64,000 nt of DNA from Bacteriovoracaceae bacterium UBA4573 (GTDB lineage Bacteria; Bdellovibrionota; UBA1018; UBA923): contig DGKJ01000029.1 of the NCBI GenBank assembly GCA_002387735.1, positions 5,015 through 69,014 of the forward strand. Reading direction: 5' to 3'. This document shows, piece by piece, positions 1 through 64,000 of this stretch. The position numbers and the translations under genes were made by a program. How positions within the stretch are numbered: position 1 is the stretch's first letter; each line of letters starts with the position of its first letter. Under the pieces are notes generated by a model. The model was not told where the DNA came from, ran no database searches, and saw only the letters and a list, made by a program, of their open reading frames with translations.

Positions 1-13
1 AATCAGAGAATCA

Positions 14-1930
14 CTAGGCCGCAAAGGACTTCTTTTGAAACTGAACATTCGGAGGAACTGCACCGAAAACGATGGTCACGTCATCGGCAAGGTTTGCCGC
101 GTTCGGTCCGAAAAACGCCATCGTGTCGGCCATGAAGTCTTCACAAATAGCCGGAGCATTCGACGCGTGACGCTCATGCAGACTTTTGACCATTTTCACG
201 AGGGAGTTTCGACTGATGGTTTTACCTTCCGGATTGGTGCATTCCAGCACACCATCGGTATACCAAAGAATGACATCACCCGGCTCCAAGGCAACGGTAG
301 CCGGCTCTACTTGAATATTTAGGTCGTGCCCGAGTGGGTTGCAACGAGCGTCCATCAAAGGCTTAATTTTTTCTTGGCGGTAAATATAGGGTGGTCGGTG
401 GGATGCGTTTACAAACTCCATTTCACCACTGTCGAGATCAACCAAACTCGCGACAAAAGTCATGGTCGCTTCTTGTTTAGCTGCTGCAAAAACCACTGCA
501 TTGAGTGTTTCGATTACTTCCTTAATAGAGACCTTGGCCTGATCGCGCATGAACTTTTGAATGAGCATCGTGAAGCCGCCGTGCACAGCTGCCGTCACGA
601 GCGCGGAAGACACGCCGTGCCCGGTCACGTCACCGATTACGACTAGGAGTCGGTTTCCTATTGGAGCATAGAACCACCAGTCACCACCGCACTCACTAGC
701 GGGCACAACGCGACCGGCAAGCGTAAGGTTCATGTGTTCAAAGTGCTGCACTGGAAAAAATCGACTTTGCACCACTTGCGCGGTTTCAAGTTCCTTCTCC
801 ATTCGTGCTTTTTCGGCAGTCTGAGCCATGAGCTCATGAATCTTGTCCGCCATAGTATTAAACGACTGCCCTAGACTATTGATTTCGTCAGCAGTGTTAC
901 TCTCGGTTTGCACGCGCACCGAGAAATCCCCTTCCGACACCTGGCGCGTAGCATTCCACAACTCACGAATTCTTCGAGTGAGCCCTTTAACGAACAACAT
1001 CGCAAGACCGATCGACACCAATAAAATGCTGACGCCAAGAGCAAACGATCTTTGTACGAGAGCATGAGCCGCCGCAAACGCAGTGGCTTTAGGTATTGAC
1101 GCGACGACCGTGAATTTGCTCTTCCCTAGGCGTTCATAACTTAGAATGTAATCGTTTTTCTTAGGCCCGACCCATTCGCGGACGCCAGAAGGAAAAGTAG
1201 AAGCAAGTAGTTCTTTTACAATGGACGTCATAGCTTTTTCACTGAGCTCACCACTAGCTCCAAGCGCCTGATCAGAACCCGAAGAAGTCAATCTCTTGCC
1301 TGCACTGTCGTATAAAAAGATACTGGTATCCTTGCTGCCCACGCCCTTGAGCAGAGCCGCGTCTGGTTTAGCAACAGCCAGTAGGTAAACTCCTGCTCCC
1401 GTTAAATCAACTCCGTGGGACGCGATTAGCAGTTTACCATCTGGGTTCGTACCCAAAAGCATTTCAGTTTCGTTAAACTGTGAAGGAGTCCAACCCATGG
1501 CCACTAAATAACCTTCGAGCACGGTCTGTTCTTGGCCAAATGCCGCGTAGGACACAAAGGCCGAATCCTGAGCACGAAAAAACAACGCACTTTCTACGCC
1601 GATAGATTTATCAAATCGTTGAAACAATGTTTCACCGAACTCTCGATCATACTGCCCGTCGCTCCGCAGAAATGCGCCCATCATCCGGGTGTTTGAAACA
1701 ATTTTTGAAATCCAAGAATCGAAACTCTGAGTAGAAATACGAGACTGAGAGAGATTGTAGTCGTAAATGTAAGACACTTTATCACCAATAATCAGAGTCG
1801 TACCAATATAAAGGTAGGAACACAGACTCACCGTCAGCGTAAGTGTAACGAGAAGAATGATTTTAGCTCTAATCGAGAGCGACCAGAAGCGTCTCACGCT
1901 ACCTTTATCGTCGAAATTAATGAGAAACAT
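14..1930 (-). CDS. Membrane sensor serine phosphatase (RsbU-like): N-terminal TM, ~250-aa extracytoplasmic domain, second TM, HAMP domain, then a PP2C/SpoIIE phosphatase domain
   Basis: HAMP-like stretch LTRRIRELWNATRQVSEGDFSVRV...NSLGQSFNTMADKIHEL. PP2C/SpoIIE motifs GGDWWFY...VIGDVTGHGVSSALV...DGVLE. Two hydrophobic segments (res ~20-45 and ~290-310). ATG start confirmed on minus strand. Confidence 0.8.
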   Translation of the reverse strand: MFLINFDDKGSVRRFWSLSIRAKIILLVTLTLTVSLCSYLYIGTTLIIGDKVSYIYDYNLSQSRISTQSFDSWISKIVSNTRMMGAFLRSDGQYDREFGETLFQRFDKSIGVESALFFRAQDSAFVSYAAFGQEQTVLEGYLVAMGWTPSQFNETEMLLGTNPDGKLLIASHGVDLTGAGVYLLAVAKPDAALLKGVGSKDTSIFLYDSAGKRLTSSGSDQALGASGELSEKAMTSIVKELLASTFPSGVREWVGPKKNDYILSYERLGKSKFTVVASIPKATAFAAAHALVQRSFALGVSILLVSIGLAMLFVKGLTRRIRELWNATRQVSEGDFSVRVQTESNTADEINSLGQSFNTMADKIHELMAQTAEKARMEKELETAQVVQSRFFPVQHFEHMNLTLAGRVVPASECGGDWWFYAPIGNRLLVVIGDVTGHGVSSALVTAAVHGGFTMLIQKFMRDQAKVSIKEVIETLNAVVFAAAKQEATMTFVASLVDLDSGEMEFVNASHRPPYIYRQEKIKPLMDARCNPLGHDLNIQVEPATVALEPGDVILWYTDGVLECTNPEGKTISRNSLVKMVKSLHERHASNAPAICEDFMADTMAFFGPNAANLADDVTIVFGAVPPNVQFQKKSFAA

Positions 1931-1959
1931 GAGATTTCCGATAAGGTTCGTGAGGGATT

Positions 1960-3510
1960 ATGAACTCAGAACCTACCTCAAATGCCGAATCTGCAGCCAA
2001 ACCCCGGGTAGCTGTGGAAAAAAGTGCCGGCACTGATACGAATTTAACGTTGTACGCTAATCGCGAATCCAAAAAACGCGAACGGGCGGCCACCGCTTTT
2101 TGGCTTTTTTGCATTAGCCTAGGACTTTTTGGCCTACTAATCGTAAATACCTCGTCGCTCTGGAATCGAATTATCGGAACTTCTTACGCCCCCGAAGCGA
2201 TCGGAAAAATTTTCCTGCAAAAAACCGACGTCCGATACCGCCCGTCAGGCTCGATAGTCTGGATGGATCTTACCAAAAATTCTCAGGACGTAGGCAATGG
2301 AGACACCGTATTTACCGCTGCAACCGGTTCCGCAGAAATCAAATTTAACCGCGGCAATAGCGCACAGATCATGCCCAACTCCCTAGTGGTGATTCAAGAA
2401 TCCGACCGCGAAGCGGCATCGGGCAAAGGCGTACGGGGTTGGTTCGACAACAAACTTGCCTCGCGAGCGGCGGTCAACATTCTGGAAGGAACCGTAAAGT
2501 TAGGTTTCGCGGGCGATGCCAACCCAATTGATCTTAAGATCATGGGTAAGGACTACCGAGTAAGTGCTGCAGGCAGCGGAAGTAGCGTGAATATTTCCGT
2601 TGACCCGACGAATTCCAAAAAACAAGTCTCGATTACCGGCGATGGAAAAATTCAACTGGAAGCCGACGGTAAAAAGTCTTTGATTGATCCTGGAAAAATT
2701 GCCGCCGTGGGCGAAAATAAAAAGATCGAAATTGAGGAAGAAGTTTTTAAGCAGTCACTGCCAAGAAACAACGCTCGCCTAGTCATTGGAGAATCGACTC
2801 AAATAGGAGACGGTCGAGGCAATTTGCCTTTCGAGTGGTCTCGCCGAAAAACAGAAGTTGGTACCATAGAAATTGATGGCGCCGAACACCTACAAGTGCC
2901 CATACAAGCTGAAGACACCAAAACGAAAGTTCCGCTGCGGTCTGGCGATTACCGTTGGCGTTTAATTTCACGTTCACAGAAAAGCGGCAGCCCGTGGTTC
3001 GACTTCAGTGCGTTAGTGGTTGATCGACCTTCGATACGCTACCCAGCCCCTCAGACCGCTTTTCGAATTCCACACACTGAAGACGAAAAAGAAATACAAC
3101 TGGTATTCTCGCATCCAAATCCAGATTTTGAAGTGGAAACTCAGCTTTATGCGGTTGGTAAGTCTGGAGAACTCGTACTCAAACGCGAAGACTCTTTGCA
3201 GCCGGGAGCTCGTACAGGGCAACAAGAAGTTCTAGAGCTCGAACTAGAAGTCGGTCAGTACCAGTTGCGAGCACGCTCCGTTTACACTACCAAGGGCCAA
3301 AACCGCAAAGTTTACAGCCCTTGGACGCAACCAACGACATTCGCTATCATACGAGAGCCCGCGCCTACGCCGGTGCCCACTCCACGTCCAACTCCAATAG
3401 CGCGTAAACCCGCGAGTGAGGACATGAACTCTGATTCCCACTTAAAAAAACCTGCCATTCGCCCGCGGAATGGGAGTACAATTGACGAGCCGTTGATTAT
3501 TTATCCATAA
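1960..3510 (+). CDS. Membrane-anchored hypothetical protein, possible FecR-like domain, Pro-rich C-terminus
   Basis: N-terminal TM (AFWLFCISLGLFGLLIV). Segment GDTVFTAATGSAEIKFNRGNSAQIMPNSLVVIQ resembles FecR beta-rich fold. C-terminal PAPTPVPTPRPTP linker. Confidence 0.5.
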   Translation: MNSEPTSNAESAAKPRVAVEKSAGTDTNLTLYANRESKKRERAATAFWLFCISLGLFGLLIVNTSSLWNRIIGTSYAPEAIGKIFLQKTDVRYRPSGSIVWMDLTKNSQDVGNGDTVFTAATGSAEIKFNRGNSAQIMPNSLVVIQESDREAASGKGVRGWFDNKLASRAAVNILEGTVKLGFAGDANPIDLKIMGKDYRVSAAGSGSSVNISVDPTNSKKQVSITGDGKIQLEADGKKSLIDPGKIAAVGENKKIEIEEEVFKQSLPRNNARLVIGESTQIGDGRGNLPFEWSRRKTEVGTIEIDGAEHLQVPIQAEDTKTKVPLRSGDYRWRLISRSQKSGSPWFDFSALVVDRPSIRYPAPQTAFRIPHTEDEKEIQLVFSHPNPDFEVETQLYAVGKSGELVLKREDSLQPGARTGQQEVLELELEVGQYQLRARSVYTTKGQNRKVYSPWTQPTTFAIIREPAPTPVPTPRPTPIARKPASEDMNSDSHLKKPAIRPRNGSTIDEPLIIYP

Positions 3511-3525
3511 TGAAAAGAAATTCGA

Positions 3526-4047
3526 ATGAGCGACCCAACATTTATTTACACCATCGAAGAAATCGGAACTGGAATTCATGAGCTTCGCCTAGAGGGAACA
3601 CTCAACGAAGACGTAAACTTGGGTGAAGTAGCCGCGTCGGTCATTTCCCTTAAAGAACATTTGCAATCGCTCTCGATTGATCTCAGTCAAATTCGCATGA
3701 TCAATTCGTGCGGAATTCGTGAATGGATTCTTTTTCTGGAAGACATGGCGACCGTAACTAAGGTGCAGTTCAGTCGAGTAGGAAAACTATTTGTCGAACA
3801 AGCTAGCACTGTTCCGAACGTACTCGGAAAACCTGGCACTCACGTTTATAGCATTGAACTTCCCTACTATTGCACCAAGTGCGACGCTGCTTCGAATATT
3901 TTTCTTGAGACCTCAAAAATTCCTTTAGTAAATGGCCAGCCTAAGGCCCCTCAAAAAAAATGTCATCGTTGTGGCGAAGCACTTGAGATCGACGCATTTG
4001 AAGAAGAATATTTAAGCTTTCTTAAATACATGAAAGCAAAAAAATAA
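3526..4047 (+). CDS. STAS-domain (anti-sigma-factor-antagonist-like) protein with C-terminal zinc ribbon (two CxxC pairs)
   Basis: LRLEGTLNED...IDLSQIRMINSCGIREW matches the STAS/SpoIIAA core (L.GELD...DLS.V.F.DSSGLG) with the Ser at the phosphorylation position. C-terminus CTKC...CHRC...EEEYLSFL. Paralogous to the 12588..13055 product. Confidence 0.6.
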   Translation: MSDPTFIYTIEEIGTGIHELRLEGTLNEDVNLGEVAASVISLKEHLQSLSIDLSQIRMINSCGIREWILFLEDMATVTKVQFSRVGKLFVEQASTVPNVLGKPGTHVYSIELPYYCTKCDAASNIFLETSKIPLVNGQPKAPQKKCHRCGEALEIDAFEEEYLSFLKYMKAKK

Positions 4048-4565
4048 TGTCTGAAAAAATTCACGAAACACATCTCGCTCAATGGATTCGGCTCGCAGAA
4101 CCCGTACTCTCGGGTGCTCTAGACGCGGTGGCTGTTGTGGATTTACGAAACCAACTCGCTTACGCCAATCCGTCGATGAAAACTCTACTTAAATTGCGCC
4201 CATCGCACCTTGCAGGCAAAAAAAAGTTCTGCGACTGCATCACCCTCTCGATCTGTGCCAAAAAATGTCAAATCGAAGAGTTAATTCAAACCGCTACTGC
4301 GTTTCGCTTCGACGAAAGCCCTGCGGTTATTTCGAGCAAAGCGGACTCCACCAAGCTCCGAGTCAATATCCGTGGCGTCGCCGTTCCGAATCCCGACACC
4401 AAATCGAGCACCAAGACAATTGGTGCTGTCATCACTTTACGTGACACGTCGGCTGACGTACTCGTTCAGGCCAAGTACCACAAGCTCGCCGAACTTTTGA
4501 AGGAACGCGACGAAACCATTGCCGAACTCCGGCGTCTCAACGCTGTTTTGCGCCGAAAACCCTAG
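4047..4565 (+). CDS. PAS-like sensor domain protein with CxC-x6-C-x3-C cysteine cluster and C-terminal coiled coil
   Basis: ATGA overlap with upstream STAS gene (translational coupling). ALDAVAVVDLRNQLAYANPSMKTLL is a PAS N-cap-like stretch. CDCITLSICAKKC cluster. C-terminal heptad-like AELLKERDETIAELRRLNAVL. Confidence 0.45.
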   Translation: MSEKIHETHLAQWIRLAEPVLSGALDAVAVVDLRNQLAYANPSMKTLLKLRPSHLAGKKKFCDCITLSICAKKCQIEELIQTATAFRFDESPAVISSKADSTKLRVNIRGVAVPNPDTKSSTKTIGAVITLRDTSADVLVQAKYHKLAELLKERDETIAELRRLNAVLRRKP

Positions 4566-4651
4566 TTTCCGACAGAAATACTTCGATTTGACAACCCCCG
4601 TAGAATAACCACATTTATAGAGCTATTCAGATTTAGAGGAGATCGCCAATT

Positions 4652-5539
4652 ATGCTGACACACATGCGCCGCTACTTTTTGTTTTTCGTGGTGAACATTG
4701 GAATCGTATTAACGATTTCGTTGGTCCTAAATCTCCTAGGAGTATCACCCTATATTGAGGCGCGTGGCCTCAACATGGAATCTCTGGCGATCTACTGCTT
4801 AATCTGGGGTATGGCCGGGGCGTTTATTTCACTCGCCATCTCTCGCATCATGGCCAAAATGATGATGGGTGTAAAAGTAATTGACCCAATGACGCGCGAT
4901 AGTGAGCTTCAATGGCTCGTATCCACCACCCATGATTTTGCAAAAGCCGCTGGTCTGCGAAAAATGCCCGAAGTTGGTATTTACGAAAGCCCCGAGCTCA
5001 ATGCCTTTGCTACCGGCCCGACTAAAAATCGCGCGCTCGTTGCGGTATCAACTGGGCTTTTACGCCGCATGAATCGGTCGGAAATCGAGGGAGTTTTAGC
5101 CCATGAGGTTTCTCATATTTCCAATGGCGACATGGTGACGATGACGCTCATTCAAGGAATCATGAACGCGTTCGTCATGTTTCTTGCTCGTCTCATTGCA
5201 TTTGCGCTGACTCAGAACATGAAAGACGAAAGTCGCCCAATGGCTAGAATGTTTATAACCTTGGGATTAGAAATGGTGCTCGCCATCGTGAGCGCGATCG
5301 TCGTTGCCTACTTTTCACGCAAGCGCGAATTCCGGGCCGACCATGGCGGAGCGGTGCTGTCTGGCCGAGAAAATATGATCGCCGCGCTCCGTGCTTTAAA
5401 ACGCAATTTTCAACCACTTGACCCTCGCGGTGAGGCCCTTGCGACTCTCAAAATTTCAACTCGAAGTTCGTTTGCGGCTTTCTTAGCGACTCACCCGCCG
5501 CTTGAAGACCGCATTCGCAGGCTGGAACAATACCATTAA
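4652..5539 (+). CDS. htpX: Zinc metalloprotease HtpX (peptidase M48)
   Basis: Near-identical motif block to E. coli HtpX: ELNAFATGP...LVAVSTGLL...EGVLAHEVSHISNGDMVTMTLIQG (HExxH). Four TM segments. 295 aa. Confidence 0.85.
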   Translation: MLTHMRRYFLFFVVNIGIVLTISLVLNLLGVSPYIEARGLNMESLAIYCLIWGMAGAFISLAISRIMAKMMMGVKVIDPMTRDSELQWLVSTTHDFAKAAGLRKMPEVGIYESPELNAFATGPTKNRALVAVSTGLLRRMNRSEIEGVLAHEVSHISNGDMVTMTLIQGIMNAFVMFLARLIAFALTQNMKDESRPMARMFITLGLEMVLAIVSAIVVAYFSRKREFRADHGGAVLSGRENMIAALRALKRNFQPLDPRGEALATLKISTRSSFAAFLATHPPLEDRIRRLEQYH

Positions 5540-5542
5540 TCG

Positions 5543-5992
5543 CTAATGGAGCGTGGGGGGGTTGCCAGGAACCTCTTCGGCGCTTTCGGCGCCGTCGGCC
5601 TGCATGGGCACAAGTCGTACTGGCGGCGCTAAAATAAACCGCGGGATCACAATTTCAAAGCGGCCACCATCGACGGCCAACATCTCGTAGCGGCCTTCCA
5701 TTGCCCCGGTGTCGGTGGGAACTTGTGTAAAACTGCTATAGGTAAACGACTCTCCCGGATTCAGTATTGGGTGTTGTCCAATGACTCCGGCGCCACGCAC
5801 TTCTTTGACACCCCCAGCGGCGTCACTAATTTTCCAATAGCGATAAAGAAGTTGCACCACGCGTTCCGAACGATTGGTTATCTGAATTTCGTAGGACCAA
5901 GTATAAACCGGAGTAAAGGGTACAGACTGGCGGCGTTCAAAAATTGGCCGAGCTGTTACTTCGATGTCGTGGGTGACGGCGGTATAGTTCAT
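5543..5992 (-). CDS. apaG: ApaG (DUF525) protein
   Basis: IEVTARP...YTWSYEIQITNRSERVVQLLYRYWKISDAAGGVKEVRGAGVIGQHPILNPGESFTYSS aligns along the full length with ApaG. 149 aa. Confidence 0.8.
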   Translation of the reverse strand: MNYTAVTHDIEVTARPIFERRQSVPFTPVYTWSYEIQITNRSERVVQLLYRYWKISDAAGGVKEVRGAGVIGQHPILNPGESFTYSSFTQVPTDTGAMEGRYEMLAVDGGRFEIVIPRFILAPPVRLVPMQADGAESAEEVPGNPPTLH

Positions 5993-6312
5993 AATTTTGG
6001 TGACGTTATTAGTCTTCGCACACTCTCGGTGAGTTGATCAACTGCTTTAGCGTCGTTCTCTAGTTCGAAATGCCACTGCCCCTGGGGGTACGAAACCGCC
6101 ACGATCCCTTTTTCGCAGTGGCCTAAACAACCCGACGCATTCACCCGAATCCGATGTTGTGGATTTTCTCCGAAATCTCGGCACTTGTTTTTAACAGCCT
6201 CGCGCAGAGATCCTCCACCCTTGGCGCCACAGGACGCTCCGGTTTTTCGATCGTTGGTGCAGACAAAAAGATGAACATCGTATTTGTTAAACGCCTCAGT
6301 CATTGTTTCCAC
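5989..6312 (-). CDS. Thioredoxin-like [2Fe-2S] ferredoxin
   Basis: Cys pattern C-x10-C ... C-x3-C (CTNDRKTGASC ... SGCLGHC) typical of thioredoxin-fold 2Fe-2S ferredoxins. 107 aa. Confidence 0.6.
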   Translation of the reverse strand: METMTEAFNKYDVHLFVCTNDRKTGASCGAKGGGSLREAVKNKCRDFGENPQHRIRVNASGCLGHCEKGIVAVSYPQGQWHFELENDAKAVDQLTESVRRLITSPKL

Positions 6313-7399
6313 TCCCCAGAGAGTTCTTCGACTTGCCGGCGGCTCGCAACAGTCGGTCCTGAATTGCGGCCAACAGGCCTGATTCCTTGTCGCAATACTC
6401 AGCTAAAATTAGATCCAGCCCCAATACGTCAAGCTCGCGTAGCGTCGCGAAGAGTTTTTGGGCCATTTCCGATTCATCATTTTTTTCTGAAAGCACGCAT
6501 AGCCGTTCACATCTAGGATCCGCGACTGACGGCCCTGAAAGCAGTAGCACTCCAATTTTTTTTTGTGGGAATTTCGCAAACCCGTCGCGAAGCCCTAATT
6601 CTAATTCACTGCGTTTTTGGAGCAGAAGTTTTGTGGTCGGCGCGTAGTGACTAAGAAGTAGGCCGGGCGCCGGTAAAGGTGTATTTTGTTTCTCGTTTGC
6701 CGTTGAGTTCTGAGTTAACTTAAATGTTCCCAATTTTTTTAGTGCTAGCTCGAGACTCTCCATGGCCACTCCACCCGGCCGAAGGCACACTAGGTCTCCT
6801 GTTTTCGGATCTATCGCCACAATCGTCGATTCCACGCCAACTTGCGACGGCCCACCGTCGAGCACCGCCGAGATTCGGCCTTCTAATTCGGTCATCACAT
6901 GGGCTGCCAACGTTGGACTAATTCGCCCGAAGCGGTTTGCACTCGGGGCTGCGAGAGGCTCGTTTACACGCTCCAAAAGTTTCAACGCGATCGCCTGGCG
7001 TGGCACCCGCAAGCCAACCGTGCCAAGGCCACTAGTAACTAGATCTTTAATTCGATGCCCGCGCGGTAAAACCAACGTCAATGGACCAGGCCAGAACTTC
7101 TCCATCAGCGTTTCGGTCACGGTACGAGCCTGTGGTGAAAGACGGTCCGGATTAATAACCCCAGCTTCGCCCAGGGCATTGACCGAATTCCAGGTCGCCG
7201 GCAGGTGTACGATCAGGGGGTCAAAAAGCGGCCGCTCTTTGGCGCGGAATATTTTTAACACGGCTGTTTCATCAAAGGCCAGGGCAGCGAGTCCGTAAAC
7301 TGTTTCCGTGGGAATACCCACGAGCTCAGAGCCGAGGAGCAGCTGAGCGGCTCGTTCGATGCCAGTGGAATCCGCGGTTAAAAACTCGGTCTTGTGCAT
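6296..7399 (-). CDS. tsaC: L-threonylcarbamoyladenylate synthase (Sua5/YrdC family, with C-terminal Sua5 domain)
   Basis: YrdC signature GIPTETVYGLAA near N-terminus. 367 aa, consistent with YrdC plus Sua5 C-domain. Confidence 0.8.
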   Translation of the reverse strand: MHKTEFLTADSTGIERAAQLLLGSELVGIPTETVYGLAALAFDETAVLKIFRAKERPLFDPLIVHLPATWNSVNALGEAGVINPDRLSPQARTVTETLMEKFWPGPLTLVLPRGHRIKDLVTSGLGTVGLRVPRQAIALKLLERVNEPLAAPSANRFGRISPTLAAHVMTELEGRISAVLDGGPSQVGVESTIVAIDPKTGDLVCLRPGGVAMESLELALKKLGTFKLTQNSTANEKQNTPLPAPGLLLSHYAPTTKLLLQKRSELELGLRDGFAKFPQKKIGVLLLSGPSVADPRCERLCVLSEKNDESEMAQKLFATLRELDVLGLDLILAEYCDKESGLLAAIQDRLLRAAGKSKNSLGSGNND

Positions 7400-7418
7400 A
7401 TAGCCGCTTTACCATAGT

Positions 7419-8690
7419 TTGTTAGAAGAGTCTCGAATGGCAACACCACCGTCACAACCCGTGCTTGGCATCATAGGAGAAGGGCAATTAGCTCGAATGC
7501 TCGTCGAAGCGGCCGAGCGTCGTGGGATTTCAACTTGTGTCTGGAGTTCGCTCCCTCACTCACCCGTTAGCCACCTAGGCGCCGCCCATTGTGAAATAAC
7601 CGCTTCATTGGACTCGCTTCTTACCAAAGCCACCGTTGTGGCTTTTGAAAATGAATTTCAAGACACCGCCATGCTGCGGGCGGCGGCTCAAAAGGTCGGA
7701 CGTGACCCTGAACAACTTTTCATTCCAAAACTTTCGGCAATTCAGCTGTTGCAGGACAAACTGGAACAAAAAAACATCTGCACTCGCCTCGGTTTGCCGA
7801 CATCGCGTTTTTCAGCGGCACCCTCTGCATTTAACACCTCTGATGAGGCCTTCGCTTGGGCAACTGCGGCCTCAAGGCAGTTCCCCCGCGGATTTGTTTT
7901 TAAGTGGAGTCGTCTCGGGTACGACGGCAAAGGCGTCCTGGTTTTAAAGGAAGACGAAAACATCGACCGCGCCGATGTTCGACAAATTGCATTTTTTGAA
8001 GCCGCCATTAGCACCAAGGCGCTCGTTTACGTCGAAGAATATGTGCCCTTTACCAGCGAGTGTGCGCTCGTGAGTGCTCATCAGCCCGGGCCTGGTGATC
8101 CTGTTGCTCGTTATTTTCCTTTAGTACTAACGGAACAAACACAAGGCATCTGTACCCGAGCTCGGGGCCCAATGAAGGCGGGTTTGTCTTCCATTCTCGA
8201 AGCAAGCGCACGCAAAGCCGCTGACGCACTAGCAAAAGATCTTGGTCTTCAAGGGGTGTTTGCCATCGAATTTTTCGTAGTACCGGGTTCCAACAAACTC
8301 TGGATCAATGAAATAGCTCCTCGCGTCCACAATTCGGGCCACCTGACCCAAGACGCTTTCGACTCTAGTCAGTTTGATTTTCACGTTTTGGCTGCGCTGG
8401 GTCGACTGCACGAAAGCACGGCCCCGAAAACTCGGACTCCTCACTACGGAATGCTCAACATTCTGGGCCCTGCGGCAATGCAAAATTCTTTGCCAATCAC
8501 CGACGCTATTCCTTCGATTTCCGACTCCGTGGGCCGACTCCACTGGTACGGCAAAAGCGAAGTTAAAGCTGGGCGAAAACTTGGCCACATCAACCTTACC
8601 GCGGGTTCGATACCTGAACTTGATGACAAATTCCGAGAGGCCGAAGCATTCGTTCGTAATCTTCATTCACACTGGAGTTCGCATGGCTAA
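7419..8690 (+). CDS. purK: N5-carboxyaminoimidazole ribonucleotide synthase (ATP-grasp)
   Basis: LGIIGEGQLARMLVEAA matches the PurK N-terminus (GNGQLGRML). ATP-grasp body. 8-nt overlap with purE downstream. True start may be ATG 7437 (MATPP...). Confidence 0.85.
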   Translation: MLEESRMATPPSQPVLGIIGEGQLARMLVEAAERRGISTCVWSSLPHSPVSHLGAAHCEITASLDSLLTKATVVAFENEFQDTAMLRAAAQKVGRDPEQLFIPKLSAIQLLQDKLEQKNICTRLGLPTSRFSAAPSAFNTSDEAFAWATAASRQFPRGFVFKWSRLGYDGKGVLVLKEDENIDRADVRQIAFFEAAISTKALVYVEEYVPFTSECALVSAHQPGPGDPVARYFPLVLTEQTQGICTRARGPMKAGLSSILEASARKAADALAKDLGLQGVFAIEFFVVPGSNKLWINEIAPRVHNSGHLTQDAFDSSQFDFHVLAALGRLHESTAPKTRTPHYGMLNILGPAAMQNSLPITDAIPSISDSVGRLHWYGKSEVKAGRKLGHINLTAGSIPELDDKFREAEAFVRNLHSHWSSHG

Positions 8691-9198
8691 ACGAAAAAAA
8701 AGCAGTGGAGCAACCCGTTCTTCCCCGCTGGTCGGCATCGTAATGGGAAGCGACTCTGACCTTTCGGTTATGCGCGACGCTGCACAGGCGCTCAAAGGTC
8801 TTGGTGTACCTTATTCAATCGAAATTGTTTCGGCCCATCGCACGCCCCAAGAGGTTGCGCTGTACGCGGAGGCTGCCTTTGAAAAAGGACTGCGTGTTAT
8901 TATTGCCGGAGCAGGCGGGGCGGCTCACTTGCCCGGCATGATTGCGGCCCATTCGGTGCTACCTGTTATTGGCGTACCCGTGCCAATAGGGGAACTCCGT
9001 GGAATGGATGCGCTCCTATCGATAGTGCAAATGCCACGCGGAGTGCCGGTCGCGACTGTCGGCATTGGCAATGCTTGGAATGCGGGAGTTTTGGCCGCGC
9101 AAATCATTGCTACCAACGACAAACGTTTGCAAAATAAAATTGCGGACTACAAAGACACAATGCGCAAGAAGGTTCTTCGAAAAAAGATTTCAGCTTGA
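8683..9198 (+). CDS. purE: N5-CAIR mutase
   Basis: VGIVMGSDSDLSVM...IIAGAGGAAHLPGMIAA...PVIGVPV are hallmark PurE motifs. ATG at 8683 chosen inside longer ORF 8374..9198. Confidence 0.9.
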   Translation: MAKRKKSSGATRSSPLVGIVMGSDSDLSVMRDAAQALKGLGVPYSIEIVSAHRTPQEVALYAEAAFEKGLRVIIAGAGGAAHLPGMIAAHSVLPVIGVPVPIGELRGMDALLSIVQMPRGVPVATVGIGNAWNAGVLAAQIIATNDKRLQNKIADYKDTMRKKVLRKKISA

Positions 9199-9266
9199 AG
9201 GACCGCTCAGTTCCCCCTACTCTTGTAGAGTCAAATCTATCTTTAACAACACCGATGGAGAAATCA

Positions 9267-9773
9267 ATGTTTACAAAAACACGTTATTTCGCGCTCGCAG
9301 CAGTTGCCGCACTGAGTCTTACTTTCAGCGCTACCGTCACTTTCGCTATGGGCGATGCCGGTTGCGGTCTTGGAAGTGTTGTTTTCAGTTCAAATAAGAA
9401 ATTACACCAAATTCTTGCCGCCACTACTAACGGTACTTTTGGTAGCCAAACTTTCGGAATCACGACTGGAACATCTAATTGTAAAGCCAGTGGGTTTGCC
9501 AAAGTCGAAAAAGAACAAATTTTTTATGCCGAATCGAACTATAAAAATCTCATGACAGAAATGGCACAAGGTCGTGGTGAAAGTCTCGAAGGTTTTGCCC
9601 AAGTTCTTGGCTGCAACTCTGCGAGCACTCTGGATTTTGGAAAAATGACTCAGTCCCAATACGAAAGCATTTTTCCCAAAGCCGATACCACGGCCGTCGA
9701 AATGCTACGTTCAGTAAAACAACAAATTCAAGCCCACCCGAAACTTGCAAAGGCCTGCGGCCAAGTAGGTTAA
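9267..9773 (+). CDS. Secreted hypothetical protein (DUF3015-like, GCGLGS motif)
   Basis: Signal peptide MFTKTRYFALAAVAALSLTFSATVTFA. GGAG 6 nt upstream of ATG 9267. Mature region GDAGCGLGSVVF... resembles the DUF3015 family. Confidence 0.55.
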   Translation: MFTKTRYFALAAVAALSLTFSATVTFAMGDAGCGLGSVVFSSNKKLHQILAATTNGTFGSQTFGITTGTSNCKASGFAKVEKEQIFYAESNYKNLMTEMAQGRGESLEGFAQVLGCNSASTLDFGKMTQSQYESIFPKADTTAVEMLRSVKQQIQAHPKLAKACGQVG

Positions 9774-9780
9774 GTTTCAA

Positions 9781-11712
9781 GTGGTTTTCCGGTTGTTCCA
9801 ACAGGGCGTCGCAGTTGGCGGCGCCCTGTTTTTTTTACTTACAACGCAAGTCAGTATCGCCTTTTCGCAAAACCTTCCCACTTCTGAACGAATGCGGACC
9901 TTGTCGAATGAACGCTACTGGCATTTGTTGATGCACTATCGAAAAAACTTGTTCGGAGGTTATCGTTCCGAGGCCGACGGACTAGAGTTTTTTCTGGCAC
10001 CAGACGGTCGAACCGATCCTTACTCAGAACTGGTGGCCAATGTGCGCGCGTTTTTGCAGCCGGAACCGGTAAAAACCATTGGTCCGCTCAAACAACATCC
10101 AAGTTGTGCGTTTCCCGAACGCCACCGCTATTTAAAAGAACAATTGGGTTTGGCTACGCCTGTTGTCAAATGTCCTGACTTCGAAGCGTGGAGGCCCCGT
10201 TTTTCACCCTCTGGTGCTACGCTGGTATTTGCCTCTGCCTATTTGAATAACCCGGCATCAATGTTTGGACATACGTTTCTTCGAATAGATTCAAAACCTA
10301 GAATTGATCACACCAAGAAAAACGATCTTCTCGATTACGGCGTAAACTATTCTGCGAAAACTGGTGACGACGGAGGAATTACTTTTGCCGTTCTAGGCCT
10401 TATCGGTGGGTACCCAGGATTTTTTTCGTTACTCCCCTACTTCGAAAAAGTTCAGGAATACTCCGACGTCGAGAGCCGCGATCTTTGGGAATACCCACTC
10501 CATCTTGAACCCGAACAAATTCACCGAATGATCGGACACATTTGGGAACTCGGCAGTACTTATTTTGATTATTTTTTTTTCGACGAGAACTGTTCCTACC
10601 ACTTACTTTCACTTCTGGAAGTAGCCAACCCGAACTGGCACTTAACCGACGAGTTTTTTTACTGGGTGATTCCAAGCGACACAGTTCGAGTGCTAGCCAA
10701 GGTCCCAGGCGCACTCGGCCCCCCCACCTTTCGCCCCTCGCTCCAACGTCGACTTGAGCGCCAGTATGAGGACCTAAACCCAACTGAACTTGCGCAGTTC
10801 GAACATGCTCGCGACACCCAATTTAAGTTGAAAGGAAACGAATCGGTGGCGGTTCTCGATGTTTTGATCGATCAACAGAAATACGATCTAATGCGAAACC
10901 AACGAAACGAGACGGACCTCGACAAACAATTGCGCCGCGAACTTCTGCTGGCCCGCGCCAAATCTCTTGCAGTTTCCGATCAGAAATATTCCGGCCGAAT
11001 CGATGCCTGGCATTCCGCTGCAGTTAGCAACCGTCCGGACCATGGCGTGCACACCGCCAAACTTTCAGTATACGGCGGCTCGTTTCGAAAAACGGCATAC
11101 TATGGTCTGCAAATACGGCCGGTGTACCACGACTTGTTTGATCAAGACGCCGGCTATCTTGCATTCTCCGAGCTAACCATAGGACGCGTAAACCTCAGAA
11201 TATATCCCAGTGAAAAACGCGTGAGGTTACACTCTGCACATATCGCCGAAGTCACTTCGCTTGCGCCTTCAGATGCGCTCGGAAGCCGTCTGTCTTGGAG
11301 TGCAAGCGGTGGTTTAGTGTCGCCACGCGATGTGGCATGCCGCAATTGTAATGCCTTGGCCGTGGAAGGTGGCGCCGGTGAGAGCTTTTGGCTTTCGCCG
11401 CGTCAAAGTGGAATATTTTACGGCTTACTAAAAATTACTGCTCAGTACAGCGGTTGGTTCGATGCGAATATACGATTCGGTCCACTGGTAGACACCGGTG
11501 CGCTATTTAGTATTAGTGACCAATTAAAAACCGGGCTGCGGGCTCGGTTCACCTATTTTCCGACGCAAAAAATTCGCTGGTCGTTTGAACCCACTTTCAC
11601 CATGGGTTGGTTGTTCGCCAACCAAATGGAGTTTCGCTTTGAGCAAACTTGGACAGCCACGAAAGAAATTCACGGTTTTGACATGAATGGAGCGCTCGCC
11701 TGGTACTTTTGA
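9781..11712 (+). CDS. Large secreted hypothetical protein (possible DUF4105/Lnb-like N-domain plus beta-rich C-terminal half)
   Basis: GTG start 8 nt after upstream stop. N-terminus reads as a signal peptide (VFRLFQQGVAVGGALFFLLTTQVSIAFS). Alternative ATG at 9892. Conserved-looking HTFLRID...GYPGFF...ENCSYHLL block. Confidence 0.5.
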   Translation: MVFRLFQQGVAVGGALFFLLTTQVSIAFSQNLPTSERMRTLSNERYWHLLMHYRKNLFGGYRSEADGLEFFLAPDGRTDPYSELVANVRAFLQPEPVKTIGPLKQHPSCAFPERHRYLKEQLGLATPVVKCPDFEAWRPRFSPSGATLVFASAYLNNPASMFGHTFLRIDSKPRIDHTKKNDLLDYGVNYSAKTGDDGGITFAVLGLIGGYPGFFSLLPYFEKVQEYSDVESRDLWEYPLHLEPEQIHRMIGHIWELGSTYFDYFFFDENCSYHLLSLLEVANPNWHLTDEFFYWVIPSDTVRVLAKVPGALGPPTFRPSLQRRLERQYEDLNPTELAQFEHARDTQFKLKGNESVAVLDVLIDQQKYDLMRNQRNETDLDKQLRRELLLARAKSLAVSDQKYSGRIDAWHSAAVSNRPDHGVHTAKLSVYGGSFRKTAYYGLQIRPVYHDLFDQDAGYLAFSELTIGRVNLRIYPSEKRVRLHSAHIAEVTSLAPSDALGSRLSWSASGGLVSPRDVACRNCNALAVEGGAGESFWLSPRQSGIFYGLLKITAQYSGWFDANIRFGPLVDTGALFSISDQLKTGLRARFTYFPTQKIRWSFEPTFTMGWLFANQMEFRFEQTWTATKEIHGFDMNGALAWYF

Positions 11713-12572
11713 AACGCCGAATCAGTATCTGCTACTTCATTTCCGTTCTGGTTGCCGTCAGCGTTGGCGGCTGCGGCGGTTTTTTTTACCATCCTGATCG
11801 TGAAAAATATTTTGACCCCCATAAAAATGGTTTTAACCCGCAAGACGTTTGGTTCACTGCTGGAGACGGCGCCAAGCTCCACGGGTGGTGGTTCGCGGTG
11901 CCAAATGCTGTAGGCACGATCGTGCAGTTTCATGGCAACGCCGAAAATCTAACGAGCCATTTCGCCAGCCTGGCTTGGCTTACTCGGGAACGCTACAATC
12001 TTTTTATTTTCGACTACCGAGGTTACGGGCAATCTCCGGGCAACCCCGACGCGGCGGGGCTATACTTAGACGGCATGGCTGCGCTCGACACCGCGTGGGA
12101 TTTGCATCAGCGCACGTCTAGGTCGTCGAACCGTTTCGTGGTCTTTGCCCAAAGCTTGGGAGTAATCGTCGCAACACGTGCCTTTTCGGACTTTCAACAC
12201 CGCGACGCCACTTGGATGCTAGTGTTGGACTCTGGGTTTTGCTCTTTTAAAGACCTCGTGCAGGAAAAAATGGCAGACATCTGGATCACCTGGCCTTTCA
12301 GTCCGCTTGGCCGCCTAAGCGTTTCGGATCGATACGCCTGTCGTTCAGTGTTACCTTCACTTCGCGTTCCAACCCTTGTCATTCACGATGAAAACGACCC
12401 GGTCGTTGATATTCGCAATTCTGAAATGATTTTCGACGCACTCACCCAACAAGAAAAACATTTCTGGCGAATTAGCGAGGGGCGCCACGTCGCGGTATTC
12501 GCGATTGATCAACCGAATCGAAGAAAACTCTTTTTAGACCTCTTGTCGTCTCGCCTCGCTCGGGTAAAATGA
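11709..12572 (+). CDS. Alpha/beta-hydrolase-fold lipoprotein
   Basis: Lipobox-like VSVGGC. HG oxyanion motif (VQFHGNAEN). GxSxG nucleophile elbow (AQSLG). 287 aa. Confidence 0.7.
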   Translation: MKRRISICYFISVLVAVSVGGCGGFFYHPDREKYFDPHKNGFNPQDVWFTAGDGAKLHGWWFAVPNAVGTIVQFHGNAENLTSHFASLAWLTRERYNLFIFDYRGYGQSPGNPDAAGLYLDGMAALDTAWDLHQRTSRSSNRFVVFAQSLGVIVATRAFSDFQHRDATWMLVLDSGFCSFKDLVQEKMADIWITWPFSPLGRLSVSDRYACRSVLPSLRVPTLVIHDENDPVVDIRNSEMIFDALTQQEKHFWRISEGRHVAVFAIDQPNRRKLFLDLLSSRLARVK

Positions 12573-12587
12573 ATCAAAGAGGAATAC

Positions 12588-13055
12588 ATGCTCACCGCAA
12601 CCAAAGAAAATCGCGATGGTAAACAATTTGTTTTGTTAGGTGGCACAATCGACGAGACCGACGATTTGGCAAAAGTGATTGGAATGCCGACCGGCCCCTT
12701 GATTGTTTCTTGCCGAGATTTAACGCGAATAAATTCAGTCGGCGTAAAAAATTGGATGAAGTACTTTTCACAACTCCAACAAAATAAATTGCAGTTTGAA
12801 TTCGAAGAACTTTCGGTAGCGCTGGTCGAGCAAGTTAATATTGTCAAAAACTTCGCTTGCGGCGGCCCAGTGCTTTCGATCGCCATGCCGTTTCGGTGTA
12901 ATTCGTGTCAAACGGGATTAACCGGGGCCATCAAGACAGAAGTCGTACGATCGATGAATTTCAATATTGCACCGGTTCAGTGTCCAAAATGTGGCGGATC
13001 GGCGGAATTCGACGACGTGGCCGAAGAATATTTTTCGTTTCTCACGCGCAGCTAG
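12588..13055 (+). CDS. STAS-domain protein with C-terminal zinc ribbon (paralog of 3526..4047)
   Basis: LLGGTIDETDDL...CRDLTRINSVGVKNW (STAS core, conserved Ser). C-terminus CNSC...CPKC...AEEYFSFL. Same architecture and C-terminal EEYxSFL motif as the 3526..4047 product. Confidence 0.6.
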   Translation: MLTATKENRDGKQFVLLGGTIDETDDLAKVIGMPTGPLIVSCRDLTRINSVGVKNWMKYFSQLQQNKLQFEFEELSVALVEQVNIVKNFACGGPVLSIAMPFRCNSCQTGLTGAIKTEVVRSMNFNIAPVQCPKCGGSAEFDDVAEEYFSFLTRS

Positions 13056-13066
13056 AGGGTCGCACC

Positions 13067-14047
13067 ATGAGCGTCAATAAGCTAGTACTGGTGTCTTCGG
13101 GCCCTGAGGATCTCGACTTCGCACTAAAAGTTTGTCAGCGTTTTCGAATTCAGTTGGCCGTGCCTAAATCCTGGCATGAACTACTAGAGACTTTGAGTGA
13201 ATCCTACTCCACCTATATTTTCTGGGCCCTCGGTGATTTGGAACTTCACGACGCCTCTCACCCGTTTTTCATCGGAGCCATTGAAGAGGCACTCACCGGC
13301 CAAGTCGACCCTTCTCGAGTTTTCGCTCTTACGACTAAACCCATACACCACTACCAAGATATGTTTGAAAAGTTCCCCACGATCAAGGGCCGCTTTCAGC
13401 ACAATTTGATCCGCAATTATCCGCCGGGCTGTGAAATTCTTTACGCTAGGCTACTTGAATACTGTTCTGCTCCCGAGCCATCAGGGCTTCAAAAGCTTTT
13501 TGATCCTACGACTAAGATTCAACGACTCGCGCTCAAGAATTCTTCCCAAAAAAACTCCGCGGTTTCCGCCCTCGAAAAAACTCTGCTTAAAACCGGATTC
13601 GATGAACGAATTGCGTCCCGCATTGCGCAGGCGACTGACGAACTACTGATGAACGCAATATTCGACGCATCACGCGACTCCTCAGGGGTGGCCAACCGTC
13701 AAATGCTCGATCGCCGAGTGCATTTCGCCTTTGGCCCTCAAGAACCGGTGGAAATGGAGTTCGGCCTCAATCAAGAATATTTTGCGATCTGCGTCACAGA
13801 CCATTTCGGCTCCTTAAAAAAGGAAACTCTATTTAAATTTCTTCATCAAAATTACCAAGATAAGGACTACCAGCTCCGTAAATACGGTCCTGGAGCCGGT
13901 CTCGGGCTCTACGGCATTGTGGCGGGAGGTCTCAGCCTGCTCATATCCTGCAAACCCGGTAAAAGAACCGATGTAGCGGTGTTTTTCCCACGGGTGAAGA
14001 GCTATCGGGAGTTTCGAAAGAGTTTTCAGTTTACAGCTTTTTTTTAA
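13067..14047 (+). CDS. GHKL-ATPase-domain protein resembling anti-sigma-factor serine kinases (RsbW/SpoIIAB-like) with ~190-aa N-terminal extension
   Basis: ATG 13067 with GAGGGT SD 7 nt upstream. N-box-like ATDELLMNAIFDA. G1-like VTDHFGSL. G2-like GPGAGLGLYGI. N-terminal region KLVLVSSGPEDLDFALKV resembles a degenerate receiver. Confidence 0.5.
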   Translation: MSVNKLVLVSSGPEDLDFALKVCQRFRIQLAVPKSWHELLETLSESYSTYIFWALGDLELHDASHPFFIGAIEEALTGQVDPSRVFALTTKPIHHYQDMFEKFPTIKGRFQHNLIRNYPPGCEILYARLLEYCSAPEPSGLQKLFDPTTKIQRLALKNSSQKNSAVSALEKTLLKTGFDERIASRIAQATDELLMNAIFDASRDSSGVANRQMLDRRVHFAFGPQEPVEMEFGLNQEYFAICVTDHFGSLKKETLFKFLHQNYQDKDYQLRKYGPGAGLGLYGIVAGGLSLLISCKPGKRTDVAVFFPRVKSYREFRKSFQFTAFF

Positions 14048-14065
14048 AGGCACACAATATAAGCT

Positions 14066-14779
14066 GTGACAGGACGTCGCGTTTGGGCCCTTGGGCTCGC
14101 ACTATCGGTTGCTCTCCTTGGTATTTTCTTCTTCGAATCAGAGTCTTCGTCCCCCCCTGCAACCGCGGAGGTGGCGTTTTCTACTCACAACGCGCAACGA
14201 GCGCCGGCGGCCGAAACTCTTGCGCCGACTGAGGCCACGCAATTTGAAACCAGTGGTTGGGCTCCAGTGGTTGTTCCCGCGCCCGACAACGCCCGTCTGC
14301 TTGCCGAGCCTAACGCTTCTAGTGATTCCCAAGTCGCGGCTCTTCACACCTTACTACAGAGTGCGATTTTCGAGTCTGCCGATCTGGAAACACTTGCCCA
14401 CATTGCCCGCACTACGAGTCAGAATAAAACTCGGTACCTGGCGATAGAAGCCATTGCTCGCGCCGCAGATGCTCGCGCAGAAGCAATACTAATTGGCCTT
14501 TTCGAAGACCTCGACGACCCAACTTACTCTCAGGAAACGCGCTCTCAAATACTAAGCAGCATTGAGCCAAGCGATGCTAGTTCCAGCGGAAGTCGTTTTT
14601 TACTTACTCTTTTTTTCCGGGCCGACTTACCAGATTCACTCAAGGAACAAGCCCTTCAGGCACTCGTCGCAGTTTCAATTTCTGACGAATCCGCGATCGA
14701 AGTCTTGGTCCAGCAACTTCCCCAGACTTGGGCCGAACGCTTTATTCTGGCGACTCGGGCGATTCGAGGACAATCATGA
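14066..14779 (+). CDS. Secreted hypothetical protein with HEAT/armadillo-like helical repeats
   Basis: Signal peptide RRVWALGLALSVALLGIFF. Repeated helix-turn-helix stretches (LAHIARTTSQNKTRYLAIEAIARAADARAEAILIGLFEDLDD...). Confidence 0.4.
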   Translation: MTGRRVWALGLALSVALLGIFFFESESSSPPATAEVAFSTHNAQRAPAAETLAPTEATQFETSGWAPVVVPAPDNARLLAEPNASSDSQVAALHTLLQSAIFESADLETLAHIARTTSQNKTRYLAIEAIARAADARAEAILIGLFEDLDDPTYSQETRSQILSSIEPSDASSSGSRFLLTLFFRADLPDSLKEQALQALVAVSISDESAIEVLVQQLPQTWAERFILATRAIRGQS

Positions 14780-16392
14780 CAACTATCAAACGTTATTTGC
14801 GCGCCGCTACGGGCCTTTGTTTCGGTGTATTTTCGATTTTTATGACCGTTCCGGCAAAGGCTGAACACTCGGTGGTTGATTACGGTGAAGCCGTGTACTG
14901 CATTCGAGGCGATGGCGCTCAGTGTACTCCTCAAATGATCGCCAGTCCGGCGCATCGTAAAACTCTGTTACTTCCGACGGGCTATACCGCAAGCGAACGT
15001 GAGGTTTTTCGCCAAGATTTTTACCGGCTTGTTAGCAACCTTGCCCTTGCCGGCACTTCGATCTACGCGGGCGACTATGCCGATCGCATGGTATATGTGG
15101 GTTTTTGGATTGCAAGCCCTCCACTGGAAAGTGGCCAAGCTACTTTTTCAGCTCGCATTGTTCCCCACCCGATTCGAAGCAGCGCCTTAACAATGGACCA
15201 AAGCAAGGTCCACAAGTTAATCGAAAGTCTCAGAAAACTGGAACCGCAGTTATTCACTCCTTGGGCCGCAATCGTCATTTACAACACCGATCGAACGGAC
15301 GTGACGGCCAACGCCTCTCCGCCCTCTTTTATCCAAAAACCCTACGGCCTCGCACGCGTCACACGGGGAGACATTTTAGAGAGTCCCTATATACCGGTTC
15401 ACGAGCTCGCACATGCCGCTCTGAATTTTGTGGACGAGTACACCGAACCTGGACTTGAGAACATGTCGATTCGCTCGATTGACCGTTTAACTCCGCTCGC
15501 CGTGTTATCGGGCGGCTGGTCGGGCTGGGTACGAGCTGTGCGAAATCTCTTTGGGGTGTACTCCTACCGAATTTCAGAGGTACTCGCGGCCAACGGCAAC
15601 GACAATGTCGACGTCACCAAACACCCCACTCGGGTCGCGACCCCGGGGTTTCGCGCCGAAACCTATGAGTACGAAGGCGGAATGTTTTTTGGCCGCGGCA
15701 CTTACCACGACGCGGGTCAAAATTTAATGAACGACGACCGAGCAAACCAAGGAGCCGACGACGGATTCGCCTACGCTCATTCGCCAGCTCAGCAACGGGT
15801 TATTCGTACGGCCTTTCGATTTCCTTACCGGGCCGGGCGCCCCAATGATCGCATTCGAGCTGCCGGACCTCGCGGTAGTTGGAGAGCGGAATGGGGCAAT
15901 ACGACACAACTCATGTTGTTCGACGCTGATAAACACCACCGTTTTCAACCTACCGTTCGTTACGACGTACAAATCGGTTGGTACGACCGCGACTGGAAAA
16001 CTTGTTGGGGCGGCGGCGTAGTGCCCTACCCGTGTTACGAAAATAAATGGGTCACTTTTCAGAAAAGCCAATATCCTTCGGCTCGCAATATAGATTTAAA
16101 TCACACTGCACTTTTCAAGGTTGCAAAGCTATTTCAAAAACTGGCCTGCCACCTTGGAATCGACTCCATCAAACCCAACTCTGCGAGCCAGGGGAAATAC
16201 GATCTCTGTTCACAAGATCTCGACTCGGTCACTGCCAGTTTTCTGCCCACCATGGTGTTTCCGATGCCTTACCAGGACGTATCCATTCCAGCCAAACAGT
16301 GGCTCACCAAATACCACTGGAGGTTTCGCACCTACAACGGCTCATACCATTCCGGCTGGACTGGTTGGAGCTCCTTCACGAGAGCATTATAA
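14776..16392 (+). CDS. Secreted protein with HExxH motif (putative zinc metallopeptidase)
   Basis: ATGA overlap with upstream gene. Signal peptide MTTIKRYLRAATGLCFGVFSIFMTVPAKA. HELAHAAL motif followed by acidic/Glu residues downstream. 538 aa from ATG 14776. Confidence 0.45.
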   Translation: MTTIKRYLRAATGLCFGVFSIFMTVPAKAEHSVVDYGEAVYCIRGDGAQCTPQMIASPAHRKTLLLPTGYTASEREVFRQDFYRLVSNLALAGTSIYAGDYADRMVYVGFWIASPPLESGQATFSARIVPHPIRSSALTMDQSKVHKLIESLRKLEPQLFTPWAAIVIYNTDRTDVTANASPPSFIQKPYGLARVTRGDILESPYIPVHELAHAALNFVDEYTEPGLENMSIRSIDRLTPLAVLSGGWSGWVRAVRNLFGVYSYRISEVLAANGNDNVDVTKHPTRVATPGFRAETYEYEGGMFFGRGTYHDAGQNLMNDDRANQGADDGFAYAHSPAQQRVIRTAFRFPYRAGRPNDRIRAAGPRGSWRAEWGNTTQLMLFDADKHHRFQPTVRYDVQIGWYDRDWKTCWGGGVVPYPCYENKWVTFQKSQYPSARNIDLNHTALFKVAKLFQKLACHLGIDSIKPNSASQGKYDLCSQDLDSVTASFLPTMVFPMPYQDVSIPAKQWLTKYHWRFRTYNGSYHSGWTGWSSFTRAL

Positions 16393-16415
16393 TAGTGTAA
16401 GGTTCGTCCCACACC

Positions 16416-17765
16416 ATGTTCAGTCGTAGATTTTTCCTTGAAACACTTCGTACTCTGCGTCTCGCTGCGCCGATTTCCGGCATGTTCCTGGCCACCATGC
16501 TCATGCAAATAGTTGATACCTTTTTCGTTGGTAAATTAGGGGCCGATGCGTTGGGGGGACTATCGATAGGGGTGGCTGTTTTTTCTTTTTTCATGGTTAC
16601 CGCCATGGGTTTATTGTTGGGGCTAGATTATTTAGTGTCGAAGGCCTACGGCGAGCGTGATCTAAAGGAATGCCGCAATCTTCTGGTGCAAGGGCTTATT
16701 CTTGCGACGACTGTTTCGCTGCCCTTGATCGGGCTTATGCATTTGGCGCCACTGTTTTTTCGCCCCTTCGGACTATCGGATGTCATTAGCGCAAATGCCA
16801 CCGCGTTTTTAATTCCACTTTCTTGGAGCCTGCTTCCCTTTCTACTCACCAATGCTTTTCGAATGTATTTGCAGGGCCAGGGCAACGCGGCGGCGGCTTT
16901 CTACGTAGTAGTGTTGGCGAATGTTCTAAACTTTATACTAAATCCGGTACTCATCTTCGGGGCCTTTGGGTGGGCTGGCATGGGTATAGCCGGTTCTGGT
17001 GTTGCCACATTTATTGGTCGTTGGTTTTCGCTTTTTTTAATCGTGGGTCTTACTTACTTTCACACTCGCTTGCCGCTCTCTGCTTTTGCCGTTACCAGAG
17101 CCCAGACCATTGCCACTCAGAAAAAATTACTGAAGTTGGGGCTACCCGCGGCGGGGCAGCTTTTGTTGGAAGTTGGTGTGTTCGTGGCTACGACCTTTTC
17201 GATTGGTCTCATTAATGCTCAACACCTCGCGGCCCACCAAATAGTTCTTCACATCGCGAGTTTTACGTTCATGATCCCGCTCGGCATTTCGGCCGCAGGG
17301 GCCGTGCGCGTCGGGCAGGCCGTTGGACGTCGCCACTTTTACCGAGTTGCGACCGTGGGCAATGGAGCGCTGTTTTTAAGTTTTATGATCATGGCCAGCT
17401 TTGGCTTAGCCCTCAGTCTCTTCGGCGATTCGGTATTACGGATATTTTCCCACGAGGAACCAGTGATTGCGATTGGGAAAAAACTATTGATAGTCGCTGC
17501 TCTTTTTCAGATCTCCGACGGATTTCAGGTCACCGCTGCGGGCGTATTGCGTGGCATTGGCAATACCAAGGCGTCCCTTTGGGCTAACTTCGTAGGGCAC
17601 TGGTGGTTCGGTTTCCCTCTTGGACTTTACCTGTGTTTTGGCAGTGCAAAGCTCGAATCGTTTGGCGCCTGGATTGGGCTATCAGTTGGGCTAACCGCAG
17701 TGGCTGCGGCCCTCATGGGGGTTTGGTTGGCCAAATCGAACGGTCGCGTACTCAAAGGAAAATAA
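16416..17765 (+). CDS. MATE-family multidrug/oligosaccharide efflux transporter
   Basis: 12 predicted TM helices. Duplicated MATE halves with the characteristic LGLPAAGQLLLEVGVF second-half start. 449 aa. Confidence 0.85.
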   Translation: MFSRRFFLETLRTLRLAAPISGMFLATMLMQIVDTFFVGKLGADALGGLSIGVAVFSFFMVTAMGLLLGLDYLVSKAYGERDLKECRNLLVQGLILATTVSLPLIGLMHLAPLFFRPFGLSDVISANATAFLIPLSWSLLPFLLTNAFRMYLQGQGNAAAAFYVVVLANVLNFILNPVLIFGAFGWAGMGIAGSGVATFIGRWFSLFLIVGLTYFHTRLPLSAFAVTRAQTIATQKKLLKLGLPAAGQLLLEVGVFVATTFSIGLINAQHLAAHQIVLHIASFTFMIPLGISAAGAVRVGQAVGRRHFYRVATVGNGALFLSFMIMASFGLALSLFGDSVLRIFSHEEPVIAIGKKLLIVAALFQISDGFQVTAAGVLRGIGNTKASLWANFVGHWWFGFPLGLYLCFGSAKLESFGAWIGLSVGLTAVAAALMGVWLAKSNGRVLKGK

Positions 17766-18274
17766 CGGTAGGCCAACTCAATGTGCGATTTTTCTTCTTC
17801 AGCAATCTGCCCGAAGATTTCAGCACTTATTGGATCAAATTGTTGCATGCGTTTAGCAAATCGTAACCCCGCGTCTCGCCCCCGTTCTTCGGCTCCCGCA
17901 ATGTAGTGGCAAAATGCGCGAGCGCTGGTGCAAGTAAGAAAGCTTCGCCACAGAAAATCACTCACCGGTCGTTCGCGCAGTGGAATGCCGAGCCCTTCGA
18001 GCCGAGCCAGCAACCAATTCATGTGTTTTTCTTCTTCTTGCGCCAAACGTAGCCAATCCAAGCGTAGTTCCGCGCTGACTTCCTGGGTAAATCGATCGGC
18101 CGCCCATCGAAACCCGTGAATGGCCTGCAGTTCCGCGAACGCTGCGGCACGCAACCGATCGCCTATACCCTCGCGCGTTCCCATGGGGCGCGGAGGATTT
18201 ACGATGCTTGAATCGACCCAAAATGGGTCCCAATTTGGTGTCATGCGGAGAGGGGTATCATATGGCGTACGCAA
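17627..18274 (-). CDS. Ferritin-like di-iron-carboxylate family protein (DUF455-like)
   Basis: Two ExxH motifs in predicted helices (EEEKHMNW and EEEKSHIEL) plus additional Glu ligand candidates (AFAELQ, AGAEERG), typical of the ferritin-like superfamily. C-terminal 46 aa are low-complexity and overlap the MATE gene. Confidence 0.6.
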   Translation of the reverse strand: MRTPYDTPLRMTPNWDPFWVDSSIVNPPRPMGTREGIGDRLRAAAFAELQAIHGFRWAADRFTQEVSAELRLDWLRLAQEEEKHMNWLLARLEGLGIPLRERPVSDFLWRSFLTCTSARAFCHYIAGAEERGRDAGLRFAKRMQQFDPISAEIFGQIAEEEKSHIELAYRYFPLSTRPFDLANQTPMRAAATAVSPTDSPIQAPNDSSFALPKHR

Positions 18275-18381
18275 AATGTTAGGCAGTTTTTTCCTACTCT
18301 TTTGGTTTTTGAAGCGACTCCGACCCCTTACCCCTTTCGTAGCGAGCTCTAGCGACCGATAAAATCACTGGAGGCTCGCTT

Positions 18382-18879
18382 ATGTTCGACTCAATTCGCC
18401 TAAAAAGTTTTTTAGTGTTTGCTCTGGTCCACGCAGGATTCATTACCCTAGGGGTTTCGCTACATAAACTCTCTGGAACCACTCCCGCGAACCCAGCCAT
18501 GACATGGGCGATTATCGGACTGGCGGTCGCGTACTTTGGCTTTGTTCTGGGCTCGGCGTTCTTATACTTACCGTTCGTCCCTTGGATCAAACGGTACCAC
18601 TTTCTTGCGAATTGGCGTGAATGGATTTGGGCCGAGCTCCCAACTCTTCTGGCCTTGATCCCACTAATTCTTGCGCTCGGTAAAGTGGCGCAAAACGCAT
18701 GGGCCGAACTAAAACGCCACCATCGGCGCGACGAACTAGACCTACAAAAATTTGCAAAAATCGTGTCCCATTTCGCGGACCAAGCAAACGGAGTGTTACA
18801 AGAAGAAGAACCTTCTGCTTCGCGAGCCAATAAACCTCGCAAACCAAAATCGACCGTCCGACACCGCAAGGCGGCCTAA
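18382..18879 (+). CDS. Small integral membrane protein (3 TM), hypothetical
   Basis: Three strongly hydrophobic helices (FLVFALVHAGFITLGVSL; WAIIGLAVAYFGFVLGSAFLYLPFV; LPTLLALIPLILALG). Basic C-tail. Confidence 0.45.
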   Translation: MFDSIRLKSFLVFALVHAGFITLGVSLHKLSGTTPANPAMTWAIIGLAVAYFGFVLGSAFLYLPFVPWIKRYHFLANWREWIWAELPTLLALIPLILALGKVAQNAWAELKRHHRRDELDLQKFAKIVSHFADQANGVLQEEEPSASRANKPRKPKSTVRHRKAA

Positions 18880-18949
18880 CCGGCTTTCTCTGCGCGGCTC
18901 GCTCCCCGGTGCCTTGACAGTTCTTTTCGACTCTCCTACCCCTAAATGA

Positions 18950-19759
18950 ATGCACGTTCTGCGAATCTTTTTGGTTCTCATATTGGGTATCGCATTCGTT
19001 TCCCCCGATTTGCTAAACGCTGGTGATTGCCACGACACTGCTGAACCCACGGTTGTGCTCTGCAAATTGACCGTACCCAGTCACGCGCAGCCCACCTGGA
19101 TTTACTTGCGCAACGACGCCCTTGTTGAAAACAACTCCCGCGAATTGGCTCCGATACTACACTTTCACGGAATTCACACCAGTGAGCAGAGTCTTGCAGG
19201 ATTTGAATTTGAGCGGCACCTAGCGGCGCTTTCTGTTGACACTGTACTACTGGTACCCCGAAGCCGAGGGGCTAATAAAGATTTTCGAAAACTTGTGTCC
19301 ACAAAGAGCCGGTTCAATCGCTATTTTAAGCAAATCGAAAAAGCCCTTGCTGCACGGTTTGGATCTTCAATCTCTTTAAAAAGAACGTTCAAGCTCACTG
19401 CACACAGCGGGGGGTACATTCCAGCGGCTACGGTCTTGACCCACTCTTTTTCTCGTGTCGAGAGCGCCGCACTTTTTGACGCTCTTTACCGAAATAAGGA
19501 GTCTTTAGTTTTCGCGCGGTTCGCTAGAGCGAAACCTTTTTTTTCGATTTACCGAAAAAACACGCGAACGGAACGCTACAATCTTGGGTTACTTAAGCGC
19601 CTTCAGAAAAATAGACATCCGTCGCTTCTTCAAGCAGAGCTAACCCATGTTTTTTCGGGGTGTAGCGCAAGCGCCGTGATCGCTTGGACCGATGACGACC
19701 ACTACGATCTCGTTCGACTCTGGTACAGTTCTGTGTTGGAATGGTTCACAACGCTATGA
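18950..19759 (+). CDS. Secreted hypothetical protein
   Basis: Signal peptide MHVLRIFLVLILGIAFVSPDLLNA. Possible nucleophile-elbow-like AHSGG. No further assignment. Confidence 0.45.
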   Translation: MHVLRIFLVLILGIAFVSPDLLNAGDCHDTAEPTVVLCKLTVPSHAQPTWIYLRNDALVENNSRELAPILHFHGIHTSEQSLAGFEFERHLAALSVDTVLLVPRSRGANKDFRKLVSTKSRFNRYFKQIEKALAARFGSSISLKRTFKLTAHSGGYIPAATVLTHSFSRVESAALFDALYRNKESLVFARFARAKPFFSIYRKNTRTERYNLGLLKRLQKNRHPSLLQAELTHVFSGCSASAVIAWTDDDHYDLVRLWYSSVLEWFTTL

Positions 19760-21141
19760 TCAGAAAAACGAAAGCCAGCTCTCATCGAAATAAATTTTGG
19801 ATCACCGGTGCGGTGTTAGTGACTCAGAACAGCCAACGCGATGTTCTGCTCGCAGATATCGTAGTAGACGAACACGGTGTGATCATCGACCTTCCAAAAC
19901 CCCGCAAAAGTTCGCCACCTCGTGGTTTCAAAAAAATTTCAGCTAAAGGGCTCCACGTGCTTCCGGGCTTTGTGCAGACCCACGTGCATCTTTGCCAAAC
20001 GCTTTTTCGTAACACTGCAGATGATCTCGAACTTCTCGATTGGTTGCGAAAAAAGATTTGGGTCTACGAGGCTCGCCACAATAAGTTCACGCTACGCACC
20101 AGTGCACTTCTTGGAATTCAGGAACTTTTGCGGTCCGGTACAACTTGTATTTTAGATATGGGCACGGTCCGCTATACGGAAGAAATTTTTAAGGCCGCAG
20201 TAGAAACTGGAATTCGCGCCAATATCGGCAAATGTTTAATGGATCATCCACAAAATAATCCTCCTGAGCTATGCGAATCGACCGAAGCCGCATTGAAAGA
20301 AGCCCACGCGCTCTTTACCAAGTGGAACGGGACTCACGGCGATCGCATTCGCGCGAGTTATGCCCCAAGATTTGCCATTTCCTGCACCGAAACACTTTTA
20401 CAAAGCGTGGCGAAGTCTGCACGCGAGCGTGGAGCGATTATTCATACCCACGCATCTGAAAACCGAACTGAATGCGATCTAGTAATGCGAATGTCGGGAG
20501 GGCGTTCTAACATTGAATATTTAAGTGCAACTGGGATTTGTTGTGAACGCGCTGTTATTGCCCACGGTGTGTGGCTTAGCCCTGAGGAAATGCGAATCTT
20601 GAGTGAAAAGAAAGCGTCAATCACCCACTGTCCTAGTTCTAATCTTAAACTGGCAAGCGGTGTCGCGCCCGTGCCCGAACTGCTAGAGGGCGGCGTGAAC
20701 GTAGCGCTCGGCGCTGACGGGGCACCGTGTAACAACACCCTCGACATGTTTCACGAAATGCGGCTTGCTGCTACGTTACACAAGCCACGGCGTGGCCCCA
20801 CAACGTTGCCGGCGCCTGAAATTCTAGATCTCGCAACTCGCAACGGTGCCAAGGCGCTTCACTGGTTTGATCAGATTGGGTCTATAGAAATCGGAAAAAA
20901 GGCCGACTTCGTGGCTTTAGATTTAAACGACATCGCCACTTTGCCGACGCATCCGACTTCATTAAAGGCCGTGGCGTCAGCCATCGTCTATGCTGGGACG
21001 GCTAGCAACGTTGCTTGGACTATGGTCGACGGGCAAATGTGTTATCGGCGGTCGCTAAGCGACCAGAGCACATCGGCGCGTTTATTAAAGGACCTTCAAA
21101 AAGCTCGAAACGCGATTCTGCGCCCTGTATCCCCGTTATAA
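19741..21141 (+). CDS. mtaD: Amidohydrolase-superfamily deaminase (5-methylthioadenosine/S-adenosylhomocysteine deaminase-like)
   Basis: N-terminal ...LVTQNSQRDVLLADIVVDEHGVII... HxH metal site HVLPGFVQTHVHLCQTLFR. Later HTHASE and ...GADGAPCNNTLDMF (Asp/His ligands) as in MtaD/SsnA/TRZ-ATZ enzymes. Confidence 0.75.
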   Translation: MVHNAMIRKTKASSHRNKFWITGAVLVTQNSQRDVLLADIVVDEHGVIIDLPKPRKSSPPRGFKKISAKGLHVLPGFVQTHVHLCQTLFRNTADDLELLDWLRKKIWVYEARHNKFTLRTSALLGIQELLRSGTTCILDMGTVRYTEEIFKAAVETGIRANIGKCLMDHPQNNPPELCESTEAALKEAHALFTKWNGTHGDRIRASYAPRFAISCTETLLQSVAKSARERGAIIHTHASENRTECDLVMRMSGGRSNIEYLSATGICCERAVIAHGVWLSPEEMRILSEKKASITHCPSSNLKLASGVAPVPELLEGGVNVALGADGAPCNNTLDMFHEMRLAATLHKPRRGPTTLPAPEILDLATRNGAKALHWFDQIGSIEIGKKADFVALDLNDIATLPTHPTSLKAVASAIVYAGTASNVAWTMVDGQMCYRRSLSDQSTSARLLKDLQKARNAILRPVSPL

Positions 21142-21200
21142 ATAGAATCTTTTCTTTTAGGGAGCTGTTCCGCATGTTCACACTCACGGTGGTAGCCGTT

Positions 21201-22370
21201 TCATTTTTTAAATACCATTTTTACTGCAGAGGTCGGGGACTTTATTTTCTTCAAAACCCGATTCACTCTATTGAAAGCTGCTAGAACCTGTCTACGTAAC
21301 CGGCTTGGCTCTTCTTTTATTCCAGTCGCAAAGGCCGGGCTTAATTTACCCAATACGGTTTGGGTGGCGGGATATTTTTTTGAAATATTATTTAATGTTT
21401 GCAGCCAAATCCAACTATCGTCTGCATATTTGCTCTCAATTAAGTTGAGTCCATTTTGTTCGCCAAGCTTTTGCAAAGAATCCGGAGTGAGTAAGTACAA
21501 ATGTCTGGGAGCGTGATACCCTCCCCACACTCCAGATTTAGTTAGTTGGAAGTGAATTCCCGTTGGAGAAGGCGCCTCTAACACGAGTACTCCTCCTTTT
21601 TTTAAATGCTTTTCCGCGAGCTCAAATAGGGCCTCGGGGGCTTCCATATGCTCAACTACATGATTGGCGAATATTATATCAAATTGCCCTGGAGAAGCTG
21701 TCCTCGGATCAAACGTTTGAGTCGAATGTTTTACCGGCGCTAATTCGTCAAATAAAAATAGATTTTTCTCCTGAAATCCGACTTGAGTAAGGATTTCTAG
21801 GAACAAACCATCGCCGCCACCTACATCCAGGATCCTAGCCTTAGCCTTGGTGGTCCCTATTTTTTCCAAAAACTCCTCAGTGAGATCTTTAGCGACTGCA
21901 TCGCGCCATTCGGCGAAATACCTTTTACCTTCGACCGAATTTTTATATGCGTCATAGTTTTTAAGAAGATGATACGAGTAATAGTTTTCTGGATAGGCAT
22001 TGCCAAGCTCGCCTCTTGATATGGGTGAGGTAAGCATCACGCTTCCGCAACCTTCGCAGGCACTATATTCAAACGATCGATCACTAGACTGGTACTCGTA
22101 GTCTTTTGCCACTGCTAACTGAACATTCGGTTCCTTCTTACAGGTTGGACATTGGATTGAATTTAATTTCATATCATCTAGTACGGCCGAACATTTGGTA
22201 ACTTGTTTAGATTCGGTTGCGCGCAATAGCGACGGCAACAAACCAACCGCAGTACACGCAAACATTATCTGCAAAAATACCTGTATATTCCTTTCCATAG
22301 CATTGGGTCGAATTTCATACAATTTTTGTCGGATATAATCAAGCAATTTTAGATACCGACAGTTAATCAT
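21201..22370 (-). CDS. Class I SAM-dependent methyltransferase with N-terminal zinc ribbon
   Basis: CPTCKK...CEGCG zinc ribbon. Motif I ARILDVGGGDGLF. Acidic motif II LFLFDEL. 389 aa. Confidence 0.7.
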   Translation of the reverse strand: MINCRYLKLLDYIRQKLYEIRPNAMERNIQVFLQIMFACTAVGLLPSLLRATESKQVTKCSAVLDDMKLNSIQCPTCKKEPNVQLAVAKDYEYQSSDRSFEYSACEGCGSVMLTSPISRGELGNAYPENYYSYHLLKNYDAYKNSVEGKRYFAEWRDAVAKDLTEEFLEKIGTTKAKARILDVGGGDGLFLEILTQVGFQEKNLFLFDELAPVKHSTQTFDPRTASPGQFDIIFANHVVEHMEAPEALFELAEKHLKKGGVLVLEAPSPTGIHFQLTKSGVWGGYHAPRHLYLLTPDSLQKLGEQNGLNLIESKYADDSWIWLQTLNNISKKYPATQTVLGKLSPAFATGIKEEPSRLRRQVLAAFNRVNRVLKKIKSPTSAVKMVFKK

Positions 22371-22662
22371 TCAATTACGACTAACTTCTGACGAAGAGGG
22401 CCATTCAAGGGCTGCTCCGCAGATAAACGCGATCGACCAACCCACTTGAACTCTGAATCCCGTAACCGAGAACATTCTGCCCCTTATTCATGCGGCGTTC
22501 TTGCTCGAAACGAATTCGTCTTTTACAATTTGCGGTATGAACACATGTGGATACGGACCTCAATGTTGGGTTAGTTGCATTCTCATCTGCCTTGGCTGGT
22601 TGCTTGCTAGCTCTGGCTTGCTCTACTTCACTTGGAACAAGGTGATCGCCGAGGTCACCAAA

Positions 22663-22809
22663 ATGAAACAAGTGAAATATTGGCAAGCACTCTTGTTTCT
22701 AGCCACAGTTTGCGCTCTTTGTGCACCTCGCGCCTATATGAAAAAAGGCCACTGCTTCGGAAAAAAAGGCGAATGTCACTACGAGCGAAGCGGAAAAAAT
22801 TCGGACTAA
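22663..22809 (+). CDS. Candidate small secreted Cys-containing peptide (48 aa)
   Basis: GAGGT SD 7 nt upstream of ATG 22663. Signal-peptide-like MKQVKYWQALLFLATVCALCAP, then basic mature region RAYMKKGHCFGKKGECHYERSGKNSD. Lies in a 450-bp otherwise uncalled gap. Confidence 0.3.
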   Translation: MKQVKYWQALLFLATVCALCAPRAYMKKGHCFGKKGECHYERSGKNSD

Positions 22810-22818
22810 CCGCAGTTT

Positions 22819-23256
22819 ATGAAAAGTCGCTTAAGAATCCTGATTTATCCCCGTTTTCAGTTGTTACTACTGGGAATTAACTTTCTAGTATTCGCAATCG
22901 TTAGCGGCGTCATGTTTTGGCAACACCAACGCACTCAGGGCGCTATTCGGCAGCTTGGACTAGACGCGAATCTTTCTCCCTCGCACGGGTTCTTTCAATT
23001 AGTCGAACTGCAGTCACAGCAATATCTAGCAAGTCTTACGGCCGTTATGCTTTTTGGCTTCATTTTTTCGGCTTTGGTGATGCTCGTGGTCTCAAATCGT
23101 CTCGCGGGACCAATCGTGCGTTTGCGTCGCTACTTCGGCGACATTGCGATCAAAACCGACAACGTACCACCTTTGTCTTTTCGAAAAGGCGACTTCTTTG
23201 GCGACCTACCCGAAGTCGTTAATCGGGCCGTGCAGGCGCTGCAGACCAAAAAATAA
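22819..23256 (+). CDS. Small membrane protein with HAMP-like linker
   Basis: Two TM segments (LLLLGINFLVFAIVSGVMFW; AVMLFGFIFSALVMLVV) followed by amphipathic LAGPIVRLRRYFGDIA...GDLPEVVNRAVQAL. Confidence 0.4.
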   Translation: MKSRLRILIYPRFQLLLLGINFLVFAIVSGVMFWQHQRTQGAIRQLGLDANLSPSHGFFQLVELQSQQYLASLTAVMLFGFIFSALVMLVVSNRLAGPIVRLRRYFGDIAIKTDNVPPLSFRKGDFFGDLPEVVNRAVQALQTKK

Positions 23257-23262
23257 AGCCAC

Positions 23263-26200
23263 TTATTGCGGCTGGCATGGACTAACTTGCACCGGAAACC
23301 CAGTGCCTGGATATTTTCCTGTAGTGTTATGTATGCACACTTCGTCTATCACTCCATCGAAATAGGCACTGCTCGAAGCGTCCCGCCCTAAATACAGCGG
23401 CAGATCCGGGTTATTAATCGTGGCTCTATGACCACTGTCGTTAATAAAGCTACCGTTTGCGACTCTAGAACCATTTAAAAAACCCCGCACTTGCGCGGCG
23501 TTCGAGTGGTCGGTATCAAGTCGGTAGACGATATGATAAAAAGTGTTTGTGCTAATTGTTACTGGTGCGGTCACTATTTCATCGTAAGTATTTCCACCGT
23601 CGACACTCGCCCGGAAAACCAGGACGATCTTGTTGTCGCCCGTGCGCCGACGCAGGTAGATCTGCCAACCATAACTGCCCGCCGTGCTGCCGCCCTTTGA
23701 AGCAAGAGCCATTTGTCTGCCCTTTGCTGGCAATTTACGTACCGACACATACATCTCGAATATCATTCTCTCTCGCAACGAATCGTAACGCGCTTCGTTC
23801 GGTATCGAAAGGTAGTGCCGAAATCCCGGCGTAAGCGAGCGTCCTTCAGCGAACCTTCCCGTTGCGTTGCCAGTGCCGAAGCTCTGAATTGTAATCCCAG
23901 AGCCGATCTGAGCGTAATAACTGCTGTCGGCAAACGAGCCGGTGGCGTTGTCAAAGTGATAAAGTGCGATTGTTTCGAATGTGTCGGTTATGTTCCAACT
24001 AAACCCTTGGGGCAGACTCGGATTACCGACCGCATCTAAAGCTCTGATCTCTAAAGTATGTGCCCCGACGCCCAACCCTTGAACTACATGGGGCGAGGTG
24101 CAGGTGGCGTAGTCCCCTCCATCGAGTCGACACTCGAAGTGGTGTACGTCGCCGCTTCCCGATCCCCAGAAATAGGCCGTTGCTTCGCGCGAAGGAGTTG
24201 ATCCAGTCGGTCCCGCGCCGAGAAAAAAGGTAGGTGGTGTCGTGTCACGAATCCAGGTGGCGGGCACGGAACTAGAATTATAACCATTTTCGGGCTTGTG
24301 AGCGTAAACACCAATTTCGTAGTTTCCGTCGGCCGCAAAATGCAGAGGAATTTCAAATATTCCATCGTTGCACGGAATGGCCAATTCCGCAGCTGCGAAA
24401 CCACCGCTCACTAATCCCAGTGTACGCATTTCGGTCCCTATTTGGCAGGTTCCTCTTACGTTCATGGTGTCGGACTGCGTGAGAAACCAAGCCTGAGGCG
24501 GCCACTGAATCATTGGCGCACTCGGGCCGGCAGTGTCTCGAACCCAGCGAAACGTAACCTCGTTGGACGGGTTGCCCACGTCGTCGGTAGCCGAAAAAGT
24601 ATAACTGTAGGTACCGTCGTTGGACTGATGCAAATAGACTTCGAAGGTGCCCGAAGAACAAGTAATGAGCATCTCCCCCACGCTTGGCTCAAAGCCCCGT
24701 ACGACTCTGGCATCGCCGCAGGTACCTTCCACCGTGATGGCGGTTGGGGAATAAAAGGGTTGAGCCATGGGCGAAACGATTGCGACAGTCGGCGGAGTCG
24801 TATCGAGTACCCAGTCAAAACGCGTAGGACTCGACTCTACAAGAGTGTAGGCCTGCATTTGCTTGAAATACACCGAGTGAGCCCCTTCAGCGCTTTCATG
24901 AAGTTCAAAATAAGCGCTCCCGCTTGAATCACATATTTTTTGAATTGGAGTCTCAACAGAGAGCCCTTCGACTTGGACCGTGTTGCCGGGCGAACAAAAA
25001 ACTCTGACCGTAAAATCTACCGCTCGCGTCGCAAACGGCTGTTCATTCGGGGCTGCAATCGTTACAGGACTAGGAACGCTCGGATCGGTGTAAAACCGGA
25101 ATTCTCGCTGCACCGAAGGGTTTCCAGCGCGGTCCACCTGGGTAAAATAGAACGTTCGGAATTGACTCATTTGGCCCACAGCTTCGTAAGTAGCTTGGCC
25201 ATCGGCTCCGCAGGCCAAGTTCGTCACAACGAGGTTCGGGTCATCGATCGCAACATCGATTCGCGCCAGCGGTTCACAGCCCAGCAGCAGATCGTGCGTC
25301 TGTTCAACCGATGCCAACTCACTCGGACTAAAGGCCACTGCATTCGGCGCAATTGGGTCGAAAGCTATTGTGGTCTCAACATCGGCCGACGGAGCTCCGC
25401 CTGGTCCGAATTGGCGAGCCCGCGCTAGTACTACGCGTTCGCTGGTCACCGAAGGCGGTATGTCCAACGTGGCGTATCCTACGCCGTTTGTTTGGCATAA
25501 AAACGGAATTTTTCCGAACTCGGTTTCTACTTCTCCCGAAGCATTTGGCTGACAGCTCAGTTCGAACTCTACGTTGCGTAAACGAGTGTTCAACGGATTT
25601 ACATTCGGGCGTACAATCGTCGGTGATACCGGCACCGACGAATCGCGCCGCCACACTAGTTGCGAAGAAGCGCTGGGGTTTCCGGCCCAATCGGTCTGGG
25701 AAAAAGCAAAAGTGTACGACCCATCGCTTTCACCTAGCACTCGAAACGTGAACGATTCGTTTTGACACAATACCGATTCTCGACGCCCGTCGGTGTGTTC
25801 TAGAAAAACAGTTGCCCCGGGTTCGCACGAACCGAGAATTGTTAATTCATTTTGATACGAAACATGGGTTGGCGATGCGGGGCTTGTCACTCTAGGCGGC
25901 GCCGGGGCCCTGCGATCCAAGGTCCAGTTAAAAATAACGGCTTGAGAGCTTACTCCCGAACGATCGTCGTGAAAAAACGAAAATAAGTAAGTACCATCGT
26001 CACTTTTGGTAGCTGGATAGCTAAACTCACCGGAACCCGTACAGGTTAGCTCTTGAGCCTCTGCGCCCCCGTCGCTCACAAGCAAAGCATATCGCGCGTC
26101 GCACTCGCCCGTAATCACTACATGATCGCTATTCGACTGAAGAGGGTTCAACACGGGCGACACTATTCGCGGAGAAGGAATGATCGGAATGGGAGCCGGC

Positions 26201-26376
26201 GTAATTATCGGTGCCGAACCAGTGGTAGAACTACTACCGCCGCCACCACCAGAGCCGCCGCCCGAACCACCGCCCGAAGCCCCACCGCCACCAGATGATA
26301 AACAACCGGAAGCCATCAAAGCTCCGAACAATACTATGGCCGCTCGACAGCTAAAAAACAGTCGCACGTTCCTCAA
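23263..26376 (-). CDS. Giant surface lipoprotein: Gly/Ser linker, ~8 tandem Cys-pair Ig-like repeats, C-terminal LamG/concanavalin-like jellyroll domain
   Basis: Signal peptide plus ...LMASGC lipobox-like. (GGGS)n linker. Repeats of ~100 aa each carrying C...C and ending D..GNPS (e.g. ILGSCEPGA...VLCQNESFTF...FSQTDWAGNPS). C-terminal ~230 aa with LamG-like pattern (YHIVYRLD...GFLNGSRV...LYLGRDASSSAYFDGVIDEV). Confidence 0.7.
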   Translation of the reverse strand: MRNVRLFFSCRAAIVLFGALMASGCLSSGGGGASGGGSGGGSGGGGGSSSTTGSAPIITPAPIPIIPSPRIVSPVLNPLQSNSDHVVITGECDARYALLVSDGGAEAQELTCTGSGEFSYPATKSDDGTYLFSFFHDDRSGVSSQAVIFNWTLDRRAPAPPRVTSPASPTHVSYQNELTILGSCEPGATVFLEHTDGRRESVLCQNESFTFRVLGESDGSYTFAFSQTDWAGNPSASSQLVWRRDSSVPVSPTIVRPNVNPLNTRLRNVEFELSCQPNASGEVETEFGKIPFLCQTNGVGYATLDIPPSVTSERVVLARARQFGPGGAPSADVETTIAFDPIAPNAVAFSPSELASVEQTHDLLLGCEPLARIDVAIDDPNLVVTNLACGADGQATYEAVGQMSQFRTFYFTQVDRAGNPSVQREFRFYTDPSVPSPVTIAAPNEQPFATRAVDFTVRVFCSPGNTVQVEGLSVETPIQKICDSSGSAYFELHESAEGAHSVYFKQMQAYTLVESSPTRFDWVLDTTPPTVAIVSPMAQPFYSPTAITVEGTCGDARVVRGFEPSVGEMLITCSSGTFEVYLHQSNDGTYSYTFSATDDVGNPSNEVTFRWVRDTAGPSAPMIQWPPQAWFLTQSDTMNVRGTCQIGTEMRTLGLVSGGFAAAELAIPCNDGIFEIPLHFAADGNYEIGVYAHKPENGYNSSSVPATWIRDTTPPTFFLGAGPTGSTPSREATAYFWGSGSGDVHHFECRLDGGDYATCTSPHVVQGLGVGAHTLEIRALDAVGNPSLPQGFSWNITDTFETIALYHFDNATGSFADSSYYAQIGSGITIQSFGTGNATGRFAEGRSLTPGFRHYLSIPNEARYDSLRERMIFEMYVSVRKLPAKGRQMALASKGGSTAGSYGWQIYLRRRTGDNKIVLVFRASVDGGNTYDEIVTAPVTISTNTFYHIVYRLDTDHSNAAQVRGFLNGSRVANGSFINDSGHRATINNPDLPLYLGRDASSSAYFDGVIDEVCIHNTTGKYPGTGFPVQVSPCQPQ

Positions 26377-26523
26377 TGGAAGGTCCCCCTAGACCAATCC
26401 ATTTTGCTATACCGTATCTATTTAATCAACAATTAATATACTGAAATTTATCTAATAATTACAGGGCATTACACGAGCTTAATCTGGTAAAACAGCCGCC
26501 CAGGGTGCGACTCCCCCGGGTGT

Positions 26524-29139
26524 TTAGCCGTGCAGGGTGTCTGTGAGGAGCGCCAGCAATTCGTCGCGTGAAAACGCTTTTAGGCCCACGGGTGACTCTT
26601 CGATCAGCACGCCGCTGAGAGTCTTTTTACTCTGAATGATTTCGGCGATGCGGTCTTCGATTGTTTCAGGGCACTGGAGTTTAAAAACCTGCACGCCGCG
26701 GGTTTGGCCAATGCGGTGCAAACGGTCAGTTGCTTGGTTCTCTTTCGCGGGGTTCCACCAACGATCAAAGTGAATGCACACACTGCCGGCCGTGAGATCG
26801 ATACCCAAGCCCCCAGCGAGCAAGCTACAGAGAAACACCTTACATTCAGGGTCGTCTTGAAACCGCATGATGCGTTCACCGCGATCACGGGTGTCACCAC
26901 GAAGTTCGGTAAACTGGATTCCCTGTTTTTTTAGCCAAATACCAATGACATCGATCATGCCGAGATACTGGGTAAATACGACGACTTTGAGATTCGAGCG
27001 CAGCGCTTCTTCAAGAAGCTCCACGAACACTTCCCACTTGCCAGTTTCCTCAGGGTCAATCTTGGTGGCCTTCTTAATTTTTCCAGTAGTGTAAGCCGGC
27101 AGTCGCGGGTGATCACAAACTTGTTTTAGCCGGGTGAGCATTGAAAGAACGCCCGCGTAGTCAATTTTTTCACCAGCCTCGATATCGGCCCTTAGTTTTG
27201 CAGCTTCGCTACTATTGAGAAACGCACGGTATTGCTTCTTCTGAATCGAAGTCATCTCGCAACGAACCACTTCTTCAGTTTTTTCAGGCAACTCCGTTAA
27301 CACCTGAGACTTTGTTCGCCGCAACAGAAACGGCGAAACAAGTCGCTTAAGTGTGGTCGCTTGTTCTTTGGTCGGAATCTCACGGCCATATCCGTAAAGA
27401 CGCTTAAAACGCGGCAGTGAACCCAAATAACCCGGGAGCAAAAACTCCATGATCGACCAAAGGTCGGAAGCCTGATTCTCTACCGGCGTACCGGTCATCG
27501 CCAATCGAAACTTGCACTTCAGAACACGCGAAGCGCGCGCGCTAATGGTGGTCGCATTTTTAATGGCCTGAGCTTCATCGAGGATTACCACGTGCCAGGG
27601 GCGCTCGCGCAGTGCAGACTCTTTTTGTAAAATTCCGTAGGTCGTTAGTACTAGTTTAGTGTCTTTACATGGCATTACTCGACCCTTGCCATGAAACACG
27701 CTCCACTTGAGCCCCGTTTTATAACGTTCGAGTTTGTGGCTCCAAGACGCTACGACCGACGTAGGAGCAATCACCAAACTCGGGTGTTCTGGGCTGTCTT
27801 TGCCTTCGTACATACTCGAAAGAAAAGCCATTACTTGGTGGGTTTTACCAAGCCCCATGTCGTCGGCCAAAAGCGCGGCGAGTCCCCGATGCGACAAACT
27901 CCACAACCAACTCAGACCATTTTTTTGATATTCGCGCAGATCGAATCCGTATTCCACGTTTGGCAATTCTGGAATGTCTTTGCGTTCAAAGTTCTTACGC
28001 CACTCGTGAAACTCTTTCCAATCTGCATCGACCGAAAAATCTTCAACTCCGACCTCGAGACTCAATCGATAGGCCGCTAGCGGGTGCAGTGGTTGTTGGT
28101 TGTTGTCTTCGAGATCAATAAACCCCGTAGGAGTCTTTACCCGCGGCGACGACTCTGGGCCCGCCACACCGCTGCGATTAGCCAAGCGTGCAAGCTGAGC
28201 GAGCGACGTTGAGAGTCGAAAAATTTTATTACCGATCCAAACGAAGTTGGTAGAGAGGCGCCCGATTTCCGAAAGTTTCGCCATTTCATCGCTGGTGATT
28301 CGAGCTTCGTCGTTAGCAAATTCGTAGGACACCGAGCGGGCCTTGTCGGATTTTTTGCCAATATGCATGCCCACTAATCGAAGTGGTTTAGATGCCAAAG
28401 TTACGCCCGCTAGATCGTTATGAAAAACGATAGCTGCCTTCTCTGCGTGCATCATTAAAAGCGCGAGCTGTTCGAGCGCTGCTTGGCCCTGATAAATAAT
28501 CTTCGCCGCATCTAGCGACTTTAAAACTGGCACATATTCGTGAGCGGGTTGGTATAGTTTGCCGTCGGGGGCCTTCCACACTTTGCCGCCGCCCTGAAAT
28601 AGCAGTTGCGAGAGCGGAAACACCACTTCACTTTTCTTTATTTGAGGCGAGCTCTTGCTTCCCACGACGTGTTCAACGTCGGAACTACGATAACGAAAGC
28701 CTGCCTCTACGGCCAAAGAATGCAGGCGTTTTCCGGCAAAGGTAGGCCGCACAAATGCCACAGGCTCAGCCGTTAAAACTTCGGGTTCACCCTCTTCTTC
28801 GGGTACTACGAAAGACTCGGCTACGCCGTCGTCCTCATCGCCAATTCCGGCGCGCAGCAAACTGCCTCGCTCGATCACCCAAATACTAAGGGCCGCTATG
28901 TGCCGGCAATGAGCCTCTCCCACGTGGTGGGTCGGGCACTGGCAGCTCGACTTAGCAATCGTGCCGCGGGCCATAATGATTTCAATTTTAAATTGTGAGG
29001 TATCGGGCTCTTCGACACGCGCAACTACTGCATCGCCACGCAGTCGAACCTCTTTTACTCGATCCTCTCGATAAAAGATCTGGCCCGTTTTCCAGCTCGT
29101 CAGTGAGAACTCGCGTTTAATTTGATTCAAAAACAACAT
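26524..29139 (-). CDS. SNF2-family helicase with N-terminal SWIM zinc finger
   Basis: SWIM CQCPTHHVGEAHCRHI. Walker A/motif I LLADDMGLGKT. Motif II DEAQAIKN. C-terminal helicase motifs (TGTPVEN, HRIGQT). Confidence 0.85.
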   Translation of the reverse strand: MLFLNQIKREFSLTSWKTGQIFYREDRVKEVRLRGDAVVARVEEPDTSQFKIEIIMARGTIAKSSCQCPTHHVGEAHCRHIAALSIWVIERGSLLRAGIGDEDDGVAESFVVPEEEGEPEVLTAEPVAFVRPTFAGKRLHSLAVEAGFRYRSSDVEHVVGSKSSPQIKKSEVVFPLSQLLFQGGGKVWKAPDGKLYQPAHEYVPVLKSLDAAKIIYQGQAALEQLALLMMHAEKAAIVFHNDLAGVTLASKPLRLVGMHIGKKSDKARSVSYEFANDEARITSDEMAKLSEIGRLSTNFVWIGNKIFRLSTSLAQLARLANRSGVAGPESSPRVKTPTGFIDLEDNNQQPLHPLAAYRLSLEVGVEDFSVDADWKEFHEWRKNFERKDIPELPNVEYGFDLREYQKNGLSWLWSLSHRGLAALLADDMGLGKTHQVMAFLSSMYEGKDSPEHPSLVIAPTSVVASWSHKLERYKTGLKWSVFHGKGRVMPCKDTKLVLTTYGILQKESALRERPWHVVILDEAQAIKNATTISARASRVLKCKFRLAMTGTPVENQASDLWSIMEFLLPGYLGSLPRFKRLYGYGREIPTKEQATTLKRLVSPFLLRRTKSQVLTELPEKTEEVVRCEMTSIQKKQYRAFLNSSEAAKLRADIEAGEKIDYAGVLSMLTRLKQVCDHPRLPAYTTGKIKKATKIDPEETGKWEVFVELLEEALRSNLKVVVFTQYLGMIDVIGIWLKKQGIQFTELRGDTRDRGERIMRFQDDPECKVFLCSLLAGGLGIDLTAGSVCIHFDRWWNPAKENQATDRLHRIGQTRGVQVFKLQCPETIEDRIAEIIQSKKTLSGVLIEESPVGLKAFSRDELLALLTDTLHG

Positions 29140-29200
29140 ACGAAGGCCGGTAACCTATCAGGAAATTGTTCTGAGCGCTAGGGAAGGTTTCTGGTCCGCC

Positions 29201-29245
29201 AAACTAAATAAAAAGGGGCCGGTTACCACATGGATAACCGACCCC
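29201..29245 (-). terminator. Rho-independent terminator for hppA (minus strand)
   Basis: Hairpin GGGGCCGGTTA-CCACATGGA-TAACCGACCCC with one mismatch. On the minus strand it is followed by a TTTTTATTTAG T-run. Sits 35-80 nt downstream of the hppA stop. Confidence 0.5.
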
Positions 29246-29278
29246 TTCTAAATAAGACCTTGTAGATCTATCTGGGTA

Positions 29279-31738
29279 CTAAACGGTCAAATGAGCGGGT
29301 TTATTCCCACCACCGGCCCGTTTTGCCTTCTGTTCGGCGATCGAGTCTTGAGTAATGCGCATTCCGTAGAACGAACGCACTACGAAGAACAGACCAACGA
29401 TGAAAAAGCCAACACCGAGATACATAGCCACGTCAGCCGCCGAAACAGCGATTTCCACCGCCAGCAAGCCAAACAGGGTCGTGAACTTGATGATTGGGTT
29501 CAAGGCCACCGAAGAGGTGTCTTTGAACGGATCGCCCACGGTGTCGCCAACCACGGTTGCCGCATGCAATGGGGTGCCCTTTTCGCGCAGATCCACTTCG
29601 ACTACCTTTTTAGCGTTATCCCAAGCGCCGCCGGCATTGGCCATGAACATAGCTTGGAACAGACCAAAAGCGGCAATCGAGATCAAGTAGCTGGCAAAGA
29701 ACGTAGGGTCGAAACAAGCAAATGCGAGCGTGAACGAAAAGATCACGCCGAAAATGTTGATCATGCCCTTCTGAGCGTACTGGGTACAGATCTTCACCAC
29801 TTCTTTGGAGTCCTTTACGGAAGCTTTAGCCGTAGAATCCAAACGAATGTTGGCTTTGATGTACTCCACCGCACGGTAAGCACCCGTTGTAACCGCTTGA
29901 ATCGAAGCACCAGTGAACCAATAGATCACCGCACCACCACAGATCAAGCCAAGCAACACGCGAGGATCGAGTAGGTCGAGCTTCAGATTGAGCATTAGGA
30001 TGATCGAAAAGATCATCGTTGTTGCACCAATCACCGCGGTACCAATCAACACGGGTTTAGCCGTTGCCTTAAATGTGTTTCCAGCCGAGTCGTTTTCTTC
30101 GAGATAATGTTTACCTTTTTCGAAGTTTGGCGAAAAACCGAAATCTTTTTCGATTTCTTGCTTAATGCCAGAAACGTTTTCGATCTGTGACAATTCGAAC
30201 ACCGATTGGGCGTTGTCTGTCACTGGACCGTAGCTGTCTACCGCAATGGTCACAGGCCCCATGCCAAGCATGCCGAACGCCACGAGACCGAAGGCGAATA
30301 CTGCCGGATAAACCATGAATTCATCCAAACCGCTCTTCGAAGTCCAGTACGCAACGAGCATCAAGCCCACCATGATCATGCCCTTCCAGAAGGCGCCGAA
30401 GTTACCGGCAACCATGCCCGAAAGAATGTTCAACGATGCGCCGCCTTCGCGAGATGCGGTGACCACTTCAGCCACGTGCTTCGACTTAGCGCTGGTGAAC
30501 ACTTTGGTAAGCTCTGGAATAATCGCAGCCGCAAGAGTTCCGCAGCTGATGATCGTCGAGAGTTTCCACCAAAGATCAGGCGATATGTTCGCAAGCAAAA
30601 TATAACTTACGGCATAGGTCACGCCGATCGAAAGAAGCGACGTAATCCATACTAGCGAAGTCAAAGGTGCTTCGAAGTCGAAGTGATCTTTACTACGATA
30701 CATCGAAGAAGCGATGGCGCCATTCACCCAATACGAAGCGATGGAAGTAACAACCATCAATACACGCATTGCAAAAATCCACACGATCAAGATCGATTGG
30801 ATTTCAGGGTTCGTTAGCGTCAACGTGCCGTCTGCGCCTTGGGTCATGCCTGCAGCGAGAACGATGAAGCTAATGAGCGCAACGCCCGTCACTCCATAGG
30901 TTTCAAAACCGTCGGCCGTAGGACCCACGCTGTCACCAGCGTTATCGCCAGTACAATCTGCGATCACGCCTGGGTTACGTGCGTCGTCTTCTTTGATATT
31001 GAAAACAATCTTCATCAAGTCCGAACCGATGTCGGCAATCTTCGTGAAGATACCACCGCAAATTCGCAGTGCGCTCGCTCCGAGAGATTCGCCGATGGCA
31101 AATCCAATGAAACAAGCTCCGGCCGATTCACGAGGTACGAAAAGAAGAATAAAAATCATCATTGCGAGTTCAACGCAGATGAGAAGCACGCCAATGCTCA
31201 TTCCTGAACGCAATGGAATGTCCATCACGTCGTATGGGCGGCCGCGCAAGCTAGCAAAAGCCGTGCGGCTGTTCGCGTAAGTGTTGATTCGAATACCGAA
31301 CCAAGCAACCGCGAAAGAGCCGAGAATGCCCAACATCGACCACACAAGGATCAACATTACTTTGCTCATTTCCATGTGCTGCAAAAATGAGAAGTAATAA
31401 ATGATACATGCGCCGATGAACAACTCGAGGATCACCAACAACTTACCTTGCTGAAGAAGGTAGGTTTTGCAGGTCTCATAAATGAGAGCTGAAATCTCGA
31501 GCATCGATTGGTGAGCTGGAAGTTTTTTCACTCGAGCAGCTTCGAGAAAACCAAAAACCATGCCCACGGCCGAAACGATCAGGCCGAACCAAAGAATTTG
31601 ATTTCCAGAAACTGTTGCGCCGAAAATATTAAATGTGTTTGTAAGTTCAGGAATGTGAAGGTCTGCTTCGCTGCCGAAAGCCAGGCTTCCGAAACAGAGC
31701 ATCCCAAGGAATAGTATCGCTTTAAAAATACGCATCAT
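29279..31738 (-). CDS. hppA: Membrane-bound proton/sodium-translocating pyrophosphatase
   Basis: Hallmark GDTVGDPFKDTSSVALNPIIK and ...DNAGGAWDNAKK... motifs. About 16 TM. 819 aa with an N-terminal extension. Confidence 0.9.
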   Translation of the reverse strand: MMRIFKAILFLGMLCFGSLAFGSEADLHIPELTNTFNIFGATVSGNQILWFGLIVSAVGMVFGFLEAARVKKLPAHQSMLEISALIYETCKTYLLQQGKLLVILELFIGACIIYYFSFLQHMEMSKVMLILVWSMLGILGSFAVAWFGIRINTYANSRTAFASLRGRPYDVMDIPLRSGMSIGVLLICVELAMMIFILLFVPRESAGACFIGFAIGESLGASALRICGGIFTKIADIGSDLMKIVFNIKEDDARNPGVIADCTGDNAGDSVGPTADGFETYGVTGVALISFIVLAAGMTQGADGTLTLTNPEIQSILIVWIFAMRVLMVVTSIASYWVNGAIASSMYRSKDHFDFEAPLTSLVWITSLLSIGVTYAVSYILLANISPDLWWKLSTIISCGTLAAAIIPELTKVFTSAKSKHVAEVVTASREGGASLNILSGMVAGNFGAFWKGMIMVGLMLVAYWTSKSGLDEFMVYPAVFAFGLVAFGMLGMGPVTIAVDSYGPVTDNAQSVFELSQIENVSGIKQEIEKDFGFSPNFEKGKHYLEENDSAGNTFKATAKPVLIGTAVIGATTMIFSIILMLNLKLDLLDPRVLLGLICGGAVIYWFTGASIQAVTTGAYRAVEYIKANIRLDSTAKASVKDSKEVVKICTQYAQKGMINIFGVIFSFTLAFACFDPTFFASYLISIAAFGLFQAMFMANAGGAWDNAKKVVEVDLREKGTPLHAATVVGDTVGDPFKDTSSVALNPIIKFTTLFGLLAVEIAVSAADVAMYLGVGFFIVGLFFVVRSFYGMRITQDSIAEQKAKRAGGGNKPAHLTV

Positions 31739-31847
31739 TATCCTCTTTAGTGTGTCTTTATGTAAAATGTCTTGATTGACGAGGCTTTTTCGTAGCCAAC
31801 TCGTTTGCCCTTGTCAAAGCAAAAAGTTTTAGTCAGTTTTTAAAACC

Positions 31848-32516
31848 ATGAGCACCCTCACTTTATTTGATCTCGATCAAACTTTGATTCGCGAGGACAG
31901 TGACACCGAGTGGACGCATTTTTTGATCGACCAAGGAGTGTTGCCGAAAGAAGCGACCCTAAAAAAAATAAATCTATATATGAAGCAGTACGTCGAAGGA
32001 CGACTCGATATCCTCGAGTACCTGACCTTTCAACTACGTCCTTTCGCCCTTTTCCCACGCCCCCAACTTGAATCCTGGCGCGCTCAGTTTTTTCGTGAAC
32101 GAATCCTGCCAATCATCACCGAAAAGGCTAAAGAATTGGTTCGAACAGAACTTAAAAAATCCGACTACACGGCGATCATTACCGCGACCAACACCTTCGT
32201 GGCAGAACCCATTGCGCAAGCTTTTGGAATACCCTACCTAATCGCAACTCAGCTTCAGGAAAAAAAAGGGGTATTTACCGGACAACCTCGCGGAACCCCA
32301 TGCTTTCGTGAAGGAAAAATAACCAACCTCAACGCCTGGTTGAAAAAGAGAAAGCTCAAGTGGGAAGATTTTTCTCTCACACGCTTCTACAGTGATTCCC
32401 AAAATGATATCCCCTTAATGAGCCGCGTCACCGAACCGGTCGCAGTGGATCCAGATCCTGTTTTGCTAAAACATGCCCAGACGAAAAAATGGCCTATTAT
32501 CAGCTTGGCTGACTAA
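31848..32516 (+). CDS. HAD-IB subfamily hydrolase (phosphoserine-phosphatase-like)
   Basis: Motif I LFDLDQTL (DxD). Motif II ATNTF. Lys and terminal DSxND (YSDSQNDIP). Confidence 0.7.
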   Translation: MSTLTLFDLDQTLIREDSDTEWTHFLIDQGVLPKEATLKKINLYMKQYVEGRLDILEYLTFQLRPFALFPRPQLESWRAQFFRERILPIITEKAKELVRTELKKSDYTAIITATNTFVAEPIAQAFGIPYLIATQLQEKKGVFTGQPRGTPCFREGKITNLNAWLKKRKLKWEDFSLTRFYSDSQNDIPLMSRVTEPVAVDPDPVLLKHAQTKKWPIISLAD

Positions 32517-32535
32517 TCGATTGGAAACTCGTATA

Positions 32536-34542
32536 ATGAAATTTATGAAAAAACTCTCCACCCTAGTATTGGTTGCCACACTCTTCATCACTCAACCTGC
32601 ATTCGCATTTAAGTTTTTCTCTGGCGGCCTAGATTGCCCGGTTCTGCCCCACATCACTAAAGGGTTTCTCGCAAATCACGTTCAAGTCAGAGAACTCGAC
32701 CCGTCAATTGAACTTCGCACGGTTGATCAGTTTATCAAACGACTCGACCCCTCTAAGCTTTATTTGCTAGAGAGCGATGTAGCCGAGATTCGAGAGAGTT
32801 TTAAGGACATTTTCAGCAAACTTGGTAACGATTGCTCGGCCATCGAGAAGTCACAAAAAATTCTTACGAATCGTTTATCGGAAGCCTTTGTTTTCGTGAA
32901 AAAATCGCTCGGAAAAGATTTCAAATTCCAGGAAAACACGGAACTTACAATTGATCCCCAACTTCGAAAGACCCCTAAAGATAAAAAAGAGGCCGAAGAA
33001 CTGCTTGGAAAATTTTTGCAGTTCCAAATTTCAAACTATCTTGCCACCGACATGAAACTCGAACAGGCAAAAAAACAACTAATTCATCGCTACGAACTTG
33101 CACTGGCTCGCCAGAAAAAGCAGAAAAAAGATGAAGTTCACAGCATGTTTTTGGACTCCTTCGCTTCTTCGCTCGACTCCCATTCCTCGTATCTTTCCCA
33201 AGAAACACTGGAAGACTTCGAAATACAAATGCGACTCTCGCTTGAAGGCATTGGCGCCGCTCTTTCTTGGGAAGACGGCTACACCACGATCGACAATTTA
33301 ATCCCCGGTGGCTCCGCCGAACGATCCGGCGAGTTGCAACCCAAAGATAAAATCATTGCCGTTGCTCAAGGTGAAAAAGGGAGTTTCGAATCGGTTATTG
33401 ACCTCCAATTACGAGACGTCGTGAAACTCATTCGCGGGAAAAAAGATACCATCGTACGTTTAACTGTTCTACGCGAAGAAGGCGGCGAAGCGAAACGACT
33501 CATCGTTTCTCTCAAACGCGACAAAATCAATCTGCAAGACGAAGCCGCCAAACTCACCTACACCACTCGCAAGATCGGCGATAAGTCTCAAAAAATCGCA
33601 GTCATCGACCTGCCGTCGTTCTATGGCGATATGAGTCGCAAGACCCGATCTTCCTACGAAGACCTCAAAAAGCTGGTCGACCAAGCGGTAAGAGAAAAGG
33701 CCGACGGCATTGTATTGGACCTTTCAACCAATGCAGGTGGTTTACTGTCCGAGGCGGTTCGCATTACTGGTTTATTTATCTCGAAGGGTAACGTCGTAGC
33801 TACCAAAGGTCCCAATCAGAAACTAGACGCGCTTGACGACGACGACGATAAAATCGCCTATAGTGGTCCCCTTGTCGTTCTTACCAGCCGTCTTTCTGCG
33901 AGCGCTTCTGAAATTGTTTCCGGTGCTCTACAAGATTATAAAAGAGCCCTCATCGTGGGTGGCGATCATACTTTTGGCAAAGGCACGGTGCAGGCGATGA
34001 TGAACCTCCCTGCGGGACTCGGTGCTATTAAAGTAACCACCGGAATGTTTTACGTACCTAGTGGCAACTCCACCCAAATGCGGGGGATTCCTGCCGACAT
34101 CGTATTACCCAGTGTTTTTAGCACCAAGGATATGGGCGAGGTCAGCCTTGATTACGCGTTGCCAGCCCATAAAGTAGACCCATTTTTAAGCCCTGAGGCC
34201 ACTCAAAAACTTGCTTCGACTGTTTCTTCGGAACTTATCGCAAAGCTTCGTGCCAAATCCGAAGCTCGCGTGAGCAAAGATCCGGAGTTTAAAAAGATCA
34301 AAGACGAAGTGGCGGAATTCGAAAAGAAAAAAGGCGTCGTCAAACTGAGCGACTCGCTAAAAAAACAAAAAGAAGAAAACATTAAAGAGAAGAAAGAAAA
34401 GAAAGTCGCCAAGAAATCTCGCCGACGCCAAAGCGATGAAGACTATCTGAAAACGCCTCAAGTTAAAGAAGCAGTCGATATTTTGGGCGATTGGTTAGAG
34501 TTAAACGCCTCGAACAGTACGTTTGCTCGCACCGGCGCTTGA
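32536..34542 (+). CDS. prc: Tail-specific (C-terminal processing) protease, S41 family
   Basis: Signal peptide MKFMKKLSTLVLVATLFITQPAFA. PDZ region. S41 catalytic block GIVLDLSTNAGGLL and ...TSRLSASASEIVSGAL... with K downstream. Lys-rich C-terminus. ATG 32536 chosen to avoid overlap with the HAD gene. Confidence 0.8.
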   Translation: MKFMKKLSTLVLVATLFITQPAFAFKFFSGGLDCPVLPHITKGFLANHVQVRELDPSIELRTVDQFIKRLDPSKLYLLESDVAEIRESFKDIFSKLGNDCSAIEKSQKILTNRLSEAFVFVKKSLGKDFKFQENTELTIDPQLRKTPKDKKEAEELLGKFLQFQISNYLATDMKLEQAKKQLIHRYELALARQKKQKKDEVHSMFLDSFASSLDSHSSYLSQETLEDFEIQMRLSLEGIGAALSWEDGYTTIDNLIPGGSAERSGELQPKDKIIAVAQGEKGSFESVIDLQLRDVVKLIRGKKDTIVRLTVLREEGGEAKRLIVSLKRDKINLQDEAAKLTYTTRKIGDKSQKIAVIDLPSFYGDMSRKTRSSYEDLKKLVDQAVREKADGIVLDLSTNAGGLLSEAVRITGLFISKGNVVATKGPNQKLDALDDDDDKIAYSGPLVVLTSRLSASASEIVSGALQDYKRALIVGGDHTFGKGTVQAMMNLPAGLGAIKVTTGMFYVPSGNSTQMRGIPADIVLPSVFSTKDMGEVSLDYALPAHKVDPFLSPEATQKLASTVSSELIAKLRAKSEARVSKDPEFKKIKDEVAEFEKKKGVVKLSDSLKKQKEENIKEKKEKKVAKKSRRRQSDEDYLKTPQVKEAVDILGDWLELNASNSTFARTGA

Positions 34543-34551
34543 GAGAGTTAC

Positions 34552-35328
34552 CTAAATATCGGTCACATTCCAGGAACGTAATGTTTCGCTTTTTTCGGAA
34601 TTGGAATTCACTTTTTTAAATTTGGCTCCCGCGCGCCCATGAACCACGGCTTGGCACTCTGGCCAAGTTCGATGTTCCTGCAGTTTTCCGTTCACATAAC
34701 TGAGGTATATCGGAAAACCCGCCTCCGGCGGTCCCGAACTAGAACTGGTTTTTTTAACTCTTGGTTGGGTCGGCTCGAGCCTCGAAAGATCTACAGAATA
34801 AGAATCTGCGGGCCCATCATAGAGCTCCACGTGGTGCCCCAGTGCAAAACCTTCAGCTATCGCGTCACACCGTTCATTACCCGGAATTCCGGCGTGCCCT
34901 TCGACGTAGGTCCAACTCAAACTTGCGCGCACGGCCAGACGCTCGATAAGTGCGTCCAGCTCCTGCCACTGCCTAAGATTTGCCACGGGAGTGCCGTCTT
35001 GTTTTTTCCAACCCGCTCGTTTCCAGCCGTTGCGCCAAGAAGAGGCGCCCTGAAGCACATATTTGGAGTCGGAATATACCTGAATGGCAACAGCACTCTT
35101 TGGCAACAGACGCGCTAATTCGCGTTCAACAAAAAGTAGCGCGCACGCCACCCCCGTGAGTTCCATAATGTTATTGGTCGTAAGTGCTTCCCCCGCTCCG
35201 AGTTCTCGTACTTCGTCTCCAATACACACAATGGCCCCCCAGCCACCGGGGCCGGGATTTCCTTTGCATGCGCCGTCGCTAAAAACGACGATCTGATAAC
35301 TTGTTGCGTTATTTGGTTTACTCGACAT
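34552..35328 (-). CDS. rnhA: Ribonuclease HI with C-terminal hybrid-binding-domain-like extension
   Basis: IVVFSDGACKGNPGPGGWGAIV...ELTGV...YSDSKYV...GHAGIPGNERCDAIA is collinear with E. coli RnhA. An extra ~90 aa C-terminal, FPIYLSYVNGKLQEHRTWPECQAVVHGRAGAKFKK, resembles the RNase H1/caulimovirus HBD. Confidence 0.8.
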   Translation of the reverse strand: MSSKPNNATSYQIVVFSDGACKGNPGPGGWGAIVCIGDEVRELGAGEALTTNNIMELTGVACALLFVERELARLLPKSAVAIQVYSDSKYVLQGASSWRNGWKRAGWKKQDGTPVANLRQWQELDALIERLAVRASLSWTYVEGHAGIPGNERCDAIAEGFALGHHVELYDGPADSYSVDLSRLEPTQPRVKKTSSSSGPPEAGFPIYLSYVNGKLQEHRTWPECQAVVHGRAGAKFKKVNSNSEKSETLRSWNVTDI

Positions 35329-35398
35329 CAGAGACTTCGTTCGTTACGATGGTCCAAAATTTTCAACAGTATTTCAACTGAATAGAAGGGAATTAACC

Positions 35399-36199
35399 AT
35401 GATATTGGGAATCCTTAGTTTCGTTTTCTTGGCGACCGCTCATGCCGATACTCCGACTGTCGCGGCACCGAAAGAAAAACACACCGTTTATGTTACCCCA
35501 GACCACATGTTCGTGCCCCCCGGGTACGACAGCACTGACGTGAATGTCGAGGTTGGCCTCGTCGGAACACTCCCGAACAACTGCTTCGAACTAGCCGGTA
35601 GCCCGGTGGTCGACCATTCCCGTTTGGATCAGGGTATTATCGTTTTGCGCCAACGGGCGATCTACAAACCTAAACTGATCTGTACTCAAATTTCAGAACC
35701 CTATTTGCAAATCGCAAATCTTGGCGCGGAAATTCCAGCCGGCAACTACCAGATCATTGTTGAGTCCTCCGAAAAGCCGACTGAACCCTTTACAACAGCA
35801 ATGACCATTGCCGAAACCGAAACCGGCGACATCGACAATTTTCATTACCTCAACATTCAAGACGCCTTTCTCACGAAAAAAACGGTAGAAACGGTGGGTC
35901 AGTCCGAAGAAGAAACTCTTCTCGAAGATCCTAAAAACAAAATTAAACGCTTTTTAAATCTGCGCGGCGAACACCGCAACGTGTGCGTCAGTCTTCGCGA
36001 CGTAGATATTAAAGTTTTTCTAAAAGAGCGCATCATTCAGGTTTTACCAATAGTCGATCTTAACCAAGATCCTTCGTGTGCTAAAAAAGTCGCTGAAGTC
36101 GTGTTTAGTGGGGAGCTTCCTAAGCTACCGGAAGGTCAGTACTTGGTTCATATTCGCTCGGCCTTCGGAAAATCTAAGAACGTTTTGGTTGATTTTTAA
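35399..36199 (+). CDS. Secreted hypothetical protein
   Basis: Signal peptide MILGILSFVFLATAHA. No recognisable catalytic motif. Confidence 0.45.
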   Translation: MILGILSFVFLATAHADTPTVAAPKEKHTVYVTPDHMFVPPGYDSTDVNVEVGLVGTLPNNCFELAGSPVVDHSRLDQGIIVLRQRAIYKPKLICTQISEPYLQIANLGAEIPAGNYQIIVESSEKPTEPFTTAMTIAETETGDIDNFHYLNIQDAFLTKKTVETVGQSEEETLLEDPKNKIKRFLNLRGEHRNVCVSLRDVDIKVFLKERIIQVLPIVDLNQDPSCAKKVAEVVFSGELPKLPEGQYLVHIRSAFGKSKNVLVDF

Positions 36200-37364
36200 T
36201 CGCACGCGCCACGTGGGCGGCAAGCGACACACAGCCTTGAATTAAATAACCGCCAGTCGGGGCGTCCCATGAGAGCATTTCTCCGGCGAGGTAGACGCCA
36301 GGGTATCGCTTTAACATTAAGTTCTGGTCCACCTCGGTCCACGCCACCCCACCGCTAGTGGAAATGGCCTCGTCGATCGGTCGGCTGCGATTTAATTTAA
36401 TTGGGAACCTTTTGAGCAAGCGAGCTAGTTCCATGGGATTCTCGACCAAACTTCCGTGGTGATAAAGCAGCGCTTGAACGGTTTTCTGAGGCCGAAGAGC
36501 GCGCTGCACCAGTCGAATCGGACCAAGTTTTTCGCGTACTTTACTAAATTTTTCGACGATCATTTCACTAGTATAATCTGGAAACAAATCAATCCAAGCT
36601 GGTCCCGAAATCCCCAACGTATAAATGGGTGTTCCCTCGAGGCCATATTGCGTTACGAGGAGTTCGCCTCGCATTGACCCGCGTGTCGTTTCCAAACCGA
36701 TATTTTTTATGGGCTGACCTTCAGCCTCTTTTAAAAACTCTGATGCCCATTCCACTTCGAACCCTACGTTCGAGGCACAAAGCGTTTCGATCGCCACACC
36801 TTTTTTTTTGAACATCTCTGGCCAGCTCAAATCGTTTTCATAGCTTCCACCACCGAGAGCAAAACAAACGGCGTGCCCATGAAAGGCGCCTACGGCGCCC
36901 TCGCGTGTCTGATACCGCAATTGTGGACCACTCGAAGTAGAATCGAAGTCCGTCACCTTGGTGTCGGACTCAATTCTCACGCCCTGTTGTTCAAGGCGGT
37001 CAATCCAAGCCTTCACCAACTTGGAAGCTTTCATGTTTTTCAAAAAATATCGACCAGAGGTTCCAAGATAAGTCTGCTGGCCCAACTCATTAAGAAACTG
37101 CAGCCAATCCTTGGGCGAGAACGCCCGGAGAATTTCAGACCAAAACTTGGCATTTGGCGCGCCCATATAACGCTCGTGGAACGTCTCCTCGGAGGTCGAG
37201 TGCGTCACATTGAGGCCCGAACTTCCGGCGATTAACAACTTTCGCGCCAGAGCAGGATTTTTCTCAAAAAGAACGACAGAAGCGCCTGATCGCGAAAGCA
37301 GATCGGCCACCATTAAACCGGCTGGACCTGATCCAACTACAGCGACTCGGTCGTCGATCCGCAC
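36174..37364 (-). CDS. HI0933/YhiN-family FAD/NAD(P)-binding flavoprotein
   Basis: Rossmann VAVVGSGPAGLMVADLL. Body collinear with the TIGR00275 family (GSGxxN...IGNGGRC-like). 396 aa. Confidence 0.75.
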   Translation of the reverse strand: MRIDDRVAVVGSGPAGLMVADLLSRSGASVVLFEKNPALARKLLIAGSSGLNVTHSTSEETFHERYMGAPNAKFWSEILRAFSPKDWLQFLNELGQQTYLGTSGRYFLKNMKASKLVKAWIDRLEQQGVRIESDTKVTDFDSTSSGPQLRYQTREGAVGAFHGHAVCFALGGGSYENDLSWPEMFKKKGVAIETLCASNVGFEVEWASEFLKEAEGQPIKNIGLETTRGSMRGELLVTQYGLEGTPIYTLGISGPAWIDLFPDYTSEMIVEKFSKVREKLGPIRLVQRALRPQKTVQALLYHHGSLVENPMELARLLKRFPIKLNRSRPIDEAISTSGGVAWTEVDQNLMLKRYPGVYLAGEMLSWDAPTGGYLIQGCVSLAAHVARAIKNQPKRS

Positions 37365-37366
37365 GC

Positions 37367-37849
37367 TCAGTGGTGGTGGTGCCCGCCGCGCCCGTGGGCG
37401 TGACCATGAGATAATTCTTCTGGAGTAGCAGCGCGTATTTCAACGATTTCAACGTCGAAAAACAAATCTTGTCCCGCAAGTGGGTGGTTGCCATCAACGC
37501 TCACGTGAGTTGCCGAAGTCTTAACAACGGTAAATACCGGAGACGCTTCCTGATCCGAACCCGGACCACCGATTTTAAATTGCATTCCTACTTGAATGTC
37601 TTCGTTTGGAGGGAACTGAGTGCGTGGCACGTCGAATGCTAGTTCGCTATCTTTTTCGCCGTAAGCGTCTTTAGCTTTCACTTCTACTTTTTTCTTATCT
37701 CCGCTAGCGCAGCTTTTTAACTGAGATTCCAGTCCTGGAATGATTTGACCGCTACCTTCAAGATAAGTCATGGGTTCGCCGCCTGAAGAACTATCGAGTA
37801 GCTCACCGCTTTTATTTTTGAGAACGTAGTGAAAACTTACAACACGCAT
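37367..37849 (-). CDS. slyD: FKBP-type peptidyl-prolyl isomerase / metallochaperone SlyD with His-rich tail
   Basis: Collinear with E. coli SlyD (VSFHYVLK...LEGSGQIIPGLE...VDGNHPLAGQDLFFDVEIVEIRAATPEELSHGH). C-terminal HGHAHGRGGHHHH. Confidence 0.8.
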   Translation of the reverse strand: MRVVSFHYVLKNKSGELLDSSSGGEPMTYLEGSGQIIPGLESQLKSCASGDKKKVEVKAKDAYGEKDSELAFDVPRTQFPPNEDIQVGMQFKIGGPGSDQEASPVFTVVKTSATHVSVDGNHPLAGQDLFFDVEIVEIRAATPEELSHGHAHGRGGHHHH

Positions 37850-37878
37850 AGAATGCCTCTTTTCTTTGATTAGAGCCG

Positions 37879-39294
37879 TTAAAAATGAATCGCTCTTTTG
37901 TGTACAGCGAGCGCCGCTTCTTTCATGGCCTCAGGAAGCGTGGGGTGGGCGTGCGTTGAGAGCGCAATGTCTTCCGCTGACCCACCAAACTCCATCACCA
38001 TGACGGCCTCTGCAATCATGTCAGACGCCCGAGGACCTACCATATGCAGGCCCAAAAGTCGGTCCGTTTTTGCGTCAGCGATTATTTTGATCATTCCTTC
38101 GGATTCGTCCATGGCCTTAGCACGCCCGTTGGCAATAAAGGGAAAGGTCCCTGTGCGAACCGCGATCTCTTTGGCCTTGCAGTCTTGTTCGCTCATACCA
38201 ACTGTTGCGAGTTCCGGCCAAGTGTAGATTACACTCGGAATAGCGTCGTAGTTCACGTGGCCAGCCTTACCAGCCATTATTTCAGCTACTGCGATGCCTT
38301 CGTCTTCCGCCTTGTGGGCAAGCATAGGCCCCCGCACTACGTCGCCGATTGCGTACACGCCTGCTACCTTTGTTCGAAAATGATTGTCGATTTCAATGCG
38401 GCCAGCCTTATCGGTAGCAAGCCCAATTTTATCGAGTCCTAAATTGTCGGTGAAGGGCTTACGTCCCACTGCTACCAATACTACGTCGGCCTCGATCGTT
38501 TCACGAGTACCGCCCGCCGCTGGCTCCATCTCAACAGCTGCTTTCGACCCTACGTTTTGAACGTTCACCACTTTGGTCGCGAGTTTGAATTTCATTCCTT
38601 GGCGTTGCAATATTTTCAACAACTCACCGCTAATTTGGTGATCGGCGAAACTCGCGATGCGTTCGTTGTATTCCACCACTGTGACATCAGCGCCCAAACG
38701 CATCCAGACCGAACCCATTTCAAGTCCAATCGCTCCCCCTCCAATGACGACCATGGATTTTGGCACCTGAGGCAGCGCCAGCGCTTCAGTCGAACTTATC
38801 ACTCGTACGCCATCGAGCGCAGCAACCGGAATTCTGGCCACATCACTACCAGTGGCAATCACGATGTTTTTCGCAGAAATCGTTTCTTTCGCACCATTTT
38901 CAGCAACCACTTCTACCGTGCCCGGCGCCGTGATGCGGCCGTGACCGACCAAATGAGCAATTTTATTTTTTTTAAACAGTCCAGCAATTCCAGTCGTAAG
39001 TCCCGTTACAACTTGATCTTTGCGTTTCATCATTTGGCCAAGATCAATTTTAAGATCTCCGACCACCAGACCGTGTTTGGCGGCTTTGTGTTTCACAAAT
39101 GCAAAGTGTTCACTCGAATCAAGCAGGGCCTTCGAAGGAATACAGCCAATGTTGAGACAAGTCCCGCCCAGTGCTTTTCGTTTTTCGACGCAAGCGGTCT
39201 TCATGCCAAGCTGGGCACTGCGAATTGCACCCACGTATCCGGCCGGGCCACCACCGATATAAACTACATCGTACTGTTCCATTTTACGGCTCAA
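37879..39294 (-). CDS. lpdA: Dihydrolipoyl dehydrogenase (E3)
   Basis: [13 protein letters not shown]. Redox-active disulfide [14 protein letters not shown]-terminal HAHPTLPE. Confidence 0.9.
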
Positions 39295-40522
39295 ATCCTA
39301 AAGAAGTTGGGTTTTCGATGCCCTCTTTCACTTTAATCAAAAACGTCACGGCTTCTTTGCCGTCGATAATTCGATGGTCGTAGGAAAGCGCTACGAACAT
39401 CATGGGTCGGATAACCACCTGACCATTGACCGCCATGGGGCGCTCCTGAATTTTGTGCATGCCAAGAATCCCGCTTTGAGGCGGATTCAAAATCGGAGTT
39501 GAAAGAAGAGACCCATAAGTACCACCATTACTGATGGTGAAAGTCCCTCCCGTGAGTTCTTTAATCGAGAGTTTTCCGTCTCGCGCTTTCAGCGCCAACG
39601 CACCGATGCCTTTTTCTATATCTACGAAATTCATGTGACCAACTTCGCGCAACACTGGAACCACCAGTCCCCGCTCGGTTCCAACCGCAATCCCTATATC
39701 GTAGTAGTCGTGATAAACGATTTCTTTGCCGTCTATGAAAGCATTTACAGCTGGAACAGCTTTGAGTGCCTCGACAACTGCTCGAGTAAAAAAAGACATA
39801 AAACTAAGATTCACACCATGTTTACTCTTAAACGCGTCTTTATGTTGGCTACGCAAAGCCATGGTGTTGCTCATATCAATTTCGTTGAACGTCGTGAGTA
39901 TTGCTGCCGTATGTTGAGCCTGCACCAAACGTTCAGCGATGCGCTGCCGAAGTAAAGTCATGGGAACGCGCCGCTCTCGCGCATTGGGATCAGCAATCGA
40001 GGTTGTTGTCGATGGTGTCGAACCCGTAGAGCCCCGAGAGGAACGTGTTTCTTGATAAGCGATAACATCGCCGTTGGTGATTCGCCCGCCTCGCCCGGTT
40101 CCGGGAATTTGCCCGACGTCGAGTCCCGCCTCAACTACGGCTTTGCGGACGGATGGCGAAAGCGGCATTGCAACGCCCGCAGCAGTAGCGCCCGCACCCA
40201 TAGGTGCTGGACTAGCACTCATCGTAGTAGCCACTGTCGGGCTCGGCTGTGTTGCAGCTGGTTTAGCCGCTGCGACAGTTCCAGCAGCCCCTTCTTGAAT
40301 GTGCCCCAGGACTTCTCCGATTTTTACAGTCTCGCCGGCCTGGCGGGTGATCTGAATGGCTCCGTTATATTCGGCCACTACCTCGACCGTCGCTTTGTCG
40401 GATTCGATTTCCAGCAAAACATCACCGACCTTAACGGCATCGCCAGATTGTTTTTTCCAACCTGCAATTCGAACCTCTGTAATGGATTCACCCACACTTG
40501 GCGCTTTAATCTCTCGATTCAC
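39284..40522 (-). CDS. sucB: Dihydrolipoamide succinyltransferase (E2 of 2-oxoglutarate dehydrogenase)
   Basis: Lipoyl domain [11 protein letters not shown]. Ala/Pro linker. Catalytic [13 protein letters not shown]. Sits directly downstream of sucA. Confidence 0.85.
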
Positions 40523-40594
40523 TGGAGTTCTCCTATGATGCCCATAGGTTATCGGAGTTACTCGAGGCTGCCAAGCAAGGAAATAAGTCGAATC

Positions 40595-43423
40595 TTAAGC
40601 CAACGCGGCTTCGATGAGCGCTTTTTGTTCTTTCTCGTGTACTTTGGCAGACCCGACTGCCGGGGCCGCTGAGGCCCCGCGCCCTACGTACGAGAGACGC
40701 TGCCCTGCGACTAGGTTGTTTTCGAGGTAGTCACGCACGAAAAGCCAAGCACCCATGTTGCGAGGTTCCTCTTGCACCCACATGACTTCTTTAGCATTGG
40801 GGTATTTTTTTAATTCCGACTCTATCTGTTTTGTCGGCCACGGATAAAGCTGCTCGACCCGAACAATGGCCACGTCACTGCGCCCTTTTGTTTTGCGAGC
40901 TGCCTGTAGGTCGTAGAAAACTTTACCCGAACAAAACAGTACACGCCCCACTCGTTCGGCATCGGCCCCCGAATCGGCGATCACTTCCGAAAACCCAGCC
41001 GACGTAAAGTCCGCAAGCTTACTAACCGCTTCGGGATGCCGCAATAAACTCTTGGGCGACATCACGACTAAGGGCTTTCGAAAATCACGGAGCAATTGGC
41101 GACGAAGCGCGTGAAATATTTGAGCTGGCGTCGTTAGATTGCAGACCTGCATGTTGTTTTTAGCACAAAGCTGCAAAAATCGTTCTAACCGAGCACTTGA
41201 GTGTTCGGGCCCCTGGCCTTCGTAACCATGTGGCAGCAATAACGTAACGCCGCTCATGCGTTGCCATTTCATTTCCGAACTGGCGATAAACTGGTCGATA
41301 ATTACTTGAGCGCCATTTGCGAAATCGCCAAACTGAGCTTCCCAAATTGTGAGCACACTCGGATCGGCAATCGAATACCCGTATTCAAATCCAAGAACCC
41401 CTGTCTCAGAGAGGTTCGAATTATAAACTTCAAATCGCCCCTGCCCCGACTTGAGGTGATTGAGCGGAGAATATTTTCCATCTTTTGAGTAATTTGCGAA
41501 AACCGAGTGGCGATGGCTGAACGTACCACGCTCACAGTCTTGCCCGGAAAGCCGAATCGAACGTCCTTCGACTAACAGAGACCCATAAGCCAGCAATTCG
41601 CCAGTACCCCAATCGATATTCTGACCAGTTTCAACTGATTTCGCCCGAGTTTCCAAGAGTCGCACCAATTTCGGGTGAACTTCGAAATCGGCGGGAACTT
41701 CAGTCATTTTTTTCCCGATTTCTTTGAGTGTTGTTTCTTTCACTGCGGTTTGAGTTCGAACCCAAATGTCTTCGTCCGATGCGCGCTTTAGGCCCTTCCA
41801 CGCACCTTCGAATACCGAAACATGGGGAGCCTTGGCTGCGGATTTCGCTCGGGCATGTGCTTCGGTCAGTAATCCATTAATTTGCTGTACGATCATGTCC
41901 GCATCGGCTGCGCTCAAGTCACCGCGTGCGGCAAGCTCCGCGGCGTAGGTTTCGCGGGGACTGCGATGATCTTTAATTTTACGATACATCGCTGGTTGCG
42001 TGAATCCTGGCTCATCTCCTTCGTTGTGGCCATATTTGCGGTAACAAATAAGGTCGATCACAACGTCTTTGTGAAATTTCTGGCGATAGTCCATCGCAAG
42101 TTCGGTTACGTACACACACGCTTCGGCGTCGTCACCATTTACGTGGAATATGGGGGACTCAAGCATTTTCGCTAGATCGGTGGAATAAGTCGTCGAACGC
42201 GCATCACAGGGAGAGGTGGTGAACCCAACTTGATTGTTGATCACAAAGTGAATGGTTCCACCGGTGGCATAACCGGCCAACTGGGACAACTGAAGAGTTT
42301 CGTACACTACGCCTTGCCCCGCAAACGCAGCATCACCATGAATAAGCACGGGTACCACCTTTTCACGGGCCACGTCTTGTTTCATGGTCTGTTTAGCGCG
42401 TGCCATGCCCTCTACCACTGGATTCACAAATTCAAGGTGGCTCGGATTTGAGGCCAACGAAAGGTGAATAACTCCCGACGGCGTTTGCATGTCGGCTGAA
42501 TAGCCCATGTGGTACTTCACGTCGCCTTCACCGAGTGACGTATCTACCTGGTAGGTACCTTCAAATTCGGTAAAAATGTCTTCGTATTTTTTCCCGAAAA
42601 TATTGGTAAGAACATTCAACCGCCCGCGATGGGCCATTCCCATAACCATATCACTCGCGCCAAGCGCCGACGCGCGAACCGCGAGCCGATCAAGCATTGG
42701 GATTATCGCGTCTCCACCTTCGACCGAAAATCTCTTTTGCGCTACGAACCGGGTGTGCAGATAGCGCTCAAAACATTCTGCTTCCGTAAGTTTTTTTAAA
42801 ATTTGTTTTTTAATCGCACCGTCAAACTGCGGGCGATTGCGCACTTTTTCCATGCGATCTTCTAACCAATGACGCGAGCCTGGATCTTCAATGTGGGTGT
42901 ACTCGACACCGATTTTTCCGCAATAGGTCTCATGCAACATCGCAAGAATCTCACGCAACGTAGCGGGTTGAGTAAACCCCAAGAGGCGCGCCGCCGTAAA
43001 CTTGCGCTCCAGATCGGCCTCAGATAATTCGAATTTTTTTAGATCCAACAGTTCGTGACTCTTGGTAGGCGACTCGAGCGGATTCGTGTCCGCCAATAAT
43101 CGCCCGAGTTCGCGATAGGCTTGAATCAATTCTGCAACTTTCGCTTCGTGACTGAGAGCACTCGAAAGCGGGGTGACTGGCGCAGCTGTCGCGACTAATT
43201 GGGGTCCACTCGCACCACCGTTGCCATTGGCGTGACCATTGGATTTTCCGTTGGACAGGTGTTCTTCGGCGTCGTCTTTGGCCGCACCTTCGCCCATCAC
43301 GAGCCCGTCAAAGAAATACTGCCAACTTTCGTCAACCGAGTGAGGGTTTTCGAGATACCTCGCATAAAGCTCTTCAATATAATCCGCGTTTTGCGACTTT
43401 AGGTACTGAGCAGTTTGCTTCAT
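40595..43423 (-). CDS. sucA: 2-oxoglutarate dehydrogenase E1 component
   Basis: 942 aa. TPP-binding GDAAFAGQGVV and ...HGYEGQGPEHSSARLERFLQL... blocks characteristic of SucA/OdhA. Confidence 0.9.
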   Translation of the reverse strand: MKQTAQYLKSQNADYIEELYARYLENPHSVDESWQYFFDGLVMGEGAAKDDAEEHLSNGKSNGHANGNGGASGPQLVATAAPVTPLSSALSHEAKVAELIQAYRELGRLLADTNPLESPTKSHELLDLKKFELSEADLERKFTAARLLGFTQPATLREILAMLHETYCGKIGVEYTHIEDPGSRHWLEDRMEKVRNRPQFDGAIKKQILKKLTEAECFERYLHTRFVAQKRFSVEGGDAIIPMLDRLAVRASALGASDMVMGMAHRGRLNVLTNIFGKKYEDIFTEFEGTYQVDTSLGEGDVKYHMGYSADMQTPSGVIHLSLASNPSHLEFVNPVVEGMARAKQTMKQDVAREKVVPVLIHGDAAFAGQGVVYETLQLSQLAGYATGGTIHFVINNQVGFTTSPCDARSTTYSTDLAKMLESPIFHVNGDDAEACVYVTELAMDYRQKFHKDVVIDLICYRKYGHNEGDEPGFTQPAMYRKIKDHRSPRETYAAELAARGDLSAADADMIVQQINGLLTEAHARAKSAAKAPHVSVFEGAWKGLKRASDEDIWVRTQTAVKETTLKEIGKKMTEVPADFEVHPKLVRLLETRAKSVETGQNIDWGTGELLAYGSLLVEGRSIRLSGQDCERGTFSHRHSVFANYSKDGKYSPLNHLKSGQGRFEVYNSNLSETGVLGFEYGYSIADPSVLTIWEAQFGDFANGAQVIIDQFIASSEMKWQRMSGVTLLLPHGYEGQGPEHSSARLERFLQLCAKNNMQVCNLTTPAQIFHALRRQLLRDFRKPLVVMSPKSLLRHPEAVSKLADFTSAGFSEVIADSGADAERVGRVLFCSGKVFYDLQAARKTKGRSDVAIVRVEQLYPWPTKQIESELKKYPNAKEVMWVQEEPRNMGAWLFVRDYLENNLVAGQRLSYVGRGASAAPAVGSAKVHEKEQKALIEAALA

Positions 43424-43576
43424 GGTCGAATGCCTTTTCCTCTATGTGTTGCCTCTTTATCGGCAGTTTCTTAAGTTTCTCTGTAGAAAAATCAACATAG
43501 CGCCACGACGATCAGGCGCGCAAGCCAGGAAAATGGGCAAAATAATCCAGTTGTTATTGTCCTGGAAAGCCTAAGC

Positions 43577-45610
43577 TTAATCTTCTCCCAAAACGATTTT
43601 GCATCCGCCAGCCCCTGCGTCGTCAACCGGACTTTTTGCGGCACTTGGGCCAGTACCCTTGGTATTGTCCTTACGTCTAGGTCCACTGCCGCCTAGTTCG
43701 TGGCTTAACATCGCTCGCCCCTGAGTGACTCGCGATACGGGGGCGTAACTGAGAACCAACGCCAGGGCGCGTTTAATACGTTCGACCCGCTCGACAATCA
43801 AACTAGCGGTCGCATCCGCTTCGGTGCCGGATTCGGTCGATTCCTGAGATACTTCCGTCGTCGCATTGAGTTGCTGCGCGGTTGAGTCTAACGCCTCAAG
43901 GCGCGCCGCTAACATACCAAACATGCCCTTTGGAAAGCCGGTACGACTAGCGATTCCCGCATTCAACGGTGAGCGCGCTACGAATCGCTGACGATCTTCC
44001 CGATAGCCCAAATATTTTAAAGTCTCTTCGATGGTCTCAACGCCGCGAGTGTTGCTCCCCGAAACAAAATCGACCACATCTTTCCAAAGCTCCTCGACGA
44101 TCATCTGAGCCAATAGGGTTTCGAGCGTCTGATATTTGCCCAGCGTCGAAGCAATTAAAAACGACTCAGGTAACTCTAACTTATTGTTGTCTTGCGAACG
44201 CTGCAGAACTTCTTCCATGTACTTCGTGACCGCAAGATACAAGTGCAATGCTTTAAGATATGGGGTCGTATAAATCTTATGAATCGGGTCGTTTTCGAAA
44301 AAACGATACTGCACGATTCGATAAATCGGAAGCGGATGGGTTCCATTGAGCAACTGCTCCATCAGTGTGGGATCTTCAGACACCTGAATCGAAATTTCTT
44401 CGGCCACTTTCAAAGCGGCTTCGCGACTAGCCGCGCCTACCAAGAGAAGGTCCGCATTTTCTGCTGCCGTCGTCGAAGTTGAGATCTGACCAAGGCGATC
44501 AGAGGTCACCTCGCAAGAGCGTCCGTATTTTTCGAGGTAAGCCTTGATTTGCTCGATCATGTTGTTGATCGCCTCGGGCGAGGCCGCGTTAGCCTGCGGC
44601 ACTTCTACGGCCTCTAGTGGAAACAAACTTTGGGAACTAGAGCGCAGCAAGTCTTTTTTAACTCTCTTGCGAATAAACGTTGAAAGTTTCTGACTAGCGT
44701 CGAAGAGATCGATTCCCATGTCGCCCTGTTTTAAACGAGCATGGAAAGGTTCACTCATTTTAACGGAACCAGAGTGGGAATGGTGCCAAGCGCGGGCCAG
44801 CTGTTCCGAAAGAGTCGCTTTCATCGATGCGCGCAAAGCAGCCACCACCTCCGCGGTTTCCGGACGTGCCTGCTGTTCCATGTCGGCGATTTGTTCTTCA
44901 ATCGAAGCTTGCAGCACGCTGACGAGCATCATTTGATTGAGTACGTGTTCGCCACGAATGTGCCCGAGTTCGTGTCCGATCACCGCCTCCAGTGCGTCGG
45001 CCGCAATCTGCTCGCGAGTTTTGCTTTCACCAGCGTTTTTCGCCAACACTTCGGCCGAATGGTTGAAGGATTGAATTAATCCCTGGAGAACTACAAAGCG
45101 GATCATCTTCCCGGTGCTAAAGGTATAAGCATTAATCTCCGGGGTATTGGCCACAAATACGACTGCGTCCTTGCGAGCTGCCGGCGAAAAGTCGAGTTTT
45201 TCGGAAACACGCTCAACCATGGCCATGATGTCAGCGTGTTGAAGCCCCGAGGCCTTCGCAAAGGCACCCGAATACACCAATGTGGTTTTTTTGATGAGTT
45301 CACCTAAATAACGTTCGGCCTCGGCCCGAATCACTCCGTAGCTGGGGAGAGACTGAAGCTTGTGCGTCACTTCAGCGTCCAGGCCATCACGAATGTCTCC
45401 CATGAACTGGTCGTCCAAAAAACGCTGGGTCATTGGATGCGACGCAAATACGTCGAGCACGGTCCTCAAGAACTTCTCGTGATCGGCAGTCCAGGGGGCC
45501 TCGGAGAGCTTAATTTTGCGAAACGGTCCCTGCTGAGACTCGTTGGCTCGGGAAACAACCGGAGCTGCCACTAGTAGAGACGCCAAAACTGCCAAAAATG
45601 TGAATTTCAT
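43577..45610 (-). CDS. Secreted M48-family metallopeptidase-domain protein with ~400-aa C-terminal extension
   Basis: Signal peptide MKFTFLAVLASLLVAAPVVSRA. INAYTFSTGKMIRFVVLQGLI...VIGHELGHIRGEH (HExxH plus downstream E), as in Ste24/HtpX-like M48 peptidases. Confidence 0.6.
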   Translation of the reverse strand: MKFTFLAVLASLLVAAPVVSRANESQQGPFRKIKLSEAPWTADHEKFLRTVLDVFASHPMTQRFLDDQFMGDIRDGLDAEVTHKLQSLPSYGVIRAEAERYLGELIKKTTLVYSGAFAKASGLQHADIMAMVERVSEKLDFSPAARKDAVVFVANTPEINAYTFSTGKMIRFVVLQGLIQSFNHSAEVLAKNAGESKTREQIAADALEAVIGHELGHIRGEHVLNQMMLVSVLQASIEEQIADMEQQARPETAEVVAALRASMKATLSEQLARAWHHSHSGSVKMSEPFHARLKQGDMGIDLFDASQKLSTFIRKRVKKDLLRSSSQSLFPLEAVEVPQANAASPEAINNMIEQIKAYLEKYGRSCEVTSDRLGQISTSTTAAENADLLLVGAASREAALKVAEEISIQVSEDPTLMEQLLNGTHPLPIYRIVQYRFFENDPIHKIYTTPYLKALHLYLAVTKYMEEVLQRSQDNNKLELPESFLIASTLGKYQTLETLLAQMIVEELWKDVVDFVSGSNTRGVETIEETLKYLGYREDRQRFVARSPLNAGIASRTGFPKGMFGMLAARLEALDSTAQQLNATTEVSQESTESGTEADATASLIVERVERIKRALALVLSYAPVSRVTQGRAMLSHELGGSGPRRKDNTKGTGPSAAKSPVDDAGAGGCKIVLGED

Positions 45611-45680
45611 GAGTTCCCTTTGTTAAAAATGTCCTCTGGTTCCCTAGCACCCCGAGAATACTTGAACAAGAACTTCTAAA

Positions 45681-46415
45681 ATGGTAGCGGTGCGTCAACT
45701 ATTCCATGAAAGGAAGTACCAAAATATGCGCACCAACAAACCGTCCTATTTGATCATTTTTTCGATTTTAGCTTCACTACCCGTATTGACCGGCGTGAAC
45801 GGGTGTCCGACAAGCACCGATAGCCACTCCCTCAATCCTGCCGGTGAGTTTTACGTCGAAGGTACTTCCGAAGTGACCCTTAGCACCCAATACCGTAGCG
45901 AAACACTCAATACTCAAACGGTATTACCGAGCTACTGGCCCAGCGTCGATGCGATTAGAGCCGCTACCACCATGAATGTACGAGTGGCCGAACGTTTGAC
46001 AGATCAAACAGTTGTTACCCTGAATCAGCTCTCGGGCGAAATCGTTCGCATTCCTCTAGATAAAACCGGCCGCGGCAGCGGACTCCTTGTTTCCCAAAAA
46101 GAGCGAGTTTCCGACGGCTGTTTCTTGATCACTAGCGAACAAGTTCACGTGCAATTTAACGAAGCCGGCGATGAGTTCGAACTTTCGTATTCTACGAATT
46201 GGTACTACGACAGCGTCGTAACCGAGCACGTCCCGTGCCCTCTTTATCTCGAAAACTACGCTGCTAACTTAATGGTCATTGGGTCCCCCGACCAGTACGC
46301 CAATCTACGGGACCGCTTATTTGTTTCTACCCAGGCTCTTAGTCTTGAAAGGATGCCAGAACTCCTCAACTTGAAGTTAACACATCACTACGTTGGTTCT
46401 CGTGTTAGCGAATAA
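45681..46415 (+). CDS. Secreted/lipoprotein hypothetical
   Basis: Signal peptide with Cys (LASLPVLTGVNGCPTS). No assignable domain. Confidence 0.4.
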   Translation: MVAVRQLFHERKYQNMRTNKPSYLIIFSILASLPVLTGVNGCPTSTDSHSLNPAGEFYVEGTSEVTLSTQYRSETLNTQTVLPSYWPSVDAIRAATTMNVRVAERLTDQTVVTLNQLSGEIVRIPLDKTGRGSGLLVSQKERVSDGCFLITSEQVHVQFNEAGDEFELSYSTNWYYDSVVTEHVPCPLYLENYAANLMVIGSPDQYANLRDRLFVSTQALSLERMPELLNLKLTHHYVGSRVSE

Positions 46416-47470
46416 TGTTGAAGTGGGTCAATAGAGGCGTTTCGAAGAGGTCACTGATACTCAGCGGTTTGCTGTTGAGTCTTGTGGTCTTGGGAAATCA
46501 CTCGTATGCCCTTTCTCCAACCTACAAACAAGCGGCGGCCTCCCAACTAATTCAACATTTGCGCCCCGAGCTGCGGGGAGTTTTAGGACAACTGCGCAAC
46601 CGGGGAATTCTCGGGTATTGCGAGAGCCTCTTGGCGGGAACCTCGGACCCGGAACATCGCCGCGCGACGCTCGCATTAGAGGCCTTAGACGAACGGTTCT
46701 GGATGGCTGCTGCAGCTCACGTACCCAAGGGTGAAGCGCTGCCCGAGCAGGCGATTTTTCGCCTGGACCACCATGGGGCCACTTACGTTGCTACCAATTA
46801 CCTTATTCACGCCGATTACCTCGCGGGAGAGTTGGCTCGCGCTGCGCGCCTGCCAAATGCGAATAGTCGCATTCCACGAAAACGAATAGATCTGGGTTTA
46901 GCGCTTTGGAATTCTTTTCGTGATGCACTGGTTACAAACCCCCGCATGTGGCGCTGGAAACTTTTGCAACGCCAACCCAGTGGAGCCCTATTGGTCCAAT
47001 ACGAGACGCCCTGGAGAAAACCCGTTCCTTCGGCGGTGGCCCTTCTTGAGCGCCCCGACGGTTCGCGCCTTGCACTTCATCGTACAGCCGATGACCGAGA
47101 ATACCCGAACTTTTGGTCACTGCCGGGCGGAAAAGTAGACGGAATTGAAAACGGATTCGACACCGTTCAACGAGAGGTGTTTGAAGAAACCGGAGTCCTA
47201 GTCGAACATTTTGTACGAGTCGGAAGACAAGAATCGTCTCTGCCGAGTCGCAACGGATACCGCTACGACATCGAAATGTTCTACGCCCGCGTGCCTCAAG
47301 ATATTAAAATTCGCCATTCAACGGAGCACGACGAATTGCGCTGGGTCACACCCCACGAGGTTCGCGCACTTCATCCGATCGGTCCCGTCACGAAGAAATT
47401 GCTGCTCGGACCGCGACCACCGTCAACCATGTCCAGCCAGCTAAATACAGCACGCCACCAATCGGAGTAA
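46415..47470 (+). CDS. Secreted protein with C-terminal NUDIX hydrolase domain
   Basis: Signal peptide. Perfect Nudix box GGKVDGIENGFDTVQREVFEETGV (Gx5Ex7REUxEExGU). Confidence 0.65.
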   Translation: MLKWVNRGVSKRSLILSGLLLSLVVLGNHSYALSPTYKQAAASQLIQHLRPELRGVLGQLRNRGILGYCESLLAGTSDPEHRRATLALEALDERFWMAAAAHVPKGEALPEQAIFRLDHHGATYVATNYLIHADYLAGELARAARLPNANSRIPRKRIDLGLALWNSFRDALVTNPRMWRWKLLQRQPSGALLVQYETPWRKPVPSAVALLERPDGSRLALHRTADDREYPNFWSLPGGKVDGIENGFDTVQREVFEETGVLVEHFVRVGRQESSLPSRNGYRYDIEMFYARVPQDIKIRHSTEHDELRWVTPHEVRALHPIGPVTKKLLLGPRPPSTMSSQLNTARHQSE

Positions 47471-47771
47471 TGGCACCGAAAACTTTAATCCCGGTGAGCA
47501 CCAACGCGTAAAGACTGCCACCAAACACCAGCACGCCCAAAACCCAGCATACGGCTGGCCCCATCAAGTACAATTCTTTAGTTTTACCCGTGGCCGCGGC
47601 AAGACCAACAGCGACTAACGCCAAAGCGTGAAACATTTGGTACCGTACCGCCGTTTCGAACACTTCCAACATTCTAGGCTCAAGCCGCGTTCGCAGAGCG
47701 TGTGCTCCAAAGGCCCCGAGGGCTACAGACAAAAATCCAAAAATACTCCCGATCACCAATATCCAACGCAT
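47388..47771 (-). CDS. DUF423-family small membrane protein
   Basis: 4 TM, 127 aa. N-terminus MRWILVIGSIFGFLSVALGAFGAHAL typical of DUF423 (YgdD-like). TAATG overlap with upstream phhA-like gene. Confidence 0.6.
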   Translation of the reverse strand: MRWILVIGSIFGFLSVALGAFGAHALRTRLEPRMLEVFETAVRYQMFHALALVAVGLAAATGKTKELYLMGPAVCWVLGVLVFGGSLYALVLTGIKVFGAITPIGGVLYLAGWTWLTVVAVRAAISS

Positions 47772-49618
47772 TACGCCGCGCCCTTAGACAGCGCGCTTGC
47801 GTCTGCAAGCAGTTCTCGACCCCGCGCAATCATTTCTGCTTTTTCTACCGACCCGCGGGCGATTTCGTCGAGTCGTTTGTTAATGTTACCGATCCAAGAC
47901 TGCACCCGATGTGCGTTAGAGGTTTTCGCGTCTAGATACCCTGCAATCTCCAGAAGTTCCAACCGCAACAACCAATCTCGGGGATATTTGCGATCAAGTT
48001 TTTCTACTACTCGGTCGAGTCTCACGCCCGTAGCTTCAGGAAGGTTTGCCAGGCTTGCTTTCTTTCTTAATACCGACTCCCGAAATGCTCTAACTTCAGC
48101 GTACAAAACATTAAGCTCTGCGTTTTCCTTCGTAAGATTAGTTTTGGGTTTCGACGGACGCTGGGTATAACCTCCCATCGACGCAACGTAGGACGAACGA
48201 TCCGGTGCGTGACCGAATACGCTTTTAATCGTATTGCCTCGCACCCAGTCGTATTCGCCCCAAGCCGGCTCAAACAGTATGCGGTCGCCCCACTGCACTT
48301 TACAGTCAGTGAAGGTCTTCACGAAACCGCGAGCCCCTGGCTTTGGTACTCCGAGAATTTTTACTCCTGAAACAAAAGTAATTTCGGTTTTTCCCGTAGA
48401 TAGTTTGCGTTCACTTTCGATAGGTCCAACCGGGCAACCAAACCCTTGAGGGTGCCGGGCGACGCCGTGGCCTTTAAGTTCTTTTTCACGAATAGCAAGT
48501 TGGCAGGGGCCTTCAAAACGCAAATAGGCTGGCGACCCATCGCGCGCGCAAAGGGTTTCTACTAATTTTCCGCCGATTTGCACGCCTGAATCAAGCTCTA
48601 CTGTACACACGGCCCGCGAACGTTGAGCTTTCTGCAAACCTGTAATTCCACCCGTTTTAAAAGCCATAGTGCGAGCGAACTGCTCCAACACGACTCCCAG
48701 CGCCTCGAAATTAGGTGTTACGAACAACTGCGGTTGCGGTTTGGTAATATCGTAATGTTGCTGAATACAATTAAGGTCAAACGGAAGCTTTTTTACCGCT
48801 CGATCGAAACAATGAAAAGACTCCGAAAGCGAAGACAACAACCCCGCCCCATAAATTTTTGGATTTTTTAAATCACCTACTAAACCGTATTCAGTTGTCC
48901 ACCAGGCCATGCGCGAAAGCTCGGCAGCTTCACTCGTGTGATCGATAAGTGAGAGAGCCTTTTGCAACTCACGCTCTGCCTTCGCAATGTCGGCCGACGT
49001 CGAACTAGGATTTTCTTTAATATCCGAAAGTTCGCGAATGGCGTCGTACAAGTTGAGATCATGCTGTGCGATGATCGCCTTTCGGGACACCTCGCCGTAT
49101 TGTTTAAGGTATTTTGCGTAGCTTCGATCCGCAAGAATAGGAGCGTGGCCCGCGGCCTCGTGTACTATGTCCGGAGCTGGTGTATAGCCCAAGTGTTCGA
49201 GCGTGCGCATGTCACAGGCGATCGGCAACACACCAATCGAAAGAAACTCTAAAAACACGGCCGGCGGAATAAACCCAACCACGGGTACCGCACGCCAACC
49301 AAAGCGTTTGAGTTTTGCATCCATTTCGCTAATCAACGGAATCCGCTCGATACAAATTCCTGTTTCCTCGAGCCCCTCTAGATATTTTTCATGGGCCTTT
49401 TTTGCAAAAAACCGTTGAGATACCCGCAAAATAAAACGCCAACTCGCATGATCAATGAAAGTGTAAAGAGACGGATCTTGGGCGGCCACAAACGCCGTAA
49501 GGTGAGTAGGAATCGCAATCGTCCGCACCGCTTTTTTGCGGGCGAGTACCCGGGTCTTTTTTTTCTTAACGAGCGAACGCTTTACAGGTTTCGACTTTGC
49601 TTTTTTTCGAGAACGCAT
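47771..49618 (-). CDS. Aromatic-amino-acid (phenylalanine-4-) hydroxylase-like protein with basic N-terminal and ~250-aa C-terminal extensions
   Basis: Core collinear with bacterial PhhA: ...ERIPLISEMDAKLKRFGWRAVPVVGFIPPAVFLEFLSIGVLP...PDIVHEAAGHAPILADRSYAKYL...WWTTEYGLVGDL...IYGAGLLSS. Iron ligands are the two His in HEAAGH, plus the downstream ...WWTTEYGL... Glu. N-terminal KKAKSKPVKR... and a C-terminal Gly/Cys-containing extra domain. Confidence 0.7.
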   Translation of the reverse strand: MRSRKKAKSKPVKRSLVKKKKTRVLARKKAVRTIAIPTHLTAFVAAQDPSLYTFIDHASWRFILRVSQRFFAKKAHEKYLEGLEETGICIERIPLISEMDAKLKRFGWRAVPVVGFIPPAVFLEFLSIGVLPIACDMRTLEHLGYTPAPDIVHEAAGHAPILADRSYAKYLKQYGEVSRKAIIAQHDLNLYDAIRELSDIKENPSSTSADIAKAERELQKALSLIDHTSEAAELSRMAWWTTEYGLVGDLKNPKIYGAGLLSSLSESFHCFDRAVKKLPFDLNCIQQHYDITKPQPQLFVTPNFEALGVVLEQFARTMAFKTGGITGLQKAQRSRAVCTVELDSGVQIGGKLVETLCARDGSPAYLRFEGPCQLAIREKELKGHGVARHPQGFGCPVGPIESERKLSTGKTEITFVSGVKILGVPKPGARGFVKTFTDCKVQWGDRILFEPAWGEYDWVRGNTIKSVFGHAPDRSSYVASMGGYTQRPSKPKTNLTKENAELNVLYAEVRAFRESVLRKKASLANLPEATGVRLDRVVEKLDRKYPRDWLLRLELLEIAGYLDAKTSNAHRVQSWIGNINKRLDEIARGSVEKAEMIARGRELLADASALSKGAA

Positions 49619-49668
49619 CGCCTACATTAAAACTGAGACTTTTCCGATTGGCAATCGCTCTCTCTAGC

Positions 49669-51291
49669 TCAAGACTTCACGACGCCATTGCAACTTCGCT
49701 CGTAAGCTTCTTCCAACTTTTCGGAGAGCTTTTCTAAATCTAAAATCTCTTTTTCGTGCCCCGGAAGCACTGCGTAAGTGTCTTTACCAGTGCGAGTAAA
49801 ATAAAACCGAAGACACTCCGCGTCCGACAAATAATCTAATGCGTAACGCGGTCCGTAGGTCGCGGTGATCTGCGAAAAAAAACCTTTCACAGTAGGGTTC
49901 CCCCCGTTGGCTGGAAACTCTTTGAGAAAAAGAGCTAGAAAATCTCGTTTCACCTTAGGGTCTGCAGTATTCGGAGGCGTTTGAGGAACAACGGCGGCTA
50001 CTCCACTCGAACTGCCGGGTTGCGCATAAGTGACTGGCCCCACGCTCGATGGAACAGTGGCTACGGTCCCGTTTCCTCCCGTAGGCGGCGTCGCTGTGAT
50101 CTGCCACTGAGTACCGGAACCTGCCTTTAAGGTAAATTTCGAGTGCGTATGCAAAGGAATTGCAGATCTCGGCACCCAACTTTGGTGGCCCTCTTTTGGG
50201 TGATCGATCAGAATTTGCGGCGCTCCGCTTCTCTTCAACAGCGGCAACTGCCCCGACAAGATAGGTCCCCCAACCGGCGGAGGCGACATCGCGAAAACCA
50301 AGGCACTCTTTGGCAAACGCATTCCGCGAGAATCAACTCCTTCGTAGGAGTTCCCCGCACGCAGGATCAAATCGCGTCCGGCGTTTTCGGTTCCGAGTAG
50401 TTCGAGATCCTTCGAACCGCTCGGGTAAGGAATTGCCGCAGCCGCCTGAGGTTTCCAACTGTGATAATCAAACCGCACCACAAACGAGTGCCAATACCCG
50501 TTCCATCGCAGTGGGGTTGACGGCCGCACCAAAACCCAGGCCGAACTACTGCCACCCACGACCGACACTACGTCACTCGGTACGCCCGCATCGATAGCGT
50601 GATTGGGAAGCGGCGAAAACGTTAGCCGTGTGTTTGGTAACAATACCTCGAACTCTACTTTTCCGGATCGATTCACATCACCAAACGTTTCAACTTTTAT
50701 GAGATAAAGTTTGTCGGTCACGGCCACGAACTGGGAATCCGAGACCATGTGAATATCAAGAATCTGGCCATAAATGCTGGGGTCCACTACGGAAGCATTG
50801 CCCAAAGCCGGCACCGAGTTCGGTACTAGTTTACGCCGATCGAGCAACACCAAGCGATTTTGATCCGTAACTGCCACGACGGTACCTAGATCCCACTCCG
50901 CAATCGAATAAACAGGGGTCGCCATTGGTTGGATAGGTGCGAGTGAATTTTGGGCCTGCGCAGTGTAAAGACGGTAAGAATCATTGATCCACCAGGTTTG
51001 GGGATTCAACGAATTCAAATTGGTGGAAAGAGATTTGCGAATCCAATCTCCTGGTACCAGGTGGCGCACAACATGGCGGTAAACTGAAGGATTAGGGAAC
51101 GACTGTTGATCAAATTCCAAAAGGTCGGCGGTCAAGAGTCCCGCGACTGCCCCGCTGGGCCCTGAGGCCGGGGCGACTATTTGAGCGAAAGTGCCATTGG
51201 CCAACGCAGCCCAACTGCAAAATGGATAGACCGCGAACACCAAGCCGACAATTAAAGTTAGACTTTTTCTAAAAATAAAAACAAAGCTCAT
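49669..51291 (-). CDS. Secreted hypothetical protein (540 aa), beta-rich
   Basis: Signal peptide MSFVFIFRKSLTLIVGLVFAVYPFCSWA. Start overlaps the radical-SAM stop by 4 nt. Confidence 0.5.
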   Translation of the reverse strand: MSFVFIFRKSLTLIVGLVFAVYPFCSWAALANGTFAQIVAPASGPSGAVAGLLTADLLEFDQQSFPNPSVYRHVVRHLVPGDWIRKSLSTNLNSLNPQTWWINDSYRLYTAQAQNSLAPIQPMATPVYSIAEWDLGTVVAVTDQNRLVLLDRRKLVPNSVPALGNASVVDPSIYGQILDIHMVSDSQFVAVTDKLYLIKVETFGDVNRSGKVEFEVLLPNTRLTFSPLPNHAIDAGVPSDVVSVVGGSSSAWVLVRPSTPLRWNGYWHSFVVRFDYHSWKPQAAAAIPYPSGSKDLELLGTENAGRDLILRAGNSYEGVDSRGMRLPKSALVFAMSPPPVGGPILSGQLPLLKRSGAPQILIDHPKEGHQSWVPRSAIPLHTHSKFTLKAGSGTQWQITATPPTGGNGTVATVPSSVGPVTYAQPGSSSGVAAVVPQTPPNTADPKVKRDFLALFLKEFPANGGNPTVKGFFSQITATYGPRYALDYLSDAECLRFYFTRTGKDTYAVLPGHEKEILDLEKLSEKLEEAYERSCNGVVKS

Positions 51292-53255
51292 TTTACTCCC
51301 CTTACCCCAAAATTCTCGGTCTCCCCGCTTAAACTTGTATCTTCGTTGCGTAATGCGTTTCGTACTAAGTTTCTCGCGACACTAGGCCTTGGCACCATTT
51401 CTATGCCTTCATCGCCAAACCAACCGCGCACATCTTCTCGTAATCCGAGTCCATGCATGTAATTGTAAAGCGCTCGTCGCAGAGCTCGCCCCAACACGTC
51501 GTGATCCACTCCGGTCGGATCCACAAACTCTAGGTCGTTTTCCGCGAAGCCTTCAAATTTTTTGGGCAGAACTTTAATGCCAAAACGCTCAGGATTTCGA
51601 CCAATCGGACTATGCACAGTGGCCGAGAATCGGTGCCAATAAGCAGATTTTAAACAGTCGTTTTCGAAAAGTTGTCGCACTAGTTCCAAACTATCGACCG
51701 TGTCCTGAAGGGTTTGAGATGGAAACCCGTACATCAGATACGCGTGAACCAATATACCAGCGTTGGCAAAGTTTTTGGTCACTCTCGCGACCTGTTCGAC
51801 GGTCACGCCCTTATCCATGAGTTTCAATAGCCGATTGGTTGCCACCTCGAGGCCCCCAGTCACCGCGATACAACCGGCATCACTCATGAGTTGCGCCAGT
51901 TCAGACGTAAAACTTTTCTCGAATCTAAGATTTCCCCACCAACTCGCCACCAAGTCTCGTTTTAGTATTTCTTCGGAAATAGCTCGCAGAGCGGCGGGAG
52001 GAGCAGCCTCGTCTACAAAGTGAAAACCACTCACGCCGGTCTCTCGCACCAAAGCCTGCATGTGATCTACAACCATACCGCTCGGAGTGTTTTGATATCG
52101 CCCAATATAGTCGAGACTCGTGTCGCAAAACGTGCACTTTTTCCAGTAACAACCGTGGGCGATCGTCAATTTGTTCCACCGCGCGTCGGACCAAATCCGG
52201 TGCATGGGATTGAGCATTTCGATGACCGAAATATACTGCGCAAGATTTAAACCCTCGTAAGATGGGGCACCGAGCTCAGCCATGGGAATGTCGTCTTCCT
52301 GGGCGTCATTGCACCACTGAACACTAGTTCCATTCCCCACCAAAGTTCTTAGAAGTTTTGATTGCGGGCGCTTGCCGTGCAGAAACTCCAAAATGTTCAG
52401 AAGTGGTCGCGCTCCATCGTCAAACACCAAAAAATCAAAATAATTGAAAACCCGTGTTTCACTGCAACGTCGTAGTTCGGTATTCACGTAACCACCGCCA
52501 AGAGCCAACTTAATGTTCGGCTGCTTGAGTTTTACCTGACGCGCTACTCGAAACGCGCCATACACGTTTCCCGGAAACGGTGCACTCAAGCAAATGAGCT
52601 CCGGTTCTAGTTCCGCTACGACTTCCGCGGAGAGTTCATCGAGCATTTCGTCAACCAACGTAGGAGCCTCGGATTCTAATGCTTCGTTCAGAGCGGCAAA
52701 ACTTGTCTGACTGGCCGCCAGTTTCTCACCGTATCGCGCGAGACTAAACCGAGAGTCTATTCCCTGCGCAATTACGTCCGCCAGATCGTCCAAAAAAAGT
52801 GAACCCAGGTACTTTGCCTGATCTTGAACCCCCATTTCACCAAACATCTTTAACAGGTGGTGTCCTACAGCAGAGTCCTGAAGCGGAAGAAACCGAGGCC
52901 CCTCCGGCACCAAAGTGCGTCCAGCAAGACGCGTAGCAAGTGAAGGGTTTTTTCCTTGAAGAAACGCGACCACCGAATCGACAACCCGAACATAGTCGTC
53001 GGCCGCTTCTAAGAAAAACTGCACACTCTCTGATTCGATGGCTGACGATTCGAAATCTCTCTTTAAGCGTTCGCGAACTCGCTTTAATCCACTGGCCGAA
53101 AAAATCCTGCAGGCTAATTCAATTGAAAGATCTCTCTGGTAGGGCTGAACATTCAGTTCGCCGGCGCGGTTTTTTAGAAAACCATAAAGCGCGGCGCTCG
53201 CCGGATACGGCGTATTCAATTGCGTCATCGGTGGTGTAAGAAGAAGGACTCGCAC
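51288..53255 (-). CDS. B12-binding-domain radical SAM protein (non-canonical Cx4Cx2C cluster motif)
   Basis: N-terminal MRVLLLTPP...YPASAALYGFLKNRAG typical of the cobalamin-binding domain of class B rSAMs. GCYWKKCTFCD cluster motif. 655 aa. Confidence 0.65.
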   Translation of the reverse strand: MRVLLLTPPMTQLNTPYPASAALYGFLKNRAGELNVQPYQRDLSIELACRIFSASGLKRVRERLKRDFESSAIESESVQFFLEAADDYVRVVDSVVAFLQGKNPSLATRLAGRTLVPEGPRFLPLQDSAVGHHLLKMFGEMGVQDQAKYLGSLFLDDLADVIAQGIDSRFSLARYGEKLAASQTSFAALNEALESEAPTLVDEMLDELSAEVVAELEPELICLSAPFPGNVYGAFRVARQVKLKQPNIKLALGGGYVNTELRRCSETRVFNYFDFLVFDDGARPLLNILEFLHGKRPQSKLLRTLVGNGTSVQWCNDAQEDDIPMAELGAPSYEGLNLAQYISVIEMLNPMHRIWSDARWNKLTIAHGCYWKKCTFCDTSLDYIGRYQNTPSGMVVDHMQALVRETGVSGFHFVDEAAPPAALRAISEEILKRDLVASWWGNLRFEKSFTSELAQLMSDAGCIAVTGGLEVATNRLLKLMDKGVTVEQVARVTKNFANAGILVHAYLMYGFPSQTLQDTVDSLELVRQLFENDCLKSAYWHRFSATVHSPIGRNPERFGIKVLPKKFEGFAENDLEFVDPTGVDHDVLGRALRRALYNYMHGLGLREDVRGWFGDEGIEMVPRPSVARNLVRNALRNEDTSLSGETENFGVRGVK

Positions 53256-53388
53256 GACTACCCCTTAAAGACTTTTTCAGAAATAATGCATAGCATTAAC
53301 ACACTTAAAAAGTCAACTTAACCAAAGATATCGTAATCTTAGGGACTTGCCTCTCGTGTCGTGTTAGGCGGACGCCAGGGGGTGTTCT

Positions 53389-54828
53389 ATGAAAATTCTA
53401 AAATTCTTCTGGCCCGTGCTTGTTTTGGCCATGATTCCCGTTTCCAGTCACTCAGCGACAAAGGTTAACGATCTTTTGATCGCGATGTACATGGAGCCCC
53501 ACTCCCCGGGTGGACTGCACTTCGTCACATTTGAAACTCTTGGGGAAAACCCCACACCCGTGCCGTTTAAGGATTTACCAACCATCGATTCTTCGAAGCT
53601 CGTCATGAAGACCCACTCTCTTTCGCTTTCTTATTTGAGTTACCCCTTTGCTCACACACCCACACTGCCGCTGGTTGCGGGTTCACTACGGCTTGAAAAC
53701 CGAACCGTGGGCGTACCCGATTTAGTTCCTTCAGACCGCGGCTCTCGCCCGCTTGTGCTTGGCCAGGTAACCGAGAGCCTCGCACTAGATGTTCCAATCG
53801 GTGGAACCAATCACCTGATTTCCGTTTCGGAAGTTCGTTATGAGTCGGGAATCGCTCTTTTAGGCGACACCCTAGAGGCGCGCGGTCGTTTTCGGGACGC
53901 AGTTCTTCACGAAGCTCGAACCGATCTAAGAGAAAGTTTAAAACGCAACCGAGGTCACGAACCAGTCAATCGAGCCGCCCTCAACCGCATGTTTCCAGGA
54001 CTCGAGGTTAGCGCAAAATCCTTGATGGCCAGTTTACGGGCTTTTTTAATCGCCGAAGATGCATCGGAAGTCGACGCCACTCTAAAGAGATTGGAAGAGT
54101 TTTTTTATCGGCTTGCGGCCCAATCTCCGACACTCGTTGAAACGTCAGAGCGTGATTTCCTGGCCGGCCAGAAAATCCCCTCAACCTTGCCGAGATCTGT
54201 ACCGAACCCAGAAACCGCGACCGTAAGGCTCACGCGATTGTCTGAATTTTTTTTCGAGTCTGCTCAATCGTCGCACTTAGCACGGGAGCGCGGCGAAATC
54301 GAAAATGCTAAAATTGCGGCCACTAACGCATTTCGAGTGTTACTCGAAATGCACGTTGTGATCGGAAAAAATCTCGGTTCTCCGGGCACCAAGCGAACTC
54401 TCCATGCCCTGGGCGATGTTGGCATCATGATCGCATCAATGATTGCGTCGTGGAACACCGACGGCGGGGCCCATGCCGGTCTCTTGGCGCTGAGTTTCGC
54501 CGCAATGGCCGATTTATTTAGAACGACTTGGGTGCGCGACAACGTACTTCGCTCACCAAGATTTTTATTTCCCGGCATTCGCGGAAGCGTCGAACGCAAT
54601 TCCGCAAGGGACCTGCTCAGTCAAGGACGTTTCGAAAACCTACTGCAGGTAGGGCTCCGGAGCCCTGTAATAATAAACCCCCAGTTTCAGGATTGGCATC
54701 GAGCTGCTTCTGAACTCGCAGAAAACGGCAAACTCGTAAGTGCGCGAGAGATGCTCGACGTTCTAAAACTTGCGTCCAAACTCGAGGCCGACGCATTGGT
54801 TTCTTGCGCGACGCTACTTGAGAACTAA
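53389..54828 (+). CDS. Secreted hypothetical protein (479 aa)
   Basis: Signal peptide MKILKFFWPVLVLAMIPVSSHSA. Mostly helical C-terminal half. Divergent from the radical-SAM operon. Confidence 0.5.
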   Translation: MKILKFFWPVLVLAMIPVSSHSATKVNDLLIAMYMEPHSPGGLHFVTFETLGENPTPVPFKDLPTIDSSKLVMKTHSLSLSYLSYPFAHTPTLPLVAGSLRLENRTVGVPDLVPSDRGSRPLVLGQVTESLALDVPIGGTNHLISVSEVRYESGIALLGDTLEARGRFRDAVLHEARTDLRESLKRNRGHEPVNRAALNRMFPGLEVSAKSLMASLRAFLIAEDASEVDATLKRLEEFFYRLAAQSPTLVETSERDFLAGQKIPSTLPRSVPNPETATVRLTRLSEFFFESAQSSHLARERGEIENAKIAATNAFRVLLEMHVVIGKNLGSPGTKRTLHALGDVGIMIASMIASWNTDGGAHAGLLALSFAAMADLFRTTWVRDNVLRSPRFLFPGIRGSVERNSARDLLSQGRFENLLQVGLRSPVIINPQFQDWHRAASELAENGKLVSAREMLDVLKLASKLEADALVSCATLLEN

Positions 54829-55147
54829 AAGCGCACGCAGACTCACCTCTGCCGGGTGATCGCAAATGACATTGGAGTTCCCTTTGATGGACTGCCGAAC
54901 TCGTCGGACAAACCGATTATTCTCGATAGTTTATCGTCCTTAACACTTCCCTTTTGGCCTTTGTAGCGAAGCATGATAATATTGAAGACGTACTGCGTCA
55001 CACGTCTGTGAGGTGGTACCCCGTTTAAAGGAATAGTCCTCGAACGGGTGTTAATGTCCACTATCAGACCCGCCCAAGACGTCTTCCCAATGGTCCAGAC
55101 CTCTTGTCCGGATTTCGATAGTTCTGGTTCTAGAAAGAGGAGACCTC

Positions 55148-55528
55148 ATGGGTAAGAAACTATTTGTCGGCAACCTTCCATTTTCGGCAACTGACGAGTC
55201 GCTTGCGCAAATTTTCGCACAAGTCGGCACCGTTGAGTCCGCGAAGGTGATCACTGACAAAATGTCCGGGCGCAGTAAAGGCTTTGGATTCGTAGAAATG
55301 GCCGACGATGCGCAAGCAGCCGATGCCGTTGCGCGCTTCAATGGCATTGAACTCGAAGGCCGACCACTCACAGTAGCTGAAGCTAAACCGCAGGAGCCCC
55401 GCCAAGATCGTGGCGGCCGCGGTGGTTTTGGCGGTGGCGGTGGTCGCGGTGGTTACGGCGGCGGTGGCGGCCGTGGCGGCGATCGCGGTGGTTACGGCGG
55501 CGGCGGCGGTGGCCGCGGTCGATACTAA
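55148..55528 (+). CDS. RRM-type RNA-binding protein with RGG/Gly-rich C-terminal tail
   Basis: RNP-2 LFVGNLPF. RNP-1 KGFGFVEM. Tail (GGGGRGGYGGGGGRGGDRGGYGG). GAGGAGA SD 5 nt upstream. Confidence 0.85.
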   Translation: MGKKLFVGNLPFSATDESLAQIFAQVGTVESAKVITDKMSGRSKGFGFVEMADDAQAADAVARFNGIELEGRPLTVAEAKPQEPRQDRGGRGGFGGGGGRGGYGGGGGRGGDRGGYGGGGGGRGRY

Positions 55529-55552
55529 CCTCGGCTATAGAATATAGCTTCG

Positions 55553-55590
55553 AAAAACCCGGGTGGCGAAAGCTCCCCGGGTTTTTTTAT
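55553..55590. terminator. Bidirectional rho-independent terminator shared by the convergent RRM and 5'-nucleotidase genes
   Basis: AAAAACCCGGG-TGGCGAAAGCTCC-CCGGGTTTTTTT. A 6-7 bp GC stem flanked by an A-run and a T-run. The T-run contains the stop codon of the minus-strand gene. Confidence 0.7.
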
Positions 55591-57299
55591 TTTCGAAAAT
55601 TACTGAGCACCCCAGCACACGAGTCTTCACTCAATCGCAGGCGAGCGAGGCCCGGTAGGAGAACTTCAGTGTTTACTGGAGCATCGTTGAGAGTCCATTC
55701 GGCTCGCTGATAAATGCCGTCAATTTCCGGAATTTTATAGCCATTCATGCCGGTGTAATGATCCGTCACCACCAAGTAAAATCCATTTGGATCCACCACA
55801 CGTACAGTGCCATTGAGGTCGGTGATCAAGAAACGACGATCCCGTTCGACTACGTTAGAAGACAACACTGGATTGGGAAATGGACGGGAAGATTGCGCGC
55901 CGTAGTCGCGCATGGCCGCTACCAATTCAAGAAAGTCCGCGCCTTTTAAAAGGCGTGCGCCTAAGCGGCCCCGAAAGTGCACCACGCTCTTTAAATTCCC
56001 GACCGTGACCGGACCTTCGAAAAGCGCGTCGATTTTTGAACCCCATCCGTAGGACAAATAATTGTAAAGCCCTACAACGTCCGAGATTTTTCGGCCCACC
56101 TCTTTTTCGGAGTAAAACTTTAGCGCCCAATTCCTTAGAGTATCGGCCAAAACCCGCCCGACTCGCATTCGACGGTGCTCTTCGCGATTTAGAACGAACC
56201 CACGATCTTCCCAAAGCGGCGGAGCCAGAATCTCGACATTTTCGGCGTTGACGCTGTCTACAATCGCGTTGGCTTCTTTATAAAGTTCGGTAAACGCTTC
56301 GGGCAAAAGGGGCTCCGTTGGCTGCTGCAACCACTGATCACTGCTGCGACGGTCCCAATGATGAACCAGTGATACTTTGCCGTTGTCGTCCAGCTGAATC
56401 TCGGAAAAAGCTAGGTCCGACCCCGCCTCTACCACGCGCGTACCATGAAGTTCAGAATCAATTACCTGGTGCATATGGCCGCTAGCTACGAGCGGCACCA
56501 GCAACTTTTGTACGCGATCGTCACTGCGTTTCCAGTTTAAATACTCTTCGACGATCGGAGTCAGACGTGCTGCCCCATCGTGAATCAAAAAAACTACGCT
56601 TTCGACTCCGTCGTTGGCAGCCAATACGCTCTGTTCTTTCATCGTATCCAAGTATTTTCGTGGAGCCTCAGTTTTGAAAATACGAGCGCCCGTTTGGCTA
56701 TAAGCAGTTTCCTGAAAAAAAGTCTCAAGTGAAATACCTACGACCCGTACCCGTTTTCCCCCAAGTCGGTGTTCTTGGTACGGAGCAAAGATTCTACGGT
56801 ACTTCTTCTCCGGGAACAAATTGGCCGTCAGCACACTTTGTCCCGTGCGATTCAAATAACGCCGGTGCTGCTTCAAAAAAACTTGATGGGGTTTTCCGAC
56901 GTGATTGAAATCAAACCCCTCGTGGTTGCCAAGCGCCAGAGCCGTTGGGTATTCGTTGGCTAAAGTCTCTACCAATCGATAGTCGAGTTCGCCGTGGTCA
57001 CGCTCTGCGTACAATCCGGTTCCAGCAATGTCGCCATTCACTAGTACCAAGACGTCACCATTGGCAGCTCGCTGGCGAAATTCCCTAACCCGAGCCGATA
57101 GGCCTTTTAAAAATGGTTCGAATTGGTCGTAGGCGCTATGAGTGTCCGAAATGAGAAAAATTCGACTTTCACCAGCCTGGGCCGAAGCGACTGTGGCCAA
57201 CAGAATCTGTACCAAAACCAAAAGCGCCAGTTTCATTACTATTATTCCCTTCGAAGTTGATGGGGACGACCTACCGAAGTTCAAAGATTTTTGATACAC
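55587..57299 (-). CDS. Secreted bifunctional metallophosphatase/5'-nucleotidase (UshA-like)
   Basis: Signal peptide. Calcineurin-like motifs ISDTHSAY, LVNGDIAG, LGNHEGFDF, then GHMHQV. C-terminal 5'-nucleotidase substrate-binding domain. Confidence 0.7.
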   Translation of the reverse strand: MYQKSLNFGRSSPSTSKGIIVMKLALLVLVQILLATVASAQAGESRIFLISDTHSAYDQFEPFLKGLSARVREFRQRAANGDVLVLVNGDIAGTGLYAERDHGELDYRLVETLANEYPTALALGNHEGFDFNHVGKPHQVFLKQHRRYLNRTGQSVLTANLFPEKKYRRIFAPYQEHRLGGKRVRVVGISLETFFQETAYSQTGARIFKTEAPRKYLDTMKEQSVLAANDGVESVVFLIHDGAARLTPIVEEYLNWKRSDDRVQKLLVPLVASGHMHQVIDSELHGTRVVEAGSDLAFSEIQLDDNGKVSLVHHWDRRSSDQWLQQPTEPLLPEAFTELYKEANAIVDSVNAENVEILAPPLWEDRGFVLNREEHRRMRVGRVLADTLRNWALKFYSEKEVGRKISDVVGLYNYLSYGWGSKIDALFEGPVTVGNLKSVVHFRGRLGARLLKGADFLELVAAMRDYGAQSSRPFPNPVLSSNVVERDRRFLITDLNGTVRVVDPNGFYLVVTDHYTGMNGYKIPEIDGIYQRAEWTLNDAPVNTEVLLPGLARLRLSEDSCAGVLSNFRK

Positions 57300-57306
57300 C
57301 TTCTTT

Positions 57307-58191
57307 ATGGAAAACCGACAACTGCCTGCCTATTTTTTGGAAAACGGCCAACACCCAATTGAAAAAGCTCACGTTGCCGTCGTACCGGTCCCCTTCGAAG
57401 GGGCGATCAGCTACCTATCGGGGGCCTCGGCCGGACCTCGGGCCATTCTCGAAGCCAGTGCGCAAGTTGAGCTATATGATTTCGAAAATGATGTTGATCT
57501 AACAAACGTGCGATTTCATACAGCAGATGCCCCTACTCTTAAAACCTACCAAGACGTGCGCAATCACGTCGCATCACATCTGGCATCTTTAACGCCGGAA
57601 CAATTCTATCTCGGCCTTGGCGGTGATCACACGGTAACTATTCCGGCGATCGAGCATTTTTCAAAAAAATATCCCAAAATGGGAATCGTTCAATTCGACG
57701 CACATGCTGATCTCCGCGACACGCTTCACGACGACAAATACAGTCACGCTTGCATCATGCGTCGTAATGCTGAGATTATTGGACCCAAAAACATTCTCTC
57801 CGTTGGCATTCGGGCGGTAAGTTTAGAAGAAAAAAATTACATTCAAGAAAATGGCGTGAACACCATTCCCGGAAACTTCGCTTTACACGAAAATTTACTT
57901 CCGCGTTTTAGCGAACTACTCATACGACTCCCCCACGACATTTTTCTAACCGTGGACCTTGACGGTCTTGACCCAACGATCATGCCTCACGTGGGCACGC
58001 CCGTGCCTGGCGGTCTAAGCTGGCACCAAACGGTCCAGTTGATCAAAGAACTTTTTCGCCGCAAAAACGTAATCGCGGCTGACGTCGTGGAAATCGCGAG
58101 CAACTCCAACTCTCAGCGGTCCGACTTTACAGCAGCTCTGCTTGCACAAAAGATCGTGGCGTTTTGGGCCCGCAATCGGCGTCTCACATGA
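57307..58191 (+). CDS. Arginase/agmatinase/formiminoglutamase-family ureohydrolase
   Basis: Mn-ligand motifs GGDHTVTIPAI, QFDAHADL, LTVDLDGLDP. 294 aa. The SELLIRLPHDIFLTVDLDGLDP region resembles agmatinase. Confidence 0.75.
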   Translation: MENRQLPAYFLENGQHPIEKAHVAVVPVPFEGAISYLSGASAGPRAILEASAQVELYDFENDVDLTNVRFHTADAPTLKTYQDVRNHVASHLASLTPEQFYLGLGGDHTVTIPAIEHFSKKYPKMGIVQFDAHADLRDTLHDDKYSHACIMRRNAEIIGPKNILSVGIRAVSLEEKNYIQENGVNTIPGNFALHENLLPRFSELLIRLPHDIFLTVDLDGLDPTIMPHVGTPVPGGLSWHQTVQLIKELFRRKNVIAADVVEIASNSNSQRSDFTAALLAQKIVAFWARNRRLT

Positions 58192-58502
58192 ACTCAGATA
58201 TTGCCAGTGCCCCCGTACTCGCACTTACGGAAGAAAATTTCTCAAAGGGTTTTTTAGTCGACGATGAATGGATCGCGGGAGTCACCGAGTTACCAAGCAC
58301 TACGGGGGGAACGGTTTTCGCTGCCTATGTTAGTCACTACCTGACTGGTGAGACTATCCAATACCAGGAATTCCCTGAACCACGCCAGGCCATAGATTTT
58401 ATACGCGCGATCGACCGCGCATGGGTGTACGAAGCAATCGGGTGCGACACTCACGGCAGTAGCGCGAAATCTTGCTCTAAATCTTGTTCCGGCTGCGGTT
58501 AA
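58188..58502 (+). CDS. Small hypothetical protein with Cys-rich C-terminus (CSKSCSGCG)
   Basis: ATGA overlap with the ureohydrolase stop (translational coupling). 104 aa. Ends in C-x3-C-x2-C. Confidence 0.3.
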   Translation: MNSDIASAPVLALTEENFSKGFLVDDEWIAGVTELPSTTGGTVFAAYVSHYLTGETIQYQEFPEPRQAIDFIRAIDRAWVYEAIGCDTHGSSAKSCSKSCSGCG

Positions 58503-59065
58503 ACCGACACTACTTCTTGAATTTCTGGGATAGCGCTTTTGAGGCGTGTCTCAATGCCTTGTTTTAGTGTGGCAGTCGAACTCGGACAACCACTGCATGA
58601 GCCCTGCATTTGCAAATACACCACGCCCGCCTCGAAGCGATCAAAAGTGATATCGCCGCCATCCATTGCTACGGCTGGACGAATTTCGCGGTCTAGAATT
58701 TCACGAATCTTGTCTTCGATTCCGCCACCGGCGCTCGCGCTAGCGGCAGCATCATGGGCCGCTACATAGTCGGCGTCAACCACTGGCAAACCCTTACCCA
58801 AGTGGTCTTTCATGACGTCCATGACTCCTCGATTAAGACTCTCCCAGTCGCCGTCACTGCCTTTAGTGATTGTCACAAAATTGCGGCCGATCATTACCCC
58901 CGCCACTCCAAGCACTTCGAAAAGTCGGGTGGCGAGTGGAGACTTCGTGGCGGACTCACGAGTCGCAAAATTAGCAGGCCCTTTTTCCAAAATCGTTTCT
59001 TCTAACACGTACTTGAGCGTGTTCGGATTGGGCGTGAATTCCAACGAAATGTTCGGCGTGTTCAT
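58499..59065 (-). CDS. Nfu-type Fe-S cluster assembly protein (Nfu_N + NifU C-terminal CxxC domain)
   Basis: N-domain LKYVLEETILEKG...VAGVMIGRNFVTITK. C-domain ...IRPAVAMDGGDITF...LQMQGSCSGCPSSTATLKQGIE. Confidence 0.75.
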   Translation of the reverse strand: MNTPNISLEFTPNPNTLKYVLEETILEKGPANFATRESATKSPLATRLFEVLGVAGVMIGRNFVTITKGSDGDWESLNRGVMDVMKDHLGKGLPVVDADYVAAHDAAASASAGGGIEDKIREILDREIRPAVAMDGGDITFDRFEAGVVYLQMQGSCSGCPSSTATLKQGIETRLKSAIPEIQEVVSV

Positions 59066-59130
59066 GAGTTCAGCTCCTGATAGATGATTCTAATGCCGAT
59101 GATATATATCGTAATTTGAGCGAATGCACA

Positions 59131-59934
59131 CTAAAAACGAAATCGAACGCCGCCTTTTAGCACCGATATGTCGTCGCGCAAGTAAGGAACCGTGGCTCCG
59201 TCACGCACCGACGGGCTATTTCTTAAAATTTGGTCAAAATTGGCAAAAAGCCCTACGCGCAAGTCGAAGTCTCTAAGGGCTACTAAGTAGTCGGCGTCGA
59301 TTTCGAATTGGGTTGTATCGCCGGTGCCATAGGTCACGGCGTGATCAACATCGTAGGAAATTGAAGCGGACTTACAAGTAAAGGCCCCTTTTGAACCAAC
59401 AACTGGGCGACCACTCTCTTGTTCACCGTGAGTGAGATTGTCGTACCAAGCCACACCTGCCACGCCGTAGAGTTCAATCTGGCAGCTGCCTTTTGCCTTA
59501 ATCACTTTCCCAAGATAAATGGACGTTTTGGTTCGAACATAGTCTGGAATTCCCACGATTTCAGAAACCTGCACGGCCGCGTCCAGAGCGTCGACGCCGA
59601 CCCAATAGTGTCCGCCGGCGAGATCAACGTAGCGCGAGAGTCCTAAAACGCCTTTCACGGAACCCGCCCACGCGTCGTCGACCACCGAACCAGTGGCTTC
59701 GATGCGGGATATCCATTTTGTCTTAGCTTTTTTGGACAGCTTTCCGGATTGAATGATTAACAACTGCAGATCCGTTCCACGATCCATTCCTGAGTTGTAG
59801 TTATAGGGGTGACGCATACCGAGCATCCCCACCTGAGCTTTGGTCACCGGTAAAGCGTACACTGTAACGCTCTCATCGGCGTTTGCGCTCCCGATCAAAC
59901 TTAAACCCAACAATAACGTGGTGAGAATTTTCAT
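59131..59934 (-). CDS. Outer-membrane beta-barrel protein (hypothetical)
   Basis: Signal peptide MKILTTLLLGLSLIGSANA. Alternating amphipathic beta-strands. C-terminal ...GGVRFRF ending in Phe. Confidence 0.5.
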   Translation of the reverse strand: MKILTTLLLGLSLIGSANADESVTVYALPVTKAQVGMLGMRHPYNYNSGMDRGTDLQLLIIQSGKLSKKAKTKWISRIEATGSVVDDAWAGSVKGVLGLSRYVDLAGGHYWVGVDALDAAVQVSEIVGIPDYVRTKTSIYLGKVIKAKGSCQIELYGVAGVAWYDNLTHGEQESGRPVVGSKGAFTCKSASISYDVDHAVTYGTGDTTQFEIDADYLVALRDFDLRVGLFANFDQILRNSPSVRDGATVPYLRDDISVLKGGVRFRF

Positions 59935-60075
59935 GAAAATGGTTCCCTTTCGAAAAAAATACAGTTCCGAGTAACGCGGCGCTTAATATCAAAATCTCCT
60001 GCAACTTGAAAGGCAAACGCCATTCTGATAAAAAAAGTCGATTTTTTAAGGATCCTCATAACCGACGGAGTCCGA

Positions 60076-61632
60076 ATGCGCGTGTTGGCTTTTGCACTTA
60101 GCTTAATGTTCGGTCCCGAGCTTTTAACCCCCACGACAACTGCAGCAGCCGAAATTTCACCGACTCCCAAACCTCAGAATCAAGCAATGATCACCCTTTT
60201 ACATATAAACGACGCATATGAACTGGCTCCAATCCAGGGCCGGGGTGGACTTGCCCGAATAAAAGGGCTTAGCGAACAAATTCGACGCCACCATGAAAAA
60301 CCGGAGAACGTGCTGTTGCTCCATGCCGGCGATTTTTTGGCCCCTTCGCTGGATTCTCAGATTTTTCGGGGCACCCAAATGATTGACGTCATGAATCGTA
60401 TGGGTTTCGACGCGGTCACCTTGGGTAACCATGAATTCGAGTACGGCCCGGAAACACTCTTAGAAAGAATGGCGACCGCCAAGTTCCCAATTGTTACTTC
60501 GAATATTCACCAAATTAATAGTTTTGGTTTTGGCAACGCTCATCGATTCTTATTGATTGAACGAAATGGCATCAAAATTGGAATTTTCGCAGTCACCACA
60601 CCTAGCACCACGCAGTCTTCTTTTCCCGGACCGAACGTGGTGTTTGACGACGTTATTCCGGCAGCAAAAAAAGCGGTTCGACAGTTACAGGACCGAGGCG
60701 CGCAATTTGTAATCGCCCTCACTCACCTAGGAATCGCAGAGGACCGCGCACTAGCCCGCGCCGTTGACGGCGTTCATCTAATTCTTGGTGGCCATGATCA
60801 TAGCCCCATGCACATCGAAGAAAACGGCGTGCAAATAATTAAAGCCGGTACCGACGCTCAGTACTTGGGACGAGTAGATTTGGTTTTTACGGATGGTGGA
60901 GCCGTGAGTAGCAAACAATCCTCTTTAATACCCATAACTGCTGAGACTCCGTCTGATCCTGATCTTGACGCCCTCATTACGAATTACGTGAACGAGGTTC
61001 AGCAAAAAACTCACCATCCCTTGGCAGCCACAGAAGTGGACTTTGAGGTGGACCAAGATGTCGTTCGCACAAAAGAAACCGCTGTGGGAAATCTTCTTGC
61101 TGACGCTTTTCGTGAACGCTTCAAGGCCGACCTTGCAATCGTCGGAGGTGGCACGATTCGCGGCAACCGGCTTTTTAAGGCGGGAGAATCTATTTCGCTT
61201 TCGGACATTCGCAGCATGATTCCCTGGGCCGGCACGTTGGCCAAGATTAAAATATCGGGCGCGACTTTGCTGAGAACACTGGAACACTCGATCAACACCA
61301 TTCCGAGTTCGAGTTTTCCCCAGGTTTCCAAGAACGTCCGACTTGAATTTGATCCGTCCCGTTCGCCCGGTAACAGGATCGTAACTCTCACGCTCGACGG
61401 AATTCCCGTGAGTGCCGACCAGCAGTACACTTTAGCGATCGACAATTACCGAATTAATGGCGGTGACGGGTTTGGATACCTCGCACAGGAAAGCGAGATT
61501 CTAATCGGCGACGACGCAAAGGTCGGCGAATTCGATGCTTTAGTCGACGCCATTCGCGGAAAGACAATCGCACCAGTGGTCGATGGCCGCGTTAAATGCG
61601 TCGATATTCTAAAATCCGGTTCAGAGAGCTGA
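60076..61632 (+). CDS. Secreted bifunctional metallophosphatase/5'-nucleotidase (UshA-like), paralog of 55587..57299
   Basis: Signal peptide. LLHINDAYE, LHAGDFLAPS, LGNHEFEYG, GGHDHSP. C-terminal 5'-nucleotidase domain (...LAIDNYRINGGDGF...). Confidence 0.7.
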   Translation: MRVLAFALSLMFGPELLTPTTTAAAEISPTPKPQNQAMITLLHINDAYELAPIQGRGGLARIKGLSEQIRRHHEKPENVLLLHAGDFLAPSLDSQIFRGTQMIDVMNRMGFDAVTLGNHEFEYGPETLLERMATAKFPIVTSNIHQINSFGFGNAHRFLLIERNGIKIGIFAVTTPSTTQSSFPGPNVVFDDVIPAAKKAVRQLQDRGAQFVIALTHLGIAEDRALARAVDGVHLILGGHDHSPMHIEENGVQIIKAGTDAQYLGRVDLVFTDGGAVSSKQSSLIPITAETPSDPDLDALITNYVNEVQQKTHHPLAATEVDFEVDQDVVRTKETAVGNLLADAFRERFKADLAIVGGGTIRGNRLFKAGESISLSDIRSMIPWAGTLAKIKISGATLLRTLEHSINTIPSSSFPQVSKNVRLEFDPSRSPGNRIVTLTLDGIPVSADQQYTLAIDNYRINGGDGFGYLAQESEILIGDDAKVGEFDALVDAIRGKTIAPVVDGRVKCVDILKSGSES

Positions 61633-61654
61633 CCCGGCGTAAGCGACGCCTAAA

Positions 61655-62797
61655 TCAGACGTACTGACCTTTCTTTATCTTATCTACGATGATTTTTTCT
61701 GGCATCGTCGGGTCCTTCGGATCAACCGTAAAGTACGCCTGTTGTTCGCAACGACGTTTGTTTTTAAGCAACCAACGAAGAATTTCAGAACACCCTTTAT
61801 TGCGTTTATCTTGAAAAAAGGGGTCATTTTTAAGTGCGTCGTCGGCTTTCTTTAGGGCGCGCACCTCTTGAGCGTCATTCTCTTTTACGGGATAGTCGTT
61901 TAGATCATATTTTTTAATGTCTTCTGGCAACACCCCTAAGAAATGAACATCGGGGGCCGAGTAGTCGGAGTTTCGAATAAGACTCGCTGCGGACCCCGCC
62001 TTAAGTGTGCGATAAATGTTTTGCATGGTGTACGCGTCAAGGTCGCCAAAGAAAAACATCGGCGTCCGCAATTGGTCCTGAATGAGTTTAGCCCAGCCGC
62101 GCACGGCGTTTGACGGCACCCCTTGCGCACCAATCACGATAGCATTGTGCCGTTTGGTGAAACCATTGGCCACGAGCGTATTGGCGGTACCTTCCGATTC
62201 GACAATAAGAGCAAAATCCACTTTCTTTTTTGTCGTCAGTTTTAAGTTTTGCGGTCGATTTTTTGGCTGAAAGGGACTTGTTCCGAGCTTAGAAAGGTCG
62301 ATCACTGCCTTTTCGCCGTCCGGTAAAGTTTCCGTAACAACCAAATGCTGGGAATAGGTTTGCCCGCCTCGGTCGTTTGCGTAGCAATTCACTTCTTCGC
62401 GATAAATCTCTAACATTTCGCAGATGAAGTCGATCGTAGCGTCACTTTCGTCTTGATCCCCGAAATCCAGCGGTTTGAGTTTTGGATTGTGCTTAATCTC
62501 GCCTTTCGAAATATAGTACAACTCGCGTTTGGTATTTACGCTCCCGGTATCGAGATTTCGTAAAAGAATCTCCAGCATGAAAATTGCGCGCGACATTTTT
62601 TTTACAGAACTTACGTTCAGTTCTGTACGAACCTTTTTGTTACCGGGCTGCAAATAACCGACCTTGTGATCGTATCTCGCGTTGTCCAATGCGCATTTGG
62701 TGGCCAGCAGCACTGGACGTTTGGCCTTCTCGAGATCACTCAACAAGCGGCTACAAAGTTCTCGCGACATTTTTGGTATCGTTTGGTCTTTATTCAT
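61655..62797 (-). CDS. DNA topoisomerase VI subunit A / Spo11-like (5Y-CAP + Toprim)
   Basis: Catalytic-Tyr motif TKRELYYISK in winged-helix region. Toprim Glu (ALIVESEGTANTL) and DxD (FFFGDLDAYTMQNI). 380 aa, typical of Top6A. Confidence 0.7.
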   Translation of the reverse strand: MNKDQTIPKMSRELCSRLLSDLEKAKRPVLLATKCALDNARYDHKVGYLQPGNKKVRTELNVSSVKKMSRAIFMLEILLRNLDTGSVNTKRELYYISKGEIKHNPKLKPLDFGDQDESDATIDFICEMLEIYREEVNCYANDRGGQTYSQHLVVTETLPDGEKAVIDLSKLGTSPFQPKNRPQNLKLTTKKKVDFALIVESEGTANTLVANGFTKRHNAIVIGAQGVPSNAVRGWAKLIQDQLRTPMFFFGDLDAYTMQNIYRTLKAGSAASLIRNSDYSAPDVHFLGVLPEDIKKYDLNDYPVKENDAQEVRALKKADDALKNDPFFQDKRNKGCSEILRWLLKNKRRCEQQAYFTVDPKDPTMPEKIIVDKIKKGQYV

Positions 62798-62805
62798 GTG
62801 TTCCT

Positions 62806-64000
62806 CTACAAATTGAAACTAGTTTGACCGCCGCCATCACTGTCGTCGTCGTCACTGCTAGCTCGTACGGCAGCCGGCTTAGCTTTTTCACGGGCACCGC
62901 TTTTAGATTTTTTCTGTTTTCCGTTTTCGGAGCCGTCACTATCCCCGCCTTCGTCGTCGTCCGGCTTTTTATTTTTGTTACTTTTGGCGATCGCTGCGGT
63001 CACAATCGCATCTGCTTCTTTTAACTCGGTTTGTGCTTCCCGAGCATCACGACCAAGAATTTTTACCAACCCATCCTCAGCGCGTTTTTTGCGAGCTTCA
63101 GGAGCATTGGTGATCCGACAAAGACCATCGACTAAAATTGGGCAAAACTGTTCGATATGCCGCAGTTTTTCTTCGAGATCATTGGCTTTGACTTCGCGCC
63201 GAATATGCCGTGAAAGTCGTTGCCCCGCTTGTATAAGCGCTCTTCGAATTTCTTCTACTAGCTCTTCACTCGCGTCGATGGTTTCTTTGGATGCATTTTT
63301 AAATTTAATAAACGGCGACACCACCGACACGGCCATGACGTAGGGGCCCGAAGGCAACCCACCGCGCGGCTGCGCCAGTTGATATGCGCGCCAATTTACA
63401 CTTTCAATTGCTTTAACTATTGCACATGCCGCTTTATCGAACTGTAGCGGCACCCGATTAGCGAAACGCAAAACCTGAACCGGAGTTTCGGCGTCATCGC
63501 CTACCGCGCGGTTTAACAATCGCGCAATCGCCACTTCAACCTGAACGGGTTTAAAGTCCGCGATGGTGGGCTTGCGAGAAACCACCGAAAAAAAATCTAC
63601 TTCGCCCAATCTTTGAATTGCTTTCGAGAGCGACGCCTCGCCGATTGCAAGCACCGATCGAGTGCTAGGCGCCATGAGCGGAGTATTTTGAATTGCACTG
63701 AAAAGTTCTCTAAACTCTGCTTCACTGAGTGCATCAACGTTCTTTTCAAACAATGCGGGCTTTAGCCCAGCTTTCTTTAATTCGGCAATCGATGCATCGC
63801 TGACTCGCGAAAAACCTTTTTTTAGCCAAGCCGAAGTTTTCACCCGGCCAAACAAGTGAGAGTGCGCAATGAATTCGCCCAACTTCATGGTGTGGGGGTG
63901 CGGTTCGGTGGCTTGAGGAATTTCTGGGATCTCTTTGGTCAGACGTTCAAGTTTTTGCACGCCCAGTTCAGGAAGTTTATAGCTAAGCGTTATGTGGGGG
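62806..64000 (-). CDS. DNA topoisomerase VI subunit B, C-terminal part (H2TH + transducer). Gene continues beyond the window edge
   Basis: Transducer-domain block VLRFANRVPLQFDKAACAIVKAIESVNWRAYQL...GPYVMAVSVVSPFIKFKNASKETIDASEELVEEIRRAL matches the Top6B transducer. The GHKL ATPase N-terminal half is not in the window. Charged low-complexity C-tail. Confidence 0.65.
   Translation of the reverse strand, partial: PHITLSYKLPELGVQKLERLTKEIPEIPQATEPHPHTMKLGEFIAHSHLFGRVKTSAWLKKGFSRVSDASIAELKKAGLKPALFEKNVDALSEAEFRELFSAIQNTPLMAPSTRSVLAIGEASLSKAIQRLGEVDFFSVVSRKPTIADFKPVQVEVAIARLLNRAVGDDAETPVQVLRFANRVPLQFDKAACAIVKAIESVNWRAYQLAQPRGGLPSGPYVMAVSVVSPFIKFKNASKETIDASEELVEEIRRALIQAGQRLSRHIRREVKANDLEEKLRHIEQFCPILVDGLCRITNAPEARKKRAEDGLVKILGRDAREAQTELKEADAIVTAAIAKSNKNKKPDDDEGGDSDGSENGKQKKSKSGAREKAKPAAVRASSDDDDSDGGGQTSFNL

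What the first reader, a model, noticed from the sequence alone, without database searches (positions are those of the whole stretch)
47771..49618. Phenylalanine-hydroxylase fold with a Lys-rich N-terminus and ~250-aa C-terminal extra domain
Bacterial PhhA is ~270-300 aa. This 615-aa protein has the catalytic core, including the two iron-ligand His (HEAAGH) and the downstream Glu region. It adds a 35-aa highly basic N-terminal segment (KKAKSKPVKRSLVKKKKTRVLARKK) and a C-terminal domain containing Gly/Cys-rich stretches (GHGVARHPQGFGCPVGP...). Possible explanations are a regulatory domain replacing the eukaryotic ACT domain, nucleic-acid or membrane targeting by the basic tail, or a second catalytic function.
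Basis: partly seen in the sequence, partly recalled or inferred. Interest (0 to 1): 0.6.

Follow-up and report, generated by a model that had tools for sequence, protein, structure and literature searches.

The report
Long-form aromatic amino acid hydroxylase
This gene encodes an ordinary member of a large, already catalogued and crystallised family of double-length bacterial phenylalanine-hydroxylase-type enzymes; only its short, highly basic N-terminal tail is unusual.

Summary
The 615-aa ORF at 47771..49618 (-) is real and is as described. It has a Biopterin_H catalytic core, with the iron ligands H153, H158 and E243 invariant among homologs. It has a polybasic N-terminal tail (17 K/R, no D/E in 32 residues) and about 290 extra C-terminal residues.

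The architecture is not new:
- It matches the curated NCBIfam model NF010657, "aromatic amino acid hydroxylase" (611 bits against a cut-off of 346, covering profile positions 4-575 of 580).
- An AlphaFold model superposes end to end on PDB 7VGM, the Bacillus cereus phenylalanine hydroxylase (TM 0.83/0.89).
- At least 8,000 homologs and at least 437 genome hits share the layout.
- 75 of 80 genome loci encode it as one ORF, and none splits at the domain junction, so mis-assembly is excluded.

The extra region is two modules: a beta-rich domain (about 335-475) and a helical bundle (about 500-614). Neither has a Pfam model. No ACT-domain protein appears among the fold matches and no ACT family among the Pfam hits, and the region is not Cys-rich. 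The beta-module also occurs, rarely, fused to FMN reductases and to a lipoprotein-like protein, with the same invariant residues. Its function is unknown.

The basic tail is rare in the family, predicted disordered, and probably translated. A DUF423 membrane-protein gene is translationally coupled downstream, here and in several relatives. No pterin-recycling or tyrosine-catabolism genes lie in the window.

Verdict: a new member of a known kind, of low interest.

The parts
47771..49618 (-). Whole gene: long-form aromatic amino acid hydroxylase, 615 aa plus TAA stop
   Evidence: ORF listing. NF010657 scores 611.3 bits against a cut-off of 346, residues 33-605 to profile 4-575/580. 7VGM matches at E 2.4e-123. 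Model against 7VGM gives TM 0.83/0.89.
49523..49618 (-). Polybasic N-terminal tail, residues 1-32 (11 K, 6 R, 0 D/E). Predicted disordered and lineage-specific.
   Evidence: pLDDT is below 50 for residues 1-28. Composition and codons: 6 Arg are CGN codons, and both other frames contain stops. The charge is unique in the window. Among 138 full-size homologs only P0002 has a comparable tail. P0002's tail follows a strong SD and has no alternative start. Caveat: there is no canonical SD before this ATG, and an in-frame GTG lies at codon 31.
48647..49522 (-). Catalytic core (Biopterin_H fold), residues 33-324
   Evidence: Pfam PF00351. Alignment to short bacterial and eukaryotic hydroxylase structures.
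49145..49162 (-). HEAAGH motif: iron ligands H153 and H158. E154 is at the position of the pterin-contacting Glu of human PAH (that role is from established knowledge).
   Evidence: Translation check. Aligned to His138/His143 of C. violaceum PAH. Invariant.
48890..48892 (-). E243, third iron ligand (2-His-1-carboxylate triad)
   Evidence: Aligned to Glu184 of C. violaceum PAH. Invariant.
48923..49075 (-). Family-specific two-helix insertion in the core, residues 182-232. It carries the conserved LSDxKE(D/N)P motif.
   Evidence: It is the gap between the two Pfam/TIGR stretches. Helices are predicted at 185-202 and 208-223. It aligns without a gap to 7VGM. S198, K201 and E202 are invariant.
48179..48616 (-). 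Beta-rich module, residues 335-480, with no Pfam model. Invariant residues: G350, G370, H389, G392, G423, C439, V441, F449, P451, W453, G454, D457.
   Evidence: AF2 strands 337-469, pLDDT above 90. No Pfam hit at E<=10. A profile search of PDB finds only 7VGM residues 311-468. The same module occurs in FMN_red fusions P0258/P0270/P0228 and in the lipoprotein-like P0271.
47774..48178 (-). Linker (conserved KTNLT, N494) and C-terminal helical bundle, residues 481-615. Conserved DWLLRLELLE motif.
   Evidence: Helices at 500-518, 528-544, 549-562, 569-589 and 591-614. W549, L550, R552, E554 and E557 are invariant. No Pfam hit.
47388..47771 (-). DUF423 small membrane protein gene. Its ATG overlaps the hydroxylase stop (TAATG), so it is likely co-translated. 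The linkage recurs in relatives.
   Evidence: PF04241 at 1.2e-28. Junction sequence. The same adjacency appears in 5 of 7 sampled contexts (the window plus six homolog contexts) and in 11 of 70 genome loci by BLASTP.

Best explanation
This is a chromosomal gene of an Oligoflexia (Bdellovibrionota) bacterium. It encodes a long-form non-heme iron, tetrahydropterin-dependent aromatic amino acid hydroxylase of the NF010657 family. The structural prototype is Bacillus cereus phenylalanine hydroxylase, PDB 7VGM.

Shown here:
- The catalytic core has the complete 2-His-1-carboxylate iron site (H153, H158, E243).
- The protein is built as tail, then core with a 50-aa helical insertion, then beta-module, then helical bundle.
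- The whole protein folds as one compact unit like 7VGM.

Inferred from established hydroxylase chemistry:
- Fe(II) plus a tetrahydropterin and O2 generate an Fe(IV)=O species that hydroxylates the ring of an aromatic amino acid.
- The most likely reaction is L-Phe to L-Tyr. The residue that separates Phe/Tyr hydroxylases from Trp hydroxylases is Trp here (W239). The substrate-binding residues R138, Y145, T146, D150 and S262/S263 and the pterin-contacting residues F122 and E154 are invariant.

The two C-terminal modules are constitutive parts of the family that pack on the core. Their role (stability, oligomerisation or ligand sensing) is not known. The polybasic tail is a recent decoration of a small clade, disordered, and probably an electrostatic tether to an anionic partner such as membrane or nucleic acid.
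For: - NF010657: 611 bits against a cut-off of 346, nearly full-length.
- 7VGM: E 2.4e-123 over residues 34-558.
- AF2 model: pLDDT 87.3, pTM 0.84. It superposes on 7VGM at TM 0.83/0.89 over 589 columns.
- 7VGM_A is in the iron-site test set of PMC13198095.
- H153, H158, E243, R138, Y145, T146, D150, F122, S262, S263, W239 and E154 are invariant in 32 homologs.
- At least 8,000 homologs; the listed ones are mostly 560-626 aa.
- At least 437 genome hits; 75/80 loci are single ORFs.
- The closest hit, P0001, is 99% identical and comes from an Oligoflexia MAG.
Against: - No biochemical data for this protein, or (in the searchable library) for any long-form member. No primary paper for 7VGM was found. 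The substrate and the physiological pterin are therefore inferred.
- The position of human PAH Tyr325 is Ala/Gly/Asn in this family.
- No PCD/phhB, dihydropteridine reductase or homogentisate-pathway gene is in the window or next to the homologs examined. The pathway context is therefore unsupported, although 64 kb says little about the rest of the genome.
Confidence: 0.88

Rival explanations
1. The C-terminal beta-module is an autonomous ligand-binding (allosteric or regulatory) domain. It would do for the bacterial long form what the N-terminal ACT domain does for animal PAH.
For: Twelve residues, including the polar H389, C439 and D457, stay invariant. This holds even where the module is attached to an FMN reductase or a lipoprotein-like protein instead of a hydroxylase. 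That argues for an intrinsic function rather than a mere interface with the core. The module is compact and confidently folded.
Against: No ACT-domain protein is among the listed fold matches and no ACT family among the Pfam hits. The module is C-terminal rather than N-terminal. Invariant Gly/Pro/Trp/Phe residues can simply be fold-determining. No ligand or kinetic data exist.
Confidence: 0.2
2. The extra region supplies a second catalytic or cofactor-recycling activity, for example pterin-4a-carbinolamine dehydratase-like or dihydropteridine-reductase-like. That would make a separate phhB unnecessary.
For: No PCD signature or PCD gene is in the window or beside the homologs. The beta-module is found fused to NAD(P)H-dependent FMN reductases.
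Against: No sequence or fold similarity to any enzyme family. Two of the FMN_red fusions (P0228, P0270) start with signal-peptide-like sequences and P0271 has a lipobox, so their modules probably work outside the cytoplasm, where pterin recycling is unlikely. PCD genes are often unlinked.
Confidence: 0.07
3. The polybasic tail is not part of the protein. Translation starts at the in-frame GTG at codon 31, and the A-rich 90 nt are a 5' leader.
For: No canonical Shine-Dalgarno precedes the ATG; the only AGG is 2 nt away. GTG at codon 31 would give an N-terminus close to the family's usual one, a median of 9 residues before IPxHL. The region contains A7, A8 and A6 runs. No other assembly in the databases covers this N-terminus; P0001 is C-terminal only.
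Against: The nearest full-length relative, P0002, has a similar basic tail. Its ATG follows a strong SD (GGAGAGGGGA, 5 nt upstream) and it has no alternative start. 6 of the 17 basic residues here are CGN Arg codons, so basicity is not a by-product of A-richness, and the other two frames contain stops. No SD precedes the GTG either, and about half the genes in the window lack an SD.
Confidence: 0.25
4. The two-part ORF is an artefact: a mis-assembly or read-through fusion of a short PhhA with an unrelated downstream gene.
For: None beyond the unusual length.
Against: The same architecture is in a crystal structure. It is a single ORF in 75/80 genomes. The exceptions are four contig-edge truncations and one frameshift inside the core. 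The short database hits project onto arbitrary truncation points or onto conserved internal Met residues.
Confidence: 0.01

Closest known systems
Bacillus cereus ATCC 14579 phenylalanine hydroxylase, PDB 7VGM (NCBIfam NF010657 / PRK14056 long-form aromatic amino acid hydroxylase)
   Same: Same full architecture: core with helical insertion, beta-module and helical bundle. 38% identity, TM 0.83/0.89 over 589 columns. Same iron triad. Same DWLLRLELLE and H..GFG.P.G motifs.
   Different: The B. cereus protein has no polybasic N-terminal tail. In the HMMER alignment the query has shorter loops in the beta-module. The query comes from a different phylum (Bdellovibrionota versus Bacillota).
Short bacterial PhhA (C. 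violaceum 1LTZ/3TK2, Legionella 4BPT, Colwellia 2V27; NF008877, TIGR01267)
   Same: Same catalytic fold and iron ligands; 26-28% identity over the core.
   Different: These are 270-300 aa with no C-terminal modules and no 50-aa insertion. The query scores below both curated cut-offs (180.8 < 247; 151.9 < 264.75). No adjacent phhB is seen here.
Eukaryotic PAH/TH/TPH (for example human PAH 1J8U, rat 5DEN)
   Same: Homologous catalytic domain and the same chemistry.
   Different: The eukaryotic enzymes add an N-terminal ACT regulatory domain and a short C-terminal tetramerisation helix. The query has neither, and scores far below the TIGR01268-70 cut-offs.
FMN_red + beta-module proteins (P0258, P0270, P0228) and the lipoprotein-like P0271
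   Same: They share the beta-module, with 34-38% identity to the query's and all 12 invariant residues.
   Different: They have no hydroxylase core and no helical bundle. The N-terminal domain is an NADPH-dependent FMN reductase (PF03358) or unknown. P0228, P0270 and P0271 have signal-peptide or lipobox-like N-termini. They are rare, with only a handful of clusters.

Membership tests
Biopterin-dependent aromatic amino acid hydroxylase superfamily (Pfam PF00351) | Profile score above the Pfam gathering threshold | tested here: met
   99.5 bits against 22.7, E 2.5e-28
Biopterin-dependent aromatic amino acid hydroxylase superfamily (Pfam PF00351) | 2-His-1-carboxylate iron-binding triad | tested here: met
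   H153/H158/E243 align to His138/His143/Glu184 of C. violaceum PAH and are invariant in 32 homologs
Biopterin-dependent aromatic amino acid hydroxylase superfamily (Pfam PF00351) | Conserved substrate- and pterin-binding residues (human PAH R270, T278, D282, S349, F254, E286, W326) | tested here: met
   The equivalents R138, T146, D150, S262/S263, F122, E154 and W239 are invariant. The register was counted from the HEAAGH and WWTxE anchors. The residue roles come from established PAH structural literature, not from tests here.
Biopterin-dependent aromatic amino acid hydroxylase superfamily (Pfam PF00351) | Pterin- and O2-dependent hydroxylation of an aromatic amino acid | not testable with these tools
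   Needs an enzyme assay
Long-form aromatic amino acid hydroxylase (NCBIfam NF010657 / PRK14056; prototype 7VGM) | Full-length profile score above the curated cut-off | tested here: met
   611.3 bits against 346; residues 33-605 to profile 4-575/580
Long-form aromatic amino acid hydroxylase (NCBIfam NF010657 / PRK14056; prototype 7VGM) | Core, beta-module and helical bundle in one polypeptide with the 7VGM fold | tested here: met
   Foldseek E 6.4e-56, TM 0.83/0.89, 589 aligned columns
Long-form aromatic amino acid hydroxylase (NCBIfam NF010657 / PRK14056; prototype 7VGM) | Helical insertion of about 50 aa within the catalytic core | tested here: met
   Residues 182-232 align gap-free to 7VGM, and helices are predicted there
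Short bacterial phenylalanine 4-monooxygenase PhhA (NF008877, TIGR01267) with phhB partner | Score above the curated equivalog cut-offs | tested here: not met
   180.8 < 247 and 151.9 < 264.75
Short bacterial phenylalanine 4-monooxygenase PhhA (NF008877, TIGR01267) with phhB partner | Adjacent pterin-4a-carbinolamine dehydratase (phhB) gene | tested here: not met
   No PCD motif in six frames of the window. No PF01329 among about 50 window ORFs or in six homolog contexts. The rest of the genome was not available.
ACT-regulated eukaryotic-type hydroxylases (TIGR01268/01269/01270) | N-terminal ACT regulatory domain and a score above the cut-off | tested here: not met
   80-83 bits against cut-offs of 655-706. 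No ACT family in Pfam at E<=1. No listed fold match of the extra region is an ACT-domain protein.

The most novel reading that the evidence does not exclude
The beta-module (residues about 335-475) may be an uncharacterised, autonomous ligand-binding domain. It has no Pfam model. It is shared by long-form hydroxylases, exported FMN reductases and lipoproteins. In this Oligoflexia clade the enzyme may also have acquired a polybasic tail which, together with the translationally coupled DUF423 membrane protein, places the hydroxylase at the inner membrane.
Probability: 0.15. Interest if true: 0.45.

Novelty: new member of a known kind. Interest (0 to 1): 0.18.

Why it matters
For the finding as posed it matters little. 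The "extra domain" is the normal state of a large, curated and structurally solved family, so it should not be flagged as a novel fusion.

Two small points remain useful:
1. About half of this widespread enzyme (the beta-module and the helical bundle) has no domain model and no known function. The beta-module behaves as a mobile unit in at least three architectures. That makes it a reasonable target for defining a new domain family and for reading the 7VGM structure with that question in mind.
2. The polybasic tail and the recurrent coupling to DUF423 give a testable hint about localisation in Bdellovibrionota.

Tried and rejected
- PCD/phhB: a six-frame regex for the PCD signature found nothing, and Pfam on about 50 ORFs of the window found no pterin or tyrosine-catabolism genes.
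- Split-gene or mis-assembly idea: rejected.
- "Gly/Cys-rich metal-binding stretch": rejected. Cys is 1.7% and C395 is variable.
- ACT-like regulatory domain by fold: rejected.
- Stand-alone C-terminal domain proteins: the short hits are fragments that start at arbitrary positions or at the conserved internal Met237/Met318.
- Literature: no primary paper on 7VGM or on long-form bacterial hydroxylases was found in the library. 7VGM appears only as a test case in methods papers.
- Promoter and terminator scan of 47000-53600: counts at or below shuffled expectation, so uninformative.
- Genome-wide habit of basic tails: rejected, because the tail is unique among 50 ORFs.
Full report
**Observation**

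The window holds a 615-codon ORF on the minus strand at 47771..49618, starting at ATG and ending at TAA. Pfam finds one family, Biopterin_H (PF00351), at E 2.5e-28 and 99.5 bits against a gathering score of 22.7. It matches in two stretches, about 52-178 and about 232-318. HEAAGH is residues 153-158 and the downstream glutamate is E243, in MAWWTTEYGL.

HMMER aligns H153, H158 and E243 to His138, His143 and Glu184 of Chromobacterium violaceum PAH. These are its known iron ligands (established knowledge). All three are invariant in an alignment of 32 homologs.

Counting from those anchors, the equivalents of human PAH R270, Y277, T278, D282, F254, E286, W326 and S349/S350 are R138, Y145, T146, D150, F122, E154, W239 and S262/S263. 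All are invariant. The residue roles are taken from the PAH structural literature and were not tested here.

Three corrections apply:
- The extra C-terminal part is about 290 aa, not 250.
- It is not Cys-rich: 5 Cys in 291 residues. Only C439 is invariant, and the Cys of GFGCPVGP is T/S/A in relatives.
- The core contains an unnoticed two-helix insertion of about 50 aa (182-232). This explains the split Pfam match.

**What it is**

That holds only for the short PhhA type.

The query matches the curated NCBIfam equivalog NF010657 (PRK14056, "aromatic amino acid hydroxylase", 580 positions). It scores 611 bits against a cut-off of 346, covering residues 33-605. It falls below the cut-offs of the short PhhA models and of the eukaryotic models.

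PDB entry 7VGM (592 aa) matches at E 2.4e-123 over residues 34-558. Its title is [quoted passage not shown], released 2022-04-27.

An AlphaFold2 model built on 32 homologs has pLDDT 87.3 and pTM 0.84. It superposes on 7VGM over 589 columns with TM 0.83/0.89. 7VGM chain A is part of an iron-site benchmark set (PMC13198095).

**Distribution**

A database search returned at least 8,000 homologs. The listed ones are mostly 560-626 aa, and several are named "aromatic amino acid hydroxylase" from Bdellovibrionota, Oligoflexia and Bacteriovoracia MAGs. The best hit (P0001, 99% identical, partial) is from an Oligoflexia MAG.

A scan of species-representative genomes gave at least 437 confirmed loci. 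They come from:
- Bdellovibrionota
- Verrucomicrobiota
- Ca. Eisenbacteria
- Acidobacteriota
- Nitrospirota
- Halioglobus
- Lysobacteraceae
- Thermoflavimicrobium

Bacillus and Urechidicola appear among the protein hits.

**Not an artefact**

Of 80 genome loci, 75 carry the core and the C-terminal region in one ORF. Four are cut by a contig end. One (L048) is interrupted at about residue 248, inside the catalytic core rather than at the domain boundary.

An exhaustive HMMER search with the C-terminal 291 aa alone found 530 cluster representatives. Every full-size hit has the region at about 300-590, behind a hydroxylase core. The short hits project onto arbitrary truncation points or begin at the conserved internal Met237 or Met318. 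That pattern is what contig-edge fragments look like.

**Anatomy of the extra region**

The models show two modules:
- A beta-rich domain (strands 337-469).
- After a linker with the conserved KTNLT motif, a five-helix bundle (500-614) carrying the conserved DWLLRLELLE motif.

The C-terminal region modelled alone is locally confident (pLDDT 92.5) but has pTM 0.61. It superposes poorly as a unit on 7VGM (TM 0.48). This suggests each module docks on the core rather than on the other module.

Neither module hits any Pfam family, even at E<=10. A profile of beta-modules finds only 7VGM (311-468) in the PDB. Foldseek of the C-terminal model finds only 7VGM significantly (3e-21). It is followed by marginal Sm/LSm-like barrel matches of 50-75 residues (E 0.03-0.1). 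None of the listed matches is an ACT-domain protein.

**An unexpected side result**

Two hits to the C-terminal region, P0228 and P0258, have an N-terminal NADPH-dependent FMN reductase domain (PF03358). This is followed by the beta-module only, and the proteins end right after it. A search with P0258 found a third, P0270 (406 aa, seen on 4 contigs). It also found P0271, a 362-aa protein with a lipobox-like N-terminus, an unknown N-terminal half and the beta-module.

Twelve residues are invariant across all three architectures: G350, G370, H389, G392, G423, C439, V441, F449, P451, W453, G454 and D457.

The beta-module is thus a discrete, mobile evolutionary unit. The retained polar residues hint at an intrinsic function, but nothing here says what it is.

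**The basic tail**

Residues 1-32 carry 11 Lys and 6 Arg and no acidic residue. Residues 1-28 are predicted disordered, with pLDDT below 50. Homologs align only from about residue 33.

The tail's net charge of +17 is unique among 50 ORFs of the window. Among 138 full-size homologs the median length before the IPxHL motif is 9 residues. Only P0002 (20 aa, +10) and, more weakly, P0027 have basic tails. P0150 also has a longer basic N-terminus.

P0002 is the nearest full-length relative (57% identity). Its ATG follows a strong Shine-Dalgarno (GGAGAGGGGA, 5 nt upstream), and it has no alternative in-frame start, so its tail is translated.

In the window, the evidence points both ways:
- The ATG lacks a canonical SD, and an in-frame GTG lies at codon 31.
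- Six of the basic residues are CGN Arg codons, and both other frames contain stops.

I rate translation of the tail at about 0.75. Its function (binding to membrane, nucleic acid or polyphosphate) is untested.

**Context**

The hydroxylase stop overlaps the ATG of a DUF423 membrane-protein gene (TAATG). The same adjacency holds for P0002, P0094, P0034 and P0037, making 5 of 7 contexts counting the window. It also holds for 11 of 70 genome loci by BLASTP.

Upstream on the same strand are a 540-aa protein with no Pfam hit and a B12-binding radical SAM enzyme.

The rest of the window is housekeeping chromosome: sucA/sucB/lpd, an H+-pyrophosphatase, Tsp protease, RNase H, purE/purK and topoisomerase VI A/B. 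There is no PCD/phhB, pterin-synthesis, HPPD or homogentisate gene in the window or beside the homologs. A 64-kb window cannot show that these genes are absent from the genome.

**Mechanism**

Shown: an intact AAAH active site in a 7VGM-like fold.

Inferred: Fe(II)/tetrahydropterin/O2 chemistry that hydroxylates an aromatic amino acid. Phe to Tyr is most likely, because the Trp/Phe specificity position is Trp (W239), as in PAH and TH (established knowledge). The C-terminal modules are constitutive structural parts of unknown role.

**Literature**

The searchable library holds no primary description of 7VGM or of the long form.

**Verdict**

This is a new member of a known, curated and crystallised family. 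It has a lineage-specific polybasic tail and an uncharacterised but already solved C-terminal half. Interest is low.

Noticed in passing
window 47388-47771 (-); also L005:2250-2618, L003:9761-10132, L004:7932-8303, L007:3390-3758: A DUF423 (PF04241) small membrane-protein gene is translationally coupled to the long-form hydroxylase (stop/start overlap, TAATG in the window). This holds in 5 of 7 sampled contexts and in 11 of 70 genome loci by BLASTP. In several relatives a protein of about 210 aa with no Pfam hit follows.
   Followed up: partly
P0258, P0270 (L088:3547-4767), P0228, P0271; query residues about 335-475 = window 48194-48616 (-): The beta-module of the hydroxylase's C-terminal half also occurs fused to NADPH-dependent FMN reductases (PF03358) and to a lipoprotein-like protein of unknown function; P0228, P0270 and P0271 have signal-peptide or lipobox-like N-termini. 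Twelve residues are invariant across all architectures. No Pfam model covers it.
   Followed up: partly
window 61655-62797 (-) and 62806-63960 (-): Adjacent genes for topoisomerase VI subunit A (TP6A_N + Toprim) and a Topo-VIb transducer-domain protein. The latter ORF ends 40 bases short of the window end. Topo VI is mainly archaeal and eukaryotic and is sporadic in bacteria.
   Followed up: no
window 49669-51291 (-) and 51288-53255 (-): Directly upstream of the hydroxylase on the same strand lie a 540-aa protein with a signal-like N-terminus and no Pfam hit, and a 655-aa B12-binding radical SAM enzyme. Their reading frames overlap by 4 nt, so they may form one operon with the hydroxylase and DUF423.
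   Followed up: no
window 49523-49618 (-): The tail-coding segment contains homopolymer runs A7, A8 and A6. These are potential slippage or sequencing-error sites that could shift the start of the ORF.
   Followed up: partly
window 46415-47470 (+) versus 47388-47771 (-): A 351-aa NUDIX-domain protein (the NUDIX domain lies only in its C-terminal third) converges on the DUF423 gene. Their 3' ends overlap by 83 nt.
   Followed up: no
window 43577-45610 (-) and 4652-5539 (+): There are two M48-family peptidase homologs. The 677-aa one matches only the first half of the M48 profile and carries about 440 extra C-terminal residues with no family match.
   Followed up: no
window 55148-55528 (+): A small (126 aa) RRM-domain RNA-binding protein with a strong Shine-Dalgarno (AGGAG).
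   Followed up: no
L048:3077-4888: In one Bdellovibrionota MAG the hydroxylase is broken into two overlapping ORFs at about residue 248, inside the catalytic core. This is probably a frameshift, a pseudogene or an assembly error.
   Followed up: no
window 21201-22370 (-): A methyltransferase-domain protein with a strongly basic C-terminus (net +11 over the last 35 residues). It is the only other strongly basic terminus among the window's ORFs.
   Followed up: no

Follow-up and report, generated by a model that had tools for sequence, protein, structure and literature searches.

Predicted topoisomerase VI in the chromosome of a Bdellovibrionota (Oligoflexia) bacterium and its conservation across the phylum

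Two adjacent genes at the end of the analyzed window (the whole stretch of DNA under study, 64,000 nt) likely code for the two subunits, A and B, of a functional type IIB topoisomerase (topoisomerase VI, topo VI) which, judging from the sequence comparisons, would be resident in the chromosome of a Bdellovibrionota (Oligoflexia) bacterium. Topo VI was found to be phylum-wide in the Bdellovibrionota and natively integrated in the chromosome. The gene pair is already annotated by NCBI and topo VI has been published for the phylum, hence no new kind of system is described. Added here are the breadth within the phylum, the conserved position of B upstream of A, the strong constraint and the divergence of the B tail and of the KGRR loop. 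Both open reading frames were found on the minus strand as given in a preliminary description of this DNA, with the frame of the B gene open to the window edge. For the A gene the following features were determined:

61655..62797, minus strand: top6A, complete CDS of 380 aa (ORF, Pfam and PDB match) with winged-helix/5Y-CAP and Toprim domains
62513..62527, minus strand: catalytic motif R91-E-L-Y94-Y95 (K90-R-E-L-Y-Y95), from the HMMER alignment to 1d3y_A
62036..62200, minus strand: Toprim metal-binding residues E200 (62198-62200), D252 (62042-62044) and D254 (62036-62038), found opposite the IET and DGD motifs when aligned with 1d3y_A

The A protein had been described as a Top6A/Spo11-fold protein with a RELYY tyrosine and a Toprim E...DxD, which was confirmed by Pfam and by the alignment to 1d3y_A (M. 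jannaschii Top6A; 1.8e-35, 34% identity). The Pfam domains TP6A_N (3.4e-13, 49.6 bits, cut-off 26) and TOP6A-Spo11_Toprim (PF21180; 4.9e-36, 124.7 bits, cut-off 24.1) both exceeded their gathering scores, and no assignment to a non-topoisomerase Toprim family was found. The NCBIfam model NF003335 was matched with 389 bits, below its cut-off of 424; the next-best model reached 170.6 bits. An identical A protein carries the NCBI name "DNA topoisomerase VI [Oligoflexia bacterium]". Y95 occupies the position of Tyr103 in the REAYY motif of M. jannaschii, and R91 and Y95 are invariant across 120 homologues. E200 and D254 were found in 120 out of 120 homologues, D252 in 119.

The B gene and the intergenic region comprise the following features:

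62798..62805, minus strand: B-A spacer of 8 nt between the B stop codon and the ATG of A, AGGAACAC, with a Shine-Dalgarno-like AGGA
62806..64000, minus strand: 3′ two thirds of top6B, residues 209-605 of 605 and the stop codon
63166..63669, minus strand: transducer domain, residues 319-486, Pfam Topo-VIb_trans (PF09239)
63286-63288, minus strand: switch lysine K446 in the transducer, aligned with S. shibatae K427
63382-63393, minus strand: WKxY-type motif W411-R-A-Y414 in the transducer, from the alignment
63679..63906, minus strand: H2TH domain, residues 240-315 approximately, from the alignment to M. mazei and S. shibatae Top6B with a single 3-residue gap

The first 208 residues of Top6B, i.e. 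the GHKL ATPase, are encoded past the end of the window (623 nt). This half, which had been expected beyond position 64,000, was recovered on a contig (L001) that is 100% identical to window positions 51655-64000 over 12,346 nt and extends top6B to a full protein of 605 aa with a HATPase_c domain (9.8e-11). The full Top6B scored 505.8 bits against NCBIfam NF003218 (cut-off 274) and was matched by PDB 2q2e_B over residues 13-498 (1.8e-84); in a Foldseek search against the PDB, the best 16 matches were all Top6B. Alignment to 2q2e_B and 2zbk_B revealed the catalytic Glu, the Mg-binding Asn, the DxGxG motif and the Gly-rich lid of the GHKL domain. The ATP-site residues of this Bergerat fold (E43, N47, D85, G87, G89 and G116), which lie outside the window on L001, are invariant in about 120 homologues.

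The assignment of the B fragment as H2TH and transducer also held, as seen from the alignment to archaeal Top6B and from Topo-VIb_trans (1.7e-43 with the window fragment and 3.4e-43 with full Top6B). An AF2 model of Top6B of only moderate confidence (mean pLDDT 64.6, pTM 0.42), based on close relatives in a shallow alignment and used solely for domain layout and tail disorder, contains a helical bundle at the H2TH position (residues 248-312; block pLDDT 57-90, mostly 74-90). In the transducer, W411-R412-A413-Y414, which belongs to the stalk/WKxY DNA-binding element, aligns with M. mazei W400-K401-Q402-Y403, a conservative K to R change, and W411, R412 and Y414 are invariant within the clade. 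K446 was found in all 119 of 119 Top6B homologues, and the stalk retains the basic residues R469, R472, R475 and R476.

By homology with the archaeal enzyme, the subunits would form an A2B2 heterotetramer in which the GHKL domains of B bind ATP and dimerize around the transported duplex. The transducer with the switch residue Lys446 would relay the signal to the A dimer, where Tyr95, together with the Mg2+ site of the Toprim domain (E200, D252, D254), is predicted to cut the gate duplex, let the other duplex pass and reseal the break.

The archaeal topo VI enzymes of M. mazei (2Q2E), S. shibatae (2ZBK) and M. jannaschii (1D3Y) share with the window pair a two-subunit architecture and the placement of the B gene before the A gene, with GHKL, H2TH and transducer in B and WHD and Toprim in A. 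Also common to both are the catalytic Tyr, the E...DxD, the ATP-site E/N/DxGxG, the switch Lys and the WKxY-type motif, and the proteins align over their whole lengths. They differ in that the identity is only about 34%, the KGRR loop reads L-N-G-E, and the Ig-like C-terminal domain is absent from the window Top6B, which has in its place an additional conserved helix and a charged tail that is disordered and variable. Unlike in the archaeal comparison, the host bacterium is presumed to possess gyrase as well.

The 8-nt spacer and its AGGA are consistent with a co-transcribed and translationally coupled pair. In relatives, the B and A genes overlap or lie close together, with an overlap of 8 nt in one locus (L088). 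In 77 of the 80 loci that contain both genes, B directly precedes A on the same strand, although the genes around the pair show no synteny. The order had previously been likened to that of archaeal operons, and the same B-then-A arrangement was found on an archaeal contig (L092). A scan for promoters and terminators around the operon detected nothing promoter-like, and terminator-like sites were no more numerous than in shuffled sequences.

A close relative was identified in at least 356 GTDB species genomes. The best 80 of these show 80-88% Top6A identity, bear nearly all Bdellovibrionota-lineage names and fall into three classes; relatives named Bdellovibrio sp. and Pseudobdellovibrionaceae share 81-85% Top6A identity. 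Outside the clade, the next full-length topo VI-A representatives are at most 34-37% identical. The earlier statement that topo VI is sporadic in Bacteria thus holds for the Bacteria as a whole, but not for the Bdellovibrionota, in which the enzyme is widespread.

Compared with the closest relative (96% identity in A), the A gene has a pS of 0.84, which is saturated, and a pN of 0.039; for the B core the pN is 0.087. In the compared loci, topo VI ranks with the proteins under the strongest constraint. GC content, GC3 and codon-usage distance of both genes lie inside the range spanned by the other 35 genes of the window. The saturated synonymous sites, the pN of 0.04 and the native GC content and codon use together point to an old, vertically kept enzyme that would be under strong selection.

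With respect to its function, topo VI may, somewhat more probably than otherwise, be the main decatenase and relaxase that unlinks the replicated chromosomes and replaces topo IV. Topo VI has been published for Bdellovibrio bacteriovorus (Bd2864/Bd2865), and topo VI-bearing bacteria outside the Pseudomonadota and Terrabacteria, including B. bacteriovorus, were described to be without topo IV in a topo VI survey that covers 17 bacterial families (Allen and Maxwell, 2024). In its GyrA-box classification, ParC occurs only in the Pseudomonadota and Terrabacteria, whereas B. bacteriovorus is listed under the Bdellovibrionota. This is the same phylum and the same enzyme, and the published reading as a topo IV substitute applies to the window pair, although the window copy derives from an uncultured Oligoflexia-labelled MAG; the survey sampled one Bdellovibrionota family, whereas the pair was found here across three classes. 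Topo IV (ParC/ParE) would do the same proposed job, ATP-dependent decatenation and relaxation. The likeness is a functional analogy only, since topo IV, a type IIA enzyme with three gates and 4-nt overhangs, has a cleavage core of unrelated architecture and no family tie. In the topo VI literature, complementation of an E. coli parE(ts) mutant by the M. mazei enzyme is also cited, as unpublished data. Among the 10 largest ORFs of the window, no type IIA topoisomerase (gyrase or topo IV) was present.

Alternatively, topo VI could be an auxiliary, specialized type II topoisomerase beside normal gyrase and topo IV, for example one that resolves chromosome copies in a polyploid filament or acts on histone-coated DNA. 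This is considered possible but rather unlikely. Seven topo VI-bearing bacteria are known from the literature to keep topo IV, hence the two enzymes are not mutually exclusive, and a review names a 'Top IV (Bd0005)' in B. bacteriovorus. Against this alternative stand the confinement of ParC in the GyrA-box classes (Allen and Maxwell, 2024) and the very strong purifying selection throughout the phylum, which fits a core role rather than an accessory one. The preliminary description had linked the enzyme to an endoreduplication-like genome copy control in the filamentous growth of a predatory cell, an analogy that is drawn from plants. Oligoflexus tunisiensis, which is not known to be a predator, is among the carriers of the pair, so that no tie to the filamentous growth of predators is needed.

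The role of topo VI as main decatenase can be addressed in the Bdellovibrionota in particular. A literature search for the enzymology or genetics of topo VI of this phylum returned a mention in a review only, and bacterial topo VI has never been characterized biochemically or genetically, its role being an acknowledged open point (Allen and Maxwell, 2024). Since the enzyme is phylum-wide, strongly constrained and natively integrated, the Bdellovibrionota, including the genetically tractable B. bacteriovorus, are a good testing ground for a type IIB enzyme as bacterial decatenase. Concrete and cheap hypotheses are additionally offered by the substitution of the KGRR loop and by the tails that bear motifs, both described below.

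In the alignment, the KGRR loop of the M. mazei GHKL domain (K186-G-R-R189), a sensor of the T-segment and of crossings, corresponds to L191-N-G-E194 of the Top6B studied here, with R188 as the only nearby basic residue, whereas the compared archaeal Top6B proteins have at least three basic residues in this loop. As far as the aligned sequences indicate, the basic archaeal loop is replaced in the Bdellovibrionota clade. Mutation of the loop abolishes strand passage in M. mazei topo VI, and T-segment sensing may therefore differ here. The loop has a function in the M. mazei enzyme and is no criterion of family membership.

Two features were assigned to the C-terminus of Top6B:

62809..62982, minus strand: disordered tail S548-L605 with alternating basic and acidic blocks (AF2 and composition)
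62809..62826, minus strand: C-terminal hexapeptide Q-T-S-F-N-L, a possible short linear motif and lone hydrophobic island in the polar tail

The long acidic/basic low-complexity tail noted before was found again, with 13 D/E and 11 K/R in the last 58 aa. In the AF2 model, residues 552-605 are devoid of secondary structure, and their pLDDT stays under 50 (means of 29-39 for blocks of 10 residues). The tails of relatives are not alignable and range in length from 4 to about 300 aa, and the closest relative has a short tail without the long charged extension; a conserved domain was ruled out on these grounds. We infer that the charged tail is a disordered, fast-evolving and lineage-specific extension outside the conserved machine. 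Its most likely contribution would be either non-specific DNA affinity, conferred by the Lys-rich blocks, or a short docking motif particular to the lineage. Actinobacterial topoisomerase I has disordered C-terminal tails rich in Lys that are reported to increase the affinity for DNA as well as processivity; there, too, a variable, basic, low-complexity tail is attached to a conserved topoisomerase core. Topoisomerase I belongs to a different enzyme class, however, and the tail in the window mixes acidic and basic blocks and is unconserved even in close relatives.

A more specific proposal, in which the tail acts through a C-terminal motif as a tether between topo VI and the beta sliding clamp of the bacterium and so places the enzyme behind replication forks, is regarded as doubtful. 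QTSFNL holds the sole F and L of the last 58 residues. For a pattern of this type, shuffles gave a probability of 0.002 for any occurrence and of 3e-5 for a C-terminal occurrence, the pattern having been defined post hoc. QTSFNL fails the published clamp-binding consensus (Q-phi-x-[LM]-[FL] or Q-phi-x-[LM]-x-[FL]) at positions 2 (T) and 4 (F), and the short tail of the closest relative is without it. Near-canonical motifs are present in the tails of relatives (QLALPL, C-terminal QLKLF, QLGLF); a C-terminal QMELF resembles them, but its M at position 2 keeps it out of the strict count. The strict motif occurred in 8 out of 111 unique tails versus 0.8 expected (at most 4 in 1000 shuffles) and in 3 out of 77 GTDB tails versus 0.6 expected, the latter enrichment being within reach of the shuffles (maximum of 4). 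Relatedness among the sequences inflates these counts, the relaxed pattern is post hoc, and about 87-93% of the tails lack a clamp motif. As a clade-wide feature the motif was thus rejected, a minority of tails carrying one. In the titles and abstracts searched, no link between topo VI and the bacterial sliding clamp was found.

Still more speculative, and improbable as a whole, is the combined proposal that the archaeal-derived topo VI of the Bdellovibrionota was rewired for a bacterial cell by loss of the basic KGRR crossing sensor and gain of a fast-evolving, disordered B tail with lineage-specific docking motifs, bona fide clamp-binding in some lineages and possibly QTSFNL here, by which it would be recruited to the replisome for the removal of precatenanes.

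Decay of the genes, or their conversion from a strand-passage enzyme into a Spo11-like break-maker or a non-catalytic DNA binder, is very improbable. Such a reading could draw on the crossing-sensor loop, essential in M. mazei and not basic here, and on the score of Top6A under the NF003335 equivalog cut-off. The catalytic, Mg2+-binding, ATP-binding and switch-Lys residues are nevertheless all intact and invariant or nearly so (at least 119 out of 120), pN is far below pS against the closest relative, and Top6B keeps the WRxY motif and the basic stalk. The GHKL motifs are fully conserved, in contrast to meiotic TOPOVIBL, for which a degenerate GHKL domain and the lack of H2TH are described in the literature. 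Topo VIII, Mini-A and SPO11-TOPOVIBL have the Top6A/Spo11 catalytic fold in common with the A protein of the window, which differs from them by separate chromosomal A and B genes, an intact GHKL domain and the presence of H2TH. An H2TH domain between GHKL and transducer is absent from type IIA enzymes and from TOPOVIBL.

The question of horizontal acquisition had been raised before, and no sign of recent transfer was found. That the pair is a recent acquisition or the passenger of a mobile element, like topo VIII, a type IIB enzyme of free and integrated plasmids, or the viral type IIB enzyme Mini-A, is extremely unlikely: although bacterial topo VI overall stems from archaeal transfers in the published tree, one relative (L087) is located on a contig labelled viral in IMG/VR and a distant pair (L091) lies amid many small same-strand ORFs, the composition of the pair is native, its neighbours in the window are ordinary chromosomal genes of housekeeping type, A and B are separate polypeptides that match topo VI models and include H2TH, and the 'viral' contig measures 482 kb. 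On composition and context, a recent or mobile-element origin was rejected, and the phylum-wide clade, isolated from other topo VI-A, indicates an old event. The Rfam scan of the whole window gave no match, hence no rRNA or tRNA. M. jannaschii Top6A as the best PDB match of the A protein agrees with the archaeal derivation in the published tree.

The final 2.3 kb of the window are occupied by two reading frames on the minus strand:

61655–62797, minus strand: top6A, complete ORF of 380 codons
62806 (end of frame) to the window edge, minus strand: top6B, frame open to the edge, 8 bases upstream of the top6A ORF

The 380-aa A protein matched the Pfam families TP6A_N (3.4e-13) and TOP6A-Spo11_Toprim (4.9e-36), and the truncated B frame matched Topo-VIb_trans (1.7e-43). 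The best NCBIfam models were those of topoisomerase VI (topo VI) A and topo VI B, respectively. With both ORFs present and matched in both collections, the Top6B-A pair named in the preliminary description is real, far beyond chance; the observation is confirmed and its interpretation supported.

The exact A protein is recorded on 17 contigs. The 131-kb Logan contig L001 is 100% identical to positions 51655–64000 across 12,346 nt and reaches past the window. On this contig top6B runs on upstream, and the start shared with its homologues, located 623 nt beyond the window end, yields a protein of 605 aa, of which residues 209–605 are encoded inside the window. The full-length Top6B contains a HATPase_c and a transducer domain and scored 505.8 bits on NCBIfam NF003218 (cut-off 274). 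Residues 13–498 align with M. mazei Top6B (2q2e_B; 1.8e-84), and the 16 best PDB matches of its AF2 model (mean pLDDT 64.6) were all Top6B structures. The GHKL ATPase half, which had been expected past position 64000, is present on L001.

Alignment of A with M. jannaschii Top6A places R91 and Y95 on the REAYY motif (Tyr103) of the latter, and E200, D252 and D254 on its Toprim acidic residues. Among 120 homologues compared, R91, Y95, E200 and D254 were invariant and D252 was found in 119. The ATP-site residues E43, N47, D85, G87, G89 and G116 of B as well as the switch lysine K446 were invariant in 119 homologues. B retains a DNA-binding WKxY motif in the form W411-R-A-Y414 as well as a basic stalk. 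By homology, A and B would assemble into an A2B2 enzyme for ATP-dependent strand passage.

In a scan that represented each GTDB species by a single genome, at least 356 genomes had a relative. The best 80 of these share 80–88% identity in A (81% in Oligoflexus tunisiensis) and nearly all bear names of the Bdellovibrionota lineage (Oligoflexia, Bdellovibrionia, Bacteriovoracia), with a few MAGs under other or generic names. Of the 80 loci holding both genes, 77 have a co-oriented B upstream of A; almost no flanking genes are common among the 80 loci. When 1.84 billion 50%-identity representatives were searched with A, a single full-length match reached 56% identity, followed by full-length matches of 34% and about 30%. 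The clade is tight internally and far from all else.

Comparison of top6A with the closest available relative (61655–62797 versus 8001–9146 of its locus L088; 96% identical proteins) gave a saturated pS of 0.84 and a pN of 0.039. For the B core, pN was 0.087. Saturated pS with low pN shows very strong purifying selection. Since pS is saturated even in the closest relative, 80–88% Top6A identity across three classes reflects constraint of unusual strength. Conservation is lower than that of Top6A in those few flanking genes that are shared (Nfu 60–72%, arginase 63%). All parts and residues for the strand-passage chemistry are shown to be present, together with selection to keep them.

Horizontal acquisition had been raised as a question. 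Both genes are inside the spread of 35 other genes of the window in GC, GC3 and codon-usage distance, and the neighbours are those of an ordinary chromosome (5′-nucleotidase, NifU/Nfu, arginase, ABC transporter, 2-oxoglutarate dehydrogenase, H+-pyrophosphatase). Neither recent transfer nor a mobile element is indicated. A B-A pair with 74% identical Top6A was also found on a 482-kb contig catalogued as viral (L087; IMG/VR UViG_3300028558_000016); from its length, this contig is probably bacterial or else a fragment carrying a prophage. A distant pair (L091:2494–5086; A about 30% identical) is surrounded by many small same-strand ORFs and adjoins a DEAD/ERCC3-type helicase; it could reside on a virus or another mobile element.

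Topo VI of B. bacteriovorus (Bd2864/Bd2865) was noted in a 2023 review, and the enzyme was surveyed across 17 bacterial families including Pseudobdellovibrionaceae (Allen & Maxwell 2024). The identical A protein is named "DNA topoisomerase VI [Oligoflexia bacterium]" at NCBI (assembly GCA_035437165.1). In view of these reports and this annotation, the pair is of an already known kind, with an existing annotation in this genome. Modest additions are the phylum-wide breadth, the extreme protein constraint, a replaced KGRR loop and motif-bearing disordered tails. In the survey, bacterial A subunits formed two clusters within the archaeal clade, one near Methanococcales (Allen & Maxwell 2024), which is consistent with the best PDB match for A (M. 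jannaschii, 34% identity).

The same authors proposed topo VI as a specialised decatenase where topo IV (ParC/ParE) is missing, while stating that the bacterial role is untested. They found topo IV to be kept as well only in members of Pseudomonadota and Terrabacteria, and listed B. bacteriovorus under Bdellovibrionota (Allen & Maxwell 2024). Topo VI may well act here as the main decatenase and relaxase of the cell instead of topo IV, the reading towards which we lean; an auxiliary enzyme alongside topo IV appears rather unlikely. Oligoflexus, which is not known to be a predator, has the pair too, so the suggested link to filamentous growth of a predatory cell is not needed.

In M. mazei Top6B, strand passage is abolished by mutation of a basic loop, KGRR (residues 186–189). 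In the present protein, this loop is aligned with L191-N-G-E194, with a lone Arg188 nearby:

L001:8736–8762, about 70–100 nt beyond the window end: replaced KGRR loop, Top6B residues 188–196 (G-R-I-Q-L-N-G-E-G)

The non-basic version is conserved throughout the Bdellovibrionota clade and also in L089, a locus with a 56% identical A subunit, whereas the archaeal Top6B sequences compared have at least 3 basic residues in the loop. Top6B of L091 likewise has no basic KGRR-type loop.

The last 58 residues of Top6B consist of alternating basic and acidic blocks. Residues 552–605 are predicted to be disordered, with pLDDT below 50 (block means 29–39) and no secondary structure in the AF2 model. The region past the last conserved block (…LGRDA) was not alignable among 111 + 77 unique tails of relatives, which span a few to about 300 residues and have a high content of K, E, D, A and S; the tail of the closest relative is shorter by 45 codons. 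Archaeal Top6B either terminates close to the stalk or, in the case of M. mazei, has an Ig-like domain, which bears out the description of the charged tail as untypical of Archaea. The tail is a variable appendage rather than a conserved feature. Lys-rich tails of 186–306 aa are encoded at the top6B 3′-ends of L080, L086 (Oligoflexus tunisiensis) and L065; tandem KAAKAP repeats among them, as in L080, are similar to DNA-binding tails of the histone H1-like type.

A short hydrophobic motif starting with Q is present in several tails (QLALPL, QINLPL, QLEMRL, QLVMDL, QLGLF), and QLKLF and QMELF are located at the extreme C-terminus of two tails. Carriers include the proteins P0142, P0145, P0148, P0178, P0181 and P0202 and those of loci L025, L040 and L051. 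The published beta-clamp-binding consensus was identified in 8 of 111 tails (expected 0.8, maximum 4 in 1000 shuffles) and in 3 of 77 GTDB tails (expected 0.6, shuffle maximum 4), counts that are inflated by the kinship of the sequences; most tails have no such motif. The tail encoded in the window terminates in QTSFNL, containing its sole F and L, which is improbable by shuffling for a pattern defined post hoc and does not match the consensus. A literature search of titles and abstracts found no link between topo VI and the bacterial sliding clamp. Clamp tethering would be a minority, lineage-specific trait and is improbable for the tail of this protein; a full rewiring, combining the lost KGRR loop with clamp-docking tail motifs, is slightly more doubtful still. 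Other recurrent tail motifs were QE[AVT]FDF, KKPKIIL, PVVEA[IL]EEGVLQ and DVIDVHA.

Three further genes of the window were recorded:

26524–29139, minus strand: SNF2-family helicase, 871 aa
47771–49618, minus strand: biopterin-dependent aromatic amino-acid hydroxylase-domain protein, 615 aa, with long extra regions
55148–55528, plus strand: 126-aa protein with a eukaryote-like RRM_1 RNA-recognition motif (Pfam)

Relatives of the RRM_1 protein, 72–76% identical, were found in two of the related loci.
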